Below, one piece after another: positions 1-64,000 of a stretch of 64,000 nucleotides of DNA. The notes under the pieces are model-generated. The model saw only the letters and a list, made by a program, of their open reading frames with translations. It ran no database searches and was not told where the DNA came from. The first letter of the stretch is position 1. Each line of letters opens with the position of its first letter. This DNA comes from Myxococcales bacterium. Its GTDB lineage: Bacteria; Myxococcota_A; Polyangia; Polyangiales; DASUME01. The DNA is taken from NCBI GenBank assembly GCA_047601445.1, contig JASGJH010000001.1:8224001-8288000 (forward strand), given 5' to 3'. The translations under genes were made by a program, and so were the position numbers.

Positions 1-593
1 AGCTCGTCTTGCTCGAGGCAAAGCAGATGCTCCGCGCTGTCGTCGTGGACCAGTCGAGGAACCGCTCCGCCACTCAAGGCGAACAGCTTGCCCTGGGGAC
101 CCGTGGCCGCGTAGACGGTGCTCTTCTTGGCGTCGAAGGCGAGTCCCCAGATGTGGTCCGCCCCCTCCAACTTCACGAGCTCCTTGGCAGCACCCTTGGC
201 GTCCACCGTGAAGATGCGTCCACCCGGCAGGCTGCCCGCGTAGAGCACGTCCCCCACCCACATCAGCGAGGTGATGACGGCGGCATCGGTGTCCGCAAAG
301 AGCTTCGCCCCGTCGGCCGTCACGCGATACACGGCGCCGTCGTTCCCGGTGCCCACGTAGATGGCACCGTCGGGCCCCACGGCACTGGAGTAAGCCACGG
401 GCACCCCTTCCAGGGGCACACGCTTGCTCGACATCCCGCGGGTCAGCGTGCCGCCCGAGTGCGAGGCCGCCCCCTCGAATTTGCCCTTCTCGAACGCCTC
501 GTTGGTGTCGATGACGAAGCTCTTGGTGGAGACGGCGAGGACCGCGCTCGGCACGAGCAACGTGCCTGCGAGCCACGCCAGCGCGCGCTTCAT
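1..593 (-). CDS. Secreted beta-propeller (WD40-like) protein, truncated by window edge
   Basis: Not in ORF track. ATG at 593 overlaps the upstream gene's TGA (ATGA) and follows an AAGGAG RBS. Reads MKRALAWLAGTLLVPSAVLAVSTKSF...AVGPDGAIYVGTGNDGAVYRV...LYAGSLPGGRIF...VYAATGPQGKLF (signal peptide plus propeller-blade repeats), open to position 1. Confidence 0.8.
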   Translation of the reverse strand, partial: MKRALAWLAGTLLVPSAVLAVSTKSFVIDTNEAFEKGKFEGAASHSGGTLTRGMSSKRVPLEGVPVAYSSAVGPDGAIYVGTGNDGAVYRVTADGAKLFADTDAAVITSLMWVGDVLYAGSLPGGRIFTVDAKGAAKELVKLEGADHIWGLAFDAKKSTVYAATGPQGKLFALSGGAVPRLVHDDSAEHLLCLEQDE

Positions 594-2506
594 TGTTTCT
601 CCTTACGTACACTGAGGCTCAGCTTGGCTTGGCCCGTGATCACACGACCCATCGGCAGCACCGTGCGCTCCTGGGTCACGAACAGGGGCGTGCGCGCTGT
701 GTCGTTGCCCGTGGCCAGGCTATCGAGCATCGAGCCAGGAAGATTGCGCACCACGTGACCCGCGAGGGTCATGCCGCGCGACTTGCGCTGCACACTGAGC
801 ACCAGGCTCGTGCCGGGCAGGCTAGTGCGGACGTTCGCGAGGACTTCGGTCAAGTTGCGGGCGATGGGCCGCTCCAGGCGCACTTGATCGCCGGGCTGCA
901 CTTCGAGCTCCACCTGCTCTCCCGCCAAGCTCGCAGGCACCGGGACCTCTACGATGCGTTGCTCGATGGGGCCGTCGTAGGCTTGCAGCGTCAAGACCAC
1001 CTTGGCGCTCGCGCCCGGATCGATCTCATCGGTGGTGAGCTGGGCCGACACGAGCTCCGTGACTTGGTGGCCGAAGCGTACGTCGAGGTCGATTTCCACG
1101 CGCTCGACCTCCGCCTTCTCGAACGGGTTGGCGTAGGCCGCTTCCAGGAGATCGAAGACCCGCAGCCGCGACAGCGCGCCGATCTGCGAGATGCCTGTCC
1201 CTGCGAAGCCTTCGTCGACCACGTCTTGTCTGGCTTGACCCTTGATTTGAACCCGGGTTTGCGCCCGGAACATCATGTCGTCGTTGTCGTTGAGGCTCGC
1301 TCCCACCGCGCTACCCAGGGCCGTGAGCACCATGGATGGCGTCAGCAGGCGATGGCTCACGACCTCCACGTTCCAACTCTCTCGCGGCAGTCCCGGTACG
1401 CCGCGCACGTGGATACGCACCGGGATCACCGCGGGCGTGACCCCGCTATCCACCACGATGGCGGACTGGCGGTCGTGGATGAGGGCGCCGAGCGGCTTGA
1501 TGGCCTCCGCCATCTTGAACGACGAGCGCTCGCTGGCGAGCACGTGGATGACGCGCGAGGTGGCGGTGGGCAGACCGACCTCGCCCGCATCGAGCATGGG
1601 GTGGCCGAAGGCGATGGCGCGCTTTCCGGCCACATGAGTGACGGTACCGACGGCGGTCGCCTGGATATCTCCGCGCATCAAGGTGACCGCGATGGAGCCG
1701 CCGTCGACGAAGCCCGCGGGACCGCTGTCGCCGGTCGAGCTGGCCCCCGTGCCGGCCTCGAGGACCTCCAGGCCCAGCGGACCAAGCTGCTCGCGCAACA
1801 CGCGCGCCATGGGCGCCGTGACACCTCCCACGAGCAACGGTGTGGCGCATGGGACGAGCCTGCTCTGGGTCGACGCGTCCTCGGAACGCAAGCGCTTGCG
1901 GCCAAGGTCCTCGAGCGACCAAAACGCATGGCGCCGCTCTTCGCCTCGGTAGCCGCCCTGGTTGCCAGGGCCTGCCGCGCTGCTCGCGCGCGGCGCGGAA
2001 AGCGGCGGCGCGATGGGGAAGGCATTCGGGCGCCTGGGACGCTCCAGCTCCTTGAGCATGTTGACGATGGGGGTCACGCCCGCGATGGGGTCCTTGCCGT
2101 AGGACCAGCCGTACGCGTAGGCGCCGAGCAGTCGTCCATCGAGGTAGATCGGGCTCCCGCTCATGCCTGCCACGGAGCCCGTATGCTCGAGGAGCGGGTG
2201 GGGCGTCTTGATCAGCACCAGATCCTGATCAGGCCGGAAGTTGTGGAGGACGCCGATGACCTCGACGTCGAAGCGCGCAGGCTCGGTACCTTCGAACACG
2301 CTGAGGCCGTAGCCCTTCATGCCCGCGCGCACCTCGGACACCGGCATGGTCTTCAGACCGGCCGGCTCCGAGCCGCTGGCAGCCGCCGAGAGCAGCCCGG
2401 TGGCAGCCGTGAAGAGACCCACGCCAATCAGCCGCTCGCGCAGACGCACCCTGAAGCGGCGCGGTCCACGGTGGGTGCGCCACTTCCTTTCCCAAGACCA
2501 ACTCAC
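590..2506 (-). CDS. SpoIVB peptidase S55 domain-containing protein
   Basis: GMKGYGLSVFEG, VAGMSGSPIYLDGRLLGA (catalytic Ser motif) and AFGHPM motifs. True start may be downstream of 2506. Confidence 0.85.
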   Translation of the reverse strand: MSWSWERKWRTHRGPRRFRVRLRERLIGVGLFTAATGLLSAAASGSEPAGLKTMPVSEVRAGMKGYGLSVFEGTEPARFDVEVIGVLHNFRPDQDLVLIKTPHPLLEHTGSVAGMSGSPIYLDGRLLGAYAYGWSYGKDPIAGVTPIVNMLKELERPRRPNAFPIAPPLSAPRASSAAGPGNQGGYRGEERRHAFWSLEDLGRKRLRSEDASTQSRLVPCATPLLVGGVTAPMARVLREQLGPLGLEVLEAGTGASSTGDSGPAGFVDGGSIAVTLMRGDIQATAVGTVTHVAGKRAIAFGHPMLDAGEVGLPTATSRVIHVLASERSSFKMAEAIKPLGALIHDRQSAIVVDSGVTPAVIPVRIHVRGVPGLPRESWNVEVVSHRLLTPSMVLTALGSAVGASLNDNDDMMFRAQTRVQIKGQARQDVVDEGFAGTGISQIGALSRLRVFDLLEAAYANPFEKAEVERVEIDLDVRFGHQVTELVSAQLTTDEIDPGASAKVVLTLQAYDGPIEQRIVEVPVPASLAGEQVELEVQPGDQVRLERPIARNLTEVLANVRTSLPGTSLVLSVQRKSRGMTLAGHVVRNLPGSMLDSLATGNDTARTPLFVTQERTVLPMGRVITGQAKLSLSVRKEKQ

Positions 2507-2513
2507 AAGGCGG

Positions 2514-3077
2514 TTATTCTGCCACGGCCCCGCGCGCCGGGAGCGCGCTGTTTGCGAGTGGCAGGCCCGAGGACCTGCGGGTCAGGGAGCGGGTCGCTGT
2601 GGCAGGCGCCAGGCGGGGGCGCGGCGTGCTGCTCCCAAAATCAGGCGCTAACCACTCCGCGACTTGCTCCGCCTGCAGCGGTCGGACGACGCATCCGAGG
2701 GCACCGGCGGCACGCGCGGCGGCGACGAAGCGTGGTTCGGCGTGGCTGACGATGACGAGCGCGCGCGAGCCCGGACGGGTTCGTTGAAGATCGCGCACCA
2801 GGTCGACCCCTGAACGTCCGGGCAAGCTCTCGCTCACCAAGATCAAGCTGACCGCCCACTCGCCCACCAACGCCAATGCGCCACTTCCGCTGCCGGTCGC
2901 GACCACGCGCAGTCCCTGCTTGCGGAGTACCTTGGCCATCTGGGCTTGCAGATCGGGATCGGCTTCCACGAGCAATACCGTGTGCTCGTGCGCGACCTCC
3001 GGCGCCGCCGAAGTCGCAATGCTCATCGCGGGGGTTCTCCCCCGTCGGCGAACAGCGCTGCGCTCGATCTTCCCCAT
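2514..3077 (-). CDS. Stand-alone response regulator receiver domain (atypical)
   Basis: TVLLVEAD...LILVSESLPGRSGVDL...AGALGCVVRP fits the REC fold. The phospho-acceptor Asp position appears to be Ser. Start uncertain (possibly MSIATS near 3026). Confidence 0.7.
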   Translation of the reverse strand: MGKIERSAVRRRGRTPAMSIATSAAPEVAHEHTVLLVEADPDLQAQMAKVLRKQGLRVVATGSGSGALALVGEWAVSLILVSESLPGRSGVDLVRDLQRTRPGSRALVIVSHAEPRFVAAARAAGALGCVVRPLQAEQVAEWLAPDFGSSTPRPRLAPATATRSLTRRSSGLPLANSALPARGAVAE

Positions 3078-3270
3078 GCGCGTTAGGTCAACCCCCCGGA
3101 TTGGCCATCATAGGGGCCGGTCTTAGCTCGTGCAATGACCAGGCTTGGCTGCGCGCTGCCCGAGTTGGGTGAACTTTGCTTGCTGAAAGCGCTATCTACT
3201 GAACATCATGTAAGTTTCGTCAACAGCCATGAAAGTGGTTGGGGTGATGCGGCCCACCAACCTGACCGAA

Positions 3271-3885
3271 CTAAAACACTCTGAACTGCATCAGGCGGCG
3301 GTCTCCCTGAGACAACACGATCCGCCGGACCTCTTCATGGCCACCTGGACGAAGCACGCTCACCGTGTGGGAGCCCGGGTCGACCCAGAGATTGTGATCC
3401 AGCTCGTTCATATAGATTCGCTTGTCGTCGATCAGCAGTCGGTCGTCCGGACGTAGGCCCTCGACCACCACCCGTAGGCGCGGGATGCTCGCTTCGATTC
3501 GAGCCATTTGGGTCTCCGCGACCTTGCGATGGCTAGGGCTGATACCAGGCGCGGTACTGGCGTTGAAGCGGCGATAGTTGGCGTTGCTTACCAACAGCTT
3601 GCCGGTGCGATGCTGCGCCCCCGCCAGGTTGAACAGGGCGGCCGGATTGGGCACCAGCGCGTACGACACTTGAAAGGCCACCAGCGCCTCTGCCCAATGG
3701 CCCAAGCGTGCCTGCTCCACACCCAGCTTGAACTGCTTGCGCGATTCCAGGATCGACGCCGCGGGTGGCTCGGCATCGGCGTGGACCTGCGCTGGCTCGA
3801 AGCGCAGACCCAGGGCCAGGTCGAAGCGGGCGGGTGCGACCGCGAGCACGACCAGGAACAGGCACAACAGGCTACGGCGCCGCAT
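3271..3885 (-). CDS. Secreted TPR plus PEGA-like domain protein
   Basis: Signal peptide MRRRSLLCLFLVVLAVAPA, TPR helices (EALVAFQVSYALVPNPAALFNLA), C-terminal VDPGSHTVSV PEGA-like strand domain. Confidence 0.7.
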   Translation of the reverse strand: MRRRSLLCLFLVVLAVAPARFDLALGLRFEPAQVHADAEPPAASILESRKQFKLGVEQARLGHWAEALVAFQVSYALVPNPAALFNLAGAQHRTGKLLVSNANYRRFNASTAPGISPSHRKVAETQMARIEASIPRLRVVVEGLRPDDRLLIDDKRIYMNELDHNLWVDPGSHTVSVLRPGGHEEVRRIVLSQGDRRLMQFRVF

Positions 3886-3938
3886 GGAACGCTTAGGGTA
3901 GATCACACCGGCCCACTTCGGAAGCATCTCGCCGGCGC

Positions 3939-5078
3939 TTGACGTGGCGCGAGCCGACGCCCATGAGAGATGTCGTGGTACGTCGTTTGCCCATTGCCGA
4001 TCAGGGGTCACCGCCGCTCCCAGCGCGGGTCGACCCGGGTTTTGCGGCTGACCTCTCGGGCTCGCCCGCTGCCGCGCTGCCTTCCACGCTGTCCGACCCA
4101 CGCGGCCGTGTTTACTCGTACCTGCGGCTGTCGGTCACCGATCGCTGCGACTTCGCCTGCGTCTACTGCATGCCTCCGGGCGGCGAAGACGATCACGCGC
4201 TGCGGCCCGAGCTGCTCACCTTCGAGGAGATCGCACGCGTGGTTGCGGTGTTCGAGAGCGTGGGCGTGAACCGCGTGCGCTTTACCGGCGGTGAGCCCCT
4301 GGTGCGACGCGACATCGTGGGCCTGGTGGACCTGGTGCGTCGGCGGACCGGCGTGGAGCGCCTGGTCATGACCACCAACGGGAATCGCCTGGCCGAGCTG
4401 GCCAAGCCCTTGCGCGCGGCGGGTCTGAGCGGCTGCAACGTGTCCATCGATACCCTCGATCCGGAGCGCTTTCGCGCCATCACGCGGGGGGGTGACGTGA
4501 GCGCGGTGGTGGCCGGCGTGCACGCCGCGCTCGATGCGGGACTCGAGGTGAAGATCAACGCGGTCCTGCTGGGCGGTGTGAACGAGGAGGATGCGGGGCG
4601 GCTCGTGGACTGGGCCTGGTCCCTGGGGCTGACGCCGCGCTTCATCGAGTTGATGCCGCTGGGGGAAGCCGCCAACCTGCCGCCCGAACGCTTCCTGAGT
4701 CGAGAGCGGGTGCTCGCGGCTTTGGGGGACAGGCTCGAGGTCTCGGACACGGCGCGCTCGGTGCCCGGCCAGGGGCCCGCACGCTACGTCCATGGGCGTG
4801 GCGCGGATCGCACGCGCAGGGTCGGTTTCATCACGGCGGTCTCCGACGAGTTCTGCGCGGACTGCAACCGCGTACGCGTCAATGCGCGTGGCGAGATTCG
4901 GGCTTGCCTGGCGTCGCGGCGCGCGGTCTCGCTGCGCGATCTGTTGCGCGCGGGCCGCAGCGACGCTGAACTCGTGGACGCCATCCGCTACGCGCTGGGC
5001 GAAAAGCACCGTGGACACCGCTTCGACGTGGCGGGCGAGGAGCATACGCGCGTCGGGATGAGCCTGATCGGCGGTTGA
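3939..5078 (+). CDS. moaA: GTP 3',8-cyclase MoaA
   Basis: YLRLSVTDRCDFACVYCMP (radical SAM CxxxCxxC), FTGGEPL, FCADCNRVR, C-terminal MSLIGG. Start may be ATG 3963. Confidence 0.95.
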   Translation: MTWREPTPMRDVVVRRLPIADQGSPPLPARVDPGFAADLSGSPAAALPSTLSDPRGRVYSYLRLSVTDRCDFACVYCMPPGGEDDHALRPELLTFEEIARVVAVFESVGVNRVRFTGGEPLVRRDIVGLVDLVRRRTGVERLVMTTNGNRLAELAKPLRAAGLSGCNVSIDTLDPERFRAITRGGDVSAVVAGVHAALDAGLEVKINAVLLGGVNEEDAGRLVDWAWSLGLTPRFIELMPLGEAANLPPERFLSRERVLAALGDRLEVSDTARSVPGQGPARYVHGRGADRTRRVGFITAVSDEFCADCNRVRVNARGEIRACLASRRAVSLRDLLRAGRSDAELVDAIRYALGEKHRGHRFDVAGEEHTRVGMSLIGG

Positions 5079-5084
5079 TGACTG

Positions 5085-5558
5085 ATGCGCGCGGCGCCAG
5101 CTCGGGTTACACATCGGCTCTCCGTGACGACGTCTCCGAGCAAGCTGTGGATGTGGGTGTTCGTATCGCTGGCTGCCGGCTGCAGCGAGCGTACGGGCGA
5201 GCTCAGGGAGTGGAAGCCGGAGGACCATCAGCCGCCACCCGCGGTGGCTCCGGAAGGGCAGGGCGAAGGCGCGGGCCCCGGCGGCGACACCACGGCCAAC
5301 GCCGTGGCGGCCCTGTGGAGCCTTCGTTGTGCCACCTGCCACGGGCCTCAGGGCAGGGGCGACGGTGCGCAGCGGCCGCCGGGCAGCGCCATGCCGGACA
5401 TGGCTCAAGGGGCTTTCCAGGCGCAGCGCTCCGACGCGCAGCTGGCCGAGACCATCACCCGGGGCCGCGGGATGATGCCCGCTTTCGGCCAGGAGCTGAC
5501 CGAGGCGGGCACGGCGGCCCTGATCCAGCACATCCGGAGCTTCGGGGCGCCTCCATGA
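5085..5558 (+). CDS. Monoheme c-type cytochrome, probable lipoprotein
   Basis: LAAGC lipobox, CATCHG heme motif, GRGMMPAF axial Met region. Confidence 0.85.
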   Translation: MRAAPARVTHRLSVTTSPSKLWMWVFVSLAAGCSERTGELREWKPEDHQPPPAVAPEGQGEGAGPGGDTTANAVAALWSLRCATCHGPQGRGDGAQRPPGSAMPDMAQGAFQAQRSDAQLAETITRGRGMMPAFGQELTEAGTAALIQHIRSFGAPP

Positions 5559-5639
5559 CAGGGCAGCCTGCGGGGCTTGGCGGCTGTCCGACCGAGTTTT
5601 GCAGAATGGTGCCAGATCGGTTAAACCCGGCTGGCTTTT

Positions 5640-5713
5640 TCCCGAGTCGTCTAAAGGCAGGACGGCGGACTTTGGATCCGCTAATGATGGTTCGAATCCA
5701 TCCTCGGGAACCA
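5640..5713 (+). tRNA. tRNA-Gln (TTG), CCA encoded
   Basis: Acceptor stem TCCCGAG/CTCGGGA plus A plus CCA; anticodon arm GCGGA-CTTTGGA-TCCGC; T-loop GGTTCGAATCC. Confidence 0.95.
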
Positions 5714-5793
5714 CGCGGACGCTGGTCGTTGCTCGGCCTTGTTGGTTCAGACAAGCCAGATTCAGACAGGCCCCTGTTTTGAGGCGGGACAGC

Positions 5794-7614
5794 ATGGCCG
5801 ACGGCCGCAGGTACAAAGACCTTTGCGAGCTGTACGAAAGCAGCGTCCGTAGCTTCTCCGAGAAGCCGCTGTTCGGCACGCGCGAGAGCCGGGGGTGGCA
5901 CTGGCTGAGCTACCGCGATTTCGCCAGCCGGGTCGACGTGCTGCGCGCGGCCCTGGGCATGCGAGGGATCTCGCGCGGCGACCGCGTGGCCCTGATCGCC
6001 CCCAACGGCGTCGACTGGGCCACCGTCGCGTTCGCCACCTTCACCGCGGGCGGGGTGTTGGTGCCAATCTACCCCTACCAGCGCTACGACGACTGGCTCG
6101 ACATCCTGCGCGACGCCAACCCCCGCTTCGTGTTCACCCACGACATCGAAGCAGCCAGTGCGGTCAACGGCTGGCGCAGCGAGCTGCACCCTGACCTGCT
6201 CTCGGTGTCGATGGCGGGACGTGCCATCGCCGGTTCCATCTCGCTCGACGAGCTCACGGAGCGCGCGTTGTCCTCCGAGCTACCCGTGCAGCGCCTGGAC
6301 CCCAAGGACCTGTGCACGTTGATTTACACCTCGGGCACGTCGGGCCGGCCCAAGGGTGTCCAGCTCAGCCACGCCAACGTGGTGGCCGTGCTCAACGATC
6401 TGCGCCGCATCTTCCCGGTCAATTCGAGTGATCGCTCGCTCGCGTTCCTGCCCTGGGCGCATGCGTTCGGGCAAGTGGTGGAGCTGTACGGCTTGTTCTC
6501 CATGGGTGCCTCGCTGGCCGTGGCCCCGAACGAAGACGAGATCGTGAAGAGCCTACAAGAGGTCAGACCGACCCTGATCTTCAGCGTTCCCAAGCTTTTC
6601 AATCGCCTCTACGACACGCTCCAGGAGCGCGTTCGCCGCGAGGGCGTGCTCACGCGCAGGCTGTTCGACGAGGCGCTCGAGAACGCGCGCCAGCGGCGTC
6701 GGATCCGCGGTCAGGGCAAGGCCCGCGGCGTCGTCGAGCTCAAGGCCAAGGTCTATGATCGACTGGTGTTCGAGCGCATCCGCGAGCAGTTCGGCGGACG
6801 CGTGCATTACGCGGTGAGCGGCGGCGCGCAGCTGGCACCCGAGGTGGCCGAGTTCGTGGATAGCCTCGGCATCACGCTCTACGAGGGCTATGGCCTGACC
6901 GAGGCGGCGCCCATCGTGAGCGCGAACTGGCCCGGCGCACGCAAGCTCGGCTCGGTGGGGAAGCCCTTGCCGTCGGTGCGCGTGATGATCGATCACAACG
7001 TCGGGCCCAACACCCGCGACGGGGAGATCATCGTGTACGGCCCCAACGTGATGCGCGGCTATCACAACGCCCCCGACGAGACGGCGCGGGCGCTCACGGC
7101 GGAGGGCGGCCTGCGCACGGGCGACCTCGGCTACATCGACAAAGAGGGCTTCCTATTCGTCACTGGGCGCATCAAGGAACAGTACAAGCTCGACAATGGC
7201 CGCTACGTGGTACCGAGTCCGCTCGAGGCTGACTTGCGCGCGTCTCGGTTCATCCGACATGTGATGCTGTGTGGCGACGGACGTCCGCACAACGTGGCGC
7301 TGATCGTCCCAGAATTCGAGTTCCTCGAGAGCTGGGCTCAAGAGCAGGGCATCCGCACGGGCAGCCGCGAGGAGCTCCTGCAGCACCCCGACGTGCGCAC
7401 CACGTTTGCGCGGGAAATCGAGCGCTGCTCGGAGACGTTCCGGCAGTTCGAGAAGGTGCGCGGTTTCGGCCTGCTCGAGCACGACTTCTCGGTGGAAGAC
7501 GGCACATTGACCCACACGCTGAAGATTCGTCGGCGCGAGGTGCAGTCGGTCTACGCGGAGTTGATCGACGAGCTCTATGGTGTTCACCGCGGCGAGCGTG
7601 CAGCGGTAGACTAA
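5794..7614 (+). CDS. Long-chain fatty acid-CoA ligase (AMP-binding, FadD-like)
   Basis: IYTSGTSGRPKGV, YEGYGLTE, LRTGDLG and TGRIKE motifs. Start set to ATG 5794 because the longer ORF overlaps the tRNA. Confidence 0.9.
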   Translation: MADGRRYKDLCELYESSVRSFSEKPLFGTRESRGWHWLSYRDFASRVDVLRAALGMRGISRGDRVALIAPNGVDWATVAFATFTAGGVLVPIYPYQRYDDWLDILRDANPRFVFTHDIEAASAVNGWRSELHPDLLSVSMAGRAIAGSISLDELTERALSSELPVQRLDPKDLCTLIYTSGTSGRPKGVQLSHANVVAVLNDLRRIFPVNSSDRSLAFLPWAHAFGQVVELYGLFSMGASLAVAPNEDEIVKSLQEVRPTLIFSVPKLFNRLYDTLQERVRREGVLTRRLFDEALENARQRRRIRGQGKARGVVELKAKVYDRLVFERIREQFGGRVHYAVSGGAQLAPEVAEFVDSLGITLYEGYGLTEAAPIVSANWPGARKLGSVGKPLPSVRVMIDHNVGPNTRDGEIIVYGPNVMRGYHNAPDETARALTAEGGLRTGDLGYIDKEGFLFVTGRIKEQYKLDNGRYVVPSPLEADLRASRFIRHVMLCGDGRPHNVALIVPEFEFLESWAQEQGIRTGSREELLQHPDVRTTFAREIERCSETFRQFEKVRGFGLLEHDFSVEDGTLTHTLKIRRREVQSVYAELIDELYGVHRGERAAVD

Positions 7615-7642
7615 CTTCCAAAAAAGGCGCGAGGAGTCGAGC

Positions 7643-8803
7643 ATGGCAGAGGCCACATGGAACTATCCGACACGAATTCTCTTCGGCGTTGGAGCTGTCG
7701 GCGACCTGGGAGCGGAGGCCAAGAAGTTGGGCACCACCCGAGCGCTCATCGTGTCGGATCCGGGCGTGACCCGGGCGGGATTGCTCGCGCCCGTCGAAGA
7801 GTCGTTGAAGAAGCAGGGCATCGAGGTGTCCTCCTTCGATCAGATCTCCACCAACCCCACCGAGGCCGAAGCCCGCGCGGCCGCCTCGGCCTTCCGTGAG
7901 TCTCGCGCCGATGCGGTGATCGCCGTCGGCGGTGGCGCCGCCCTCGATATCGGTAAGATGGTGCGCATCCTGGCGACCGAGACGCTTCCGCTCGAGGAGC
8001 TCGACGACGCCATCGGCGGTGACGCCAAGATGAAGGCGAACTTCCCGCCCATGATCGCCGTGCCCACCACGGCCGGTACGGGCAGCGAGGTGGGACGCAG
8101 TGCGGTGGCGACCCTGGCCTCGAGCGGCAAGAAGACGATCTTCTTCCATCCCAAGTTGATCGCCAACGTGGCGGTGCTCGACCCGCGCATGACCGAGTCG
8201 TTGCCCGCCAAGTTCACCGCGGCCACGGGCTTCGACGCGCTCACCCACAGCATCGAGGCCTTTCTCGCCAAGGGCGACCATCCGATGGCGGACGCCATCG
8301 CGCTCAAGTCCGTGAGCTTGGTCGGCCGCTACCTCGAGCGCGCCGTGAAAGATCCACGCGACCTCGACGCGCGCGGGGCGCTGCTCAAGGCGTCGATGAT
8401 GGGCGCAGTGGCGTTCCAGAAGGGCCTGGGCGTGTGTCACAGCCTGGCTCACCCGCTCGGCGCCGAGCACGACCTCCATCACGGACTGGCGAACGCGCTG
8501 TGTCTGCCGGCGGTGATCGACTTCAACCGCAGCGCGGTGTCGAGCCGCATTGCGGACATCGCGAGGGCGCTCGGCGTGCGTGGCGAGGACGAAGACACCT
8601 TGGCCTTCGAATGCTCCGGGGCGATCCGGGCGCTGCGCCACAAGGTGGGCCTGCCGGACGGCCTGGCGTCCGTGGGCATCAAGGACGAACACATCGCCAA
8701 GCTCGCGAAGCTGGCCATGGAAGACGGCTGTCACGCGTGCAATCCGCGCGTCTGCACGGAGCACGACATGGAGCAGCTGTACCGCGTCTCCATGGGGGCA
8801 TGA
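7643..8803 (+). CDS. Iron-containing alcohol dehydrogenase
   Basis: AVGGGAALD, PTTAGTGSEV, DALTHSIE, CHSLAH and HHGLAN motifs. GAGGAG RBS upstream. Confidence 0.9.
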   Translation: MAEATWNYPTRILFGVGAVGDLGAEAKKLGTTRALIVSDPGVTRAGLLAPVEESLKKQGIEVSSFDQISTNPTEAEARAAASAFRESRADAVIAVGGGAALDIGKMVRILATETLPLEELDDAIGGDAKMKANFPPMIAVPTTAGTGSEVGRSAVATLASSGKKTIFFHPKLIANVAVLDPRMTESLPAKFTAATGFDALTHSIEAFLAKGDHPMADAIALKSVSLVGRYLERAVKDPRDLDARGALLKASMMGAVAFQKGLGVCHSLAHPLGAEHDLHHGLANALCLPAVIDFNRSAVSSRIADIARALGVRGEDEDTLAFECSGAIRALRHKVGLPDGLASVGIKDEHIAKLAKLAMEDGCHACNPRVCTEHDMEQLYRVSMGA

Positions 8804-8833
8804 GCAGGGAGCCCGAGCGCCGCGCTCGCGCGC

Positions 8834-9667
8834 TCAGGCTTGCTTGGCCGGATCCCAGCCCGTGGTGAGGCCTTCCTCGAGGCCGTCCAGGCTCTCCATG
8901 GCCTCCGCAGAAAGTTCGAAATCGAACAGATTCGCGTTCTCGTCGATGCGCGCTGCGTGCGTCGACTTGGGCAGCACCACCAGCCCGTGCTGGATGCCCC
9001 ACCGCAGGAGCACCTGCGCGGGCGTCCGACCGCATTGACTCGCGACGGCCATCACTTGCGGATGCCCGAGCCGCTGGCCGCGCGTGAGCGGGCTGTACGC
9101 CTCCACTACGATGCCTTGCTCGCGACACAGGGCCCGCGTCTCCCGGCGCTGCAGGAAGGGGCTCAACTCGATCTGATTGATCGCGGGGATACGCTCGCAC
9201 TGCGCTAGCAATTCCCTCAGGTGCGGTACCAGGAAATTACTCACGCCGATGGAGCGCGCCCGCCCCTCCGCTTGGAGGTCCTCGAGGGCCTGCCAGGAGT
9301 CGAGCCGCTTGCCGGCGACCGGCCAATGCAACAGGTAAAGGTCCACGTATTCGAGGCCCAGGCGCTTCAGGCTCTGCTCGAGGGCACGCAGCGCGGAATC
9401 GTAACCTTGGTCATCATTCCAGAGTTTGGTGGTGACGAAGATGTCCTCGCGCGGGATGCCGGACTCCCGGATCGCCCAGCCCACGTCAGCCTCGTTGCCA
9501 TAGATCCGGGCCGTGTCTACGTGACGGTAGCCCCGCCGCAGCGCCGACAGGACCGCCTCACGTGTCACTTCTCCGCGGGCGGCTTGCCACACGCCCAGGC
9601 CGACTTGTGGAATGGTTTGGCCGTTGTTCAGCGGTAAGCGCGTGGTGCTGACGTCACTTCGGAGCAT
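8834..9667 (-). CDS. Aldo/keto reductase (2,5-DKG reductase-like)
   Basis: GYRHVDTARIYGNE, FVTTKLWN, LYLLHWP, IGVSNF and LPKS motifs. Start set to ATG 9667. Confidence 0.9.
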   Translation of the reverse strand: MLRSDVSTTRLPLNNGQTIPQVGLGVWQAARGEVTREAVLSALRRGYRHVDTARIYGNEADVGWAIRESGIPREDIFVTTKLWNDDQGYDSALRALEQSLKRLGLEYVDLYLLHWPVAGKRLDSWQALEDLQAEGRARSIGVSNFLVPHLRELLAQCERIPAINQIELSPFLQRRETRALCREQGIVVEAYSPLTRGQRLGHPQVMAVASQCGRTPAQVLLRWGIQHGLVVLPKSTHAARIDENANLFDFELSAEAMESLDGLEEGLTTGWDPAKQA

Positions 9668-9810
9668 GTGCGAGTCCTGTCGGTGTTGGCCTTGATGCGA
9701 GGGCCTGACGAATCCAGGATGTTCAGGTAGGCGCGGGAGTCCACAGGGAAGCCTCCCCTTTCTCTCGCGCCCGCCCCAACTTTGGCGTAAAGAAGCTGGC
9801 ACGGGAACCC

Positions 9811-10885
9811 ATGACCTCGAGCGAACTCGACGCCTCCGGACTTCCGAGCGAAGCGAACCTGGATACCACCCAGGCGGACGAGGCGTCTGTCGAGGAGGAC
9901 AGGCCGCGCATCAGCCGTTTGAGTAGTCTGTTCCCCGTGGCCGAGGCGCTGTTGGCCGCGGCCCACTCGGATCGACCGCCTTCGAGCGTGGAGCACGAGG
10001 CCATTCGGCGCGTGCTCTGCGAGCTGCTCGGCACCAACTTCCTCCCCCTGCGGCTCGAGCAGCGCATCCAGGCGTTCGACCCGGGCGGCATCGACCTGAA
10101 CCACCTGGCCGAAGAGTTGGCCGAACGACCGGTGGTCGGGCGACGCAGCTTGATCGAGCTCACGCGCGAGGTGTGCGATGCGGATGGCGAGCTCGACCTG
10201 AACGAAGACCGCTTCATGCTGGCCCTGGCGTTGGCGCTCAGTCTCGATCCGGCGGAGGTCGACCATGTGGTCTACGACACGCCGTTCAAGGGCTTGAAGC
10301 GCGTGATCAAGCGCTGGGAGGACCTGGTGATCGGCAGCCTCTGCCTGCTGATCTGCGCGCTGCCCATGCTGTTCATCGCCATGGCCATCAAGTTCACGTC
10401 GCGCGGCCCGGTGCTGTTCCGTCAGCCTCGCCACGGTGAGAACGGCATCGAATTCGAGGTGCTCAAGTTTCGCAGCATGCGCGTGATGGAGACTGGCGAC
10501 GCGGTGAAGCAGGCGCAGAAGAACGACCCCCGCATCACCAAGGTCGGGGCCTTCATTCGGCGCACGTCGCTGGACGAGCTGCCGCAGTTCTTCAACGTGC
10601 TCGCGGGTAACATGTCACTGGTGGGCCCGCGCCCCCACGCCGTGGCGCACAACCAGCTCTATCGCACCAAGATCCTCGAGTACATGCGGCGCCACAAGGT
10701 GAAGCCCGGCATCACCGGTTGGGCCCAAGTCAACGGTCTCCGCGGCGAGACCGACACCCTCGACAAGATGGTGGCGCGCGTGGAGCACGACCTGGTGTAC
10801 ATCCGCAGCTGGTCGCTGTGGCTCGACCTCAAGAATCATCTTCTTGACGGTGTTCGGCCGCAAGGTGCGCGAGAACGCCTACTGA
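9811..10885 (+). CDS. TerB-like domain fused to WcaJ-type polyprenyl-phosphate glycosylphosphotransferase; +1 frameshift near the C-terminus
   Basis: KFRSM, DPRITKVGAFIRRTSLDELPQFFNVL, GPRPHA, VKPGITGWAQVNG. Removing one A at 10834-10835 gives the canonical end LKIIFLTVFGRKVRENAY* (TGA 10883-10885). N-terminus has AAAHSD...E...I and DADGELDLNEDRF TerB-like motifs. Confidence 0.8.
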
Positions 10886-10891
10886 GCTCCC

Positions 10892-12352
10892 TCAAGCGGA
10901 GGCCGCTCGGGGCAGCGCGATGTCGCCCGCGACGTTGGTGGGCTCGTTGGCGGAGCCGCCCACTTCGACCCGATTGCGACCCTCGCGCTTGGCACGATAG
11001 AGGGCTTGATCCGCCGCATCGAGCAGGGCGTCTACGCTGGCGTGGCGCACCGAATAGGCGCACACGCCGAAGCTCGCGGTGACCGGCACGGGAAGATCCA
11101 CGGACGCCACCACCTTGCGCAGCTCGTCAGCCACGTGGGGGGCGGCCTCGGGATCCACGTCCGTGAGCAAGATGCAGAACTCCTCGCCGCCGTAGCGCGC
11201 CACCAGATCGGTGGTGCGTATGCGTCCGCGCAGCGCCTGGGCCACGCGTCGGATCACCTCGTCGCCGCACAGATGGCCCAAGTTATCGTTGATGCGCTTG
11301 AAGTGATCGATGTCCGCCATGACCACGGCGAAGCGCCTGCCGCGTGCTCCCTCCGCCACCAGCAGGCTCAAGCGCTCGCGTAGCGCGCGCTGGTTGGCAA
11401 GCCCCGTGAGCGGATCGGTGCTGGCGAGCTGCTCGAGCTTCTCTTTCGCGCGCTTCACCTCCGTGACGTCGTTGAACGTGATGACACCCCCGCGCACGCG
11501 CCCCTCGGGGTCGCGGATGGGGCGGCCTGTGACGCTCAGGAACGCCCCCTGTGGGAGCGCCGCGTTGCGCACGTAGATCTCGACCTTGTCGGTGGCGATG
11601 CCCCGCACCGCTTGCACCAAAGGCAGCTCGTCGTGGCTCAGGAGCGTGATCTGGTCGGCGCGACAGGCCCGGGTGGCGAGTGGGAAGCTCACTCGGCCAC
11701 GTGCCTGGGAGATGCCCGCCAGCGCCTCGGCCGCCGGGTTCACGAGCACGATGTTGGCGTTTTCATCGGCGACCACGATGCCCTCGCCAGCGCTCGCCAG
11801 GACGCTGCCCAGGATGGAGGTCTGATTGGCTAGCTCGAGCGAGCGCTGCGCGAGGCTGCGCGAGATGCTGCGCAGTTCGAGCTCGTCGACGGCGATACGC
11901 GCGAGGTCGCGCAGGTTCTCGAGCTCGCCGGGCCCTGGCTCGCGCGGCCGCGTGTCGAGGATGGCGAAGGTCCCGATGTTGTGGCCCTCGGCGGTGACGA
12001 GCGGGGCGGCGGCATAGAAGCGCACGTGCGGCTCGCCCGTGACGAGCGGGTGGTCGGCGAAGCGCGGGTCCGCGAGCGTATCCAGGACCACGAAGGGAGA
12101 GTCTTGCAAGATGGCATGGGCACAGAAAGAGCGTACGCGAGGGAACTCTCGCGGCAGCGTGCCCGAGCGGGCCTTGGCCCACTGACGATGTTCGTCCACC
12201 AGGGACACCATGGCCATGGGCACCGAGCAGATTCGGCAGGCCATGGCAGTGAGACGATCGAAGGCGAGTTCGGGCTCCGAGTCGATCACCTGATGGGCGC
12301 GCAGCGCGTCCAGGCGTCGTGCTTCGTCTGTGTGGACCGCGGCGACCTGCAT
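10892..12352 (-). CDS. GAF-PAS-GGDEF diguanylate cyclase
   Basis: GAF (SFCAHAI...RFYAAAPL), PAS, DPLTGLAN, DIDHFKRIND, ARYGGEEF, ADQALYRAKREGRN. Start 12352 or 12403. Confidence 0.9.
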   Translation of the reverse strand: MQVAAVHTDEARRLDALRAHQVIDSEPELAFDRLTAMACRICSVPMAMVSLVDEHRQWAKARSGTLPREFPRVRSFCAHAILQDSPFVVLDTLADPRFADHPLVTGEPHVRFYAAAPLVTAEGHNIGTFAILDTRPREPGPGELENLRDLARIAVDELELRSISRSLAQRSLELANQTSILGSVLASAGEGIVVADENANIVLVNPAAEALAGISQARGRVSFPLATRACRADQITLLSHDELPLVQAVRGIATDKVEIYVRNAALPQGAFLSVTGRPIRDPEGRVRGGVITFNDVTEVKRAKEKLEQLASTDPLTGLANQRALRERLSLLVAEGARGRRFAVVMADIDHFKRINDNLGHLCGDEVIRRVAQALRGRIRTTDLVARYGGEEFCILLTDVDPEAAPHVADELRKVVASVDLPVPVTASFGVCAYSVRHASVDALLDAADQALYRAKREGRNRVEVGGSANEPTNVAGDIALPRAASA

Positions 12353-12575
12353 GCGCTCTTTCTCGTCGAGCTCTTTCTGTTCGAAGTAGGCGGGGCCGCC
12401 CACAGCTCAGCAGTCGCGACGTGCGCCGAGACGACCGTGCTTACTCGTATCCTAGACAACTCGCGTGGCCGGGGAAAAGCGGCATGTGCAGCGCGCGTTG
12501 CGTGCCCCCGAGATGGGGGCAAGTCGTGATCTTTCACGCGTCGCGCACGATCGCTCGGAACGCACGCGCGCAAGC

Positions 12576-12590
12576 GCGATCGACGTGCCA
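12576..12590 (-). promoter_or_regulatory. Candidate sigma-54 (-24/-12) promoter for the diguanylate cyclase
   Basis: Minus strand TGGCACGTCGATCGC gives GG-N10-GC in an intergenic region, oriented toward the gene. Confidence 0.4.
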
Positions 12591-12743
12591 CGAGTTGGAC
12601 TGCACCCAGCCTTGCGGCACTTCGAATCTCATCGAAGGCATTGATAGCGCTCGAGGGAAGGGTGTTAGATCGCTTGGTCAGCGCGCTCTGCGCGCAAGTT
12701 GAGCACGCCGCGCGCCCTCGGCGCTGGTGGTGGGGGAAAGCCG

Positions 12744-13232
12744 ATGAAGCACGCGATGCGCAGTTCGGAGGTCGAAGCGCGCGGCGCCGCGCGCGAGCAG
12801 ACCGCGGAGGGTTCGAGTGGTGGGGAGGTGCGACGTCAGTCCGGCATCACACAGCGACCCCCAGCTGCCAACCCGGCAAGTCAGACGCCCGAGTGGAATA
12901 CGAGCGTGGTGGCCGACATTCTCGGCTTCGAATACGCGCGTGCGGTGCTCTTCACGGACGGCCAGGGAAAGCTGCTGTTCAGCGGCGGGAGCCTGCAGGC
13001 CACGGTCGAGCTCGCAGAAGCCGCCGACATCGCGCTCGCCGCGCTCAACCAGGGGAGCCAGGCGCTCAACTTCGGGGAGCTCGACACCAGTATCTGGTTG
13101 TGTCGCCAGGGGACGGTGGTCTCCACGTCTTCGTCGCAGGGCGTGAGGGCCCTCGTGCTCGCTCAACCCAACGCCAACCTCGCACAGCTTCTGAGCCACG
13201 TGCGTCGCGTCTTCGCAGGTCGCCATGAGTGA
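12744..13232 (+). CDS. Roadblock/LC7 (MglB-like) domain protein
   Basis: AVLFTDGQGKLL...LVLAQPNANLAQLLSHVRR resembles the roadblock fold; overlaps the next gene's start. Confidence 0.6.
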   Translation: MKHAMRSSEVEARGAAREQTAEGSSGGEVRRQSGITQRPPAANPASQTPEWNTSVVADILGFEYARAVLFTDGQGKLLFSGGSLQATVELAEAADIALAALNQGSQALNFGELDTSIWLCRQGTVVSTSSSQGVRALVLAQPNANLAQLLSHVRRVFAGRHE

Positions 13233-14508
13233 GCAACCGACGGGATGGTTGAAGCGCATGCTCGCTGGCGATGCGTCGCTGGTGCAGCTCCAGGGCAAGC
13301 TCACCGCCGTGGCGGTCGAGCTCGACAACACCACGCGCGCGCTGAAGGTCGAGCAGGATCAGTCGGCCCTCAAGGACAAGGAGCTCGCGGGGCTGCGCGA
13401 GACCCTCGAGAGCAGCGCGAGCCGCGCGGAGCAGCTGAAGCAGGATCTCGCGCGTGCGCAGCGCGAGCTGGAACAAGTGCGGGAGGAGCTTGCCACCGAG
13501 CGCAGTAAGGCCGAGCATCAGCGCGGTGAATTCGAGCGCACGCTGACCGAGAATAAGTCCCACATGGACCGCGTCGTGAGCGAGGCCAAGGCGAACGCCG
13601 AACGAGCCCGACTGCTCGCCGAGGCCGAGAAACTCAAGACGAAGTCCGCCTACTCCCAGGTTCAAGGACTCGAGAAGCGAGCGGAGGGCCTTCAGCAGCA
13701 ATGCAGCGCGCGCGAGCAGGAGCTCTTGCAGGCGCGGACCAGCCTGTCGACGACCCAGGCTCAGCTCGAGAACGTCGGCACGCTGCGCGACGATCTGAAG
13801 AGAAAGAGCGACGAGCTGACCAAGGCCAAGAGCGAGTGGAGCTCCCAGCGCGCGGGTCTCGACGCAACCATTCTCAAGCAGCGCTCGCGCCAGGAAGAAC
13901 ACCTGCAGCGCATGGCGGTGCTGGAGGGCGACCTGGCAGAAGCCATGGAGAAGCAACGTGTGGCCGAGGAGGCCAGCCGCACCGAGAAGCAGGCGGTGGG
14001 CCACGTGCGAGCCGAGCTCGAGCGCCTGCGCAAGGCGCAAGAGCTGCTGGTGCGGGACGAGCGGGTGCGCTGGACGCTGTTGGTCAACCGCATGTGGAAG
14101 GCGCTCGAGCGCTCGCTCGGCAAGGCGGCCCTGGTTTCGTTGGCGGGTGCCCTGGACGGCGACGAGACGCTCGGTCGCCTGTCGAAGGCCAGCACGGCGG
14201 AGCTCGCGGTACCGGGACTCACCCAGGCGTTGGCCACGCTCTCGCCGGGCAGCGACGTCTCCGTGACTCCGCTCGACGAGGGCTTCGAGATTCGCGTGCG
14301 CCGTCCGAGCGCGGCACCGGACGCGTGCGCCCCTGGCTGGCTCGGGGTGTACGCGGTGGAATGTCTCGGCAACATGTTGGGGCGGGGCATGCGGGCCGCC
14401 AGCGTGGCTCAGAACGGCGCCGAAGTGCTGGTTCGGGCCCGCTTCAGGGACGCCGCAGAGTCCGTCCGCGCGCCAGCAGGGAGCGCCGGCCAGCAAGTGG
14501 CCGGCTAA
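13225..14508 (+). CDS. Long coiled-coil protein with small C-terminal alpha/beta (V4R-like?) domain
   Basis: About 280 aa of heptad-rich E/K/Q/L/A sequence, then FEIRVRRP...AC...WLGVYAVECLGNMLG...VLVRARF. Confidence 0.6.
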   Translation: MSEQPTGWLKRMLAGDASLVQLQGKLTAVAVELDNTTRALKVEQDQSALKDKELAGLRETLESSASRAEQLKQDLARAQRELEQVREELATERSKAEHQRGEFERTLTENKSHMDRVVSEAKANAERARLLAEAEKLKTKSAYSQVQGLEKRAEGLQQQCSAREQELLQARTSLSTTQAQLENVGTLRDDLKRKSDELTKAKSEWSSQRAGLDATILKQRSRQEEHLQRMAVLEGDLAEAMEKQRVAEEASRTEKQAVGHVRAELERLRKAQELLVRDERVRWTLLVNRMWKALERSLGKAALVSLAGALDGDETLGRLSKASTAELAVPGLTQALATLSPGSDVSVTPLDEGFEIRVRRPSAAPDACAPGWLGVYAVECLGNMLGRGMRAASVAQNGAEVLVRARFRDAAESVRAPAGSAGQQVAG

Positions 14509-14611
14509 GTACCGGGGGCCGAACCGACGCTCACCTGGGCTCTGCGCCGCTGCCGGGGCGGTCCCTTCGCGCTTGCGCGAGCAGGCCGTTCGCCCCACAA
14601 CCTGGGCCGTC

Positions 14612-15895
14612 ATGTCCTTCCTCGACGAGCTCAAGTGGCGCGGCCTTCTGTATCAGACCACCGGAACCGAGGAGCTCGTGCAGCACCTCGCCAGCCCGGG
14701 GCGCGTCGGCTATTGCGGCTTCGACCCGACCTCCGACAGCCTGCACATCGGGAACTTCATCCCGATCAAGCTGTTGATGCACTTCCAGCGCGCCGGGCAC
14801 AAGCCTGTCGCGCTGATGGGCGGAGGCACCGGCCTGATCGGCGACCCGTCGGGACGCGACAACGAGCGCACGCTGCAGTCGAAGGAGCAGGTCGAGGCGA
14901 ACATCGCTGGCCAGCGCAAGGTGTTCGAGCGCTTCCTCGACTTCTCCGGCAGCACGGGTGCCCAGCTGGTCAACAACAACGACTGGCTACAGAAGCTCGG
15001 CTTCATCGAGGTGCTGCGCGACGTGGGCAAGCACTTCTCGGTGAATGCCATGATCCAGCGCGACTCGGTGCGCACCCGCCTCGAGAACCGCGAGCAGGGC
15101 ATCAGCTACACCGAGTTCAGCTACATGCTGCTGCAGGCCTACGATTACCTGCACCTGCACCGCACGCTCGGCTGCACCCTGCAGATGTCGGGTTCGGATC
15201 AGTACGGCAACGTGGTGGCCGGCATCGATCTGATCCGCCGCCACACCCAGGGCGACAAGCACGAGGCGTTCGGGATTACCGCTCCTCTGCTCACCAAGTC
15301 GGACGGCAAGAAGTTCGGCAAGAGCGTGAAGGGCGCCATTTGGCTCACGGCCGACAAGACCAGCCCGTACGCGTTCTACCAGTTCTGGATCAACAGCGAA
15401 GATGCCGACGTGGGCTCGCTCTTGCGTTGGTTCACCTTCCTCCCTCAGGAGGAGGTCGAGGGCATCGTGTCTGCTCACGAACAGGAGCCGCACAAGCGTG
15501 AGGCCCAGCGCCGGCTGGCGCGTGAGATGACCAAGCTGGTGCACGGTGAGGCGGAGTTGGCGGCGGCCGAGCAGGCTTCGCAGGCGTTGTTCGACGGCGA
15601 GGTGCGCAAACTCGGTGAGTCCCTGCTCGACGAGGTGTTCGCGGACGTGCCTCACTCCGAGCACGACAAGAGCGGCCTGGCGGGCGAAGGGCGAGCCCTG
15701 CTCGATGTGTTGGTGGAGACCAGCTTGGTGCAGAGCAAGCGCGAAGCGCGGCAGTTCCTCGAGAGCGGCGCCGTCTCGGTCAACGGCGACAAGGCCGACT
15801 TGAGTCGCCGGCTGCGCAGCGAGGACCTCCTTCACGGCAAGGCGATCTTGCTCAAGCGCGGCAAGAAGAACTGGCACGTGACCAAGTGGAAGTAG
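14612..15895 (+). CDS. tyrS: Tyrosine--tRNA ligase
   Basis: YCGFDPTSDSLHIGN, ISYTEFSYMLLQAYD, GSDQYGN, KFGKS, C-terminal S4 domain (KRGKKN). Confidence 0.97.
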   Translation: MSFLDELKWRGLLYQTTGTEELVQHLASPGRVGYCGFDPTSDSLHIGNFIPIKLLMHFQRAGHKPVALMGGGTGLIGDPSGRDNERTLQSKEQVEANIAGQRKVFERFLDFSGSTGAQLVNNNDWLQKLGFIEVLRDVGKHFSVNAMIQRDSVRTRLENREQGISYTEFSYMLLQAYDYLHLHRTLGCTLQMSGSDQYGNVVAGIDLIRRHTQGDKHEAFGITAPLLTKSDGKKFGKSVKGAIWLTADKTSPYAFYQFWINSEDADVGSLLRWFTFLPQEEVEGIVSAHEQEPHKREAQRRLAREMTKLVHGEAELAAAEQASQALFDGEVRKLGESLLDEVFADVPHSEHDKSGLAGEGRALLDVLVETSLVQSKREARQFLESGAVSVNGDKADLSRRLRSEDLLHGKAILLKRGKKNWHVTKWK

Positions 15896-15992
15896 CGCGC
15901 GAGAGCGGCTTTGCCGCGTCGAGCACCGGCACGGGCTCGCCTTGCTGGTGCAAGGCTGGCACAGGGCCGTGAGCTGACTCGTCAGCCCACGA

Positions 15993-17351
15993 CTAAATAC
16001 TCTCGAAGTAACGCTTGAGCTCCCAGTCGCTCACGGCCTTGGCGAACTGGCGCACTTCCCACTCGCGCGTGAGCACGTAGTGGTCCACGAACGGCGCTCC
16101 GAGCAGGCTGCGCGCGACCTCGCTCTGCTTGAGCAAGGCGGTGGCGCTGCCCAGATCGGTGGGCAGTCGCTTGCCCTTGCTGTGGGAGGCGTCACCGCGC
16201 TGGGGTTCCCCTGGCTCGATGGCGTGCTCGACGCCGTGGAGGCCTGCCGCCAAGCAGGTGGCCATCGCGATGTACGGGTTCATGTCCGCGGCCGTCTGCC
16301 GGTACTCGATGCGCGTGGCGCTCGGTTTGTCGCCAGGAATCAAGCGAATCGCCGTGGTGCGGTTTTCCACGCCCCAGCTCGGGGTGAGCGGCGCCCACAC
16401 GCCGGGCACGTAGCGCTTGTAGCTGTTGATGGTCGGCGAGTAGAGCGCGGTGAGCTCGTCCATCGCGCTGAGCAGGCCGCCCAAGTAGTGGCGGCCCAGG
16501 GTGGACAAACCGTGGGGCGCCTTGGGGTCGGCGAATAGGTTCTTCTCGCGCGTGGAGTCCCACAAACTCTGGTGCAAGTGCCCGCTCGAGCCGGGGAGGC
16601 TGGGGTTCCACTTGGCCATGAAGGTGACGCTGAGGCCGTGATGGGATGCGACCTCCTTGGCGAGCGTCTTGAAGAGCGCGGCGCGGTCGGCCATGTCGAG
16701 CGCGAGCCCGTACTTGAGCGCGACCTCGTAAACACCCGGGCCGGTCTCGGTGTGCAAGCCCTCGATGGGGATGTCGAAGTTCTCGCAGGCGTCGAACAGC
16801 TCGTGGACGAAGTCCTTGTGCTGACCGGTGCGCAGCCACGAGTACCCGAACATGCCCGGGGTGAGCGGCTCGAGCTGCTGGAAGCCCTTGTTGCGCAGGG
16901 TCTGCGGGGTCTCGCGGAACACCCAGAACTCGAACTCGGCACCGAAGGTGGGCACGTAGCCGGCGGCCTCGGCGCGCGCGACGATGCGCTTGAGCAGGCT
17001 ACGGGGGCAGGCGAAGTGGGCCTTGCCGTCGGTGCCGCGGAAGTCGAGCAGGAATGCGGCCGTGTTGGGCTCGTAGGGCAAGAGTCGGAACGTGCCGGCG
17101 TCGACCTTGGCCAGGATGTCGGGGTAGCCGGACTCGGGGCCGCTCGTGTTGTCGTAACAAACGTCCCCGATGTCCCAGCCGAAGATCACGTCGCAGAACC
17201 CGAAGCCGCTCTCGGCGATGGACCAGAATTTGTCGAGTGAGAGGTACTTGCCGCGCAACACACCGTCGATGTCGAACCCCCCGACTTTGACGCGGCGTAC
17301 GTCGTGGGCGGCGAAGCGTTCGCGGAGCTGATTCAGGTCCATGACTCGCAT
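15993..17351 (-). CDS. Glutamine synthetase family protein (gamma-glutamyl ligase-like)
   Basis: DIDGVLRGK, EFEF, HTETGPGVYE, FMAKW...GSSGHLHQSL, NSYKRY, WGVENRT, RIEYR motifs. Confidence 0.88.
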   Translation of the reverse strand: MRVMDLNQLRERFAAHDVRRVKVGGFDIDGVLRGKYLSLDKFWSIAESGFGFCDVIFGWDIGDVCYDNTSGPESGYPDILAKVDAGTFRLLPYEPNTAAFLLDFRGTDGKAHFACPRSLLKRIVARAEAAGYVPTFGAEFEFWVFRETPQTLRNKGFQQLEPLTPGMFGYSWLRTGQHKDFVHELFDACENFDIPIEGLHTETGPGVYEVALKYGLALDMADRAALFKTLAKEVASHHGLSVTFMAKWNPSLPGSSGHLHQSLWDSTREKNLFADPKAPHGLSTLGRHYLGGLLSAMDELTALYSPTINSYKRYVPGVWAPLTPSWGVENRTTAIRLIPGDKPSATRIEYRQTAADMNPYIAMATCLAAGLHGVEHAIEPGEPQRGDASHSKGKRLPTDLGSATALLKQSEVARSLLGAPFVDHYVLTREWEVRQFAKAVSDWELKRYFESI

Positions 17352-17411
17352 TGTACATGGCTGGCTCGCGTTTTGAACTCAGGTGTAGGGTGCGTGTAGA
17401 CTGCGGAGGCT

Positions 17412-18662
17412 ATGCAGCTCGTGAGAAAGCCAGCCTCGGGCGTGCTCCGATGGACCCTCGCCGTGGTCCTGTGCGCGGCCTGTGAAGGGGCTTCCAAGCG
17501 CCCGCCGTCCGAGGTGTTGGGGGGCGGAGATGGCGGCCCGAAGCCGAGCCGCGACGCGGGGCCCCCGCTCGACTGCCAGACGGCTCTGTCCAACCAGGAC
17601 GCAGACTACGACACCTTCTCGCGCGATACGGGGGACTGCAACGACTGCGATCCGCTGATCAGTCCGGCGGCCTTCGAGGTGCCTGGCAACACGGTCGACG
17701 AGGATTGCGATGGCATGGTGCTCACGGAGCGGCCCGTCTGCGACGCGGAGCTGGAGCCCGAGTCGAACGACCCCGAGGACGCCGCGCGCGCCCTCGGTTT
17801 GTGCTCGTTCACGGGGCAGATTGCGCGCACCTGGGGCGTGCGCCGAGCCGACTGGCGCTTGCTCGACGATGCGGACGAGCTCGAGGATCCGCGCCAGGTG
17901 TGGCTGAGCGATCACTTCGGAGGCGTGCTGCCCCGCGACGGGAAGCGTCTGCTCGTGCTCTCCACGGGTGTGGCCCGCGACGTGGACGATCCCGACTACA
18001 CGCCCAAATGCGACGTCTTCAGCTCGGAGGATCAAGGTGAGGCCGGCTACAGCGGCGGCGTGCCACCGCCCAAGGGCTACCCGGTGGACTCCTCGCTGTG
18101 CACGGCGAAGGCATCGAGCTCCAAGGATGCTCCCGCCTTCAACGACGTCGGCCTCGAGATTTATCTGCGCATCCCGAGCAACGCGCGCAGCCTCAGTTTC
18201 GACTCCATCTTCTTCACCTCCGAGTACCCGAGTTGGGTCTGCACGCCCTTCAACGACTTCTTCGTGGTCTCCATGGACGACGAGGAGAACGTGGTGTTCG
18301 ACGCGCACGGTGATCCGATCGGTGTGAACACGGCGTTGCTCTCGGTGTGCCGCGAGACCACCTTGGCGGCGCGCAAGATCGCCTGCGAGCAGGGGCCTGC
18401 GCTGCTGGCCCACACCGGCTTCGACAAGGACGAGTCGAGTTGTGGGGTTACGACCGAGAACGCGCAGGTGGGTGGGGCGTCTACTGGCTGGCTGCACACC
18501 TCGGTGCCGGTGGATCCGACCCGCGGCTACCTGACGTTGCGTTTCTTGCTGTGGGATAGCGCGGACCCGAACCTCGACTCCACGGTGGCCATCGACAACC
18601 TACAGTTCGAGACGCTCACGCTCGAGGAGCCGAGCACGCGACCCATCAGCGCTGCGCCGTAG
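17412..18662 (+). CDS. Cys-rich lipoprotein with metal-binding repeat and choice-of-anchor-L-like domain
   Basis: LCAAC lipobox; DCNDCDPLISPAAFEVPGNTVDEDCDG repeat; LVLSTG, FFTSEYPSWVCTPFNDFF, DSTVAIDN. Confidence 0.7.
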   Translation: MQLVRKPASGVLRWTLAVVLCAACEGASKRPPSEVLGGGDGGPKPSRDAGPPLDCQTALSNQDADYDTFSRDTGDCNDCDPLISPAAFEVPGNTVDEDCDGMVLTERPVCDAELEPESNDPEDAARALGLCSFTGQIARTWGVRRADWRLLDDADELEDPRQVWLSDHFGGVLPRDGKRLLVLSTGVARDVDDPDYTPKCDVFSSEDQGEAGYSGGVPPPKGYPVDSSLCTAKASSSKDAPAFNDVGLEIYLRIPSNARSLSFDSIFFTSEYPSWVCTPFNDFFVVSMDDEENVVFDAHGDPIGVNTALLSVCRETTLAARKIACEQGPALLAHTGFDKDESSCGVTTENAQVGGASTGWLHTSVPVDPTRGYLTLRFLLWDSADPNLDSTVAIDNLQFETLTLEEPSTRPISAAP

Positions 18663-18790
18663 GAGCGCTGTGGCGCGCTGCCTCATTGGGCAAAGTCGCT
18701 GCGTCGTGGCTGCATGAGTCGAGCGCGCGCTCGGGGAGAGATCGGAATCCAGGTCACGTCGCCAGCCCCACTGCAACTTGCCAGTGTGGC

Positions 18791-18806
18791 TGGCACATGA
18801 CTCGCA
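18791..18806 (+). promoter_or_regulatory. Candidate sigma-54 promoter
   Basis: TGGCACATGACTCGCA (GG-N10-GC) immediately upstream of ATG 18820; would imply a very short leader. Confidence 0.35.
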
Positions 18807-18819
18807 TTGAATCGCAGCC

Positions 18820-19383
18820 ATGGGAAACGCGCAGCGAACGGGTCTTTGGGTGGGACATCCACTCCCTCCCATGTTGGTGGCGTTTCCACTGACCTTCTAC
18901 GCGAGCGCCTGGTGTGCCTTCGCCCTCTACGCCTTGCGGGACGATCCGTTTTGGTGGCTGACCGGGCTGTGGTCGAGCCTGGCCGGCGTGATGACGGCGC
19001 TGCTTGCGGGTGGCGTCGCCCTGCGCGTGTGGCGACTGCGAACGCCTCAGCTGTTGCCGACGCTGATGGGACTCAAGGCCGGTAGGTTGCAGGTGGTCGC
19101 GTTGGGGCTCGTCGCGCTGAACCTGCTGGTGCAGAGGGATCGTTGGGGGGTGGCGGGCGGCGTCACGCTGTTGCGTCCCTTGCGCTCGGGCGAGGTGGAA
19201 ATCGTGCTCCTGCCCGACGCCACCCTGGCTCTGGTGTTGACGGGTGCGGCCCTCTTGTTGGCCGTGTTGGGAGCCCATGGTGGCTTGGCGCGCACCCAGG
19301 TGGAGCCCCAGTCGCCCGCTGCCGAACCGGAACAAGCCCGGCCCGAGCCGCGCAGCTCGCGAACCCCGCTCGTACCCACCTGA
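18820..19383 (+). CDS. DUF2231-like membrane protein
   Basis: GHPLPPMLVAFPL N-terminal motif, about four TM segments, LGAHGG. Confidence 0.7.
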   Translation: MGNAQRTGLWVGHPLPPMLVAFPLTFYASAWCAFALYALRDDPFWWLTGLWSSLAGVMTALLAGGVALRVWRLRTPQLLPTLMGLKAGRLQVVALGLVALNLLVQRDRWGVAGGVTLLRPLRSGEVEIVLLPDATLALVLTGAALLLAVLGAHGGLARTQVEPQSPAAEPEQARPEPRSSRTPLVPT

Positions 19384-19464
19384 GGCAGGAAAAATCCTGA
19401 GATTTCAGCGCGACAATCGGTCGCGTTGCCGGCGCCGCGATCTGCACCAGATCTGGACCCGCCT

Positions 19465-20298
19465 ATGCGTGCTTTCTTGCCTTGGTGGCTGCTCCTCCTG
19501 CTCTTGAGCGGCGCTTCTCCTGGCCTTGCGGCAGCCCAGCTCTGCCACATGCCAGCACCGTCCATGCGCGCGGACACCCGCAGCGACGCGGTCGTGATGC
19601 GGGCCAGCGTGGGTAGCGTCCTTGCGGGCTACGACAACGCGTTTGGTGAGGGCGAATACCAGGGGGGCAACGTCGGCTTGGCCTTTCGCCATCCGTGGGT
19701 CGCCGCCTCGGCGTCGCTGCCAGGCTATCGCCTGGTGCGCAACGGGGAAGCACGCACGGAGATTGGCGACGTGGCCCTGGACGCTCGCGGCACCGTGTAT
19801 CGCGATGGCGAGGGTGGGCTCGCTCTCGGGCTCGGGATGGGCGCCACGCTGCCCAGCGGCAACGGGAACTTTGGCTTCGGTATGGGGCACACGATGCTGA
19901 TGCCGGGGTTGTGGATGTCGTTTTCGCGAGAGCACCTCATGCTCAGCGCGGAGCTGGGCTATGGACGCGCGATCGGGGGGCACCACGGAATGCACCACGG
20001 AGCCCATGCGGCCCACACGGGAGGCTTCATGGCGGGGTCCATCGTGCAGCCGATGAACGCTTCGGAGGTCGAGCACGGCCTCAGCCTGTCGTACGAGTTG
20101 CACCCACGCGTGCGCGCACTCGGTCGCTTGTTCGGGGCGATTCCGGTGGCGGACGAAGGCGGTCAGGCCCGCGAGATCGTTGCGCTGGGGGCACAGACGA
20201 TTCTGGGCTTGTGGGATCTGACGCTGGAGACCCAGCTGCCGGTGGTGGGCTCGCCGTTTACGACGCGGCTGGTCTTTGCGGTAGGAGCAGAGTGGTAG
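19465..20298 (+). CDS. Putative outer-membrane beta-barrel with His-rich loop
   Basis: Signal peptide, GDVALDAR and TLPSG barrel-like motifs, GGHHGMHHGAHAAH loop, C-terminal VGAEW. Confidence 0.6.
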   Translation: MRAFLPWWLLLLLLSGASPGLAAAQLCHMPAPSMRADTRSDAVVMRASVGSVLAGYDNAFGEGEYQGGNVGLAFRHPWVAASASLPGYRLVRNGEARTEIGDVALDARGTVYRDGEGGLALGLGMGATLPSGNGNFGFGMGHTMLMPGLWMSFSREHLMLSAELGYGRAIGGHHGMHHGAHAAHTGGFMAGSIVQPMNASEVEHGLSLSYELHPRVRALGRLFGAIPVADEGGQAREIVALGAQTILGLWDLTLETQLPVVGSPFTTRLVFAVGAEW

Positions 20299-20322
20299 AG
20301 GCGCCCTGGGGCGCGCGTCTCC

Positions 20323-20751
20323 CTACTGCTCGTCGGCCCCGTGATCGTGGTCGCCCTTGAGTCCCTGGCAGGTAATCCACTCGTCGAGTTTGTCGACCAT
20401 CTCCTGCGGAACCGGATCGCGCATGTAGGGCATGCGGCCGCACTCGATTTCGATCAGCGCGTGGCCGCCGGTCGCGCGCCAGCCATCTTCGGTGTCGTAG
20501 TCGTGGCCCACGGGGGCGCTCATGCGCGCGTCGCCCGTCTTGGTGGAGCTGTGGCAGTCGATGCAGTACGCGGTGGCCAGGGGCTCCACGGTGTTGTGGT
20601 AGCTGACGGTGCTGCTGGCGCAGTCGTATGTCTTCGTCTCCTCACCGCAGGCGGCGGTGGGGCCGGCATCGTCTCCGCATGCTGCGACGGAACCAACGAC
20701 AGCCGAACAAACCAAACTAGCCAAGAGCCACGGGCGCATAGGGGCCTCCAA
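20323..20751 (-). CDS. Small c-type cytochrome lipoprotein
   Basis: VAAC lipobox, YCIDCHS heme motif, GRMP, C-terminal HDH. Confidence 0.75.
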   Translation of the reverse strand: MEAPMRPWLLASLVCSAVVGSVAACGDDAGPTAACGEETKTYDCASSTVSYHNTVEPLATAYCIDCHSSTKTGDARMSAPVGHDYDTEDGWRATGGHALIEIECGRMPYMRDPVPQEMVDKLDEWITCQGLKGDHDHGADEQ

Positions 20752-20828
20752 GAGCCCCGACCATAGGGCAGGGGAGGGGGCCCGCGCATGCGACCGATTG
20801 TCGCGTCGGGCCCTCGATTTTGCGAGAC

Positions 20829-20910
20829 GGGGAGGTCACGCGACCTCCCCGCCCGTCGCGGCAAAGCCGCGCCGGGGCCTACCCCATCCGCGAGGTTCGC
20901 TTCGCTCACG
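20829..20910 (+). repeat. Structured intergenic repeat, copy A (full)
   Basis: GGGGAGGTC-ACGC-GACCTCCCC hairpin, CGCGGC-AAA-GCCGCG hairpin, tail CGCGAGGTTCGCTTCGCTCACG. Confidence 0.85.
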
Positions 20911-20977
20911 AAAAAGCCTCGCCTGCATGGCGCTGGTCGGCTTGCGCGCGACGGTGTCCTCTGCCACCCGCTGGGCC

Positions 20978-22699
20978 ATGGACGACGGTTCGGGGTTCTC
21001 AGAGAACGAGCGACAAGCGGTATATCGCGCGATTTTCGAGCGCCGTGACGTGCGCAACTACCGGCCAGATCCGCTGCCGGATGCGGTGCTGGCGCGGATT
21101 TTGGAAGCTGGCCACCAGGCCCCCTCGGTGGGCTTCATGCAGCCCTGGAACTTCGTGGTGCTGCGCGATGCTGCCGTGCGTCACAAGATCTATGCTCACT
21201 TTAGCGAGGTGAACGTCCGGGCCGCCCAGGTCTTCCAGGACGACCGCCGCCGCACCTACCAGGCGCTGAAGCTGCAGGGCATCCTGGATGCGCCCCTCAA
21301 CTTGCTGGTGACCTGCAATCCCACGCGGGGCGGTGAGCACGTGCTCGGCCGCTTCACCATGCCCGAGACCGACGTGTACAGCACATGCCTGGCGGTGCAG
21401 AACCTGTGGCTCGCGGCGCGCGCCGAGGGCGTGGGCATGGGCTGGATGAGCATCATGGAGCCATCCGTGGTGAAGGAGCTGCTCGGGATCCCGCAGCACG
21501 TGGTGCCAGTGGCCTATCTCACGGTGGGCTATCCGGTGGAGTTCGCCAAGAAGCCCATGCTGGCCGAGGTCGGTTGGTCCAAGCGCTTGCCGCTCGAAGG
21601 TTTGGTCTTCGAAGACGCCTGGGGGCGCCCCGCTCGTGCGATCCCCGCGGCCGACCTTACCCGTGCCCTCGAGCCGCCACGTACGCCGCGCGCCGAGCCC
21701 ACGGTCCCGGAGGCAGCGCTGAGGCGCAACGCCGACCTGACCAAGCCCAAGGGCAGCCTTGGTGTGCTCGAACAGGTGGCGCTCAAGCTGGCCGCTCTGC
21801 AGGACACCGCCTATCCCCGCTGCGAATACGCGCACCTCGCGCTCTTCGCGGGCGATCACGGCGTGACGGCGGAAGGGGTCAGCGCCTACAAGCGCGATAC
21901 CACCGTGAAGATGGTCTACAGCTATCTGGCGGGCGGCGCCGTGGTGAACGCCTTCGCGCGGCGCGAGCGGGTGTCCGTGCACGTGGTGGACGTGGGCGTC
22001 GATCATGATTTCGGCGCGGCGGACGGTCTGGTGCGGCGCAAGGTCGCGCGCGGCACACGCAACTTGAGGCGCGAGGCGGCGATGACGCAGGCGGAATGCC
22101 AGGCGGCGCTCGCGGCGGGCGGGCAGTTGGTGTGCGAACTCGAACAGCTCGATGTGCTCTTGCTGGGCGAGATGGGCATCGGCAACAGCACCAGCGCGGC
22201 GGCCCTGGTGGCGGCCCTCCTGGGCATGTCCGCGGAGGCCGTCGCGGGGCGCGGCACGGGCGTGGACGACGCTGGGTTGAAGCGCAAACAAGGGGTGATC
22301 GCCGATGCCCTGGCGCTGCACGCCGGCGCAGACCCGAGTCGACTCCTGGCCTGCTTGGGCGGCTTCGAGATCGCGGCCTTGGTCGGCGCCATCGAGGCCG
22401 CGGCCGAGCGCGGGGTGCCGGTGCTGCTCGACGGCTTCATCACGGGGGCCGCGGCCCTGGTGGCCGTGCGCCGCAATCCTTCTGTTTTGCCCTTCTTGAT
22501 GGCTGCCCACCGCAGCGCCGAACCGGCCCACGGTCTCGTCCTGGCGGCGCTAGGCTTGCGCCCGCTGCTCGAGCTCGACATGCGACTCGGTGAAGGCTCG
22601 GGCGCGGTGCTGGCGGTTTCGCTTTTGCGGGCCGCCTGTGCTGTGATGAGCGAGGTACGCACATTCGAAGAGGCCAACATCGAGCGGCCCGAGGGTTGA
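20978..22699 (+). CDS. bluB-cobT: Fused 5,6-dimethylbenzimidazole synthase BluB / phosphoribosyltransferase CobT
   Basis: BluB motifs RRDVR, APSVGFMQPWNF, LKLQGILDAP, QNLWLAARAEGVGMGWMS; CobT motifs LTKPKGSLG, FAGDHGV, GEMGIGNST, MRLGEGSGA; all in one frame. Confidence 0.92.
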   Translation: MDDGSGFSENERQAVYRAIFERRDVRNYRPDPLPDAVLARILEAGHQAPSVGFMQPWNFVVLRDAAVRHKIYAHFSEVNVRAAQVFQDDRRRTYQALKLQGILDAPLNLLVTCNPTRGGEHVLGRFTMPETDVYSTCLAVQNLWLAARAEGVGMGWMSIMEPSVVKELLGIPQHVVPVAYLTVGYPVEFAKKPMLAEVGWSKRLPLEGLVFEDAWGRPARAIPAADLTRALEPPRTPRAEPTVPEAALRRNADLTKPKGSLGVLEQVALKLAALQDTAYPRCEYAHLALFAGDHGVTAEGVSAYKRDTTVKMVYSYLAGGAVVNAFARRERVSVHVVDVGVDHDFGAADGLVRRKVARGTRNLRREAAMTQAECQAALAAGGQLVCELEQLDVLLLGEMGIGNSTSAAALVAALLGMSAEAVAGRGTGVDDAGLKRKQGVIADALALHAGADPSRLLACLGGFEIAALVGAIEAAAERGVPVLLDGFITGAAALVAVRRNPSVLPFLMAAHRSAEPAHGLVLAALGLRPLLELDMRLGEGSGAVLAVSLLRAACAVMSEVRTFEEANIERPEG

Positions 22700-22706
22700 A
22701 CGGTTC

Positions 22707-24452
22707 ATGTGGAGAAACTTACTCAAGTGGCTTCTTCCGCTCGTGTTGATCGGGGGTGCTGTCTACGGCTTCATGTGGTGGCAGCGGCAGCCCAAGCCCT
22801 TGCCCAAGGTCGACCTGGCCAGTGTGCAAGAGGGGCTGCCCAGGCAGGTCGCCACGCTGTTGAGCAAGGATGGCGCGCTGCGCGGCTTACGGCCGATCCC
22901 GAGTGCGCCGGTGTTCGTGGTGTTGCGCAAGAACGGCCGCAAGCTCGCCCAGGGTTGGTTCGAGGGGAGCGACGCGCAGCAGGCGATCTTCGACGGTGTC
23001 GCGCAGCTGCTGCGCGACAGGCCGAGCCTGGCTGGCGAGGTCGACGTAGTGGAGCTCTGCCTGCCGCACTCGTACAAGGGCGAACGGTTGAAGGCCAAGC
23101 GCGACGTTCTGGGTAACACGCATCGCGGCGTACGCGGCGTGTGGCTGCGCCACGGGACCCGCGAGGAGCGCACCTGTCCCACCGAGATGATCGCACGCAA
23201 TGCGCGCTTCGAGGACGTGGAGGGGGCCTTTCGTAAGCAAGCCGGCTTGAGTCGTGATGAGTACGTGGCCCAGGCCGAGGCCCAGAGCTTCGACGCGCAC
23301 CAGCTCCTGGTACGCGTGCAGAAAGATCCGGCCGTGGTGCCCATGTTCCGCGGCAACACCGTGATCCCGCTCGCCACCGTGAACCAAAAGAGCACCGACG
23401 CGCTGGCGGCCGGGCTCACGCAATGGATCACGACTCAGGTGCAGCCGGATGGGCGCATGGTGTACATGGCTCTGCCGAGCAAAGGCACCGAGTCCACCGA
23501 CAACAACATGATCCGCCAGTTCATGGCCACCGTGTGCCTGGTGCGACTCGCCAACGCCAAGCCCGAAGACGCCCACCTGCGGGAGCTGGCCAAGCGCAAC
23601 CTCACCTACAACCTGGATCACTTCTTCGTGCAGGAAGGCGAGCTCGGGCTGATCAAGTTCGGGGACGCGCGCCTCGGCGCCATGGCGCTGGCAGCGCTCG
23701 CCATCGTGGAAGCCCCGTTTCGCAGCGAGTTCGCGCGTTACGAGACGGCCCTGCGCAAGACCACCGAGCACATGCAGAAGCCGGACGGCTCGTTCTACTC
23801 GTTCTTCGGCAGCGAGAGCGGCGACAACCAGAACTTCTACCCGGGCGAGACGCTGCTGCTGTGGGCCACGCTCTACCAGGAGTCGCGCGACGAGGCCCTC
23901 TGGAAGCGCATCGACGACGCCTTTCGCTACTACCGCACCTGGCACCTCGAGAACCGCAATCCAGCCTTCATCCCCTGGCACACGCAGGCCTACGTCAAGT
24001 TGCTCAAGGTGCGCGACTATCCCGAGATGCGCGACTTCGTGTTCAAGATGAACGACTGGCTGCTCGGCATGCAGCAGTGGGGTACCGCCGACTACCCCGA
24101 TCAGCCCGGGCGCTTCTATGACCCCGACCGGCCCCAGTTCGGGCAACCGCACGCCTCCTCCACCGCGGTCTACCTGGAAGGCCTCATCGATGCGTACCAG
24201 CTCACGGTGAAGGAGAAGGACGAGGCACGCCGCAAGAGCTACCGCGACGCCATCCTGGGCGGCCTGCGGGCGACGATGCAGATCCAGTTCATGGACGGCG
24301 TGGACATGTTTTACATCGAGCAGCGCGACACCGTGTACGGCGGCCTGAGGACCACCGAATACGACAATCGCATCCGCGTCGACAACGTGCAGCACGCGTT
24401 GATGGGGATTCAGAGAATCGTTCGTATTTTCGGGGCTGAAGGGGCCTGGTGA
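22707..24452 (+). CDS. Membrane-anchored hypothetical protein (AMMECR1-like region plus alpha/alpha barrel-like region)
   Basis: N-terminal TM; VFVVLRKNG and GVRGVWL segments; QPDGRMVY, QKPDGSF, NFYPGETLL, IRVDNVQHAL. Confidence 0.55.
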   Translation: MWRNLLKWLLPLVLIGGAVYGFMWWQRQPKPLPKVDLASVQEGLPRQVATLLSKDGALRGLRPIPSAPVFVVLRKNGRKLAQGWFEGSDAQQAIFDGVAQLLRDRPSLAGEVDVVELCLPHSYKGERLKAKRDVLGNTHRGVRGVWLRHGTREERTCPTEMIARNARFEDVEGAFRKQAGLSRDEYVAQAEAQSFDAHQLLVRVQKDPAVVPMFRGNTVIPLATVNQKSTDALAAGLTQWITTQVQPDGRMVYMALPSKGTESTDNNMIRQFMATVCLVRLANAKPEDAHLRELAKRNLTYNLDHFFVQEGELGLIKFGDARLGAMALAALAIVEAPFRSEFARYETALRKTTEHMQKPDGSFYSFFGSESGDNQNFYPGETLLLWATLYQESRDEALWKRIDDAFRYYRTWHLENRNPAFIPWHTQAYVKLLKVRDYPEMRDFVFKMNDWLLGMQQWGTADYPDQPGRFYDPDRPQFGQPHASSTAVYLEGLIDAYQLTVKEKDEARRKSYRDAILGGLRATMQIQFMDGVDMFYIEQRDTVYGGLRTTEYDNRIRVDNVQHALMGIQRIVRIFGAEGAW

Positions 24453-24470
24453 GCGCCCTTCGGGGCGCTC
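24451..24470 (+). terminator. Stem-loop after the bluB-cobT operon
   Basis: GAGCGCCC-TTCG-GGGCGCTC, a perfect 8-bp stem with UUCG loop at the stop codon; no strong U tract. Confidence 0.5.
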
Positions 24471-24589
24471 GGTGAACGCTTTCGTGCGGCCGCTTTAACA
24501 CTTCTTCACAGGCCGCCCCGTGGACGCTTAACAACGGCTGCTCAACCTCTCTCCAGGGCGACACGAACCCGTCGCCAGAGAGAGGAACC

Positions 24590-25180
24590 ATGTTTGGTTT
24601 GATCGTGGGCACGCTGTGCCTGATGGGCCTTTTCGCGACCCTGCGACGACGCCACTACTATCGCTTTGCGGATTACTACGGCTACCACTGGGGCCACCAC
24701 CATGGTCGCGGCCATTGCCATGAGCGGGGACGGCACCATGGTCACCGGGGCCCCTGGGGCCATCACCACCACGAGGAGTCCTGGGAAGACGCCCCGCGGA
24801 TGCGCGGCTTCGGGCGCCGCCGGCCCAATCCCCTGCACTTCCTCTTCGCGGAGCTCGACACCACGCATGGCCAAGAAAAGGCCATCATGACGGCCCTCGA
24901 CGCCCTGCGTGGCGCCAAGGGAGCGCTGCGCGAGGAAGTGCTCAGCGCGCGCAAGGAGCTGGCGCAGCTCTTCGGTGCCGAGAGTCTGGACGCGCAGGCG
25001 CTCGAGGCACTGCTCGGGCGTCAGCAGGAGCACCTGGCGAAGTCCGGCCAACTCCTGAAGGACTTCGTCGCGCTGCTGCACGAGACCCTGACGCCGGTGC
25101 AGCGCAAGAAGCTCGCGGCGTTCCTGCTGGATGGCTCGTTGCTCTATGGCTTCGACCACGAGCGTCACCACGCATTCTGA
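24590..25180 (+). CDS. His-rich CpxP/Spy (LTXXQ)-like protein
   Basis: N-terminal TM, His/Gly-rich segment, ELDTTHGQEK and LHETLTPVQRKKL motifs. Confidence 0.7.
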   Translation: MFGLIVGTLCLMGLFATLRRRHYYRFADYYGYHWGHHHGRGHCHERGRHHGHRGPWGHHHHEESWEDAPRMRGFGRRRPNPLHFLFAELDTTHGQEKAIMTALDALRGAKGALREEVLSARKELAQLFGAESLDAQALEALLGRQQEHLAKSGQLLKDFVALLHETLTPVQRKKLAAFLLDGSLLYGFDHERHHAF

Positions 25181-25192
25181 GGAGGACGTCCC

Positions 25193-25375
25193 ATGTCTCG
25201 CTATCGAATGCGCATCGTGTTGCTCTCGCTCGGCGTGGTCTTCGGGTACGGCAGCGCCATCGCTCGCCACTACCGTGCCGAGCACTCCGGCCAAGGCTGG
25301 TTCTGCAGTCACCACACGGATCTGCAGGGCCCTCACGCTTCCCGCGGCGGCGCCGCGCCAAAGCCGGTACAATGA
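25193..25375 (+). CDS. Small membrane protein
   Basis: GAGGAG RBS, one hydrophobic helix (IVLLSLGVVFGYGSA), fills an operon gap. Confidence 0.6.
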   Translation: MSRYRMRIVLLSLGVVFGYGSAIARHYRAEHSGQGWFCSHHTDLQGPHASRGGAAPKPVQ

Positions 25376-25387
25376 AGGTCGCTGACC

Positions 25388-26083
25388 ATGATCCTGCGCG
25401 CGCTCCTCATCGACGATGACGACCGGCTGTTCGAGCACCTCCAGGGCTATTTTGCGCCCCACGGGGTAGAGCTGTCCCACGCGCGCGACGGCCGGCTCGG
25501 CATCGCTCGCCTGTTCGGGTCGGAGCAGGGCGCCTTCGACGTCGTGTTGCTCGACCTCACGATGCCGGGCATGGACGGGCTCGAGGTCTGTAAGCGTGTG
25601 CGCGAACGCAGCCGGATCCCCATCGTGATGCTCACCGCTCGCGGCGACGAGACCGACCGCGTGGTCGGGCTCGAGATTGGGGCCGACGACTACTTGCCCA
25701 AGCCCTTCAGTCCGCGCGAGCTCCTGGCGCGCATGCGCGCGGTGCTGCGTCGTTCTGCGCCCGATGCCACCAGCGAGCGCCTGAGGGTCGGGGAGCTCGA
25801 GATCGACGTGGGCAAGCGCGAGGCCAATCTGGCTGGCCGGGTGCTGGATTTGACGGGACTGGAGCTCGACCTCCTGCTGGCGCTGGTGCGCCGCGCGGGC
25901 CGTGTGGTGCCACGCGAAGCCCTGCTCGAGCTCGCCGGACGCGGTGAGACCGCGGTCAACGAGCGCACCGTGGACGTGCACGTGTCGCACATCCGCAACA
26001 AGCTCGGCGACGACTCCCGCAACCCGAGGCTGCTGCGCACCGTGCGCGGCGTGGGTTACGTCTACACGAAGGCCGAGACATGA
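25388..26083 (+). CDS. OmpR/CpxR-family response regulator
   Basis: LIDDD, LLDLTMPGMDG, GADDYLPKPF, RTVDVHVSHIR, RTVRGVGY. Confidence 0.92.
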   Translation: MILRALLIDDDDRLFEHLQGYFAPHGVELSHARDGRLGIARLFGSEQGAFDVVLLDLTMPGMDGLEVCKRVRERSRIPIVMLTARGDETDRVVGLEIGADDYLPKPFSPRELLARMRAVLRRSAPDATSERLRVGELEIDVGKREANLAGRVLDLTGLELDLLLALVRRAGRVVPREALLELAGRGETAVNERTVDVHVSHIRNKLGDDSRNPRLLRTVRGVGYVYTKAET

Positions 26084-27174
26084 GGCAGCGTCGTCGCGGG
26101 CCACGCCATGCTTACGAGCATGCTCTTCGTCGGTACCACCAGCACCGGCTCGAGCACCATCGACACTTCTTCCACGACCATCACGAGTTTCACCGCGTAC
26201 CGAGGCCGCTCCACAAGCTCATGTTCTGGAGCTTCGGCGCGGCCATCCTCGCCACCATGCTCATCGGTGGCGCGGCTTTCGGTTACGTGCGCAAGGTCTA
26301 CGGCTTCTCGCCGTGGATGCCCTTTGCCGCGATGTTCCTGGCCGCCAACTTCGTGTGGGGTCTGTCGGGCATCGTGGCGCGTCGTATCGCCATGCCCTTG
26401 CGGGAGCTCGAGCGCGTGGCCCGGGAGCTCGGCGCGGGCAGGCTCGACCAGCGCGTGACCTTGGTTCGCGGCGCCTACGAGGTGCGCGAGTTGGCGGTCA
26501 CGTTCAACGAGATGGCCGATCGCATCGAGGCCCAGGTGAAGAGCCAGAAGGAGCTCTTGGGGGCGGTCTCGCACGAGCTGCGAACCCCCCTGGCGCGCCT
26601 GCGCATTCTGGTGGGCTCGCTGGCCGAGATGGACGTGGATCCCAAGCTGGCGTGCCACATGGAGCGCGAGATCCTCGAGCTCGACGCCCTGGTGGGCGAA
26701 TTGCTCGCGGGCGCGCGCGTGGACGCCGGCGCGCTGCAGAAGCGTGACCTCGACGTGGCCGACATGCTCAAGGTGTGCCTGGAGCGCGCCGACTTTCCGC
26801 AGGCCTCGGTGCAGATCTCACCGGGATCGGAGCGTGTACAGGCCGACGCCACGCTGCTCTCGCGGGCGCTGATGGTGCTGCTCACCAACGTGCGCAAGCA
26901 CGCGGGTGCGACACGCGTTTGGCTCAAGGTGGAGAGTGACGAGCAGGGCACGCAGTTTCGGGTGGAAGACGATGGTGCGGGCTTCGATCCCGAGGATTTG
27001 CCGCGTGTGTTCGCGCCCTTCGTGCGAGGCCGCGGCGAGACTCCGGATGAACACAAGGGCTTGGGCCTGGGACTCTATCTGGTGAAGCGCATCGCCGAGG
27101 CGCACGGCGGTGAGGCGTTCGCCGAGAACCGCGCAGACGGTGGTGCCTGCGTGGGCTTCACGCTGGCGGCCTGA
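26080..27174 (+). CDS. HAMP sensor histidine kinase with His-rich N-terminus
   Basis: Two TMs, HAMP, SHELRTPLARL, DDGAG, GLGLGL; ATGA overlap with the regulator. Confidence 0.92.
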   Translation: MRQRRRGPRHAYEHALRRYHQHRLEHHRHFFHDHHEFHRVPRPLHKLMFWSFGAAILATMLIGGAAFGYVRKVYGFSPWMPFAAMFLAANFVWGLSGIVARRIAMPLRELERVARELGAGRLDQRVTLVRGAYEVRELAVTFNEMADRIEAQVKSQKELLGAVSHELRTPLARLRILVGSLAEMDVDPKLACHMEREILELDALVGELLAGARVDAGALQKRDLDVADMLKVCLERADFPQASVQISPGSERVQADATLLSRALMVLLTNVRKHAGATRVWLKVESDEQGTQFRVEDDGAGFDPEDLPRVFAPFVRGRGETPDEHKGLGLGLYLVKRIAEAHGGEAFAENRADGGACVGFTLAA

Positions 27175-27394
27175 GTGAGGCTGCTGTGAGCGATAGCTTT
27201 CGCTTTTTGAGGCATTCCTATCAGCTCGGTGCGCGCGCATCGGCACGTCTCTGACAGGACACGCGCGACGCGCTTACGAGAGCGCTCAACCTCGACCCCC
27301 TCGCTGTCGGGGCGGCACCTACTCTTGTGGGCAACGCGGCAAGATCGCTCCTCGCCCCAACCTGGGGAACGCGATACCACCCTGAGAGTCGCCC

Positions 27395-30300
27395 ATGCGC
27401 CACAAGGTTGCCTGCCTCATCGCTCGACCCGAATTGCAAGCCGCCGTCGCCGCGGCAGCCACGGACCAGTTCCAGCTCGAGGCGCAGTTCGTGGAGCATC
27501 AGCCGCTCGACCTGTTGGTGGTGGACGAGGGCGCGCTGCGCAGTCTCGAGCACAGCGTGCGGACCATGCGTGGGCGACGGGACCTCGTGGGTGTGCTCGT
27601 GCTGGCACAGCCCGACGAAGTGACGCGTTGGCTCTCGACGGGTGTTCCGCCCTTCGACGACTTCATCTCTCCCGAATGCTCGCCTGCCGAGCTCAACGTG
27701 CGCATTCGGCTCTGCCTTGCGTCGCAGGCACGCCGCGGAACCATCCCGGAGAGCGGGGTCATCGACACTCAACAGGTGAGTGAGTACGGCTTTCGCATCC
27801 TCGCCGACACGTCCCCGGACGTGGTGGCGCGCTACGGACCCGACCTGCGCTATCGCCACGTCAACGCGGCAGTCTGCGCTGCCACAGGGATGCCGGCCGA
27901 GTGGTTCGTCGGCAAGAGCCACGTGGAGGCCGGCTTCGACCCCGACCACGCTGCGTTCTGGGATGACGCCATCCGCAAGGGTTTCGAAACCGGAGAGCCT
28001 TCGCGCGTCGAGTACACGTTCAACACGCCGGGGGGGCCGCGTTGCTTCGAATCGCGACAGGCGCCCGAGCGCGGTCCGGATGGTCGCGTGACTTCCGTGC
28101 TGGTGGTGTCGCGCGATACCACGGATTGCGTGCAGACCGAGTCCGCCCTGCGCTTGAGCCAGGCGCGTTTGGGCGAGGCCATGGCGCTCGCGAACACCGG
28201 CATCTGGGACTTCGACCCGGACGCCAAGACCTCGACCTGGTCCACCGAGATGTTCCGCCTGTTCAACTACGAGTTGAGCGAGGGCGTGCCCAGCATGAAG
28301 GACATGCTCACGACCCGCGTGCATCCCGAGGATCGCAAGGCCGTGGCCGAGCTGCGCCACAAGGCCCTGGCCGACGAGACCGCTGCGCCCACGCGAACCA
28401 TCGAGTTTCGCGTGCTCTTGCCCGACGGCGCGCTGCGCTACCTCAACGCGCGGGCCCGCGCCTCGGTGGACCCACGCAGCGGACGAAAGCACGTGGTCGG
28501 CGCGGCCACCGATATCACGGAGCGCAAGTTCCGCGAGCTCGAGCAGGAGAGCGAGCGTAGCTTGCTCGAGAAGCTGGCGCGGGGTGCGAGCCTGTCCGAG
28601 TGCCTGGAGCACGTGGTGCGGACGCAGCAGGCGCTGTTCCCGGGCACGTTGTGCTCTGTCTCCGTCAATCAAGGGGACAACAGCATGGCGCTGGCTGCCG
28701 GGCTGACGGAGTTCCCGAAGATCCGTGCCGCCATGAAGAACTACCCCATCGGTCCCCAGACCAGCCCATGCGGTCAGGCCGCCCACTTCGGGAAACCCAT
28801 CCTGGCGCGAGACATCCAGACCGCGACTGCATGTCGTCGCTACCGCCCCATCGCGGTGGCGCTCGACATTCAGAGCTGCGTCACGATGCCCATCTTTTCC
28901 TCGCAGCGGCAGGTGCTCGGAACGGTCGCGATGTACTTCAAGCAGTCGCGCAGCCCGACTCCCGACGAGAATCGTTGCCTGGAGCGGGCGGCCAGCCTGG
29001 CGGGCCTCGCCATCGAGCGCGACCGCTATCACCGCGCTCTGGCCGAGAGTGAGGCGCTGCTGCGTACGGTGTTCGATAACTCCCCCATCGGGATCTACCT
29101 GTGCGACCAGCACGGCCAGGTCGTGTACATGAACCGGGCTGTCGACGGGATGCTGGGCATGGACCGTGCGCAGCTCCTGGGGCGCGGTTGGCTACGCTAC
29201 GTGCACCCGGACGACAAACACGGGGTCCTGGAGGGCCTGAACTGTTTGGTTCAGGGGCGCGTCCGCAGTGTCGACATGGCCTGGCGACAGACCACGCCGT
29301 CGGAAGACGTGAAGACGCTCCACGTGCATGCGAGCACCATCGAGGGGAGCGGCGGCAATCGCGGTTTCGTGGGCACCGTCGAGGACATCACCGCGCGCAT
29401 CAAGTTCGAGGAGCAGCTGCGCAATGGTCAGAAGATGGAAGCCGTCGGGCAGCTGGCGGGCGGCATCGCGCACGACTTCAACAACCTGCTTACCGTGATC
29501 CTGAACGGCGTGTCCTTGCTCGACACGCCGCGCTCGGCGAAGGATCGCAACCTGGTGCGTCAGATCGAGCTGGCCGCCGAGCGCGCCGCGGCCCTGACCA
29601 AGCAGCTCCTGGCCTTCGGACGAGGTCAACGCATGAGCACCCAGGTCGTCGACTTGAACGATCTGGTAAACAACTTGTGCGACATGCTGCGGCGATTGAT
29701 CGGCGAGCAAATCGCGCTCGAGGCCGAGCTCGCACCTCAGGGCGCGCCCGCGCAGGTGGACCCCAACATGATCGAGCAGGTCCTGCTCAACCTGGTGGTC
29801 AACGCGCGCGACGCCATGCCGCGCGGTGGGCGCATCACGCTGCGCCTGGGATCGGTGGCGGCCGATCATCCGATTCTCGCCGAGCATGGCGCGCGCAAGA
29901 CCGCGCACCTGTGCTTGAGCGTGACGGACACAGGCGAAGGCATCGCCAAGGAAAACCTGTCGCGGGTGTTCGAGCCCTTCTTCACCACCAAGGAGCCCGG
30001 CAAGGGCACTGGGCTCGGCCTGGCCACGGTCTACGCCATCGTGGAGCGGCACGGGGGCTTCATCGCCGTCGACAGCCGCGTGGGCGGCGGTACCGCGGTG
30101 GGCATCTACCTGCCGCGTGCGGTGAAGGCTGCGGCCCGCCTCGTGACGCCCCTGTCGGCGGCGCCCCGCGGGGACGAGACCATCCTGCTCACGGAGGACG
30201 AATCAGCGGTGCGCGACATGGTGCGCACGTCCCTGCAGAGCTGTGGCTATCGGGTGCTCGAGGCCGGCAACGGGGACGAGGCGCTCGCCATCTGGCGCGC

Positions 30301-30577
30301 CCGCAAAAACGAGATCTCGCTCTTGATCACGGACATGGTCATGCCTGGCAGCTTGCTGGGCGGGGAGCTCGCGCAGCGCTTGCGCGCGGACCGGCCGAAC
30401 CTGCGCGTGGTCTACATGAGCGGCTACGGCGGCCACGATTTGGCGCTCGACGGGCTGAGCCGCTTCGTGGCCAAGCCCTTCCAGGTCTCGACGCTGGCGC
30501 AGGTGGTGCGCGAGTGCTTCGACGCCCGGTTTCCCCTTTCCGAGCTGCAGAAACCGGCCGATACTTTGGGCCCATGA
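27395..30577 (+). CDS. Hybrid sensor kinase (PAS-PAS-GAF-PAS-HisKA-HATPase-REC)
   Basis: VHPEDR and VHPDD PAS motifs, GIAHDFNNLL, NARDAM, FFTTKEPGKGTGLGL, ITDMVMPG. Confidence 0.92.
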   Translation: MRHKVACLIARPELQAAVAAAATDQFQLEAQFVEHQPLDLLVVDEGALRSLEHSVRTMRGRRDLVGVLVLAQPDEVTRWLSTGVPPFDDFISPECSPAELNVRIRLCLASQARRGTIPESGVIDTQQVSEYGFRILADTSPDVVARYGPDLRYRHVNAAVCAATGMPAEWFVGKSHVEAGFDPDHAAFWDDAIRKGFETGEPSRVEYTFNTPGGPRCFESRQAPERGPDGRVTSVLVVSRDTTDCVQTESALRLSQARLGEAMALANTGIWDFDPDAKTSTWSTEMFRLFNYELSEGVPSMKDMLTTRVHPEDRKAVAELRHKALADETAAPTRTIEFRVLLPDGALRYLNARARASVDPRSGRKHVVGAATDITERKFRELEQESERSLLEKLARGASLSECLEHVVRTQQALFPGTLCSVSVNQGDNSMALAAGLTEFPKIRAAMKNYPIGPQTSPCGQAAHFGKPILARDIQTATACRRYRPIAVALDIQSCVTMPIFSSQRQVLGTVAMYFKQSRSPTPDENRCLERAASLAGLAIERDRYHRALAESEALLRTVFDNSPIGIYLCDQHGQVVYMNRAVDGMLGMDRAQLLGRGWLRYVHPDDKHGVLEGLNCLVQGRVRSVDMAWRQTTPSEDVKTLHVHASTIEGSGGNRGFVGTVEDITARIKFEEQLRNGQKMEAVGQLAGGIAHDFNNLLTVILNGVSLLDTPRSAKDRNLVRQIELAAERAAALTKQLLAFGRGQRMSTQVVDLNDLVNNLCDMLRRLIGEQIALEAELAPQGAPAQVDPNMIEQVLLNLVVNARDAMPRGGRITLRLGSVAADHPILAEHGARKTAHLCLSVTDTGEGIAKENLSRVFEPFFTTKEPGKGTGLGLATVYAIVERHGGFIAVDSRVGGGTAVGIYLPRAVKAAARLVTPLSAAPRGDETILLTEDESAVRDMVRTSLQSCGYRVLEAGNGDEALAIWRARKNEISLLITDMVMPGSLLGGELAQRLRADRPNLRVVYMSGYGGHDLALDGLSRFVAKPFQVSTLAQVVRECFDARFPLSELQKPADTLGP

Positions 30578-31437
30578 TCGTCGTCACCGGCACCAAGCGC
30601 TCGGGCACCTCCATGTGGATGCAGATCCTCAAAGCGGCGGGCTATCCGGTGCTCGGTGAGGCCTTCCCGCGCGACTGGGGAGACACGATCCGTGAGGCGA
30701 ACTCCGAAGGGTTCTACGAATCTCCGCTACGACAAGGCATCTACTACGCCACCAATCCGCACCCAGGCACGGGGGCTTTTCTGGCACCCCAGGAGACGCG
30801 GCGCATGGTGGTCAAAGTCTTCGCCAGCGGGCTCGCGCGCTCAGACCTCGCATACCTCGACAAGGTCGTCGCCAGCATGCGTCCTTTTCGCGAGTACGCG
30901 GCGTCGCTGCGGCGCCTGTACGCCATGGAGTATCAGGGCAAGCTCAGCAGCGCGGAGCGCGCCGGGAAATCACCCGACGTGGTGCCGCGCTACACCTACC
31001 TGCGTCCCGAGCTCGAGTGGTGGAACGACAACTTCACCTTGCTGCGGGACGCGCTGATCCGACGCTACCCGCTGCACATGGTGAGCTACGGCGCAGTGCT
31101 GCGTGATCCGAGCAGCGTGGTCGCGGAGGCTCTCGGATGGTTGGGACAGGGTGAGCGTGAGCCCGCGGTCGGCGTAGTGCGCGACTCCATGCGCACGCAG
31201 CACACGGAAAGCCTGGCCGAATCAGAGCCGAGCGGACTCAGCGCCGAGCAGGAGGCCGTGTTCGATGAGCTCTACCGGCGCGTGGATCAGCGCGAGCCCC
31301 TCGACGGTGATTTCATCGACCGGCTCAACTACACGCACGACGAGCTCGAGCCCCTGATCGCCGAGGCGGCGCACGCGGCGGTCAGCCAGCGTCGCGACGT
31401 GCGGCACGCGGCCCAGGAGCGCGTGAAAGAGAGCTAA
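30574..31437 (+). CDS. P-loop / sulfotransferase-like protein
   Basis: MIVVTGTKRSGTSMWMQ (PAPS-binding-like motif), NSEGFYE; ATGA overlap with the kinase stop. Confidence 0.7.
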   Translation: MIVVTGTKRSGTSMWMQILKAAGYPVLGEAFPRDWGDTIREANSEGFYESPLRQGIYYATNPHPGTGAFLAPQETRRMVVKVFASGLARSDLAYLDKVVASMRPFREYAASLRRLYAMEYQGKLSSAERAGKSPDVVPRYTYLRPELEWWNDNFTLLRDALIRRYPLHMVSYGAVLRDPSSVVAEALGWLGQGEREPAVGVVRDSMRTQHTESLAESEPSGLSAEQEAVFDELYRRVDQREPLDGDFIDRLNYTHDELEPLIAEAAHAAVSQRRDVRHAAQERVKES

Positions 31438-31441
31438 GCCG

Positions 31442-31996
31442 CTACCGCGGGATGCGTAGGCCGCGGTGTTTGCGCTGCTTCATGGCAGCCTTCGTGTTCG
31501 TGTTGCTCATGGAGCTGGAGTTGAAGCGCTCGTCGATGGGGCACAGCTCGAGCAGGGCCTCACCTTGGGCCTCGCACTTCATGGCCGGGTCGTCGGTGCA
31601 CGCGAGCTCGTTGGTGCATTCGATCGTATCGACCACGGCGTCCGTGCAGTCCGCGCCGTAGGTGCGCACGTAGTCCGCGAAGTAGCTATTGGAGTCGCTG
31701 ACGCACTTTTGCTGCGTACCGTAGTACTTGGCGAAGTCGTCGGGGTAGCACTCGGCGTACCACAGGCAGAACGCCTTCGAGACGCGGTCGAAGCGCTGGG
31801 TGCTCACGTCCACGCCCGCGCCGCTATCACCACGGTTCGGTGTCTTGCCGCCGTCGACACCGTCGCCGTCGCCCCCACCGGCGTCGTGGCGGTGCTTGTT
31901 CGTGGTGTCTTCGCTGCAGGCTGCGCCGCCCAGCAGGAGGACGGCGGCCGTCAGTCGCGGGATTCTCGACGTGGGCGTGGAGGCAGACGAACTCAT
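31442..31996 (-). CDS. Cys-rich lipoprotein
   Basis: GAAC lipobox, Gly/Asp linker, Cys-rich helical domain. Confidence 0.7.
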   Translation of the reverse strand: MSSSASTPTSRIPRLTAAVLLLGGAACSEDTTNKHRHDAGGGDGDGVDGGKTPNRGDSGAGVDVSTQRFDRVSKAFCLWYAECYPDDFAKYYGTQQKCVSDSNSYFADYVRTYGADCTDAVVDTIECTNELACTDDPAMKCEAQGEALLELCPIDERFNSSSMSNTNTKAAMKQRKHRGLRIPR

Positions 31997-32036
31997 CCGG
32001 GGACACTACACCAGCGCCCACTGGAATGCGACAGAC

Positions 32037-32903
32037 TCAGCGGGTCCGCGCCAACAGCGCGCGCAGGGCCGAGGTGAACTCGGGCTCGGCTTCGAGGTTG
32101 GCGATGTGGCCCGCGCCAGGCAGCACCTGCAGCGTCGCGCCGGGGATGCCATCTGCCAACGCGCGCGCCGCCGCGGGTGGGGTGATCGGATCGTGCTCCC
32201 CGATCACCACGGCTGTGGGGACGCTGACACGGGGCAGCAGCTCCGTGAGATCGGGGCGGGTCGCGAGGGCGACCATGCTGGCCGAGAGCACCTCGGGAGT
32301 CAGGGCCACGATCATGCGGCGCAGCTTTTCCACGACCTCGGGCGCACGCTCGTGGGTGGTGGGCGAGAGTTGGCGCTTGAGCTGCATTTCGGCGAAGGCC
32401 GCGACCCCTTCCTTCCACAACAGGCGTAGGCCCGCGGCCCGCGCCTCCTTGGAAGGATTGCTGTCGGCGGGGGCCTGAATGTTCGACAGGAGCAGCCCTC
32501 GCACGCGCTCTGGCGCACGCTGGTAGAGCCGCAGCGCGATGTAGCCGCCCATCGATAGGCCGCACAAAACGCAGCGCTCGATCCCACGCTGGTCGAGCAA
32601 GGCGAGGGCGTCGTCCACGAGGTGCTCGAGCATATAGGCCGCTGGCGCCGGGGCGCCCGGTGTGTGTCCGCGCACGTCCAGGCTCAGCAGCCGCGCCTCA
32701 CCCGCGAGGGCCTGCACTTGCGGCGACCACATCGTGCGCTGGTAGGGGTAAGCGTGCAGGAAGAGGACTGGCACCAACTCCACGTTCCCCTGATCGTCGA
32801 ATCGTCCGCTCAGCTCCGTCAGCTCTGGCACGGGGACCTCCTGTTCGTGTCGAGTGTACCCAGGGGCCCCACGGGTGCAGCCCGGCACCCGGGTGATAGG
32901 CAC
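32037..32903 (-). CDS. Alpha/beta hydrolase (PcaD-like)
   Basis: GLSMGG nucleophile elbow, GEHDPITP, GAGHIANLE. True start probably near 32830. Confidence 0.85.
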   Translation of the reverse strand: MPITRVPGCTRGAPGYTRHEQEVPVPELTELSGRFDDQGNVELVPVLFLHAYPYQRTMWSPQVQALAGEARLLSLDVRGHTPGAPAPAAYMLEHLVDDALALLDQRGIERCVLCGLSMGGYIALRLYQRAPERVRGLLLSNIQAPADSNPSKEARAAGLRLLWKEGVAAFAEMQLKRQLSPTTHERAPEVVEKLRRMIVALTPEVLSASMVALATRPDLTELLPRVSVPTAVVIGEHDPITPPAAARALADGIPGATLQVLPGAGHIANLEAEPEFTSALRALLARTR

Positions 32904-32935
32904 GTCACGATGCGCTGGGCTATGGTGGGCGCGCC

Positions 32936-33736
32936 ATGAATGACTCCACCCCCAAGCAGCGTCTGCGCCGCTACCTGATCGCCTCCCAGTTCAAGCCGGG
33001 CTTGTTCGGCATGATCACCAACCCGTTCTACTTCGCGCGCACTCGCCTGTTGTCGACGCTGGAGCGGGTGGCAGGCAAGGCGCGGGGGCGCATGCTGGAC
33101 GTGGGCTGCGGGCAAAAACCCTATCGGCATCTTTTTCGAGTCGACGAGTACGTGGGCCTGGAGATCGACACCCCGGAAAATCGCGCGAACAAGCAGGCGG
33201 ACTTCTTCTACGACGGACGCTCGTTCCCCTTTGCCGACGGGAGCTTCGACAGCGTGTTTGCGAGCCAGGTGTTCGAGCACGTGTTCAACCCCGAGGAGTT
33301 CTTGAGCGAGGTGGCCCGTGTGTTGCGACCCGGCGGCAGCTTGATCCTGACCCTGCCGTTCTTCTGGGACGAGCACGAACAACCCTACGACTTCGCGCGC
33401 TACTCGTCGTTCGGGCTCAGCCACTTGCTTTCGCGCCACGGCTTTCGTGTGGAGGAGCTGCACAAGAGCGGCGCCGATCTCTCGCCGGTGTTGCAGGCCT
33501 GGGGAATGTACGTGTTCAAGGCGCTCACTCCCAAGAACCCGTGGCTCAAGCTGGCGACGGCCGGTCTGATGACGGCGCCCCTCAACGTCGTGGGGAGTCT
33601 GTTGATCCCGCTGTTTCCAGAAAATCCTGACCTCTTTCTCGATTTGGTCGTGCGCGCGACGCGGCTCGAGACGGCACACGCGGGATCCGAGTTGGCTGAT
33701 AGTTCAGGACAGCTCCGTTCGCCTGTTCGAGGCTGA
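32936..33736 (+). CDS. Class I SAM-dependent methyltransferase
   Basis: LDVGCG, FPFADGSFD, VFEHV, RVLRPGG, HEQPYDFAR. Confidence 0.88.
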   Translation: MNDSTPKQRLRRYLIASQFKPGLFGMITNPFYFARTRLLSTLERVAGKARGRMLDVGCGQKPYRHLFRVDEYVGLEIDTPENRANKQADFFYDGRSFPFADGSFDSVFASQVFEHVFNPEEFLSEVARVLRPGGSLILTLPFFWDEHEQPYDFARYSSFGLSHLLSRHGFRVEELHKSGADLSPVLQAWGMYVFKALTPKNPWLKLATAGLMTAPLNVVGSLLIPLFPENPDLFLDLVVRATRLETAHAGSELADSSGQLRSPVRG

Positions 33737-33894
33737 TGCCTGGGCTGCGCCTGCGAAGGCTGTGGACCAAAGCTCGTGGGATGTTGCCGAGCTGACGCTT
33801 CCACTGCGGATCGTACGCCCGGCGTCTCGGTCGACGCGCTGGGAGCGGCTGTCACGGGTGGTTCCCCTGGTGCGCCGGTCGCAGTTCTGCTTGG

Positions 33895-34182
33895 ATGGCG
33901 GGGATGCACTCGGCGTTCCTCCGCGGTTGGTTCTTGCTGGCGCTCGGTCTGGGTTGGTCTGTGGGCCCCTCGGCTGCGGAGGCCAGGCCCCCCATCGTGC
34001 CCGAGGCCATGGTCCGGGCCTGCAAAGCCCTGAGCGACGGCTCAGCGTGTCAGTTCGAGCTCAGCGGCAAGCACCTCACCGGAACCTGCGAACCCCTGCC
34101 CGACAAGGAGTTGGCGTGTCGCCCTGGTCCCGGCAAGAAGCGCCCGCGTACCCGCCCCAAGACGTCCGCCACCCCCGAGTAG
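33895..34182 (+). CDS. Small secreted Cys-containing protein
   Basis: Signal peptide followed by PEAMVRACKALSDGSACQF...GTC...LACRP. Confidence 0.6.
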   Translation: MAGMHSAFLRGWFLLALGLGWSVGPSAAEARPPIVPEAMVRACKALSDGSACQFELSGKHLTGTCEPLPDKELACRPGPGKKRPRTRPKTSATPE

Positions 34183-34312
34183 CCGCGCCCCGAGTCGTCG
34201 AGCTCGCGTTCTGTTGCTTTGTGCGAGGCGCGTACAACTCCTGGCTTCGGGCGCGCGCGACGCGCCCGAAGCGCGGCTCGATGCAGCACGCGCGCAGCCA
34301 AGGGGGAACGAT

Positions 34313-35350
34313 ATGGCACGCAACGAAGCGAACATGGAGACCACCTCGATCTCCGGGATCCTGATCCCATGCAGTCGGATCGGCCTCGGAACCTGGGCCA
34401 TGGGGGGCTTTCAATGGGGCGGCACCGATGACGACGAATCCGTGCGCACCATCCACGCCGCGCTCGATCAGGGCATCAACTTGATCGACACCGCGCCGGC
34501 CTACGGCTTCGGGCACTCCGAAGAAGTGGTCGGTCGGGCCATCGCGGCGCGCGGTCAACGAGACCGCGTGGTGATCGCCACCAAGGTGGGGCTCGAGAAG
34601 GTGGACGATAGCCTCTTCCGTAACTCCACGCGTGAGCAGATCTTCGAGGAGGTGGAGCTCTCGCTGCGGCGCCTGCGCACGGACTACATCGACTTGTACC
34701 AAGTGCACTGGCCCGACTTCGGTACGCCTTACGAGACCACTGCTCAGGCCCTGCTCGATCTCAAGAAGGCGGGAAAAATACGCGCGATCGGTGTCTCCAA
34801 CTACTCCGTCGAGGCCATGGAGCGCTTCGCCGCCGTGGCACCGCTGGCGTCCGCTCAGCCTCCGCTCAACCTGTTCGAGCGCGAGATGGCCAACGCCATC
34901 CTACCCTGGTGTCGTGAGCAGCGCGTCGGCGTGCTCACCTACGGCGCGCTGTGCCGCGGTTTGTTGGGAGGTGCCATCGACGAGTCCACGCGCTTCGAGG
35001 GGGACGACCTGCGCAAGACCGATCCCAAGTTCCAGGCGCCGCGCTTTGCTCAGTATCTACAGGCGGTGAGGCTCCTCGACCGCTATGCCCACGAGCGATA
35101 TCAGAAGGGCGTGCTCGCGCTGGCCGTGCGCTGGGTGCTCGACCAGCCCGGCGTCTCGGTGGCCTTGTGGGGACCGCGCCATCCCGCTGATCTGGAGCCG
35201 CTCGCGGACACCATGAACTGGAGGCTCGACGACGAGGCGCTCAGCTACGTCGACGAGGTGATCAACCACAGCGTCAGCTCTCCGGTCGGCGCTGAGTTCA
35301 TGGCCCCGCCAGAGCGCAAGCCTGGCGAGTCCCATGCCCGCCCCCACTGA
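34313..35350 (+). CDS. Aldo/keto reductase (general stress protein YhdN-like)
   Basis: IGLGTWAMGG, DTAPAYGFGHSE, IATKVG, LYQVHWPD, IGVSN, GAEFMAPP. Confidence 0.9.
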   Translation: MARNEANMETTSISGILIPCSRIGLGTWAMGGFQWGGTDDDESVRTIHAALDQGINLIDTAPAYGFGHSEEVVGRAIAARGQRDRVVIATKVGLEKVDDSLFRNSTREQIFEEVELSLRRLRTDYIDLYQVHWPDFGTPYETTAQALLDLKKAGKIRAIGVSNYSVEAMERFAAVAPLASAQPPLNLFEREMANAILPWCREQRVGVLTYGALCRGLLGGAIDESTRFEGDDLRKTDPKFQAPRFAQYLQAVRLLDRYAHERYQKGVLALAVRWVLDQPGVSVALWGPRHPADLEPLADTMNWRLDDEALSYVDEVINHSVSSPVGAEFMAPPERKPGESHARPH

Positions 35351-35389
35351 GTTCACAATCGGGCGACTCGCGGTTGGAGCCTCACGCGC

Positions 35390-37234
35390 TCACAGCGCGC
35401 TACCTCCGTCGGCATCGTCGAGCGAGAATGCTGCCTGGATGAGCGCGAGATGGCTGAAGGCCTGGGGGAAGTTGCCGAGCTGACGCTTCTCCTTGGGATC
35501 GTACTCTTCTGCGAGCAGTCCCACGTCGTTGCACAGCGCGGCCAGCTTCGAGAACAACGCCTCGGCCTCCTTGCGACGCCCGATACGGCAGTAGGCCTGC
35601 ACCAACCAGAACGAACAGGCCAGGAACGCGCCCTCGCGACCGCGCAAGCCGTCGTTGCCATCCTTGGGCCGATAGCGCAGCAGCAGCCCGTCCTCCATCA
35701 AATCCTTGGCCACCGCGTCCACGGTGCCGATGCAGCGGGGATCATCGGGCGGAAGGAAGCCCGTCAAGGGCACGAACAGTAGGCTCGCATCGAGATCCTG
35801 CGAGCCGTAGTACTGGGTGAAGGTGTTGCGTCCCTTGTCGAAGCCCTTCTCGCAGACCTCGGCGTGGATCTCTTTCTGGACCGCGTGCCAGCGCGCAGTG
35901 GGTGCGTCTAGCCCGAAGGCGCGCGCCGCGCGGATGCAGCACTCGAGCGCGTGCCAGGCGGAAACCTTGGAGGCCGTGAAGGGGCGGTCGGGCCCGCGCA
36001 TCTCCCACAACCCACGATCCATGCGCGTCCAGTTCAACGACACGTAGTTGCCCACGGAGATGAACGCGCGCTCCATCTGGGGATCCACTTTGCCCCTCAG
36101 GCGAGCGGTCCAGTACAGCCCGAGCGCTACCTCGCCCATCACATCCAGCTGAAATTGGGTGTAAGCCCCATTGCCCGTGCGGACTGGCAGGGAGTCGCCG
36201 TAACCGGGCAACCAGTCCAGGCTCAGCTCCGTGAGGCGCCGTTCGCCGCGCAGGCCGTACATGATCTGAAACTGGCTGGGGTCGCCCGCCACCGCGCGTC
36301 GCATCCAGGCGCCGAGCCGCAGCCCTTCTTCATTGTGCCTGGCGCACTGCAAGGCGAGCACGCTCAAGGACGCATCGCGCAGCCAGCAGAAGCGGTAGTC
36401 CCAGTTGCGCTCCCCGCCCATCTCTTCGGGCAAGGAGGTCGTGGGGGCGGCGACGATGCCGCCGGTGGGCTCGAAGGTGCACGCCTTGAGCGTGATGAAG
36501 GAGCGCATCAGCAGATCGCGGTGTTGCTCGGGCACCTGCAGCTTGGAGGTCCACTGACGCCAGAACTTCACCGTCTCTCGCTCGGAGCGCGCGGCGGAGC
36601 CCGGCTTGGGCTCGTGCTCGTAGGCGCCCGCATGGCTCAGCATGAACGACACCCGGTCTCCCTCTTCCACCTCGAAGTCCACGAAGGTGGCCGGCGCATG
36701 CTCGTCGAGATCGCTCTCCAGATAGAGCGCATCGGGTCCCGCGTAGATGGCCGTATGCGTGTCCCTGGCCTCCACCAGCGGCACCACCTGGCCATATCCG
36801 AAGCGCACCACCGCGCGTGAACACATCGGCACGCGGCCCTTGATGCACTCCACGATGCGGACGAGTACGTTGTGTTCGCCCGGCGGCATGAAGTCCGAGA
36901 TCCGCACGACTCCGCTCTCGGTCGTCCACTCGGTGTCCAGGATCAGGCTGTCGCCCCGGTAGCTGCGCTTGGTCTCGAGCACGGGCAGGCGCGGAAAGAT
37001 CTTCCAGCACCCATGGTCCTCCGTGCCCAGCAGCGCCGCGAAGCAAGCGTCCGAGTCGAAGTTGGGAAAGCAGAGCCAATCCACCGTGCCATCCAGCGTA
37101 ATCAGCGCAGCCGTGCGCAAGTTGCCGACCAAGGCGTGATCCTCGATGCGCGGCGTCAGAAAGCCCACCGACGCGGCGTCGATCATCGACGGACTCGTGC
37201 GTATTGGTTGCGCGCTGCTCGCTTGGTTCAACAT
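35390..37234 (-). CDS. Glycoside hydrolase family 15 (trehalase/glucoamylase-like)
   Basis: AAPTTSLPE, NWDYRFCWLRD, QLDVMGE, GLWEMRG, EGAFLACSFW, GNFPQAFSH. Confidence 0.92.
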   Translation of the reverse strand: MLNQASSAQPIRTSPSMIDAASVGFLTPRIEDHALVGNLRTAALITLDGTVDWLCFPNFDSDACFAALLGTEDHGCWKIFPRLPVLETKRSYRGDSLILDTEWTTESGVVRISDFMPPGEHNVLVRIVECIKGRVPMCSRAVVRFGYGQVVPLVEARDTHTAIYAGPDALYLESDLDEHAPATFVDFEVEEGDRVSFMLSHAGAYEHEPKPGSAARSERETVKFWRQWTSKLQVPEQHRDLLMRSFITLKACTFEPTGGIVAAPTTSLPEEMGGERNWDYRFCWLRDASLSVLALQCARHNEEGLRLGAWMRRAVAGDPSQFQIMYGLRGERRLTELSLDWLPGYGDSLPVRTGNGAYTQFQLDVMGEVALGLYWTARLRGKVDPQMERAFISVGNYVSLNWTRMDRGLWEMRGPDRPFTASKVSAWHALECCIRAARAFGLDAPTARWHAVQKEIHAEVCEKGFDKGRNTFTQYYGSQDLDASLLFVPLTGFLPPDDPRCIGTVDAVAKDLMEDGLLLRYRPKDGNDGLRGREGAFLACSFWLVQAYCRIGRRKEAEALFSKLAALCNDVGLLAEEYDPKEKRQLGNFPQAFSHLALIQAAFSLDDADGGSAL

Positions 37235-37354
37235 GAGAATCCTCCGGACTGGTCTGCGCAGAGGAACGTAGACACCGAGCGAAAGGTGCTCGTGGGAGCG
37301 GCGCTCTCCAAAAGGAGGCGCTTTGGCGCGCATGGTGAGCGGTCCCGTGATCGT

Positions 37355-38197
37355 TCACCTTGGCGAGATTGGGGTTGAGCCCGTGTCCTTGGCAGCAGTT
37401 GAACCGGGGCTCGCTGCCATCACGTCTCGCAAGTGCGCCTTGTAGGTTCGGCCGGCCCACAGGAGCTGGCGCGCTGCGCGCAGATCGTCGGGCGGATTCG
37501 CGACGAGGGTGAGTTGGTCGCCGAGCAACGTGATGAACGCGACGGCGTCCAGCCCTCCCTGGGCGGCGTCGTCCTGGGTTCGTCGAAAGGCCTCGTTCAT
37601 GGCCGCATCACTGGCGCCGACGCGCCGCCACACGCGCGTTTCGCTCGGGTTCTCCTCGCGTAGGTCGCGCTGCACGTCGGACCAGACGGCCACTTGCCGG
37701 AAGCCGCGCCCGAACGACCCCTGGCAAATGGTGAGGGCCATCCAGCTTCGATCGGGCCAACCGAGGCGGCTGCGCAGCGGGGCACTGGAGAAGATCTTCG
37801 GCAACGCGATCGACTCGCCGACCTCGGTCATCTCGACTCCTTCCAGCCGCGCTAGTTGGTCGAAGAGATCGTGGGTTCGGATCGAGGTCCCGAAAGCGTG
37901 CAGGTTGCCCAGCGTCAGAACGAGGCCCCAGCCAACGGGCAACAACAGCAAGAGGTAGAACAACCTCAAGCTGGGCGGAACGCCTCCGATGAAGAAGGCG
38001 CCCAAGGGCACGATGAAAGCCGTTGCCGGGACGAGGCTCGCGTCCTGCAGGAACCGCAGCCACGAGCGATGCACGGGCACGAGCGCCAGCGTGGGCCCCG
38101 CACCGAGCTTGGCCCAGCGACGCTTGCCGACGAGAAAGAGTCCCCAGAGCGTGATCACGCACACGCCGGTCACTCGGAGGAGAAGGTCGTGCTCCAC
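37355..38197 (-). CDS. Hypothetical membrane protein
   Basis: GAGGTG RBS before GTG; about three TM segments followed by a soluble domain. Confidence 0.55.
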   Translation of the reverse strand: MEHDLLLRVTGVCVITLWGLFLVGKRRWAKLGAGPTLALVPVHRSWLRFLQDASLVPATAFIVPLGAFFIGGVPPSLRLFYLLLLLPVGWGLVLTLGNLHAFGTSIRTHDLFDQLARLEGVEMTEVGESIALPKIFSSAPLRSRLGWPDRSWMALTICQGSFGRGFRQVAVWSDVQRDLREENPSETRVWRRVGASDAAMNEAFRRTQDDAAQGGLDAVAFITLLGDQLTLVANPPDDLRAARQLLWAGRTYKAHLRDVMAASPGSTAAKDTGSTPISPR

Positions 38198-38324
38198 GAT
38201 TCACCTCGTTCAAATCCGTGAGGTAGATGGGCTCATACCTGCCGATCGGCCTCTCGTCCACGAGCGTTCACTCGCAGATGGAAGCAGATCAACCCTCTGC
38301 CAGCGGAGGTTCCCGAAGCGGGCC

Positions 38325-38669
38325 TCAGGGCTCGAGGCGCAGGAGGCGCACCCCGAGGGTCGCCACGTGCGACCAGTGCGTCGTGTGGTCGCCGTCGAGG
38401 GGCACGATGGAGCCGTCGTTGAACGCCGTCACGTCGGAGCCAGGCACATCCTCGCCCGCGGCGGCCGCGCCCGCGCTCGGCGCGTACACGCCGGGGGCGA
38501 CCTGCGAGCAAGCCAGGGTGAACAACGGAGCTTGTCCCTGCACCGCGAGCTTCACGCCCTTGAGCGTGCCGGGCTCGAGCAGGGGTCGTTCACGTTGAGG
38601 GAGATGCCCTCGGGGCAAGATGCTCGCGTCCTTGGAGGTGCTCGAGAAGCGCGCCACGAGGCGCACCAT
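38325..38669 (-). CDS. Possible small hypothetical protein or gene remnant
   Basis: MVRLVARF...VRLLRLEP fills the gap with plausible codon usage; no motif recognised. Confidence 0.3.
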   Translation of the reverse strand: MVRLVARFSSTSKDASILPRGHLPQRERPLLEPGTLKGVKLAVQGQAPLFTLACSQVAPGVYAPSAGAAAAGEDVPGSDVTAFNDGSIVPLDGDHTTHWSHVATLGVRLLRLEP

Positions 38670-38758
38670 GAATGACGCCACGCGCTGGTACAAAGGCTGG
38701 TTCTCGGGTGCTGCCGGGTTGTTCGCCACGAGGCGCGCCTGGCCAAAACTGCACGCGG

Positions 38759-40885
38759 CTAGCGGAAGGTCTCGCTCGAGATTTGCCCGAAGTTCCAGTG
38801 CACGAGCCGGTTTCCTGCCACGACGGTGTCGTACTCGTCGGAGGTCGATTGGAAGACAATGCTGCCGTCGCTGTTCGAACGAACGGTGCGGCTGGTTGGG
38901 TCGTAGAAGAGACCTTTGCCCGCTGCCTGCATCTCCGCAGTGGGTACGCGGTCCGATAGCGCCAGGGAACGCCCCGCTACACGGGCGCTCGCCAGCGCGG
39001 GCTCGGGCCCACCGGGACGGTCGTCGTCTAGCCAGCCTGCCGTGCCGATGATTGGGTCCGATCCGATCCAGCCCAAGAACCAATCGCCCTGGGGCACGAG
39101 CGGTTCCCCTGCATGGCTGGTGAGCACGCCGCTTCCGAAGTTGAACGCAATGTCCCAGCCGTCGGGTGAAATGCCCCAGAAGCTAGCGGGATACTGGCCG
39201 ATGCCCGTTGGGCAAGTATCCGGTAAGGTGAAGCGCTCTTCACCAGTGTTGAGATCGACGACCCGAGTCGTGCAATCGGGGGAGATCGCGACCCCCTCTG
39301 CTGAGACGTACCCTCCGCCACCATAGACTGCAGCGACGGTCCCGTTCTTGGCGAGCTCGATGTTCCGGCTTCGAGGCAACAGGTCTGGCGGTAGCACCAC
39401 ACGTGTCAGACTCGGGTGCGAAGGAGTGGGGAGCTTGTGCAAAACCCATTCGGCGTCGGCGCCGCGCGATGCCAGGTGCAGCAGGGTCGCGCCGTCGGCC
39501 GATAGTTGCGCTCCTCTGCCGTGTAGGCCGCCGAGGAGTTTCCAGCCACTCGGGCTCTGCTCGACCACCCACAGTTGCCCGCCGTCTCCACCGACCTCCA
39601 CGATGAAGCGCCCCGACTCGGAGCCCGCGATCGATGTCACGCCGCCGCAACCGAGCTGGGAGACCGTTGAACCCGAGCCGATCCAGATTGGACTGCCGCT
39701 GCCCGTGGTCGTCATCGCCCAATTGCCCTCGGTGTCATCGGTGAGCGTGGATGCACTGATGGATACCCAGCCGTAATCGGCGCTCACGGTGGCACGTTGA
39801 GTAGGAGGGTCCGTACGCAGGTCGTAGAGAGCAACGTCGGTTCCGTACAGCCTGCCGAGCGCGAGGGTGAAGGTGCCCATGCCGAAGGATTCCCAGCCGT
39901 CGGTGTTCGCTTGGATGAGGGGGGTCGTCCCACCCACCGGAAACACGTATCCATGCTCGTTGTCCCATCTCGTCGGATCGCTCTGCTTGACGGCGAAGGT
40001 GCTGCCAGATCCGACGAGGTCCACCGTTTCATCGAGCTCGAGAGTCTGCGCAACGCTGCCGTCGGCGTTCACGATCCGATACGTACTGCCCTCGCGCGTG
40101 AAGAACTTCGGATCGCGTTCAAACCACGAGAGGAACTCGCCTGAGAACTCTGGTGAAACGGAGCTCTCGTCGCCCGCCGCCCGAATGAACTCGATGAGGT
40201 GTTCGCCCGCTGGTCCACCTGCAACGTATGCCCCTTCTACGTCCGCGACGATCTGCGCATTGCTGTAATCACCCGGACGCCTCCAGAGCTGAGCGCCGTC
40301 ACTGGTGCGCCAGGCGAAGAGGCCCGCCGTCGTGGCTGCCCACACCCACGCTCCATCACGTGCAATCTGCGCAGGCGACTCGGAGCCGCGAAGCCCGTTC
40401 TGAATGAGGTATTCAGCAGGAGGAGCCTGCTCCGAGGACTCGAGCACCACGAGCAAGCTGTTGTCCTGGGCATTGCGGAGCTCCAGCTGGGACGAGGCGT
40501 TTCTCACCAGAATCATGGAACTGCGCAGATCGAGCGCTGTCGAACCAAACGCACGAACCAGGATGTTGCGTTTCGTCGTATCCCAAAGCATCCAAGCAGG
40601 GTCGCTGGATGGGGTCATGGTGGCTTGGAGTACGCGATCCCCCGAGCGCCTCAGGAGCAGCCGGCCATCGTATGTCTCGAGCTTGCCGTCTCGAAAAAAG
40701 CCCTCGCGGAGGGGCAGGCCGCATAGCGTCCCCTCGGGAGACTCGATCCAAAGGTCGCTCTCTTCATGAAGCGCCGTCACGGCGTCAGGTTTGCGATGCT
40801 GGTCCGAGCCATCGGCTCCACAAGCGGAGAGAGCCAGCGTAGTGCCCCCGGTCATCAAAACGAGAGCAAGCATGTTCGCGCGCAT
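38759..40885 (-). CDS. Lipoprotein, predicted beta-propeller-rich; paralog 1
   Basis: LALSAC lipobox; colinear and highly similar to 40981..43179. Confidence 0.75.
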   Translation of the reverse strand: MRANMLALVLMTGGTTLALSACGADGSDQHRKPDAVTALHEESDLWIESPEGTLCGLPLREGFFRDGKLETYDGRLLLRRSGDRVLQATMTPSSDPAWMLWDTTKRNILVRAFGSTALDLRSSMILVRNASSQLELRNAQDNSLLVVLESSEQAPPAEYLIQNGLRGSESPAQIARDGAWVWAATTAGLFAWRTSDGAQLWRRPGDYSNAQIVADVEGAYVAGGPAGEHLIEFIRAAGDESSVSPEFSGEFLSWFERDPKFFTREGSTYRIVNADGSVAQTLELDETVDLVGSGSTFAVKQSDPTRWDNEHGYVFPVGGTTPLIQANTDGWESFGMGTFTLALGRLYGTDVALYDLRTDPPTQRATVSADYGWVSISASTLTDDTEGNWAMTTTGSGSPIWIGSGSTVSQLGCGGVTSIAGSESGRFIVEVGGDGGQLWVVEQSPSGWKLLGGLHGRGAQLSADGATLLHLASRGADAEWVLHKLPTPSHPSLTRVVLPPDLLPRSRNIELAKNGTVAAVYGGGGYVSAEGVAISPDCTTRVVDLNTGEERFTLPDTCPTGIGQYPASFWGISPDGWDIAFNFGSGVLTSHAGEPLVPQGDWFLGWIGSDPIIGTAGWLDDDRPGGPEPALASARVAGRSLALSDRVPTAEMQAAGKGLFYDPTSRTVRSNSDGSIVFQSTSDEYDTVVAGNRLVHWNFGQISSETFR

Positions 40886-40980
40886 GGGGCCCTAACTCTT
40901 CCACGACATGGATATCAGACTGCGGCTCGCGAATGACCGGCGTGTTGTGGAGGTCATCGTTGGTCAGCAGGACGCGCGCC

Positions 40981-43179
40981 CTAACGAAAGGTCTCCGTCC
41001 AGATTCGCCCCGGCGTCCAGTGGACGAGCCGGCTCCCTGCCACGACGGTGTCCTTGCCGGGCGTCGATGATTGGAAGACGATGCTGCCGTCGCTGTTCGA
41101 ACGAACGGCGCCGCTGGTGGGGTCGAAGAAGAGGCCGTCGCCCGCTGCACGCATCGGTGCAATGGGGACGAGCTCGGACAGCGCCAATGGGCGCCCGGCC
41201 ACACTCGCGCTCGCCAACACGAGTAGGTATAGGAAGCTAGGCGACGGTCGCATGCCCTGCGTGCCGATGATGGGCTGTGATCCGAGCCAGCCCAAGAACC
41301 ACTGGCCCTGAGGCACGAGCGGTTCGCCGGCGTGGCTGGTGAACACGCCGAGTCCATTTTCGAGGTTGAACGCGATGTCCCAGCCGTCGGGTGAGATACC
41401 CTGGAACGCGTCAGGAGCAGAAACGTTGGCACCAACCGCGGGGCAGGTATCGGGCACGCTGAAGCGCTCTGCGCCGGTGCCGAGGTCTTTTACCCGGGTC
41501 GAGCAATCGTGCTGGACCACGAGGCCATCGGCCGACATGAATCCCTCCGAGGCGTAGACAGCGGCGGCGGTTCCGTTCTTGGCGAGCTCGACGGCGCGGC
41601 CTGTAGGCAACAGGTCTGGCGGAAGCACTACACGCGTCAGATCTGGATGCGAAGGAGTGGGGAGCTTGTGCAGAACCCATTCGGCATCGACGTCGGTCGA
41701 CTCCAGGTGCAGCAGGGTAGCGCCATCTGCCGATAGTTGTGCCCCTGAGCCGCGCAGGCCGCCGAGGAGTTTGAAGCCGCTCGCGCTGGACTCGAGCACC
41801 CAGAGTTGCCCACCGTTCTCGCCGACCTCCACGACGAAGCGACCCGACTCGGAGCCCTCGATGGAGATGACGCGGCCGCAACCAAGTTCGAAGACCGGCG
41901 ACGGAAGCGAGGTGCTGCCGATGCGGATCGGACTGCCGCTCCGACCCATCATCGCCCAATTGCCCTCGAAGTCGTCCGTGAGTGTGGATGCGTTGATGGA
42001 CCACCCGTAGTCGGCGCTCACCGTCGCGCTTCGGGTCGGAGGACTCGTATGCATATCGTAGATCGTGAAGCCGACTCCCGGCTGGTTGCCCACCGCGAGG
42101 GTGAAGGTGCCCATGCCAACGGTTCCCCATGAATCGTTGTTCGCCTGAACGACAGGGTGGGTCTCGCCTACTGGAAACACCGACACCTGCTGGCCTTCTA
42201 GTGACTGATCGAGCGGACCGAGCTGGGTCAGGATCGGCTGGTTGATGGCGAAGGTGCTGCCCGACCCGATGAGGTCCACCGTTCCGTCGAGCTCGAAGGT
42301 CTGCGCAACGCTGCCGTCGGCGTTTACGATGCGGTACGTCGTGCCGTCGCGCGTGAAGAACTTCGCGGTGCCTTCGAACCACTTCACGAACTCGCCTGCG
42401 AACTCTGGTGAAACGGAGCTCTCGTCGCCCGCGGCCCGAATGAACTCGATGACGCGTTCGCCGGCCGGCCCGTGTGCGACATAGGCGCCTTCCGCGCCCG
42501 CGATGACGTGCGCATTGCTGTAGTCCCCTGCACGCGTCCACAGTCGCGCGCCATCACTGGTGCGCCATGCGAACAGGCCCGCCGTCGTTGCTGCCCACAC
42601 CCACGAGCCGTCGAGTGCAATCTGCGCCGGGGCCACGATCATCAGTAGCCCGTTCGGGGTCACGGCTTCCGCAGGAGCCTGGTCCGAGGACTCGAGCACC
42701 ACGAGCAAGCTGTCGTCCACAGCACTGCGAAGTTCCAATTGGGAGGAGGCGTTTCTCACGAGGATCATGGAGCGGCTCATGTCGAGCGCTCTCGAGCCAA
42801 CCTCACGCGCTACGATGCTGCGTGTCGTCGTATCCCAAAGAATCCAGGCCGGAGCGAAGTATGGGTCCGTAGTGGCTTGGAGGACGCGATCTCCGGAGCG
42901 TCTCAGCAGCCGGTCGTCGTCGGGATACTCGTTGAGGCCATCTTGAATGATCGGTTCTTCGAAGGTGCCAACGCCGAGAGGCTGGCCGCAGAGAGTCCCA
43001 TTCAGAGCCTCGACCCAAGCGTCGCTCTCTTCGCGAAGCGCCATCTCGCCATTCGGACCTGGCCCGCCATCGCGGTCACGTTCGCGCTCGGGGAGCTCCG
43101 AGCTGTCGGATCCACAGGCAGTGAGAGCCAGCGTCGTGCCCCCAATCATCGAAACGAGAGCAATCATGTTCGCGCGCAT
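40981..43179 (-). CDS. Lipoprotein, predicted beta-propeller-rich; paralog 2
   Basis: MRANMIAL...LALTAC lipobox; shares long blocks with paralog 1 (MILVRNASSQLELR, WVWAATTAGLFAWRTSDGA, GISPDGWDIAFN). Confidence 0.75.
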   Translation of the reverse strand: MRANMIALVSMIGGTTLALTACGSDSSELPERERDRDGGPGPNGEMALREESDAWVEALNGTLCGQPLGVGTFEEPIIQDGLNEYPDDDRLLRRSGDRVLQATTDPYFAPAWILWDTTTRSIVAREVGSRALDMSRSMILVRNASSQLELRSAVDDSLLVVLESSDQAPAEAVTPNGLLMIVAPAQIALDGSWVWAATTAGLFAWRTSDGARLWTRAGDYSNAHVIAGAEGAYVAHGPAGERVIEFIRAAGDESSVSPEFAGEFVKWFEGTAKFFTRDGTTYRIVNADGSVAQTFELDGTVDLIGSGSTFAINQPILTQLGPLDQSLEGQQVSVFPVGETHPVVQANNDSWGTVGMGTFTLAVGNQPGVGFTIYDMHTSPPTRSATVSADYGWSINASTLTDDFEGNWAMMGRSGSPIRIGSTSLPSPVFELGCGRVISIEGSESGRFVVEVGENGGQLWVLESSASGFKLLGGLRGSGAQLSADGATLLHLESTDVDAEWVLHKLPTPSHPDLTRVVLPPDLLPTGRAVELAKNGTAAAVYASEGFMSADGLVVQHDCSTRVKDLGTGAERFSVPDTCPAVGANVSAPDAFQGISPDGWDIAFNLENGLGVFTSHAGEPLVPQGQWFLGWLGSQPIIGTQGMRPSPSFLYLLVLASASVAGRPLALSELVPIAPMRAAGDGLFFDPTSGAVRSNSDGSIVFQSSTPGKDTVVAGSRLVHWTPGRIWTETFR

Positions 43180-43453
43180 GGGGCCCCCACGGGAGCAAGC
43201 GATGGGCCAACGTCGGGGTGAAGCTCGTGCTCCCAAAGCGCACTGGAGAACCCTCGCAAATTGGGCTTTCTGCGCGTGAAACAAGCGGGTGACCTACGCG
43301 CGGCCGCAATCGAAGCTTGGGCGCGGGAACGCTCGTCGGAGAGGACGCGCAGCATTCCTCCATGACATGGATGTCAGGGCTCGTTGCGACGTGGTGCTCG
43401 AACGCCTGAGTAGCTCGTGGCGTCCGTCCGATGATGACGCGTGGGAGCAAAAG

Positions 43454-43527
43454 CGTTCCCGGCTGGACTCGAACCAGCAACCCCCGGCTTAGAAGGCCGA
43501 TGCACTATCCAATTGTGCTACGGGAAC
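43454..43527 (-). tRNA. tRNA-Arg (TCT), CCA not encoded
   Basis: Reverse complement GTTCCCGTAGCACAATTGGATAGTGCATCGGC-CTTCTAA-GCCGGGGGTTGCTGGTTCGAGTCCAGCCGGGAACG folds into a cloverleaf. Confidence 0.95.
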
Positions 43528-43621
43528 CTGGCTGCCCTGACGCCTCGCGGCGTCGGCAGCGTTCCCGATGATAGCAGAGGTCGCGCCCTTGTCCGGCCGG
43601 TGTCCCTGGCGGGGACGGGGG

Positions 43622-45313
43622 CTATTCGGCGGCCAGGGCCTGTTCGAGGCTGCGGGGGTCGGCGCAGCGGTTGAGGGCCGAGGCGACCGCCGAGAGGGAG
43701 GCCATCACGATGCTGGCGTGGGCGCCCACGCCGAAGCAGCGCTCGGAGCCCTTGTTGATGGTCACGTAACACACGGCGCGGGCGTCGGCGCCCTTGCCGA
43801 GTGAGTGTTCGCTGTAATCCTCGACACTGAACGAGACGCCGACCTGGTCGCGCAGCGCGCTGACGAAGGCGTCGATGGGACCGCTGCCGGTGGCGCTGAG
43901 GGTGCGGCGGCTGCCGTTGACCTCGACCTGGATCTCGTGGCGCTCGGCCGCGCCTTCGCTCTTGCTGCTGTAGCCCACCACGCGAACGGGCTCGGTGCGG
44001 TTGACGAACTCGCGCTCGAAGATGTTGCGGATTTCGGCCTTGGAGACCTCGCCCTCGGTACGCTCGGCTTCGCGCTGCACGTACTGGCTGACGGCGGCCG
44101 ACAACGACTTGGGCAGCGAGTAGCCGTAGTCTTCTTCGAGCACGTAGGCCACGCCGCCCTTGCCCGACTGGCTGTTGACGCGGATCACCGCTTCGTAGGT
44201 GCGCCCCAGGTCCTCGGGGTCGATCGGGAGATAGGGAACCTCCCACAGCTCACCTCCGCCCTCGCGCAGCGCCTTGAAGCCCTTCTTGATGGCGTCCTGG
44301 TGGGAGCCCGAGAAGGCCGTGTATACGAGCTCGCCAGCGTAGGGATGACGCGGATGCACGGGCAAGCGATTGCAGTGCTCGACGGTGCGCTTGAGCGCGT
44401 CGATGTCGTGGATCTCGAGCTCGGGGTCCACGCCCTGGGAGAACAGGTTGAGCGCCAGGGTCACCACGTCCACGTTGCCGGTGCGCTCGCCGTTGCCGAA
44501 CAGGGTGCCTTCCACGCGGTCGGCGCCCGCCATCACTGCGAGCTCGGCGGCCGCCACCGCGGTGCCGCGATCGTTGTGGGGATGCACGCTGAGCACCACG
44601 TGGGCGCGCTGCTTCAGGTTGCGGTGCATCCACTCGATTTGGTCGGCGTACACGTTGGGCGTCGCCATCTCCACCGTGGCCGGCAAGTTGATGATCACCT
44701 TGCGATCGGGACGAGCGCCCCAGGTGTCGATCACTGCCTCGCAAACCTCCAGAGCGAAGTCGAGCTCGGTGCCCGTGAAGCTCTCCGGCGAGTACTCGAG
44801 CACCACCTCGGTGCCGGTCAGGCGCTCGGCGAGCTCGCGCACCAGCTGGGTGCCGCGTACGGCGATGTCCAGGATGCCCGCGCGATCCAGGCCGAACACG
44901 ACCCGGCGCTGCAGGGTGCTGGTGGAGTTGTAGAGGTGCACGATGGCGCGCTTGGCGCCCCGGATGGCCTCGAAGGTGCGCTCGATGAGCTCGGGACGCG
45001 CCTGGGTCAGCACCTGGATGGTGACGTCTCCGGGGACGAGCCCGTCATCGATGATCTGGCGCACGAAGTCGAAGTCCGGCTGCGATGCGCTCGGAAAGCC
45101 GACCTCGATCTCCTTGAAGCCCATGCGCACGAGCTCGTTCCACATGCGCAGCTTGCGCTCGGGACCCATCGGCTCGACCAGCGCCTGGTTGCCGTCCCGT
45201 AGATCCACCGAGCACCACTGCGGGGCGCGCTCGATGACGCGGCTGGGCCAGCTGCGGTCGGGCAGCTGGATCGCTGGGAAGGGGCGGTACTTGTGGAATT
45301 TCATCTGTGACAT
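43622..45313 (-). CDS. leuA: 2-isopropylmalate synthase (actinobacterial/yeast-type)
   Basis: WCSVDLRDGNQAL, EYSPESFTGTE, SVHPHNDRG, GNGERTGN, RHPYAG, AFSGSHQDAI, IRVNSQSGKGG. Confidence 0.95.
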   Translation of the reverse strand: MSQMKFHKYRPFPAIQLPDRSWPSRVIERAPQWCSVDLRDGNQALVEPMGPERKLRMWNELVRMGFKEIEVGFPSASQPDFDFVRQIIDDGLVPGDVTIQVLTQARPELIERTFEAIRGAKRAIVHLYNSTSTLQRRVVFGLDRAGILDIAVRGTQLVRELAERLTGTEVVLEYSPESFTGTELDFALEVCEAVIDTWGARPDRKVIINLPATVEMATPNVYADQIEWMHRNLKQRAHVVLSVHPHNDRGTAVAAAELAVMAGADRVEGTLFGNGERTGNVDVVTLALNLFSQGVDPELEIHDIDALKRTVEHCNRLPVHPRHPYAGELVYTAFSGSHQDAIKKGFKALREGGGELWEVPYLPIDPEDLGRTYEAVIRVNSQSGKGGVAYVLEEDYGYSLPKSLSAAVSQYVQREAERTEGEVSKAEIRNIFEREFVNRTEPVRVVGYSSKSEGAAERHEIQVEVNGSRRTLSATGSGPIDAFVSALRDQVGVSFSVEDYSEHSLGKGADARAVCYVTINKGSERCFGVGAHASIVMASLSAVASALNRCADPRSLEQALAAE

Positions 45314-45409
45314 CGAGGAGCTCCGTGCTGAGGTGGAGTCGTCGCGGTCACATGCGTAGGACCCCACCGGAAACTGGAACCGAGGGGGCGAAGCGCGAAC
45401 CTGAACCGT

Positions 45410-45490
45410 TCAGCGAGCGCGGAAGCCCCCGGGCACTAGGCCTAGGCCTAGCGCTAGGAGACTGGACGTGAGCGCGCGCGAGGAAACCAT
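45410..45490 (-). promoter_or_regulatory. leuA leader peptide (26 aa, Leu-sensing attenuator)
   Basis: ATG GTT TCC TCG CGC GCG CTC ACG TCC AGT CTC CTA GCG CTA GGC CTA GGC CTA GTG...TGA = MVSSRALTSSLLALGLGLVPGGFRAR; four clustered CTA codons; ends 96 nt before the leuA ATG. Confidence 0.8.
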
Positions 45491-45543
45491 TCAGGGGCCA
45501 ATCTACTCGGCCGCTACGCCCGTGTCCAGGCCCGTCGGTGGGC

Positions 45544-45565
45544 GGGGAGGTCACGCGACCTCCGC
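45544..45565 (+). repeat. Structured intergenic repeat, copy B (first hairpin only)
   Basis: GGGGAGGTCACGCGACCTCCGC. Confidence 0.7.
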
Positions 45566-45687
45566 GTTGGCCGGGGCTGTCGGTTGCTGGACGGGCGACC
45601 ACGAGCTGGCCGAAAATGCGCGCTTCGAGGCCTTGGCGCAGGGAAGTCGACCCGCCGAGAGCGCCTCTCAGGAAGGAAGAGCCCGGC

Positions 45688-47421
45688 GTGGACAAAGGGA
45701 TTCGGGGCTGGCTTCAAGGTCTCTTGGCGGCGCTGGCCCTGGCCGTGGGTGCCCCATTGGAGGCGCATGCCCAGGTCGCCCTGGACCATTATCGTCCGGC
45801 CCCTCTGGCCACCGACGGCTTCGGAACCAGCCGAGCCGACGGGCTCGGGCACCTCAAGTTCGGTGCCCAGCTGCAGCTCGACTACGGCCACGACCCACTC
45901 GTGCTGCGAACCGCCGGTGGCAGCGAGATGTCCATCGTGAGCGACCAGTTGGTGGGCCACGCCGCGTTCGCGCTGGGGTTGTTCGACAAGCTCACGCTGT
46001 TCGCCGGGCTGCCCGTGCAGCTCAGCATGAAGGGCGACGGCAGCACCGATGGGGCAGGGCTCGGAGACGTCTGGCTCGGAGGCCGCTTCACGTTCCTGGG
46101 TGGACCGAAGCATTCCTTCCGCCTTGGCGCCGAGGCCATCGCGAACTTGCCGACCGCGCAGTGGAGCGACGACCAACAGCGCTTCTCCGGCGACGACATC
46201 GGGAGCTACGACCTGGCCCTGATGATTCAGGGCAACATCAAACGCCTCGTGCTCGGGTTGCGACCGGGGGTGCGCCTGCGCAAGCAGGAGCGCATCGACG
46301 ACAGCTTGCAGATCGGCGATGAGCTGTTGTTCTCGGGCTACGCGCAGCTGCGCTTGATCGACGCGCTCTCCGCCTACGCCGAAGTGTTCGGCAACACGGC
46401 GTTCGACGCGTTCTTCCAGGCGCGCTCCACGCCGGTGGAGGCGCTGTTCGGGCTCAAGGCCTGGATCTCCGACTTCATGCTGGGCTTCGCGGCTGGACCG
46501 GGCCTGTCGCGTGGCTACGGCGCCGCCGAATATCGGCTGGTGGGCACCCTCGGCTACGCGCAGCGCGCGACGAGCGCGGACAAGCGGGACCTCGATCCGG
46601 ACCGCGACGGCGTACGCGAGCCTTGGGACAGCTGCCCCACCGAGCGCGAAGACCGCGACGGCTTCGAGGACAAGGACGGCTGTCCTGACGCGGACAACGA
46701 CGGAGATGGCCTGCTCGACACGCAGGATCGCTGTCCGAACGAGCCCGAGGATCGAGACGGCTTCGGTGACGACGACGGCTGCCTCGACGCGGATAACGAC
46801 GGCGACGACCTGCTCGACGCCGACGACCGTTGCCCGCTGGAGACCGAGGACAAAGACGGCTTCCAGGACGACGATGGTTGCCTCGACCGCGACAACGACG
46901 GCGACGGTGTGCCGGACGTCGACGACAAGTGCCCGAACCAGGCAGGTACGGTGGAGCAGATGGGCTGCCCTGCGCCGGCACCACCGCCGCCGCCCGCGCG
47001 CCCGCCGGTTGCCGTGCTGGAGAAGGGCGAGATCAAGATCCGCGAGCGCATCGAGTTCGCGGTCAACAAGGACAGCATCTTGCCTGGCAGCACGCCGGTG
47101 CTCGAGGCCGTCGAGGAGGTGCTCAAGGCGCACCCCGAGGTCAAGCGACTGCGCGTCGAGGGTCACACCGACAGCCGTGGCGGCGAAGCGCGCAACATGG
47201 AGCTCTCGCGCAAGCGCGCCGCGTCGGTCACGCGCTGGCTGGTGGAGCATGGCATCGAGGCCGAGCGCCTCGAGTCCGTGGGGTGTGGACCGCGTCGCCC
47301 GCGTGAGCCGAACATCACGGCGGGCAGCCGGCGCAAGAATCGGCGCGTGGAGTTCCACCTGGTGGATCCGGCGCCCGCGCAGGGCGTGGACGCTTCGATG
47401 TGCAAGGCAGCGCCCCGCTGA
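45688..47421 (+). CDS. Outer-membrane protein: beta-barrel, TSP3 Ca-binding repeats, OmpA domain
   Basis: Signal peptide; DxDxDG...D.CP...ED.DGF.D.DGC repeats; VEGHTD...NMELSRKRA...NRRVEF. GTG start after GGAAGGAAG. Confidence 0.88.
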   Translation: MDKGIRGWLQGLLAALALAVGAPLEAHAQVALDHYRPAPLATDGFGTSRADGLGHLKFGAQLQLDYGHDPLVLRTAGGSEMSIVSDQLVGHAAFALGLFDKLTLFAGLPVQLSMKGDGSTDGAGLGDVWLGGRFTFLGGPKHSFRLGAEAIANLPTAQWSDDQQRFSGDDIGSYDLALMIQGNIKRLVLGLRPGVRLRKQERIDDSLQIGDELLFSGYAQLRLIDALSAYAEVFGNTAFDAFFQARSTPVEALFGLKAWISDFMLGFAAGPGLSRGYGAAEYRLVGTLGYAQRATSADKRDLDPDRDGVREPWDSCPTEREDRDGFEDKDGCPDADNDGDGLLDTQDRCPNEPEDRDGFGDDDGCLDADNDGDDLLDADDRCPLETEDKDGFQDDDGCLDRDNDGDGVPDVDDKCPNQAGTVEQMGCPAPAPPPPPARPPVAVLEKGEIKIRERIEFAVNKDSILPGSTPVLEAVEEVLKAHPEVKRLRVEGHTDSRGGEARNMELSRKRAASVTRWLVEHGIEAERLESVGCGPRRPREPNITAGSRRKNRRVEFHLVDPAPAQGVDASMCKAAPR

Positions 47422-47426
47422 TTTGC

Positions 47427-47477
47427 GGGGAGGTCACGCGACCTCTCCAAGCCTCCGCGAGGTTCGCTTCGCGCACG
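47427..47477 (+). repeat. Structured intergenic repeat, copy C (central hairpin missing)
   Basis: GGGGAGGTCACGCGACCTCTCC...CCGCGAGGTTCGCTTCGCGCACG. Confidence 0.8.
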
Positions 47478-47819
47478 ACGTGCCTCCTTCGAGCGCGTTG
47501 ACTGCTCGCTTCCTTGCTCGCTTCGCCTGCGCGGCCACTGAGCCTGTCGCCATGGCGACTGAAAGAGCCGCAACGACGATTGACGCGTTACGCGCGTTCT
47601 GTGAGCCAGCCCCACCAAGATCGCGGGGAAGGCTACCGATGCGGCAGAAATCGCGCTGAAAGCTGGCTCACGCTCGCGTCGCACTGAGACGGACGACGAC
47701 GGGGACATCGCCGCGCCGAAAAGGTGCGACATTGCGCGGCCCGTCTCTCACGCAGTGACTCGCACGTGATGGTGACGGCGCGTCCGCCGTGCTGCGCGTG
47801 AAGGCGGCCGTGTGGGCGG

Positions 47820-47835
47820 CGGCACGACTCCTGCT
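47820..47835 (+). promoter_or_regulatory. Candidate sigma-54 promoter for the peptide array
   Basis: CGGCACGACTCCTGCT versus consensus TGGCACG-N4-TTGCW with exact GG-N10-GC spacing; 85 nt upstream of the first peptide ATG, in a ~440 nt non-coding region. Confidence 0.6.
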
Positions 47836-47920
47836 CAAGCACCCCGCAGCTAGTCTGACCAGACGACGTTGCTGGAACCAATCAGCTAGCCGAATCCAAA
47901 CAAAAACAGGGGAAACAATC

Positions 47921-48121
47921 ATGAAGAAGCAGATCCAGTTCGTGTCGGTTGAAGAAGCTGCCCTTGAGTCCGTGGCCGGTGGCCTGTTGGACATCCTCAA
48001 TGGCTCGCTGAACTGCAACACCATCAACGTGCTCAGCGGCATCACGCTGAACACCAAGGTCGGTGACGTGGCCAGCGACATCCTCAACATCGGCAACGAG
48101 TACTGCCAGAAGTGGTGCTGA
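47921..48121 (+). CDS. Double-glycine leader precursor peptide 1 (66 aa)
   Basis: MKKQIQFVSVEEAALESVAGG | LLDILNGSLNCNTINVLSGITLNTKVGDVASDILNIGNEYCQKWC; RBS ACAGGGGAAA. Confidence 0.9.
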   Translation: MKKQIQFVSVEEAALESVAGGLLDILNGSLNCNTINVLSGITLNTKVGDVASDILNIGNEYCQKWC

Positions 48122-48194
48122 ATCGTGTCTCGCCGGGCAATCGGCGAGCTCGTTTGTTGCCCGCTCTGAAACACAGAAAAACAGGGGAAAAATC

Positions 48195-48386
48195 ATGAAG
48201 AATGAAATGTTCGTTTCGGTGGATGAGAAGGCTCTCGAGACCGTCGCTGGCGGCTTGCTCGACATCCTGAATGGCTCGCTCAACGGCAACACCATCAACG
48301 TGCTCAGCGGCATCTGCGCGAACACCGAGGTGGGCGACGTTCTCAGCCACATCCTCAACATCGGCAACGAGTACGGCTGCTGGTGA
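48195..48386 (+). CDS. Double-glycine leader precursor peptide 2 (63 aa)
   Basis: MKNEMFVSVDEKALETVAGG | LLDILNGSLNGNTINVLSGICANTEVGDVLSHILNIGNEYGCW; RBS ACAGGGGAAA. Confidence 0.9.
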   Translation: MKNEMFVSVDEKALETVAGGLLDILNGSLNGNTINVLSGICANTEVGDVLSHILNIGNEYGCW

Positions 48387-48487
48387 TCGCTCTCGCTCGC
48401 CGGTTCGCCGGCGAGCCCAGGTTTTTCTCGATTCCGTACAAGTCGATTCGCTACGCAACGCTCAAGCAACAACAGGGGAAATCACAA

Positions 48488-48676
48488 ATGAAGAAGCAAG
48501 AAATGTTCGTGTCGGTCGAAGAGATGGCGCTCGAGTCCGTGGCCGGTGGCCTCCTCGACATCGCCAATGGCGCGCTGAACCACAACAACATCAACGTCCT
48601 CAGCGGTCTGAGCCTCAACACCTGCGTTGGCGACGTGCTCAGCCACATCCTCAACATCGGTAACGAGGTCGGCTGA
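48488..48676 (+). CDS. Double-glycine leader precursor peptide 3 (62 aa)
   Basis: MKKQEMFVSVEEMALESVAGG | LLDIANGALNHNNINVLSGLSLNTCVGDVLSHILNIGNEVG; RBS ACAGGGGAAA. Confidence 0.9.
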   Translation: MKKQEMFVSVEEMALESVAGGLLDIANGALNHNNINVLSGLSLNTCVGDVLSHILNIGNEVG

Positions 48677-48769
48677 TCTCGCCACTCGGCCGGGCCGCTG
48701 CCGGCGAGACCGTTTCGATTCGATCCAAGTCAAATAGCGTTTCAGCACAATAAAACAGGGGAAATCACC

Positions 48770-48958
48770 ATGAAGAACCAGGAAATGTTCGTGTCCGTCG
48801 AAGAGAAGTCGCTTGAGTCCGTGGCCGGTGGCCTGCTCGACATCGCCAATGGCGCCGTCAACGGCAACTGCATCAACGTTGCCAGCTTCATCACCGCCAA
48901 CACCTGCGTCGGCGACGTGCTGAGCCACATCCTCAACATCGGTAACGAGGTCGGTTGA
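48770..48958 (+). CDS. Double-glycine leader precursor peptide 4 (62 aa)
   Basis: MKNQEMFVSVEEKSLESVAGG | LLDIANGAVNGNCINVASFITANTCVGDVLSHILNIGNEVG; RBS ACAGGGGAAA. Confidence 0.9.
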   Translation: MKNQEMFVSVEEKSLESVAGGLLDIANGAVNGNCINVASFITANTCVGDVLSHILNIGNEVG

Positions 48959-49171
48959 TCTCGCACCGCCGGCGCTGCCGGCGGAGGCCTTCGCGTCGCG
49001 CGAACCATCCCAAGTCACGAGATCCCGTGGCGTGGGCGCGCGCGGCGCTGCCGTGCTCGTCACGGCTTGCCCGATGGGGATAGAAGGCCGGTCGGCCCAT
49101 GCGATCGGGACTCCATCGGACACTTAGAGATACGCGAAAGTAATTGCAAAGATCACTACAGGGGGAACACC

Positions 49172-49363
49172 ATGAAGAACCAGGAAATGTTCGTTTCGGT
49201 TGACGAGAAGGCTCTTGAGAGCGTCGCGGGCGGACTGCTCGACATCCTCAACGGCGCGCTGAACGGCAACACGATCAACCTGCTCAGCGGCATCGAGCTG
49301 AACACGGCGATCGGCGACGTCCTCAGCAACATCGGCAACATCGGCAACGAGCTCTGCCTCTGA
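49172..49363 (+). CDS. Double-glycine leader precursor peptide 5 (63 aa)
   Basis: MKNQEMFVSVDEKALESVAGG | LLDILNGALNGNTINLLSGIELNTAIGDVLSNIGNIGNELCL; RBS ACAGGGGGAA. Confidence 0.9.
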   Translation: MKNQEMFVSVDEKALESVAGGLLDILNGALNGNTINLLSGIELNTAIGDVLSNIGNIGNELCL

Positions 49364-49371
49364 TACCCGGC

Positions 49372-49417
49372 TGACGTGCAGCAGGCTCGGGGGGGCCTGC
49401 TGCACGTCACCACTTTT
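49372..49417 (+). terminator. Strong stem-loop/terminator between the peptide array and export genes
   Basis: Perfect 15-bp stem TGACGTGCAGCAGGC / GCCTGCTGCACGTCA followed by CCACTTTT. Confidence 0.75.
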
Positions 49418-49547
49418 GGTCTTCACTTCGCGGTTTCTTGTGCCGCGTTTCTCGCACCATGTACCGATACCGAGGCCACGTGCCGTCGCGCTCCCAAGCG
49501 ACCGAGCCTGAGCCGCCCAACAGTTTCCGCAGCGGGAGATTCCTGCC

Positions 49548-50468
49548 ATGTCTGATCGTCTGACGTTTGGGCTAGCCAGCATTCCCATGTTTACCGGCGT
49601 CCTCTTGGTAGGGCTCCTGCAGCGTCCGCCGTCGGTGGAGCTCGACGACGCGCAGAGCGCGCGCAGAGGCACCGCCGCCGTCAACAGCGTCCCGACCGTG
49701 AAGCCCACCGTCGGCGTGGTCACGGCGGGGCAGACCGCGGACCTCAGCGCCGGCTTCGAGGGAAAGGTCACGGAGATCTTCCTCCAGACCGGTACGCGCG
49801 TGAGAGCCGGACAGCCGCTGCTCGAGATCGATCCCAGCATCGCCAAGATCAGTGTGGACCTCGCGAAGGCGGAGCTCGGTCAGCGCAAGTCCGAGGCCCA
49901 GCGCGCCAAGGCGCGGCTCGAGGAGGCTCGCGGAAAGTTCGCGCGCTACACGGCGGGCGCAACCTGGCTTGCCGAGCAAGACGTCGCGTCCGCCAAGTCC
50001 GCCATGCACATGGCGCAGGCCGACCTGAACGCAGCGTACGCAGCCGTGGACATGGTGAAGGCCAAGCTCAAGCAACAGAAGATCTACTCGGAGCGTCACA
50101 AGCTGGTGGCTCCCATCGCTGGGACCGTGATCATTTCCGACGTCGGACCGGGCGACAGCGTCACTTCTGGCCAAGTGCTGGCCCGCGTTGTGAGCGATGA
50201 TCGGGAGGTGCGGTTCGCGCTGCCCCGCGAGTCGTTGCCTGCTTCGTCCCCGGACAAGTTCGAGGTGCTCGTGCAATCGAAGGCTGACAACAGTCAGGTG
50301 CGCGCTCCGGTGTCGAGCGTCAAACCCGAGATCGATCCGGCGGCGCAGCTGGTGTTCGCCACCGCGAGCCTGCCCGCCGAGCAGGTCGGCTCGCTCGCGT
50401 TCATGCCGGGCACGAAGGTCACCGTGGAGCCCATCCTGCCCACGGGGCCCAGCCTGGAGAGCAGGTGA
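49548..50468 (+). CDS. Membrane fusion protein (periplasmic adaptor, RND/HlyD type)
   Basis: LSAGFEGKVTEIFLQTGTRVRAGQPLLEID and LVAPIAGTV...GDSVTSGQVL lipoyl halves around a coiled-coil hairpin. Confidence 0.88.
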   Translation: MSDRLTFGLASIPMFTGVLLVGLLQRPPSVELDDAQSARRGTAAVNSVPTVKPTVGVVTAGQTADLSAGFEGKVTEIFLQTGTRVRAGQPLLEIDPSIAKISVDLAKAELGQRKSEAQRAKARLEEARGKFARYTAGATWLAEQDVASAKSAMHMAQADLNAAYAAVDMVKAKLKQQKIYSERHKLVAPIAGTVIISDVGPGDSVTSGQVLARVVSDDREVRFALPRESLPASSPDKFEVLVQSKADNSQVRAPVSSVKPEIDPAAQLVFATASLPAEQVGSLAFMPGTKVTVEPILPTGPSLESR

Positions 50469-50471
50469 GCC

Positions 50472-51416
50472 ATGGCGCAAGCGCCGCTGTTTCGCCGTGA
50501 GGCCATCGAGCACCAAGCCAAGCGTCACGCCTCGCGCGCCGAGGTCCTGAACATCGGCCCGGCGTCGGTGGAGTGGGGCTTTCGCTTTGCCTGCGTGGTG
50601 ATCACGGTGGCGCTGGCGTTCGTGATCTTGGGGCGCCTCAATGAGTACGCTACCGGACCCGCGCTGGTGCGCCTCGACGGACGCATCCCGATGACGGCCT
50701 CGCACGCGGCGCTGGTGACTCACGTGGAGGTCGCTCCGGGCGACGTGGTGAACCAGGGCGACGTGCTGGTGCGCTTCTACGCCAACGCGGAGACCGCCGA
50801 GCTCGAGGCCGCTTCGCGGGAGTTCGATGACCAACTGCTCAAGCTCCTGCAGCGCCCGGACGACGCGGTGGCCAAGGAATCGCTCGTCTCGCTGCGCACG
50901 CGCAAGGAGCTCGCCAAGAATCGGCTCGAGCAGCTCACTCTGCGCGCGCCACAGCGCGCCATCGTGGGCGACGTTCGGGTACGACCGGGCCAGCTCGTGG
51001 AGCCCGGGATGTCGGCGCTCGAGCTGGTGGACACGCAGGCCAAGGGCGTGGTCATCGCGCTCCTACCAGGGCGCTATCGGCCGATGATCAAGAAGGGCGA
51101 GAGGCTGCGCTTCGAGCTCGATGGCTTTCAGCGCCGCACCCACGAGCTGAAGTTGAGCCACGTGGGCGATCAGATCATCGGTCCCGCCGAAGCCGCCCGC
51201 TATCTGGGCCAGGACCTGGCGGGCGCCTTCGCCATCGCGGGGCCCGTGGTGGTGGTCCAGGCGGAGTTGCCGAAGAACACCTTCGAGGTGGATGGCGAGA
51301 GCTTCAAGTTCGCACAGGGCACCCCTGGCAAGGCCGAGACCGTCGTGCGCTCCGAGCCGATTGCCTACGCCTTCATTCCGGCTCTCAAACAGTGGGTGGA
51401 ACGTGTCTGGAAATAA
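50472..51416 (+). CDS. HlyD-family secretion adaptor
   Basis: N-terminal LFRREAI, one TM, VAPGDVVNQGDVL and LRAPQRAIVGDV...PGQLVEPG motifs. Confidence 0.88.
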   Translation: MAQAPLFRREAIEHQAKRHASRAEVLNIGPASVEWGFRFACVVITVALAFVILGRLNEYATGPALVRLDGRIPMTASHAALVTHVEVAPGDVVNQGDVLVRFYANAETAELEAASREFDDQLLKLLQRPDDAVAKESLVSLRTRKELAKNRLEQLTLRAPQRAIVGDVRVRPGQLVEPGMSALELVDTQAKGVVIALLPGRYRPMIKKGERLRFELDGFQRRTHELKLSHVGDQIIGPAEAARYLGQDLAGAFAIAGPVVVVQAELPKNTFEVDGESFKFAQGTPGKAETVVRSEPIAYAFIPALKQWVERVWK

Positions 51417-53760
51417 TCCTGTCGATGCGCGCGGGCCCAACAACCCGAACCCCAATCCGCCGAAGGCTGCGGGCGACACGAGTGCAGCCAAGCCGGTCAA
51501 GCCCAAGACCAAGCGCGAGGTCCCCTTCGTCGCGCAGCTCACGCCCACCGACTGCGGTGCGGCCAGCTTGAGCGCCGTGCTCTCGTACTACGGCAAGGAG
51601 ATCCCCATCCACGCGGTGCGCACCAGCCTAGGCGGCGGACGCAACGGCGTGACGGCGCGACAACTGCTCACGGCGGCGCGGCAGTTCGGCCTACGCGCCC
51701 GCGCGGTGAACGTGGAGCTCGACAAGCTTCCGTTCTTGCCGCCTGCCAGCATCTTGCACTGGGACCTGAATCACTTCGTGGTCTTCGAGAAGGCCAACAA
51801 GAAGGGCGTCGTGATCGTGGACCCCGGCATGGGCCGGCGCGTGCTCAAGATGGAGGACGTCTCGAAGTCGCTCAGCGGCGTGGGTCTCTTGCTCGAGCCC
51901 GGCGAGGGCTTCGACCAGGTGGCCGGCGAGAAGCGCAGCCGCTTTGGTCGCTACGCCAACTGGATCCTGGGGCACCGCGGTATCTGGCAACGCTTGCTGC
52001 TGACCTCGATGTTCCTGCAGCTGATCGCGCTGTCCGTGCCCGGCTTGATGGGCGCCTTGGTGGACAAGGTAGTCCCGCGAGCGGACGTGGATCTGTTGTC
52101 GCTGGTGAGCGCGGGCTTCCTGAGTATCGGTGCCTTCTACTTTCTGACCACCTTCCTGCGCACCCGGCTGTTGCTACACCTGCGCACCAAGGTGGAAGCC
52201 AGCATGTCGATGGACTTCGTGGAGCACCTGCTGGCGCTGCCCTACACGTTCTTCCAGCAACGAACCACGGGCGACCTGATGATGCGCCTGAGCAGCCAGA
52301 CGGCGATCCGCGAGATCCTCACCTCGGGTGCGCTCTCCGCCATGCTCGACGGCGCGATGGTCACCGTGTACCTGGTGCTGCTGGTGGGCGCGGCGCCGAT
52401 CTTGGCCCTGGTGGCGCTCGGCATCGTCGCGGTGCAAGTGGCGATCTACCTGGTGGCGGGGCGCCGCAACGCAGCCTTGATGGTGGAGTCGCTGGCGGCC
52501 CAGGCGCGGCTCGAGGGGTATCAGGTGGAGATGCTCGCGGGCATCGAGACGCTCAAGTCGATGGGGGCCGCCGACCGCGCTCAAACGCGCTGGAGCGACC
52601 TCTACGTGATCTCGCTCAACAACACGGTGAAGCGAGGAGAGCTCGACGGCATGTTCAGCGCGCTGATCGGCGTGCTGCGCTTTTGCGGTCCCATCTCGTT
52701 GATGCTCACCGGGGCGCATCTGGTGCTCGTCGGCGAGCTGTCCCTCGGCACCATGCTCGGATTGTCGGCGCTCGGCGCGGGCTTCCTCGAGCCCGTGGCC
52801 AATCTGGTGAACACGGGCATGAAGCTCGCTCAGCTCAAGGGCTACATGGAGCGCATCGAAGACGTGCTCGACACGCCCACCGAGCCCAAGCCCGCCCAGG
52901 GCAGCGCACCGGTGACGCGTCTGGTGGGCTCCATCAAGGTCGATGGCCTGGCCTTCGCGTACCCGAGTGAGCCGCGCCCCACGCTCCAGGGCATCACGCT
53001 GGAGATTCAGCCGGGAGAACGCGTGGCCATCGTGGGGGCGTCCGGTTCGGGCAAGTCCACACTGGCGCGCCTGTTGGCCGGGCTATACGAGCCAGGCGCG
53101 GGCAACATCTCCTACGACGACGTGAATGTGAAGAGCTGGGATCTCAATCAGCTGCGCGAGCGTCTGGGCATCGTGACCCAGGACACGCGGCTTTTCTCGG
53201 GCACCATTCGCGACAACCTGACGCTGTTCGATCCCGCCGTGCCGCAGGATGACGTGGAGCGCTCGGTGCGCCTGGCCGCGCTGGATCTCGACATCGCGCG
53301 CATGCCGATGGGCTACGACACGGTGCTGGCTGACGGCGGGAGCTCGCTCTCGGGTGGGCAGCGCCAGCGTGTGTCCCTGGCGCGCGCGCTCCTGCGTCGA
53401 CCGACCATCCTGGTGCTCGACGAGGCCACCAGTGCGCTCGACACCGTGACCGAGGCCCTGGTGCAGGAGCGACTCAAGGAGCTCAAGTGCACGCAGGTCA
53501 TCGTGGCGCATCGACTGAGCACGGTGATGCACGCGGACAAGATCGTGGTGCTCGATCAGGGCCGCATGATCGCGGTGGGCAATCACGACGAGCTCATGCG
53601 GCGCAGCCGCGAGTACCAGTACCTGGTACGGGCCCAGCAGAATGCTCGCCCCGAGGCCGTTCCGCCGGTCACTTCCGACGCCATGACCACCAAGCTCGCG
53701 ATGCCCGAGCCCGGGGCGTCGCAGGAAGAAGTGCTGCCCACGCGTGTGCTGCAACGCTGA
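51403..53760 (+). CDS. Peptidase C39-containing ABC transporter (PCAT)
   Basis: VPFVAQLTPTDCGAASL (Gln/Cys), ILHWDLNHFVV (His), IVDPG (Asp); ABC membrane domain; GASGSGKST, LSGGQRQR, LVLDEATSALD, VAHRLST. GTG start at 51403 inferred. Confidence 0.95.
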   Translation: MSGNNPVDARGPNNPNPNPPKAAGDTSAAKPVKPKTKREVPFVAQLTPTDCGAASLSAVLSYYGKEIPIHAVRTSLGGGRNGVTARQLLTAARQFGLRARAVNVELDKLPFLPPASILHWDLNHFVVFEKANKKGVVIVDPGMGRRVLKMEDVSKSLSGVGLLLEPGEGFDQVAGEKRSRFGRYANWILGHRGIWQRLLLTSMFLQLIALSVPGLMGALVDKVVPRADVDLLSLVSAGFLSIGAFYFLTTFLRTRLLLHLRTKVEASMSMDFVEHLLALPYTFFQQRTTGDLMMRLSSQTAIREILTSGALSAMLDGAMVTVYLVLLVGAAPILALVALGIVAVQVAIYLVAGRRNAALMVESLAAQARLEGYQVEMLAGIETLKSMGAADRAQTRWSDLYVISLNNTVKRGELDGMFSALIGVLRFCGPISLMLTGAHLVLVGELSLGTMLGLSALGAGFLEPVANLVNTGMKLAQLKGYMERIEDVLDTPTEPKPAQGSAPVTRLVGSIKVDGLAFAYPSEPRPTLQGITLEIQPGERVAIVGASGSGKSTLARLLAGLYEPGAGNISYDDVNVKSWDLNQLRERLGIVTQDTRLFSGTIRDNLTLFDPAVPQDDVERSVRLAALDLDIARMPMGYDTVLADGGSSLSGGQRQRVSLARALLRRPTILVLDEATSALDTVTEALVQERLKELKCTQVIVAHRLSTVMHADKIVVLDQGRMIAVGNHDELMRRSREYQYLVRAQQNARPEAVPPVTSDAMTTKLAMPEPGASQEEVLPTRVLQR

Positions 53761-53898
53761 ATTGGCAAGCAGATATCGTTGTGTCTTCGAAAGGCTGCTT
53801 TCAGCGCGTGGTCCAGCTAACTCCTGAATGGCTGCGCTGTCTTTGCTGTGCCTCCTTTTGCTCTCCATGTCAGTCGAGGTGGTTTTAGGCTCGTCGCC

Positions 53899-54366
53899 AT
53901 GCTCAATGCTTATGCTTGGTTTCGGTCGGCCTGCCTCGCCACTTGCGTGCTCGGCCTCGGTGCTTGCGCGCAGCCGCCCCGCGGGCCCGCGGGTGATGGT
54001 TCGGACTTGTCGTCCAGCGAAGGCGACGGTGATGGCGACGGCGACGGCGACTCCAGCGATGGCCCGTCATCCAGCGGCGATGGCGACGGCGACGGCGACT
54101 ACTGGCACAGTGGCGACGGCGACGGCGATACCAGCGGCGAATTCGGATCCGTCGACGGTGGCGCAGGCGGCAACCCGCTGGGGGGGCTCGGCGGCCTCTT
54201 CGGTGGCGGCGGCGCGTCCGACGCGGGCACCCAGCCCACGGGCGACGCGGGCGACTGCGTGAGCAGCCCGCGCGTCTGCTGGGACGTGTTCGACTGCTAC
54301 ATCTTCCACCCCGGCGACCTCGGCTGCGGCTACACGCGCTGCGACGGCTTCGTCTGCAAGCCGTGA
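53899..54366 (+). CDS. Lipoprotein with GD-repeat linker and small Cys-rich C-terminal domain
   Basis: LGLGAC lipobox, GDGDGDGD tracts, C-terminal six-Cys motif. Confidence 0.7.
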   Translation: MLNAYAWFRSACLATCVLGLGACAQPPRGPAGDGSDLSSSEGDGDGDGDGDSSDGPSSSGDGDGDGDYWHSGDGDGDTSGEFGSVDGGAGGNPLGGLGGLFGGGGASDAGTQPTGDAGDCVSSPRVCWDVFDCYIFHPGDLGCGYTRCDGFVCKP

Positions 54367-54379
54367 CCGTTCGCTTTTC

Positions 54380-54460
54380 GGGGAGGTCACGCGACTTCCC
54401 CGCCCGTGGAAGCAAAGCTGCGACGGGACCCACCCCAGCGCGAGGTTCGCTGCGCTCACG
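54380..54460 (+). repeat. Structured intergenic repeat, copy D (full)
   Basis: GGGGAGGTCACGCGACTTCCCCGCCCGTGGAAGCAAAGCTGCGACGGGACCCACCCCAGCGCGAGGTTCGCTGCGCTCACG. Confidence 0.85.
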
Positions 54461-54495
54461 GGTGCGCCTTCAGCGCCATGGAGGCCCCGCGCAGG

Positions 54496-55680
54496 TCAAC
54501 GCTGCGGCGATAGCTTGCGCAGCTTGAGCTGCGCTTCGTCCGCGAAGCGTCCCTTGGGATAGCGGGCCAAGTAGGTCTCGAGCAGGCTCTTCTCTCGTGC
54601 GGGGGCCGCGCGTGGAGCGAGCTGCGCGGCCGCAAAGGCGGCGTTCTCGCCTGCACTCAGGTCGCGGTAGCGCTTGGCGAGGCTTTCATATTGCTTGAGC
54701 GCGCTGGGCAAGTCCTGCTCGAGTAGTGCGATCTCCGCGCGCAGCGTGGCGGCTTCGGCCTGCTCCGGACGCTCGAGTTTCGTGCGCGCGAGGCTGTCGA
54801 GGAGCTTGGTCGCGGCCACGGTCTGTCCCTTGGTCAGGGCTTTACGGGTCTGCGTCAGGATCTGGCGTGCGTTGAGGGCAGGCTCCTCGGAACGTGCCTG
54901 GTTCGCTGCACGCGTGTCGCTGCGCGTTTCAGTCGGGTTGAAGGTGAACGTCGAGCCTGCCGCCAGGTCCCGCGCCAACACCTTGCCCTGCGGGTCGAAG
55001 ATCTGCACGTGCCCCTCGCGCACGCTGACTTCGTCCGGTGTCACGCTGAACTGCGTGCCCAGCACCTGCACGCGGAAGTTCTTGGTGTGCACCCAGAACG
55101 GCGCCCTTGGCGCGGGATCCACGTCGATGTCAACGTGGCCACGCTCGAGCGTCAGCACCGCGCTCTGCGCGTCGAACTGCAGCCTGGAGTCGGCGGCCGC
55201 GTCGACGCGAGCGTGCGCGAACTGCAGCGAGCGCGCCTGATCGATCTCGAGCCAGGTGCCGACCGGGTCGCTCGGGGTCGCTGCCGTGTGGTGGGCCTGC
55301 GGAGCCGCGACCGGTAGCACCGGTTTGGTGGCTACGGGCTCGCTGCGCGTGCCGAACCAAATCACAAGCCCCGCGGCGGCCGCCGCGCTCACTAGACCGA
55401 GCGTGGCCAGCGTGCGACCCGGACCCGGACGCAACGAGATCACACGGCGCTGCCCGGCACGCTCGAGCGCACGAGAGAGCGCACGCTCACGCGAGGACTC
55501 GCCGAGGGTGGGCGACACGCGCGCGAAGATTGCCTGCGAATCGCGGCTCAGGCTCAGCTCCGCGCGGCACTCGGAGCACCCTTGCAGGTGCTGCTCGAGC
55601 CGCAGTCGCGCGGCTGCGCTGAGCCCCTCGGGATCGACACCGATCAGTTCCTCGACATCGCGGCAGCTACTTCTATTCAT
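54496..55680 (-). CDS. FecR-domain anti-sigma factor (N-terminal zinc finger, C-terminal TPR)
   Basis: HLQGCSEC (HxxxCxxC), TM, VQVLGTQFSV and VSVREGHV FecR motifs, YLARYPKG TPR end. Confidence 0.85.
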   Translation of the reverse strand: MNRSSCRDVEELIGVDPEGLSAAARLRLEQHLQGCSECRAELSLSRDSQAIFARVSPTLGESSRERALSRALERAGQRRVISLRPGPGRTLATLGLVSAAAAAGLVIWFGTRSEPVATKPVLPVAAPQAHHTAATPSDPVGTWLEIDQARSLQFAHARVDAAADSRLQFDAQSAVLTLERGHVDIDVDPAPRAPFWVHTKNFRVQVLGTQFSVTPDEVSVREGHVQIFDPQGKVLARDLAAGSTFTFNPTETRSDTRAANQARSEEPALNARQILTQTRKALTKGQTVAATKLLDSLARTKLERPEQAEAATLRAEIALLEQDLPSALKQYESLAKRYRDLSAGENAAFAAAQLAPRAAPAREKSLLETYLARYPKGRFADEAQLKLRKLSPQR

Positions 55681-56296
55681 GTTCTGCCTCTCCGTACTCG
55701 GCGAGCCAATGACGGGCCTGAGGGTCCTTGCGCAGACGCGCGAAGAGCTTGCGGCGTGCCCACATCACGCGTGACTTGGTGGTGGAGAGATTGCTGTCCA
55801 TCAACGCCGCGACCTCTTCCATACTGTGGCCTTCGACCTGGAAAAGGATGAAAGCCATGTGATGTTTCGCATCCAGGCTCTCGAGATGTTCCCGCAACAG
55901 GGCAAGACGACGCTTGGCTTCGGTATCTTCGCTGGGAGATGGTTGGCCAGCTGTCAGTTGTCCGCCCTCGATGACCTCGAGCTCCGTCCGCCGCTTTTTC
56001 CAGGGGCTCTTCAAGTGGTGCAAAGCCGTGCGCACCGCGATGCGCGTGAGCCAGGTGCGGACCTTGGCCTCGCCCCGAAACTGGGGGAACGCCACGATGG
56101 CCTGCTCCAGGGTGAGCTGCAGCAGGTCCTCCAGGTCGGAGCGCGTGGACACGAAGCGCGATAGGACGCGTTCCACGAAGGGGCTCTCGGTGCGCAGGAC
56201 CTGCGCCAAGGCCGCACGCTCTCCCCGCCGGCAGCCCTCGATTACGGCGGGGCTGTAGACCTCGCTCTCTCGAATGGGCTTGGCGTCGGGCTTCAC
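55673..56296 (-). CDS. ECF RNA polymerase sigma factor
   Basis: EDLLQ, FRGEAKVRTWLTRIA (region 2), EGHSMEEVA...TTKSRV..AR (region 4). Confidence 0.9.
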   Translation of the reverse strand: MKPDAKPIRESEVYSPAVIEGCRRGERAALAQVLRTESPFVERVLSRFVSTRSDLEDLLQLTLEQAIVAFPQFRGEAKVRTWLTRIAVRTALHHLKSPWKKRRTELEVIEGGQLTAGQPSPSEDTEAKRRLALLREHLESLDAKHHMAFILFQVEGHSMEEVAALMDSNLSTTKSRVMWARRKLFARLRKDPQARHWLAEYGEAEHE

Positions 56297-56397
56297 AGGC
56301 TTCCTTAGTGGATCATCCTAGCCGTTTGGTTGAAGCCGAAAAAGAACCCGACGCCCCGGAGGAAGTGCCCAGTTTTCGGGAAGAAACGGGAACACTC

Positions 56398-56478
56398 CGT
56401 GAGCGTAGCGAACATCGCGGCGGGGTGGGTCCCGGCGCGGCTTTGCCGCGCCGGGCGGGGAGGGCGCGTGCCCTCCCC
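56398..56478 (-). repeat. Structured intergenic repeat, copy E (full, reverse orientation)
   Basis: Reverse complement GGGGAGGGCACGCGCCCTCCCCGCCCGGCGCGGCAAAGCCGCGCCGGGACCCACCCCGCCGCGATGTTCGCTACGCTCACG. Confidence 0.85.
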
Positions 56479-56519
56479 GTTACCTGACAAGTAAGCGATT
56501 GTTCGGCACAATCCCGGCC

Positions 56520-57626
56520 GTGCACAGGCGCCTCTTAACGCTCGTCCTGTGGCTTGCTTGGATGGGGGTTGCGCGCGCGCAGCCGGCACCGAGTGTGCTG
56601 CTCCTGGAACATCCCGGCCTCCGACCGGATCTGTGCGGCGCCTTGCGCATCCAGCTCAGCGGGTTGGCTCAGGTGCGTTGCGAGCGAGAGACCGCCGCGG
56701 TTGCCTTGCCTGCACGCATCGGCGCTGCGGCCGAGCGCGTACGGGGGGGCAAGGCGAAGCTCGGCGTGTTTCTGGAGCGCGATCCGGACCCTGGCTTCGT
56801 GCGCATGTACATCGTCGGTTCCGAAGGCGACCAGGCTGTGCTGGCGGTGGAGAAGATCGAGGATCGCCCGGACGCCGATGTGGATCGAAGCCTGGCCCTC
56901 GAGGTCGCTGCGGCCTTCGAGGCCGTGGCGCGGGTCGAAGCGGCACGCCAGGAGGGTCGCCCTGCGGAGGGAACGCCTGGCCCCGCGCCCACTCCGCTCG
57001 GTGGGGTGCTGGCGCCACCTGGGGCTCCCGCTCCCACGGTCAGAGCGGACCAAGCTCCCGCGGCCGGCGCCGGTCAGGAGGTATCCGCCAGGGAACACGG
57101 CTGGGCGCTATTCGTGGATGTCGGAGGTGGTTTCCGTGTGGACGCAGCCGTTCAGGGGCTGGTGAGCGCTGATCTCGGCTTTTCACGGGTGAGCGCGCGT
57201 ACGCGTCTCGACCTTGGCGTGGGCTTCGAGTTGGGTACCCGCTATCAGCGCAGCCAGGACCAGACCCAAGTGCACGCCTGGGAACGCGGACCCCAGGTGA
57301 CCGCGCGCCTCTTGCGTCGTTGGACCCGCATCGAGCTCGGCGGCGAGCTGGTCATTGGGTGTCCGCTGCTTTCCGCCGAAGGGATCGCCCGCGACGGAAC
57401 GCGCGGCGAGAAGCTCTTGGCATTGCCCTCGCTGGGATTCGGCCTCGATTTTCGAGTGCGGCTGGTGTCGACTGCGTTCTTGCGCTTGAGCCCACGCCTG
57501 GATGTGCCGTTGGTGCACCAGAGTCTCGAGGTGGACGACGTGCAGGTGATGGATTTCCCGCCGCTCGGCGTCACGGTGCCCCTCTCGCTGATCTTCTATC
57601 TCCCGCTCCAGGCGGGGGGAACGTAG
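56520..57626 (+). CDS. Secreted protein with periplasmic domain, Pro-rich linker and probable C-terminal beta-barrel
   Basis: Signal peptide ending ARA-Q, P/A-rich linker, amphipathic beta-strands. Confidence 0.6.
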   Translation: MHRRLLTLVLWLAWMGVARAQPAPSVLLLEHPGLRPDLCGALRIQLSGLAQVRCERETAAVALPARIGAAAERVRGGKAKLGVFLERDPDPGFVRMYIVGSEGDQAVLAVEKIEDRPDADVDRSLALEVAAAFEAVARVEAARQEGRPAEGTPGPAPTPLGGVLAPPGAPAPTVRADQAPAAGAGQEVSAREHGWALFVDVGGGFRVDAAVQGLVSADLGFSRVSARTRLDLGVGFELGTRYQRSQDQTQVHAWERGPQVTARLLRRWTRIELGGELVIGCPLLSAEGIARDGTRGEKLLALPSLGFGLDFRVRLVSTAFLRLSPRLDVPLVHQSLEVDDVQVMDFPPLGVTVPLSLIFYLPLQAGGT

Positions 57627-57635
57627 GATGGAACG

Positions 57636-58442
57636 ATGACTCGCCTCGAGTCTGCACGGCTGCTTTTGATCGCGCTCTGCCTGACGCAGGCCTGCGATCG
57701 CAACACGTTGCTCGCGCGCTCGCACTCCCAGCCCAGCGAAGCGGGTGCGGACGCAGGTCACGAGGATGGAGGCATCCCCACGGACGGCGGGTTCTCCATC
57801 TCGGACGCGGGCGTAGCGATGTGCGGCAAGCTGGTTTGTGCCTGCTCGAACGGAAAAGACGACGACAAGGATGGCCTGACGGATGGCCTGGACGGCGAGT
57901 GCACCGGCGCTTTCGACAATGACGAGGCGAGCTTCGGTACCGGGCGCGAACGCAATCCCAACGCGCGCTGCTTGAACTGCTTTTTCGACGACAACCCGGG
58001 CGCCGGCAACGACGGCTGTCGCATTGCGGCAAGCTGCGCCGTGAACGGTGTAGCTCAGGGGGCTCCGGGGTCGTGCAACACCTGCGAGCCCACGTTGGAA
58101 TGCACCGACCGCTGCCTGTCGCGCACGCCCAACGGCTGTGACTGCTTCGGTTGCTGCGGCGTGCATCTCGACGATGGCAGCGTGGTCAACGTGATGTTGA
58201 GCGCCGAGTGCATGATCAAGGGCAGCAAGCTGAGCGGCTGCCAGTCCTGCGTGCAAAACGAGAGTTGCCTGAATCGCTGCGGGACCTGCGAGCTGTGCCC
58301 GGGTAAGACCGAGTCCGAGTTACCCGCCGAGTGCCGCAACCAGGGCGGGGTCACCTGTGAAGGCGGCCCGGTGTGCTCGACGAACACTCCCTGTGACCTG
58401 GGTCAGTACTGCGGTCTCGGCTGTTGTCTCGACGTGCTCTGA
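57636..58442 (+). CDS. Cys-rich lipoprotein (paralog of 58501..59577)
   Basis: LTQAC lipobox; about 30 Cys; [34 protein letters not shown]. Confidence 0.8.
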   Translation: MTRLESARLLLIALCLTQACDRNTLLARSHSQPSEAGADAGHEDGGIPTDGGFSISDAGVAMCGKLVCACSNGKDDDKDGLTDGLDGECTGAFDNDEASFGTGRERNPNARCLNCFFDDNPGAGNDGCRIAASCAVNGVAQGAPGSCNTCEPTLECTDRCLSRTPNGCDCFGCCGVHLDDGSVVNVMLSAECMIKGSKLSGCQSCVQNESCLNRCGTCELCPGKTESELPAECRNQGGVTCEGGPVCSTNTPCDLGQYCGLGCCLDVL

Positions 58443-58445
58443 GCC

Positions 58446-58487
58446 AAAGAAAAAGGGCCGCCCCTGGAGGGAGCGGCCCATTCGTTT
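58446..58487. terminator. Probable bidirectional terminator between convergent genes
   Basis: AAAGAAAAA-GGGCCGC...GCGGCCC-ATTCGTTT. Confidence 0.65.
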
Positions 58488-58500
58488 ACGCCAGCGTCGA

Positions 58501-59577
58501 TCAGAAGAGGATGACCGGCGTCAGCACGCAGCAGCCGAATGTGCAGGCATAGTCCGCACCGCAGTCCGGCAGGCCGGTGCCGCACAGGGCTTCGCCGTTA
58601 TCGCAGGTGTACGAGGGGGGCGGCGGGGGTGGAGGCGGCGGCGGATTCGTGGTGCCGCCGTCGGGCGAGCCAACCGGGGGCGTGCCAGCGTCGGGCTGGC
58701 TGGCGGGAGGAGGAGGTGTGCAATCGGCCGGCAGGTCGGCGACCGTCTTGCCCGGGCACAGCTCGCAGCGGCCGCACGTGTTGACACAGCTGTCGTTGGG
58801 CACGCACTCCGTGCAGCCCGTGGTCGTGCTGCCTTCGATGTCGCAACCACCGCCGATCAGGATGTTCTTCGTCGAGCCGTCTGGCAGCTTCACGCCGCAG
58901 CAGCCGAAGCAGTCGCAGCCGTTGGGCGTATAGGCCTTGCAGAAGTTCTTGCACATGTCGGTCTGCTCGCAGCTGCTGCAGCTGCCGTGACCACTCGAGG
59001 CGTTGCCCTCGGTCAAGCAGCTGGTGGGCAGGCGGCAGCCATCGTTGCCGGAGCCGGAGTTGCCGTCGAAGAAGCAGTCCTGGCAGGCGTCGTCGCGGTT
59101 GTCGCCCGGCTGGCCTGTCGCGAACGAATCCTCGTCGTTGTCCCAGGCAGCCACGCACTCGGGGTCGGCGAGGTCGCCGCGCCCATCGCCGTCGTTGTCC
59201 TTGCCGTCGGAGCACTGGCAGACGACGTCGCCACACATGAACGGCGTGACGGTCGGGACAGGCGCAGTCGGGGTGCCCGTGCCGGAATCGCCCGTGGGGG
59301 TCGTCGGTAGCGGCTGGTCCACAGTGCCATTGCCGTCGGTGTCCACACCGTCGGAGATTCCGTCGCCGTTGGTGTCGACCGCGGTGCCGTCTGGAATGCC
59401 GTCTCCGTTGAGATCGACCCCCGTGCCCGGCGGCGGCAGCATGCCCTCGCTCTGTGAGCCATCGAGGCTGGCGTCGAGGTCGCCGCCGTCCATTAGCCTA
59501 CCGCCACTTCCACCATCGCCACTGCAGGCAGACAGCACCAACATTGCCGCGACTACCCACTGTGTGTTCTTTGCCAT
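58501..59577 (-). CDS. Cys-rich lipoprotein with DxNGDG Ca-binding repeats and Pro-rich linkers
   Basis: VLSAC lipobox; DLNGDG/DTNGDG/DTDGNG; same Cys scaffold as 57636..58442. Confidence 0.8.
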
Positions 59578-59703
59578 CCCGCGCTCCTGTTGAGGACTCG
59601 AGTGGCTATCGTGGCCCTGGGGAGCCTGTCGGTTGAAACGCGATCTCCAGCAGGGCCATTTTTTTCTTCAACTGGAGCCTGCCGGGCTGCCACCGTAGGC
59701 GCC

Positions 59704-60531
59704 ATGAATCAGAAAGAACTCGCAATTTCCACGATGGTTCTCGCCCTGGGTGCGCTTGGTTGCAGCAGCGACACCACCGCCCGACAGGGGGCGCTTCCGT
59801 GGGACGATGGCCACACCCAGGTCGTGGGTCCGAACGGGGAGGTTGTCGACGTGGCGACGCCCGAAGGCGATGGCTGCCTCAAGGTGGGCGAGGAGTTCGC
59901 CGACCCGGCCAACTGCATCAAGCCCCAGGACGAGTGCGAGAGCCGCGCGGCCGACGTGCTGCTCGATACCGATGGCAAGGTGCTCGATACCCTGTGCTAC
60001 CCCGCCGAAGGCACCATCTCGGTGGCGCAGCTGGAAGCTTCGGACGGCGGGGTCGCGCAGAACCAGAACAACTCGGTGATTGTGCTCGATTCGAACCCAG
60101 ACGTGGATGTGGCCGGGGACCTGAGCGTCGACGCCAACAACGTATACATCTACGGCGACAGCCCCGACACCTCCGTGGTCGATGGTGACCTCACGCTCGA
60201 CGGCAACAATGCCGTGGTGCGTGGCGTGCGCATCACGGGCGACGTCACGGTGGTAAAGAACGACGCCACCTTCTTTTACTGTGTGATCGAGGGCAACCTG
60301 ACGATCACTGGCAACAACACGGTGATCGCGGGCTGCGACGTGCTGGGCACGCTGACGATCATGGGTAACAACAGCAAGCTGGTCGGCAATCACCTGGTGC
60401 ATGCCCCCGAGATCGACGGCAAGGGCACGCAGTGCGACGCCAACTTGTCGGCGGAGGACAAGGACCAGAGCGGCACGCTCGAGGACAGCGAGCTCGGCGC
60501 GCCCATCCAGTGCGGCGAGAAGGGCAAGTGA
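59704..60531 (+). CDS. Lipoprotein with beta-helix-like repeats
   Basis: ALGC lipobox; repeated (V/I)xG(D/N)LT(I/L)xGNN motifs. Confidence 0.75.
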   Translation: MNQKELAISTMVLALGALGCSSDTTARQGALPWDDGHTQVVGPNGEVVDVATPEGDGCLKVGEEFADPANCIKPQDECESRAADVLLDTDGKVLDTLCYPAEGTISVAQLEASDGGVAQNQNNSVIVLDSNPDVDVAGDLSVDANNVYIYGDSPDTSVVDGDLTLDGNNAVVRGVRITGDVTVVKNDATFFYCVIEGNLTITGNNTVIAGCDVLGTLTIMGNNSKLVGNHLVHAPEIDGKGTQCDANLSAEDKDQSGTLEDSELGAPIQCGEKGK

Positions 60532-60705
60532 GGAACCGCAGCGCTCGGTAGGGGACCTCGAGCGCAAGCCAGGGTGCCAGGTGGAAGGCGTCAGCTGGTG
60601 CGCTGGCTCGCATTCGGGAAGAAGCGCTCACCTGGTGCCGGTTGGCGCTGGAAAGTGAAAATCGCTGGCCCTTACAATATTGAGCTGGGTACCTCGGGGG
60701 GACGA

Positions 60706-62772
60706 ATGCGGAAGCGCATCTTGGCGTTCGGCTTGTTGAGCGCCTGCACCATGTCGGAGCCCTCGCAGAGGTCGGAGCGACCGCCTCTCGTGCAGCGCGT
60801 GGCGCTCGGGGCCCGCGTCGAGCTGCAGCTCACCTGGTGCGACGGTGACGTCCAGCTCGTGCGCTGCTTGCCAGTGATCATCGACGCCATCCTCGAGGCC
60901 GAGGTCGACGAGCCGACCTTCGTGGTCGAAAGCACGCGCGATGAATCGGGGACCTCGTTCATCGCGCTGCGCGCGCAATCCCCGGGCCAGGGCACGCTGC
61001 ACGTGCGCTATCGGGATATTCGGGGCAAGGAGCGCGAAGTCGAGGCTCCGCTGTTGGCCCTGGATCCCGCTTCGGTAAACGTGCAGGTCGAGTGCGAGAC
61101 GCCTGTTGCGAGCATCCCGGTCGGTGCGCCGACTCCCAACAACGTGCCCGCGCTGGCTGCAGGGTCCGCATTCCGCGTCACGGCTTCCGCCCGCACGGCG
61201 GATCAGCAGTACGTGAGCACGGGCGACCTCGAGCTAGTCGACTTCACTCCCTTCGAGGTGCGCAGCCAGGTGGACAACAGTACCCAGCTGACCGCGCCCG
61301 AGGAGCCGGGGCAGTACACCTGGCATACGCGCACGGGCGAAGCGGTTCAGGTGCGTGTCTACGGGCCGCTCGAACAGCAGCTCGTGCTGACGCCGCCAGA
61401 GTCGGGCCGCATGCTGCCGCATCTCGTGCCCACGTTGGGGGATCAGCCTGCGTGCACGCCAGTGGGACCGGTGGTGGTGGCGCTCGAGGTGCTCTCGGGC
61501 GCCTGCCAGGTGGGCGTCGGCGAGGTGGTCTCGTCACAGCCCTTGCCGCTCATGCTGGGCCCCGAAGGGCTGGATTTCGAGGTCTACGGGGAGGGCGAGT
61601 GTGAGATCGGCGCGCGCCTCGGGGACCCCGCGACCGGTTCACGTACGAGCGCCCGCATGACCAAGACGGCGCCGCGGCTCACGCAGCACGAGGGCAGTCC
61701 GCTGGGCCTCGCGCCGGTGAGCATCAACGTGTTCGAGCCGCTGCCCACCGCCAAATGCGACAAGGGCATTACGAATGGCAAGTGCGAGGTGGTGGGCTGG
61801 GGGCCCTTCGTGGTGCCCGACGCCGATTGCATCACGGACGCCGATTGGCGCATTCAGCCCTACGACTCCCAGGGACCCATCGACGATCACGAGTTCGTCG
61901 GCACGCAGCTGACCTTCTCCGTGGAGCTCGGCGTGGTGGTCGGGCCCGGCAAGCTGCTCGGCACCGACACCAACGGTGTGACGCAGGGGCACCGTGCGCC
62001 CATGGATGTCACCTGGAAATACGACGAGCAACTGTTCGGACTACTTAGCTCCCCGGATGATCTGCATGTCGAGATCGGAGCCTGCGTGGCGCCAGCGGGC
62101 GAGACGCGCGTCGCGCAGGTGCGCATCGACTCCGTGGGGCCGCAGCAGATCGAGTTCGAGGCCAGCAACTTGAACGACGAAGGCGAGTTCGACTTCGCCG
62201 CGCGCAAAGTGGACCGCTGCCCGGTGCACGCCAAGATCGACGACGAGGACGTGGCGGGTCCCAGCTGGAAGGCGTTCGCCGGCTCGAGCGCCACGCTATC
62301 GGCCCGCTGCGAGCGCAACGACGGCCTGAAGCTGCGCGGTGATGCCCCCTTGGTCGTCACCAGCGATCGCGACGGAACCGGCGGCACGGTGACCAACAAC
62401 GGGGGGATTTACCTCGGCGCGTCCCGGAGCTCACACCTGGTAGCGCCGACCGTCGGCGCAGGCGAGCAACGCATCGAAGTGGTGGGCCCGGAGGAGGTGA
62501 ACGCGATCACGCTGAGGGGCTGGGTGGCCGCCGAGGAAGACCCCTCCCTGTGGTGCACCTCCGTCGCCACTATGGATGCGGAGAGCCAGGCCATTCACGG
62601 TAGCGGCGATGTTCGCATCGAACTCGCGCTCGACACCGAGGCAGGCTGGGCGGTCGCGCCCGAGTCGCGCTTGCACGAGGTCTGCGTGCGCAAGGTGCAG
62701 CCCGACGCGCGCCCTGCGCGGCTCGAGGCCAAGCTCGGCGTCGGGCGCGCCGAGCTCGAGCTTCCTCAGTAG
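60706..62772 (+). CDS. Large hypothetical lipoprotein (beta-rich)
   Basis: MRKRILAFGLLSAC lipobox; long ORF with GC3-biased codon usage. Confidence 0.65.
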   Translation: MRKRILAFGLLSACTMSEPSQRSERPPLVQRVALGARVELQLTWCDGDVQLVRCLPVIIDAILEAEVDEPTFVVESTRDESGTSFIALRAQSPGQGTLHVRYRDIRGKEREVEAPLLALDPASVNVQVECETPVASIPVGAPTPNNVPALAAGSAFRVTASARTADQQYVSTGDLELVDFTPFEVRSQVDNSTQLTAPEEPGQYTWHTRTGEAVQVRVYGPLEQQLVLTPPESGRMLPHLVPTLGDQPACTPVGPVVVALEVLSGACQVGVGEVVSSQPLPLMLGPEGLDFEVYGEGECEIGARLGDPATGSRTSARMTKTAPRLTQHEGSPLGLAPVSINVFEPLPTAKCDKGITNGKCEVVGWGPFVVPDADCITDADWRIQPYDSQGPIDDHEFVGTQLTFSVELGVVVGPGKLLGTDTNGVTQGHRAPMDVTWKYDEQLFGLLSSPDDLHVEIGACVAPAGETRVAQVRIDSVGPQQIEFEASNLNDEGEFDFAARKVDRCPVHAKIDDEDVAGPSWKAFAGSSATLSARCERNDGLKLRGDAPLVVTSDRDGTGGTVTNNGGIYLGASRSSHLVAPTVGAGEQRIEVVGPEEVNAITLRGWVAAEEDPSLWCTSVATMDAESQAIHGSGDVRIELALDTEAGWAVAPESRLHEVCVRKVQPDARPARLEAKLGVGRAELELPQ

Positions 62773-63671
62773 CAGGGCACGATGCGCGGGCGGGCGCCAT
62801 GCGTCTGTCCCGACTCGCCCGGGCGATACAGCGTGCCATCGGGTTCACGGGGCAGCTCCGGATACTGCTGTCGATAGGTCTGCTGCGTGGCGAGCAGATC
62901 AGCCACCCCCGGCATCAGCTTGGAGGCCGCCGTGGTCAGCATGGCCATCGCGCCCACAGTCACGTCGCGCGTGTGGTGGCAGGCGGCGCGCAGCACGGCC
63001 TCGGCCACGGTGAAAGGTTCGATCTTCGGATCCGGCAGCTTGGGCTCCCGATCCATGTAGTTGCGGGCGTGCTGCGGGTAGGGTGTGTTGACCGCAGTCG
63101 GCTGGATCAGCGTGATGGAGACGGGGGCCTGGTCCACCTTCTCGATCTCGATGCGCAGCGCGTCCGTGAAACCCTTCACCGCGTGCTTCGAGGCCGTGTA
63201 CATGCCCTGCAGCGGCACCACGGCGTCGGAGACCTCGCTGCCGATGTTGATCAGCGCGCCCCCGTGCTCGCTCAGGTGCTCGAGCGCCACCAGAGAACCG
63301 TTGACCACCCCCCAGAAGTTCACGTCGAAGAGCCGCCGATTGTCCTCTTCGTGGATCTCCTTGATGCGGCCATAGATCGAGACACCAGCGTTGTTCACCC
63401 AGGTGTCGATGCGGCCGAAGGTCGCGATGGCTTCACGCGCCACGCGCTCCACTTGCTCGCGGTCCGCTACGTCCGCCACCACGTGCACGGCATCGGCGCC
63501 CAGCTCGTGCAACTGCTCGACGATGCTCTCGAGCGTCTGCTCGCTGCGCGCTGCCAGCACGAGCTTCGCACCACGTTCGGCGGCCAATTTCGCGGTGGCG
63601 AGGCCGATCCCACTCGAGGCACCGGTGATCACCATGACTTGCTCGTTGATCGGCTTCAAATCCGTCGCCAT
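62766..63671 (-). CDS. Short-chain dehydrogenase/reductase
   Basis: ITGASSGIG, VNNAG, YTASKHAVKG. Confidence 0.92.
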   Translation of the reverse strand: MATDLKPINEQVMVITGASSGIGLATAKLAAERGAKLVLAARSEQTLESIVEQLHELGADAVHVVADVADREQVERVAREAIATFGRIDTWVNNAGVSIYGRIKEIHEEDNRRLFDVNFWGVVNGSLVALEHLSEHGGALINIGSEVSDAVVPLQGMYTASKHAVKGFTDALRIEIEKVDQAPVSITLIQPTAVNTPYPQHARNYMDREPKLPDPKIEPFTVAEAVLRAACHHTRDVTVGAMAMLTTAASKLMPGVADLLATQQTYRQQYPELPREPDGTLYRPGESGQTHGARPRIVPCY

Positions 63672-63874
63672 GACGCACGCCCTCCTTTCGAGGTTTGTTG
63701 GAGCGTGTTTCAGGTACGGTAAGCGCCATCTTCCGCGGGGCAATCGTCGCTTTTGCCCCAGCTGGGCGCGAGCGCACGCTGGATTTTTTCACGGGCAAGA
63801 GGCGCTCGTCGTGGGCGTGCTGTGTCCAGTGGGATATCAAGTGCAGGCGCGGTAAAAGGGGGAGCTGCGAGGCA

Positions 63875-64000
63875 TCATGCGCGCGGTGAGCGATGAAACA
63901 GCTCCCTGAGTTCGTCCTTGGCGCGCTCGAGCGTCTTCTTGCGGCTGGGTGGAAGGTTCTTGCCGCCGCGATTGATGTAGAAGTTGAGCATCGACATCGC
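63875..64000 (-). CDS. C-terminal part of a DUF3175-like protein (runs off window)
   Basis: AMSMLNFYINRGGKNLPPSRKKTLERAKDELRELFHRSPRA* matches the remembered family C-terminus. Confidence 0.7.
   Translation of the reverse strand, partial: AMSMLNFYINRGGKNLPPSRKKTLERAKDELRELFHRSPRA

Follow-up and report, generated by a model that had tools for sequence, protein, structure and literature searches.

Organization of the locus

The window analyzed here, a stretch of 64,000 nucleotides from a Myxococcales bacterium, contains at 47820..53760 five small genes for peptides with a double-glycine (GG) leader, followed by genes for two membrane fusion proteins (MFPs) and a C39-ABC transporter (PCAT) (Table 1). 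The sequence-only reading of this DNA had described five tandem ORFs of 62-66 aa with a conserved GG leader, two MFPs, and a transporter with intact Cys, His, and Asp residues, and all of this is borne out. A CAGGGG ribosome-binding site lies ahead of each of the five precursor ORFs. Precursors 1 and 5 represent a first-position and a last-position subtype, respectively; the former recurs in the loci L026 and L028 and the latter in L029. The transporter probably starts at the GTG codon given in Table 1 and not at the ATG at 51292. The array is not a product of chance, because its paralogues within the genome are recognized with HMM E-values of 1e-24 to 1e-39 and because another genome of the same genus repeats the order OmpA gene, five peptides, two MFPs, PCAT.

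Table 1. Features of the peptide array and the adjoining export genes (positions in the window).
Feature	Position	Strand	Remarks
Sigma54-type -24/-12 motif, CGGCAC-N5-CTGCT	47820..47835	+	101 nt ahead of first ATG; putative promoter
Precursor 1	47921-48121	+	66 aa; GG leader and 45-aa core with Cys/Trp tail
Hairpin between genes 1 and 2	48129..48148	+	z -1.5; weak
Precursor 2	48195-48386	+	63 aa
Hairpin between genes 2 and 3, with T run	48395..48416	+	z -2.1
Precursor 3	48488-48676	+	62 aa
Precursor 4	48770-48958	+	62 aa
Precursor 5	49172-49363	+	63 aa
Long hairpin with T-rich tail, junction of peptide and transporter genes	49369..49420	+	-52.6 kcal/mol, z -6.7
Membrane fusion protein 1	49548-50468	+	306 aa; RND/HlyD type; TIGR01730 above cut-off
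Membrane fusion protein 2	50472-51416	+	314 aa; short HlyD type
PCAT	51403..53760	+	785 aa from GTG; Peptidase_C39/ABC_membrane/ABC_tran

A sigma54-type motif, defined by the -24/-12 consensus of PMC7910581, precedes the first gene of each of the seven loci, array or lone gene, whose upstream DNA was available, and none of the 23 other genes listed, against a background of 8.3% of random 330-nt windows of the genome. In Myxococcus, natural-product genes are driven by sigma54 (PMC7910581). The long hairpin between the peptide and the transporter genes was not equaled in folding by any of 200 shuffled sequences, and it covaries across three loci, with a two-sided change in 4 of its 19 pairs. It is absent from the output of a simple terminator scan and is likely a terminator or attenuator, or an mRNA-stabilizing stem.

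Leader and core sequences

The five leaders share the consensus F-V-S-V-(E/D)-E-x-x-L-E-(S/T)-V-A-G-G, of which L-E-[ST]-V-[AS]-G-G is found in every aligned member of the family; matches to the Bacteriocin_IIc/ComC leader are weak. In the alignment of the five precursors, 36 of the 67 columns are invariant. The cores had been taken to be as conserved as the leaders, but they are slightly less so, with pairwise identities of 69-85% against 75-94%. They comprise 41-45 aa, lack Pro, and contain Lys only in core 1, as had been noticed before. They are also rich in Asn, although at 15.6-19.5% they stay short of the 20% that had been estimated. In the family as a whole, Asn makes up 17.9% of the cores, compared with 2.6% of the proteins of the genome, and Pro 0.1%. 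The cores are acidic. Each window core has one to three Cys residues, and across the family the number varies from 0 to 6 without any fixed column.

Three imperfect [DN][IV][LAG][NS] repeats run through the cores, and 66 of 67 cores have three to five such motifs. N6, N12, S18, G27, S31, N35, and N38 are invariant in all 64 ungapped cores, whereas the variable positions and the tails differ between strains. A classical membrane helix is generally absent, as the Kyte-Doolittle maximum over 19 residues attains 1.6 in only 5 of 67 cores.

The hydrophobic moment at 100 degrees peaks in core residues 1-11 (0.41) and 26-40 (0.53), and beta-like periodicity is confined to residues 18-27. This helical periodicity of the core ends argues against a cross-beta structure. 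AlphaFold modeling, which had been recommended for oligomers, was run on monomers and gave helices of low confidence (pLDDT 54 and 64) that point the same way but are uninformative on assembly. A sister PCAT operon of the genus encodes a cargo whose core has a strictly alternating beta-strand pattern; this cargo and the precursors of the five-gene array appear unrelated (hhalign probability 0.3). The hotspot motif A[FI]NI[GS] of the EbfG proteins (PMC9981879) occurs in its strict form in none of 67 cores. A relaxed form, [AILVG][FILG]NI[GS], is present in 24 of 67 cores and 13 of 20000 background windows, figures to be read with the provisos that this form was picked after viewing the sequences and that the 67 cores are kin.

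Searches of Pfam, NCBIfam, and the PDB with the family returned no match above cut-off. The likeness to chaplins and rodlins that had been proposed does not extend to homology, either with these proteins or with any Pfam or NCBIfam amyloid family: PF03777 (ChpA-C) and NF041022 (rodlin) do not match the precursors, and the single NF041022 match in the genome (12.7 bits) sits elsewhere. The CTB profile NF038167 was rejected as well, with 13.6-17.2 bits for five of the eight paralogues, no score for three, and a cut-off of 32; it had no match in the genome and none among 29 cores searched alone. One family member carries a precomputed PF28158 entry, and the Atlas gives 0.87 and 0.79 for the CTB link. 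PDB sequence searches yielded only chance-level matches (GCN4 fusions and cyclodextrin glucanotransferase), Foldseek found no match with a low-confidence core model, and the cores have no homology to solved amyloids.

Distribution and selection

A second array, array B, with three paralogues and no transporter, is located at 3.71 Mb in the same genome (G000), 4.56 Mb from the five-gene array. In total, there are eight paralogues in this genome and seven in G004, in arrays of three to five. The family is present in 2 of 10 genomes of the genus and forms five clusters among 1.84 billion proteins, and among the genomes searched it was found only in this one genus. Candidates outside the genus were rejected: in G295 the matches cover only the leader and the cores are Met-rich, and a weak match in G544 is an antisense frame. 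Another weak match, in G565, sits in a 1375-codon frame. No members were found on plasmids or in a PHROGs search. In a weak test, the only longer protein found to contain the core was a mis-started member. Array B is an insertion at a site that is empty in G007. The patchiness of the family is unlike the distribution of an essential coat.

In a codon model, omega was 0.11 for the leaders and 0.20 for the 18 most variable core columns; two of the four runs (whole-core and conserved-column) remained at their starting values and were discarded as unoptimized. Simple counting gave a dN/dS of 0.53-0.63 for the cores. The codon-model estimates speak for purifying selection, even at the variable core columns, but the simple counts and the discarded runs weaken this.

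Export machinery

PCATs cut their substrates after the GG motif and, together with an MFP and a TolC-type channel, move the core across both membranes. In the PCAT of the window, the catalytic triad (Cys51, His124, and Asp140) and the Walker A, signature, and Walker B motifs are all present. Its best NCBIfam match is TIGR03796, an NHLP-type exporter, with 619 bits, below the cut-off of 853. Homologues of MFP 2 are found in 99 of 401 genomes of the class. Candidates for the TolC-type channel amount to 40 PF02321 matches in the genome, none of them inside the operon. Counting these, the microcin-type export set is complete, and the combination of GG leader, PCAT, and MFP is indeed the defining export set of microcins (PMC13188072). 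The exporter had been called dedicated to the five-gene array; the PCAT is intact, but it is not strictly dedicated because the three paralogues of array B have no transporter.

Tailoring and immunity genes

The sequence-only reading had reported neither tailoring nor immunity genes beside the array, and this holds over a wider range. No tailoring enzyme was detected among 73 neighboring proteins, and none adjoins any of the homologous arrays; searches for LanC and LanB gave no match, a weak result as the controls were silent too. Elsewhere, the genome contains a YcaO-TfuA pair and 27 matches in a general radical SAM search, whose nature we presume from their motifs alone. The one RiPP-like radical SAM cluster carries a repeat ORF of its own. 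The YcaO-TfuA pair was rejected as a partner, since the peptide family occurs in G004, a genome of 97% completeness in which TfuA was not found. The same applies to a gene for a His-rich membrane protein located 3' of array B: it is present in 5 of 9 other genus genomes lacking the family and was not found in G004.

A conserved small membrane ORF was not found in any of 10 array regions. The sole same-strand ORF of at least 30 aa in these regions with a hydrophobic maximum of 1.6 is located at 49376-49555; it was rejected as a hidden immunity gene, as it crosses the long hairpin and is not kept in L022 or L029. Microcin immunity genes have been missed in past work (PMC13188072).

Possible functions

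With chances that we put at about even, the peptides are unmodified, made in bulk, and polymerize outside the cell, like EbfG1-4 or MccAB1. The PCAT would cut after GG and export the cores. These would then self-assemble, in the manner of EbfG1-4 of Synechococcus, to give a mixed polymer at the cell surface or in the matrix. Sigma54 with an enhancer-binding protein may turn on the five-gene and the orphan arrays together, the orphan paralogues may be exported in trans by the PCAT of the window, and the long hairpin may keep peptide mRNA more abundant than transporter mRNA. In the polymer, which could be either cross-beta or helical, invariant Asn, Ser, and Asp residues of stacked cores may line up in register as polar ladders or stripes, with the hydrophobic positions packed inside and the variable positions and Cys tails directed outward. 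This reading draws support from the gene dosage, the motif shared by the first genes, the hairpin ahead of the transporter genes, the core pattern and its apparent purifying selection, the relaxed EbfG motif, the scarcity of classical membrane helices, the absence of a kept small membrane ORF and of tailoring enzymes from the array regions, the beta-strand core of the sister operon, and the published precedents. Against it stand the helical periodicity and models, the missing strict EbfG motif, the lack of homology to known amyloids, and the patchy distribution. High gene dosage and sigma54 control are also compatible with toxins.

A less likely alternative is that the cores are toxins, either a class II microcin of several components or proteins of the Cdz kind, whose amphipathic helices would oligomerize in the membranes of prey or competitors. 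The peptides might be kept as aggregates on the producer surface for contact killing, with immunity intrinsic or encoded elsewhere. The group to which the bacterium belongs is predatory. Such a function also fits the patchy distribution with the insertion of array B, the amphipathic helical periodicity of both core ends, and the helical models. The lack of cationic charge, which had been held against it, is a weak argument, because cationic charge is a trait of Gram-positive class II bacteriocins and because MccAB1 is both amyloid and toxin; like MccAB1, CdzC both aggregates and kills. The export set, too, matches that of microcins (PMC13188072). However, verified immunity genes adjoin their microcins (PMC12219008), whereas no conserved small membrane protein adjoins the arrays. 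Moreover, the longest run free of N, D, E, K, R, Q, and H is at most 7 residues in 57 of 67 cores, a G-x3-G-x3-G zipper is found in only 7 of 67, and the same core is kept across paralogues instead of being diversified, as omega at the variable columns indicates.

It is improbable that the peptides are secreted signals or serve in kin recognition, with variable positions and tails as a strain-specific message for a receptor elsewhere. Pheromones are among the peptides exported with GG leaders by PCATs, and the weak ComC leader match, the sigma54 control, and the strain differences would suit such a role. However, hydrophobic cores of 41-45 aa are long for a pheromone, a sensor kinase is not kept beside the arrays (the window has none, and G004 has one 3' of its PCAT), and eight copies with a bulk-favoring hairpin better suit a material. 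Most improbable of all are RiPP precursors with an Asn-rich core that is epimerized, thioamidated, or methylated in trans, in the manner of proteusins: the NHLP-type match of the PCAT, the YcaO-TfuA pair, the radical SAM matches, and the His-rich membrane protein would favor them, but no enzyme lies beside any array, neither TfuA nor the His-rich protein accompanies the family, the RiPP-like cluster has its own repeat ORF, Cys columns are unfixed (although the Ser residues S18 and S31 are invariant), and no precursor has an NHLP or Nif11 leader.

Extracellular self-assembly may also be part of a broader scheme, which we consider unlikely. A clade of exporters found throughout the Polyangia, each made of a PCAT and a short MFP, would secrete coat peptides that self-assemble, and the genus would have evolved two unrelated cargoes for it. 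One would be a three-repeat Asn-ladder peptide under sigma54 control that forms a heteropolymer, either helical or of the beta-arch type; the other would be a peptide folded as a four-strand beta-meander. If true, these cargoes would form a structural, amyloid-like coat, the first for biofilms or resting stages of myxobacteria, possibly with a new fiber architecture.

Whatever the reading, its reach is limited, since members of the family were detected in a single genus. If the cores polymerize, they offer a natural 40-residue scaffold, with 65 or more variants mapping fixed and free positions, tied to sigma54, the system that governs the development of myxobacteria. If they are toxins, they would constitute a microcin family not described before, made by a predator in which no immunity gene is visible. 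The cores can be synthesized and tested at once, with no need for the uncultured host.

Comparison with known systems

The chaplins and rodlins of Streptomyces and FapC of Pseudomonas share with the cores what we take to be a likeness of character only, in short motifs rich in Asn, Gly, Val, and Ile. They are Sec-exported and have no GG leader. The cyanobacterial CTB peptides (NF038167, PF28158) are likewise encoded in tandem arrays and have GG leaders, and their function is not known; however, the scores of 13-17 bits, far below 32, derive mostly from the leader, and the core alone does not match CTB.

CdzC and CdzD of Caulobacter crescentus are small hydrophobic proteins that leave the cell by type I secretion and form aggregates on the producer surface (PMC5380434). 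They have glycine zippers and the immunity protein CdzI, whereas the present cores are Asn-periodic, rarely have the zipper (7 of 67), and lack an immunity gene. MccAB1 of Acinetobacter baumannii also has a GG leader and is exported by a PCAT and an MFP; its amyloid fibers build biofilm, and it acts as a toxin as well (PMC13188072). It is, however, encoded by a single gene, with GAV motifs and an adjoining 56-aa immunity protein and cupin, whereas here there are arrays, GAV occurs in 5 of 67 cores, and neither a kept immunity ORF nor a cupin is present.

EbfG1-4 and PteB of Synechococcus elongatus likewise combine tandem small GG-leader genes with a C39 PCAT. Their paralogues are partly redundant, and the mature products are of 6-7 kDa or smaller with no described tailoring of the core. 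As compared from the published description, their hexamer LAFNIG has a counterpart in ILNIG in four of the five window cores. The strict hotspot motif is missing here, and the present system differs in its two MFPs in the operon, its putative sigma54-type promoter, and its host in the Myxococcota. EbfG1-4 have been demonstrated to form biofilm amyloid as GG-leader/PCAT cargoes (PMC4997328, PMC9981879), and the present peptides may play a comparable role. The proposal that bacteriocin-type export has been reused for structural peptides stands insofar as self-assembly is the likeliest reading, but the concept is not novel because such cargoes have been published for EbfG1-4 and MccAB1. What is new is the family and the host group, for which such a coat role is not described in the papers searched. 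If the cores polymerize, the microcin-type matrix exports represented by EbfG and MccAB1 would extend to the Myxococcota.

The main operon and its precursors

The five ORFs of the sequence-only reading, with their ribosome-binding sites and double-glycine (GG) leaders, lie where that reading placed them. Pfam and NCBIfam agree that they are followed by two HlyD-type membrane fusion proteins (MFP1 and MFP2) and a Peptidase_C39 ABC transporter (PCAT), in which the catalytic Cys, His and Asp are intact, as are the ATPase motifs. The alignment of the five precursors has 36 invariant columns, with pairwise identities of 69-85% for the cores versus 75-94% for the leaders. The cores are 41-45 aa long and net acidic; they contain 15.6-19.5% Asn, 33-40% Leu/Ile/Val, no Pro and 1-3 Cys each.

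Of 65 cores across the family, 64 are ungapped; in these, N6, N12, S18, G27, S31, N35 and N38 never vary, and L1, D3, N10, I14, D28 and I33 are nearly invariant. Three imperfect repeats, each 12-13 residues long, are marked by the pattern [DN][IV][LAG][NS], which starts at core positions 3, 15 and 28; 66 of the 67 cores contain it 3-5 times. A net negative charge is shared by 64 of 65 cores, Cys residues number from 0 to 6 without a fixed column, and the C-terminal tails, 0-17 residues long, are freely variable. Hydrophobic residues recur with helical periodicity in core positions 1-11 and 26-40, and with beta-like periodicity in 18-27. AlphaFold models show helices at pLDDT values (54 and 64) too weak to trust. 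By counting, dN/dS is 0.53-0.63 in cores versus 0.11-0.13 in leaders; a codon model allowing for base bias gave 0.11 for the leaders and 0.20 for the 18 core columns that vary most. Together, these values argue with moderate confidence for purifying selection and give no hint of an arms race.

Distribution of the family and its exporter

The range of the Asn-rich family is narrow. A word-indexed protein search yielded 59 proteins from 1434 candidates, all of one family, and a HMMER search of 1.84 billion representatives ended at 5 clusters (E up to 0.001), with no more distant relatives beyond these. The family occurs in 2 of 10 genus genomes, the source genome included; it is absent from 400 other phylum genomes, save two leader-only matches, and from 400 class genomes, save two chance-level matches. 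A scan of genome contigs found 2 family loci, both in one uncultured Polyangiales bacterium record, and five metagenome loci hold more arrays. In the genus genome G004 the gene order is unchanged (OmpA gene, five peptides, two MFPs, PCAT), and two additional single peptide genes are present. First-position and last-position peptide subtypes are conserved between strains in a tree where 6 of its 26 branches have good support.

The exporter is much more widespread than its Asn-rich cargo: MFP2 homologues are present in 99 of 401 class genomes (counting G702, flagged unpublished) and in 8 of 10 genus genomes. MFP2 adjoins PCAT in 38 of 40 fetched loci. By the leader pattern used, most of these 40 loci have no GG-leader gene; a clear one adjoins the exporter operon in genomes G004, G006 and G007 (beta-meander type), and three further loci have one with an unrelated core near the exporter.

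Further GG-leader cargo in the source genome

The source genome is a single contig of 9.5 Mb with 66% GC. An HMM from the five window peptides detected three further tandem paralogues without a transporter (array B), and also related leaders with unrelated cores, which include two orphans and three peptides with alternating beta-strand cores (Table). One of the latter stands at the head of a second MFP-MFP-PCAT operon; the PCATs of this and the main operon share 64% identity. The 43-aa core of this peptide consists of four alternating hydrophobic/polar strands with Phe-Gly at the end, and 13 relatives were found; the type also occurs in L079, L080 and L081. This cargo, unrelated to the Asn-rich family, is a strong candidate for a beta-sheet polymer or a beta-barrel pore. 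Because array B lacks a transporter and related leaders lie elsewhere in the genome, some cargo probably uses the exporter in trans. Many TolC-type channels (40 matches) are encoded elsewhere in the genome.

Coordinates of features in the window, the source genome (G000) and fetched loci (L numbers)
Feature	Coordinates	Strand	Genome
Tandem pair of paralogous lipoprotein-like proteins (708 and about 730 aa), no Pfam match	window 38759-43284	-	G000
Anti-sigma (FecR) and ECF sigma pair amid several lipoprotein-like, Cys/Asp-rich ORFs that match no Pfam family, among them a GD-repeat protein directly 3' of PCAT	window 53848-60531		G000
Array B	3.71 Mb		G000
Multi-pass membrane protein, four spaced His motifs, common in genus; no Pfam, NCBIfam or PHROGs match	L001:7278-8600		
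Orphan GG-leader peptide, same leader type, Gly/Leu-rich glycine-zipper-like core; divergent from PIG-V-type mannosyltransferase gene	L002:7531-7746		G000
Orphan GG-leader peptide, 8 Cys in core; no enzyme seen alongside	L003:7750-7956		G000
Second MFP-MFP-PCAT operon	L004:9146-14077 (4.867-4.872 Mb)		G000
Two more copies of second-operon peptide, in trans	L005:7278-7725		G000
Three radical SAM genes directly preceded by a 252-aa repeat ORF (23-residue repeat with His and Tyr, six copies)	L119:6283-12080 (4.374-4.380 Mb)		G000
YcaO-TfuA pair	L120, C1:8467290-8469883		G000
Tandem GG-leader proteins, Met runs up to ten, then Gly-rich stretches (another family of the class)	L031:1414-1881; L033:52-668 and 1225-1617		G295
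Low-complexity GG-leader cargoes near same exporter type: Gly/Tyr-rich 97-aa core; two short Pro-rich cores; acidic core	L115:5236-5607; L107:5503-5845; L111:3860-4159		G450; G699; G411

Putative regulation

A sigma54-type motif (consensus TGGCACG-N4-TTGCW; PMC7910581) lies 85-121 nt upstream of the first gene in all 7 cases (arrays or single genes) for which upstream DNA was available; these cases are kin and not independent. It precedes 0 of 23 other listed genes, 3 of them with short upstream DNA, and 8.3% of random 330-nt windows contain the pattern. The two arrays of the source genome share an exact 14-mer with only these two occurrences there, and the Gly/Leu-rich orphan is likewise preceded by its own sigma54-type motif. 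MFP1 is separated from the last peptide gene by a hairpin (-52.6 kcal/mol, z -6.7), conserved in three loci with two-sided changes in 4 of 19 pairs and followed by a T-rich tail. This hairpin with its tail suggests that peptide mRNA would be in excess over transporter mRNA.

Proposed mechanism and alternatives

The genes and motifs are plain in the DNA. Sigma54 would switch on all arrays; PCAT would cleave after GG, and the unmodified cores would leave via the MFPs and a TolC-type channel, steps predicted from the family membership of the exporter. As to the assembly and role of the cores, we infer that they may assemble jointly into a polymer of the surface or matrix, held together by ladders of invariant Asn/Ser/Asp and hydrophobic packing. 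We give this scheme as a whole an even chance of being correct.

A microcin- or Cdz-like toxin is a rather unlikely alternative. Immunity genes verified for microcins encode small membrane proteins and lie next to the microcin gene (PMC12219008, PMC13188072), and no small membrane-type immunity ORF is conserved across 10 array regions. Assembly and killing are nevertheless compatible, because MccAB1, a class II microcin of Acinetobacter baumannii, does both. That the exported cores act as signalling molecules is improbable.

Slightly less probable still is a RiPP tailored in trans. No RiPP enzyme was present among 73 neighbouring proteins scanned, and LanC and LanB searches found none, with the controls likewise silent. 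A methyltransferase lies 14 kb upstream, with unrelated genes in between. A His-rich membrane gene after array B was rejected as a partner, since its presence does not track the peptide family; in G007, the array is missing from the same genomic site. The YcaO-TfuA pair, 195 kb away, stands alone with no evident precursor; TfuA occurs in 2 of 10 genus genomes and was not found in G004. Radical SAM proteins gave 27 matches in the source genome, the nearest 44 kb off, and a three-gene cluster of them has its own repeat ORF. This cluster, which lacks a GG leader, resembles a multi-core RiPP cluster, and two of its three enzymes are presumably B12-binding-like, judging by length and motif.

Comparison with known systems

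Membership of CTB (NF038167/PF28158), the chaplins or the rodlins was not borne out by the tests applied, and Atlas gave leads under 0.9 only, to a cluster with 12% CTB members. The polymer proposed here has its closest parallel in EbfG1-4/PteB of Synechococcus elongatus, four tandem GG-leader proteins that are exported by a PCAT and needed for biofilm formation (PMC4997328, PMC9981879). The likeness is one of gene arrangement: tandem GG-leader proteins with predicted PCAT export. EbfG1-3 are amyloid with a LAFNIG-type hotspot (PMC9981879); 4 of 5 window cores have ILNIG. The strict hotspot motif is found in 0 of 67 cores, and 24 of them have a relaxed form, versus 13 of 20000 background windows. 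The proposal that bacteriocin-type export has been reused for structural amyloid was thus already in print as a concept. The Asn-rich family, its putative sigma54 control and the host group are new in the literature searched, with no earlier description found in open-access papers and preprints; "Myxo" is absent from the main text of PMC12219008, whose supplementary hit tables could still list such peptides. The system is real and well ordered: the peptide family is new, the type of machine known. It may also, with lower probability, make a myxobacterial coat polymer of new architecture.
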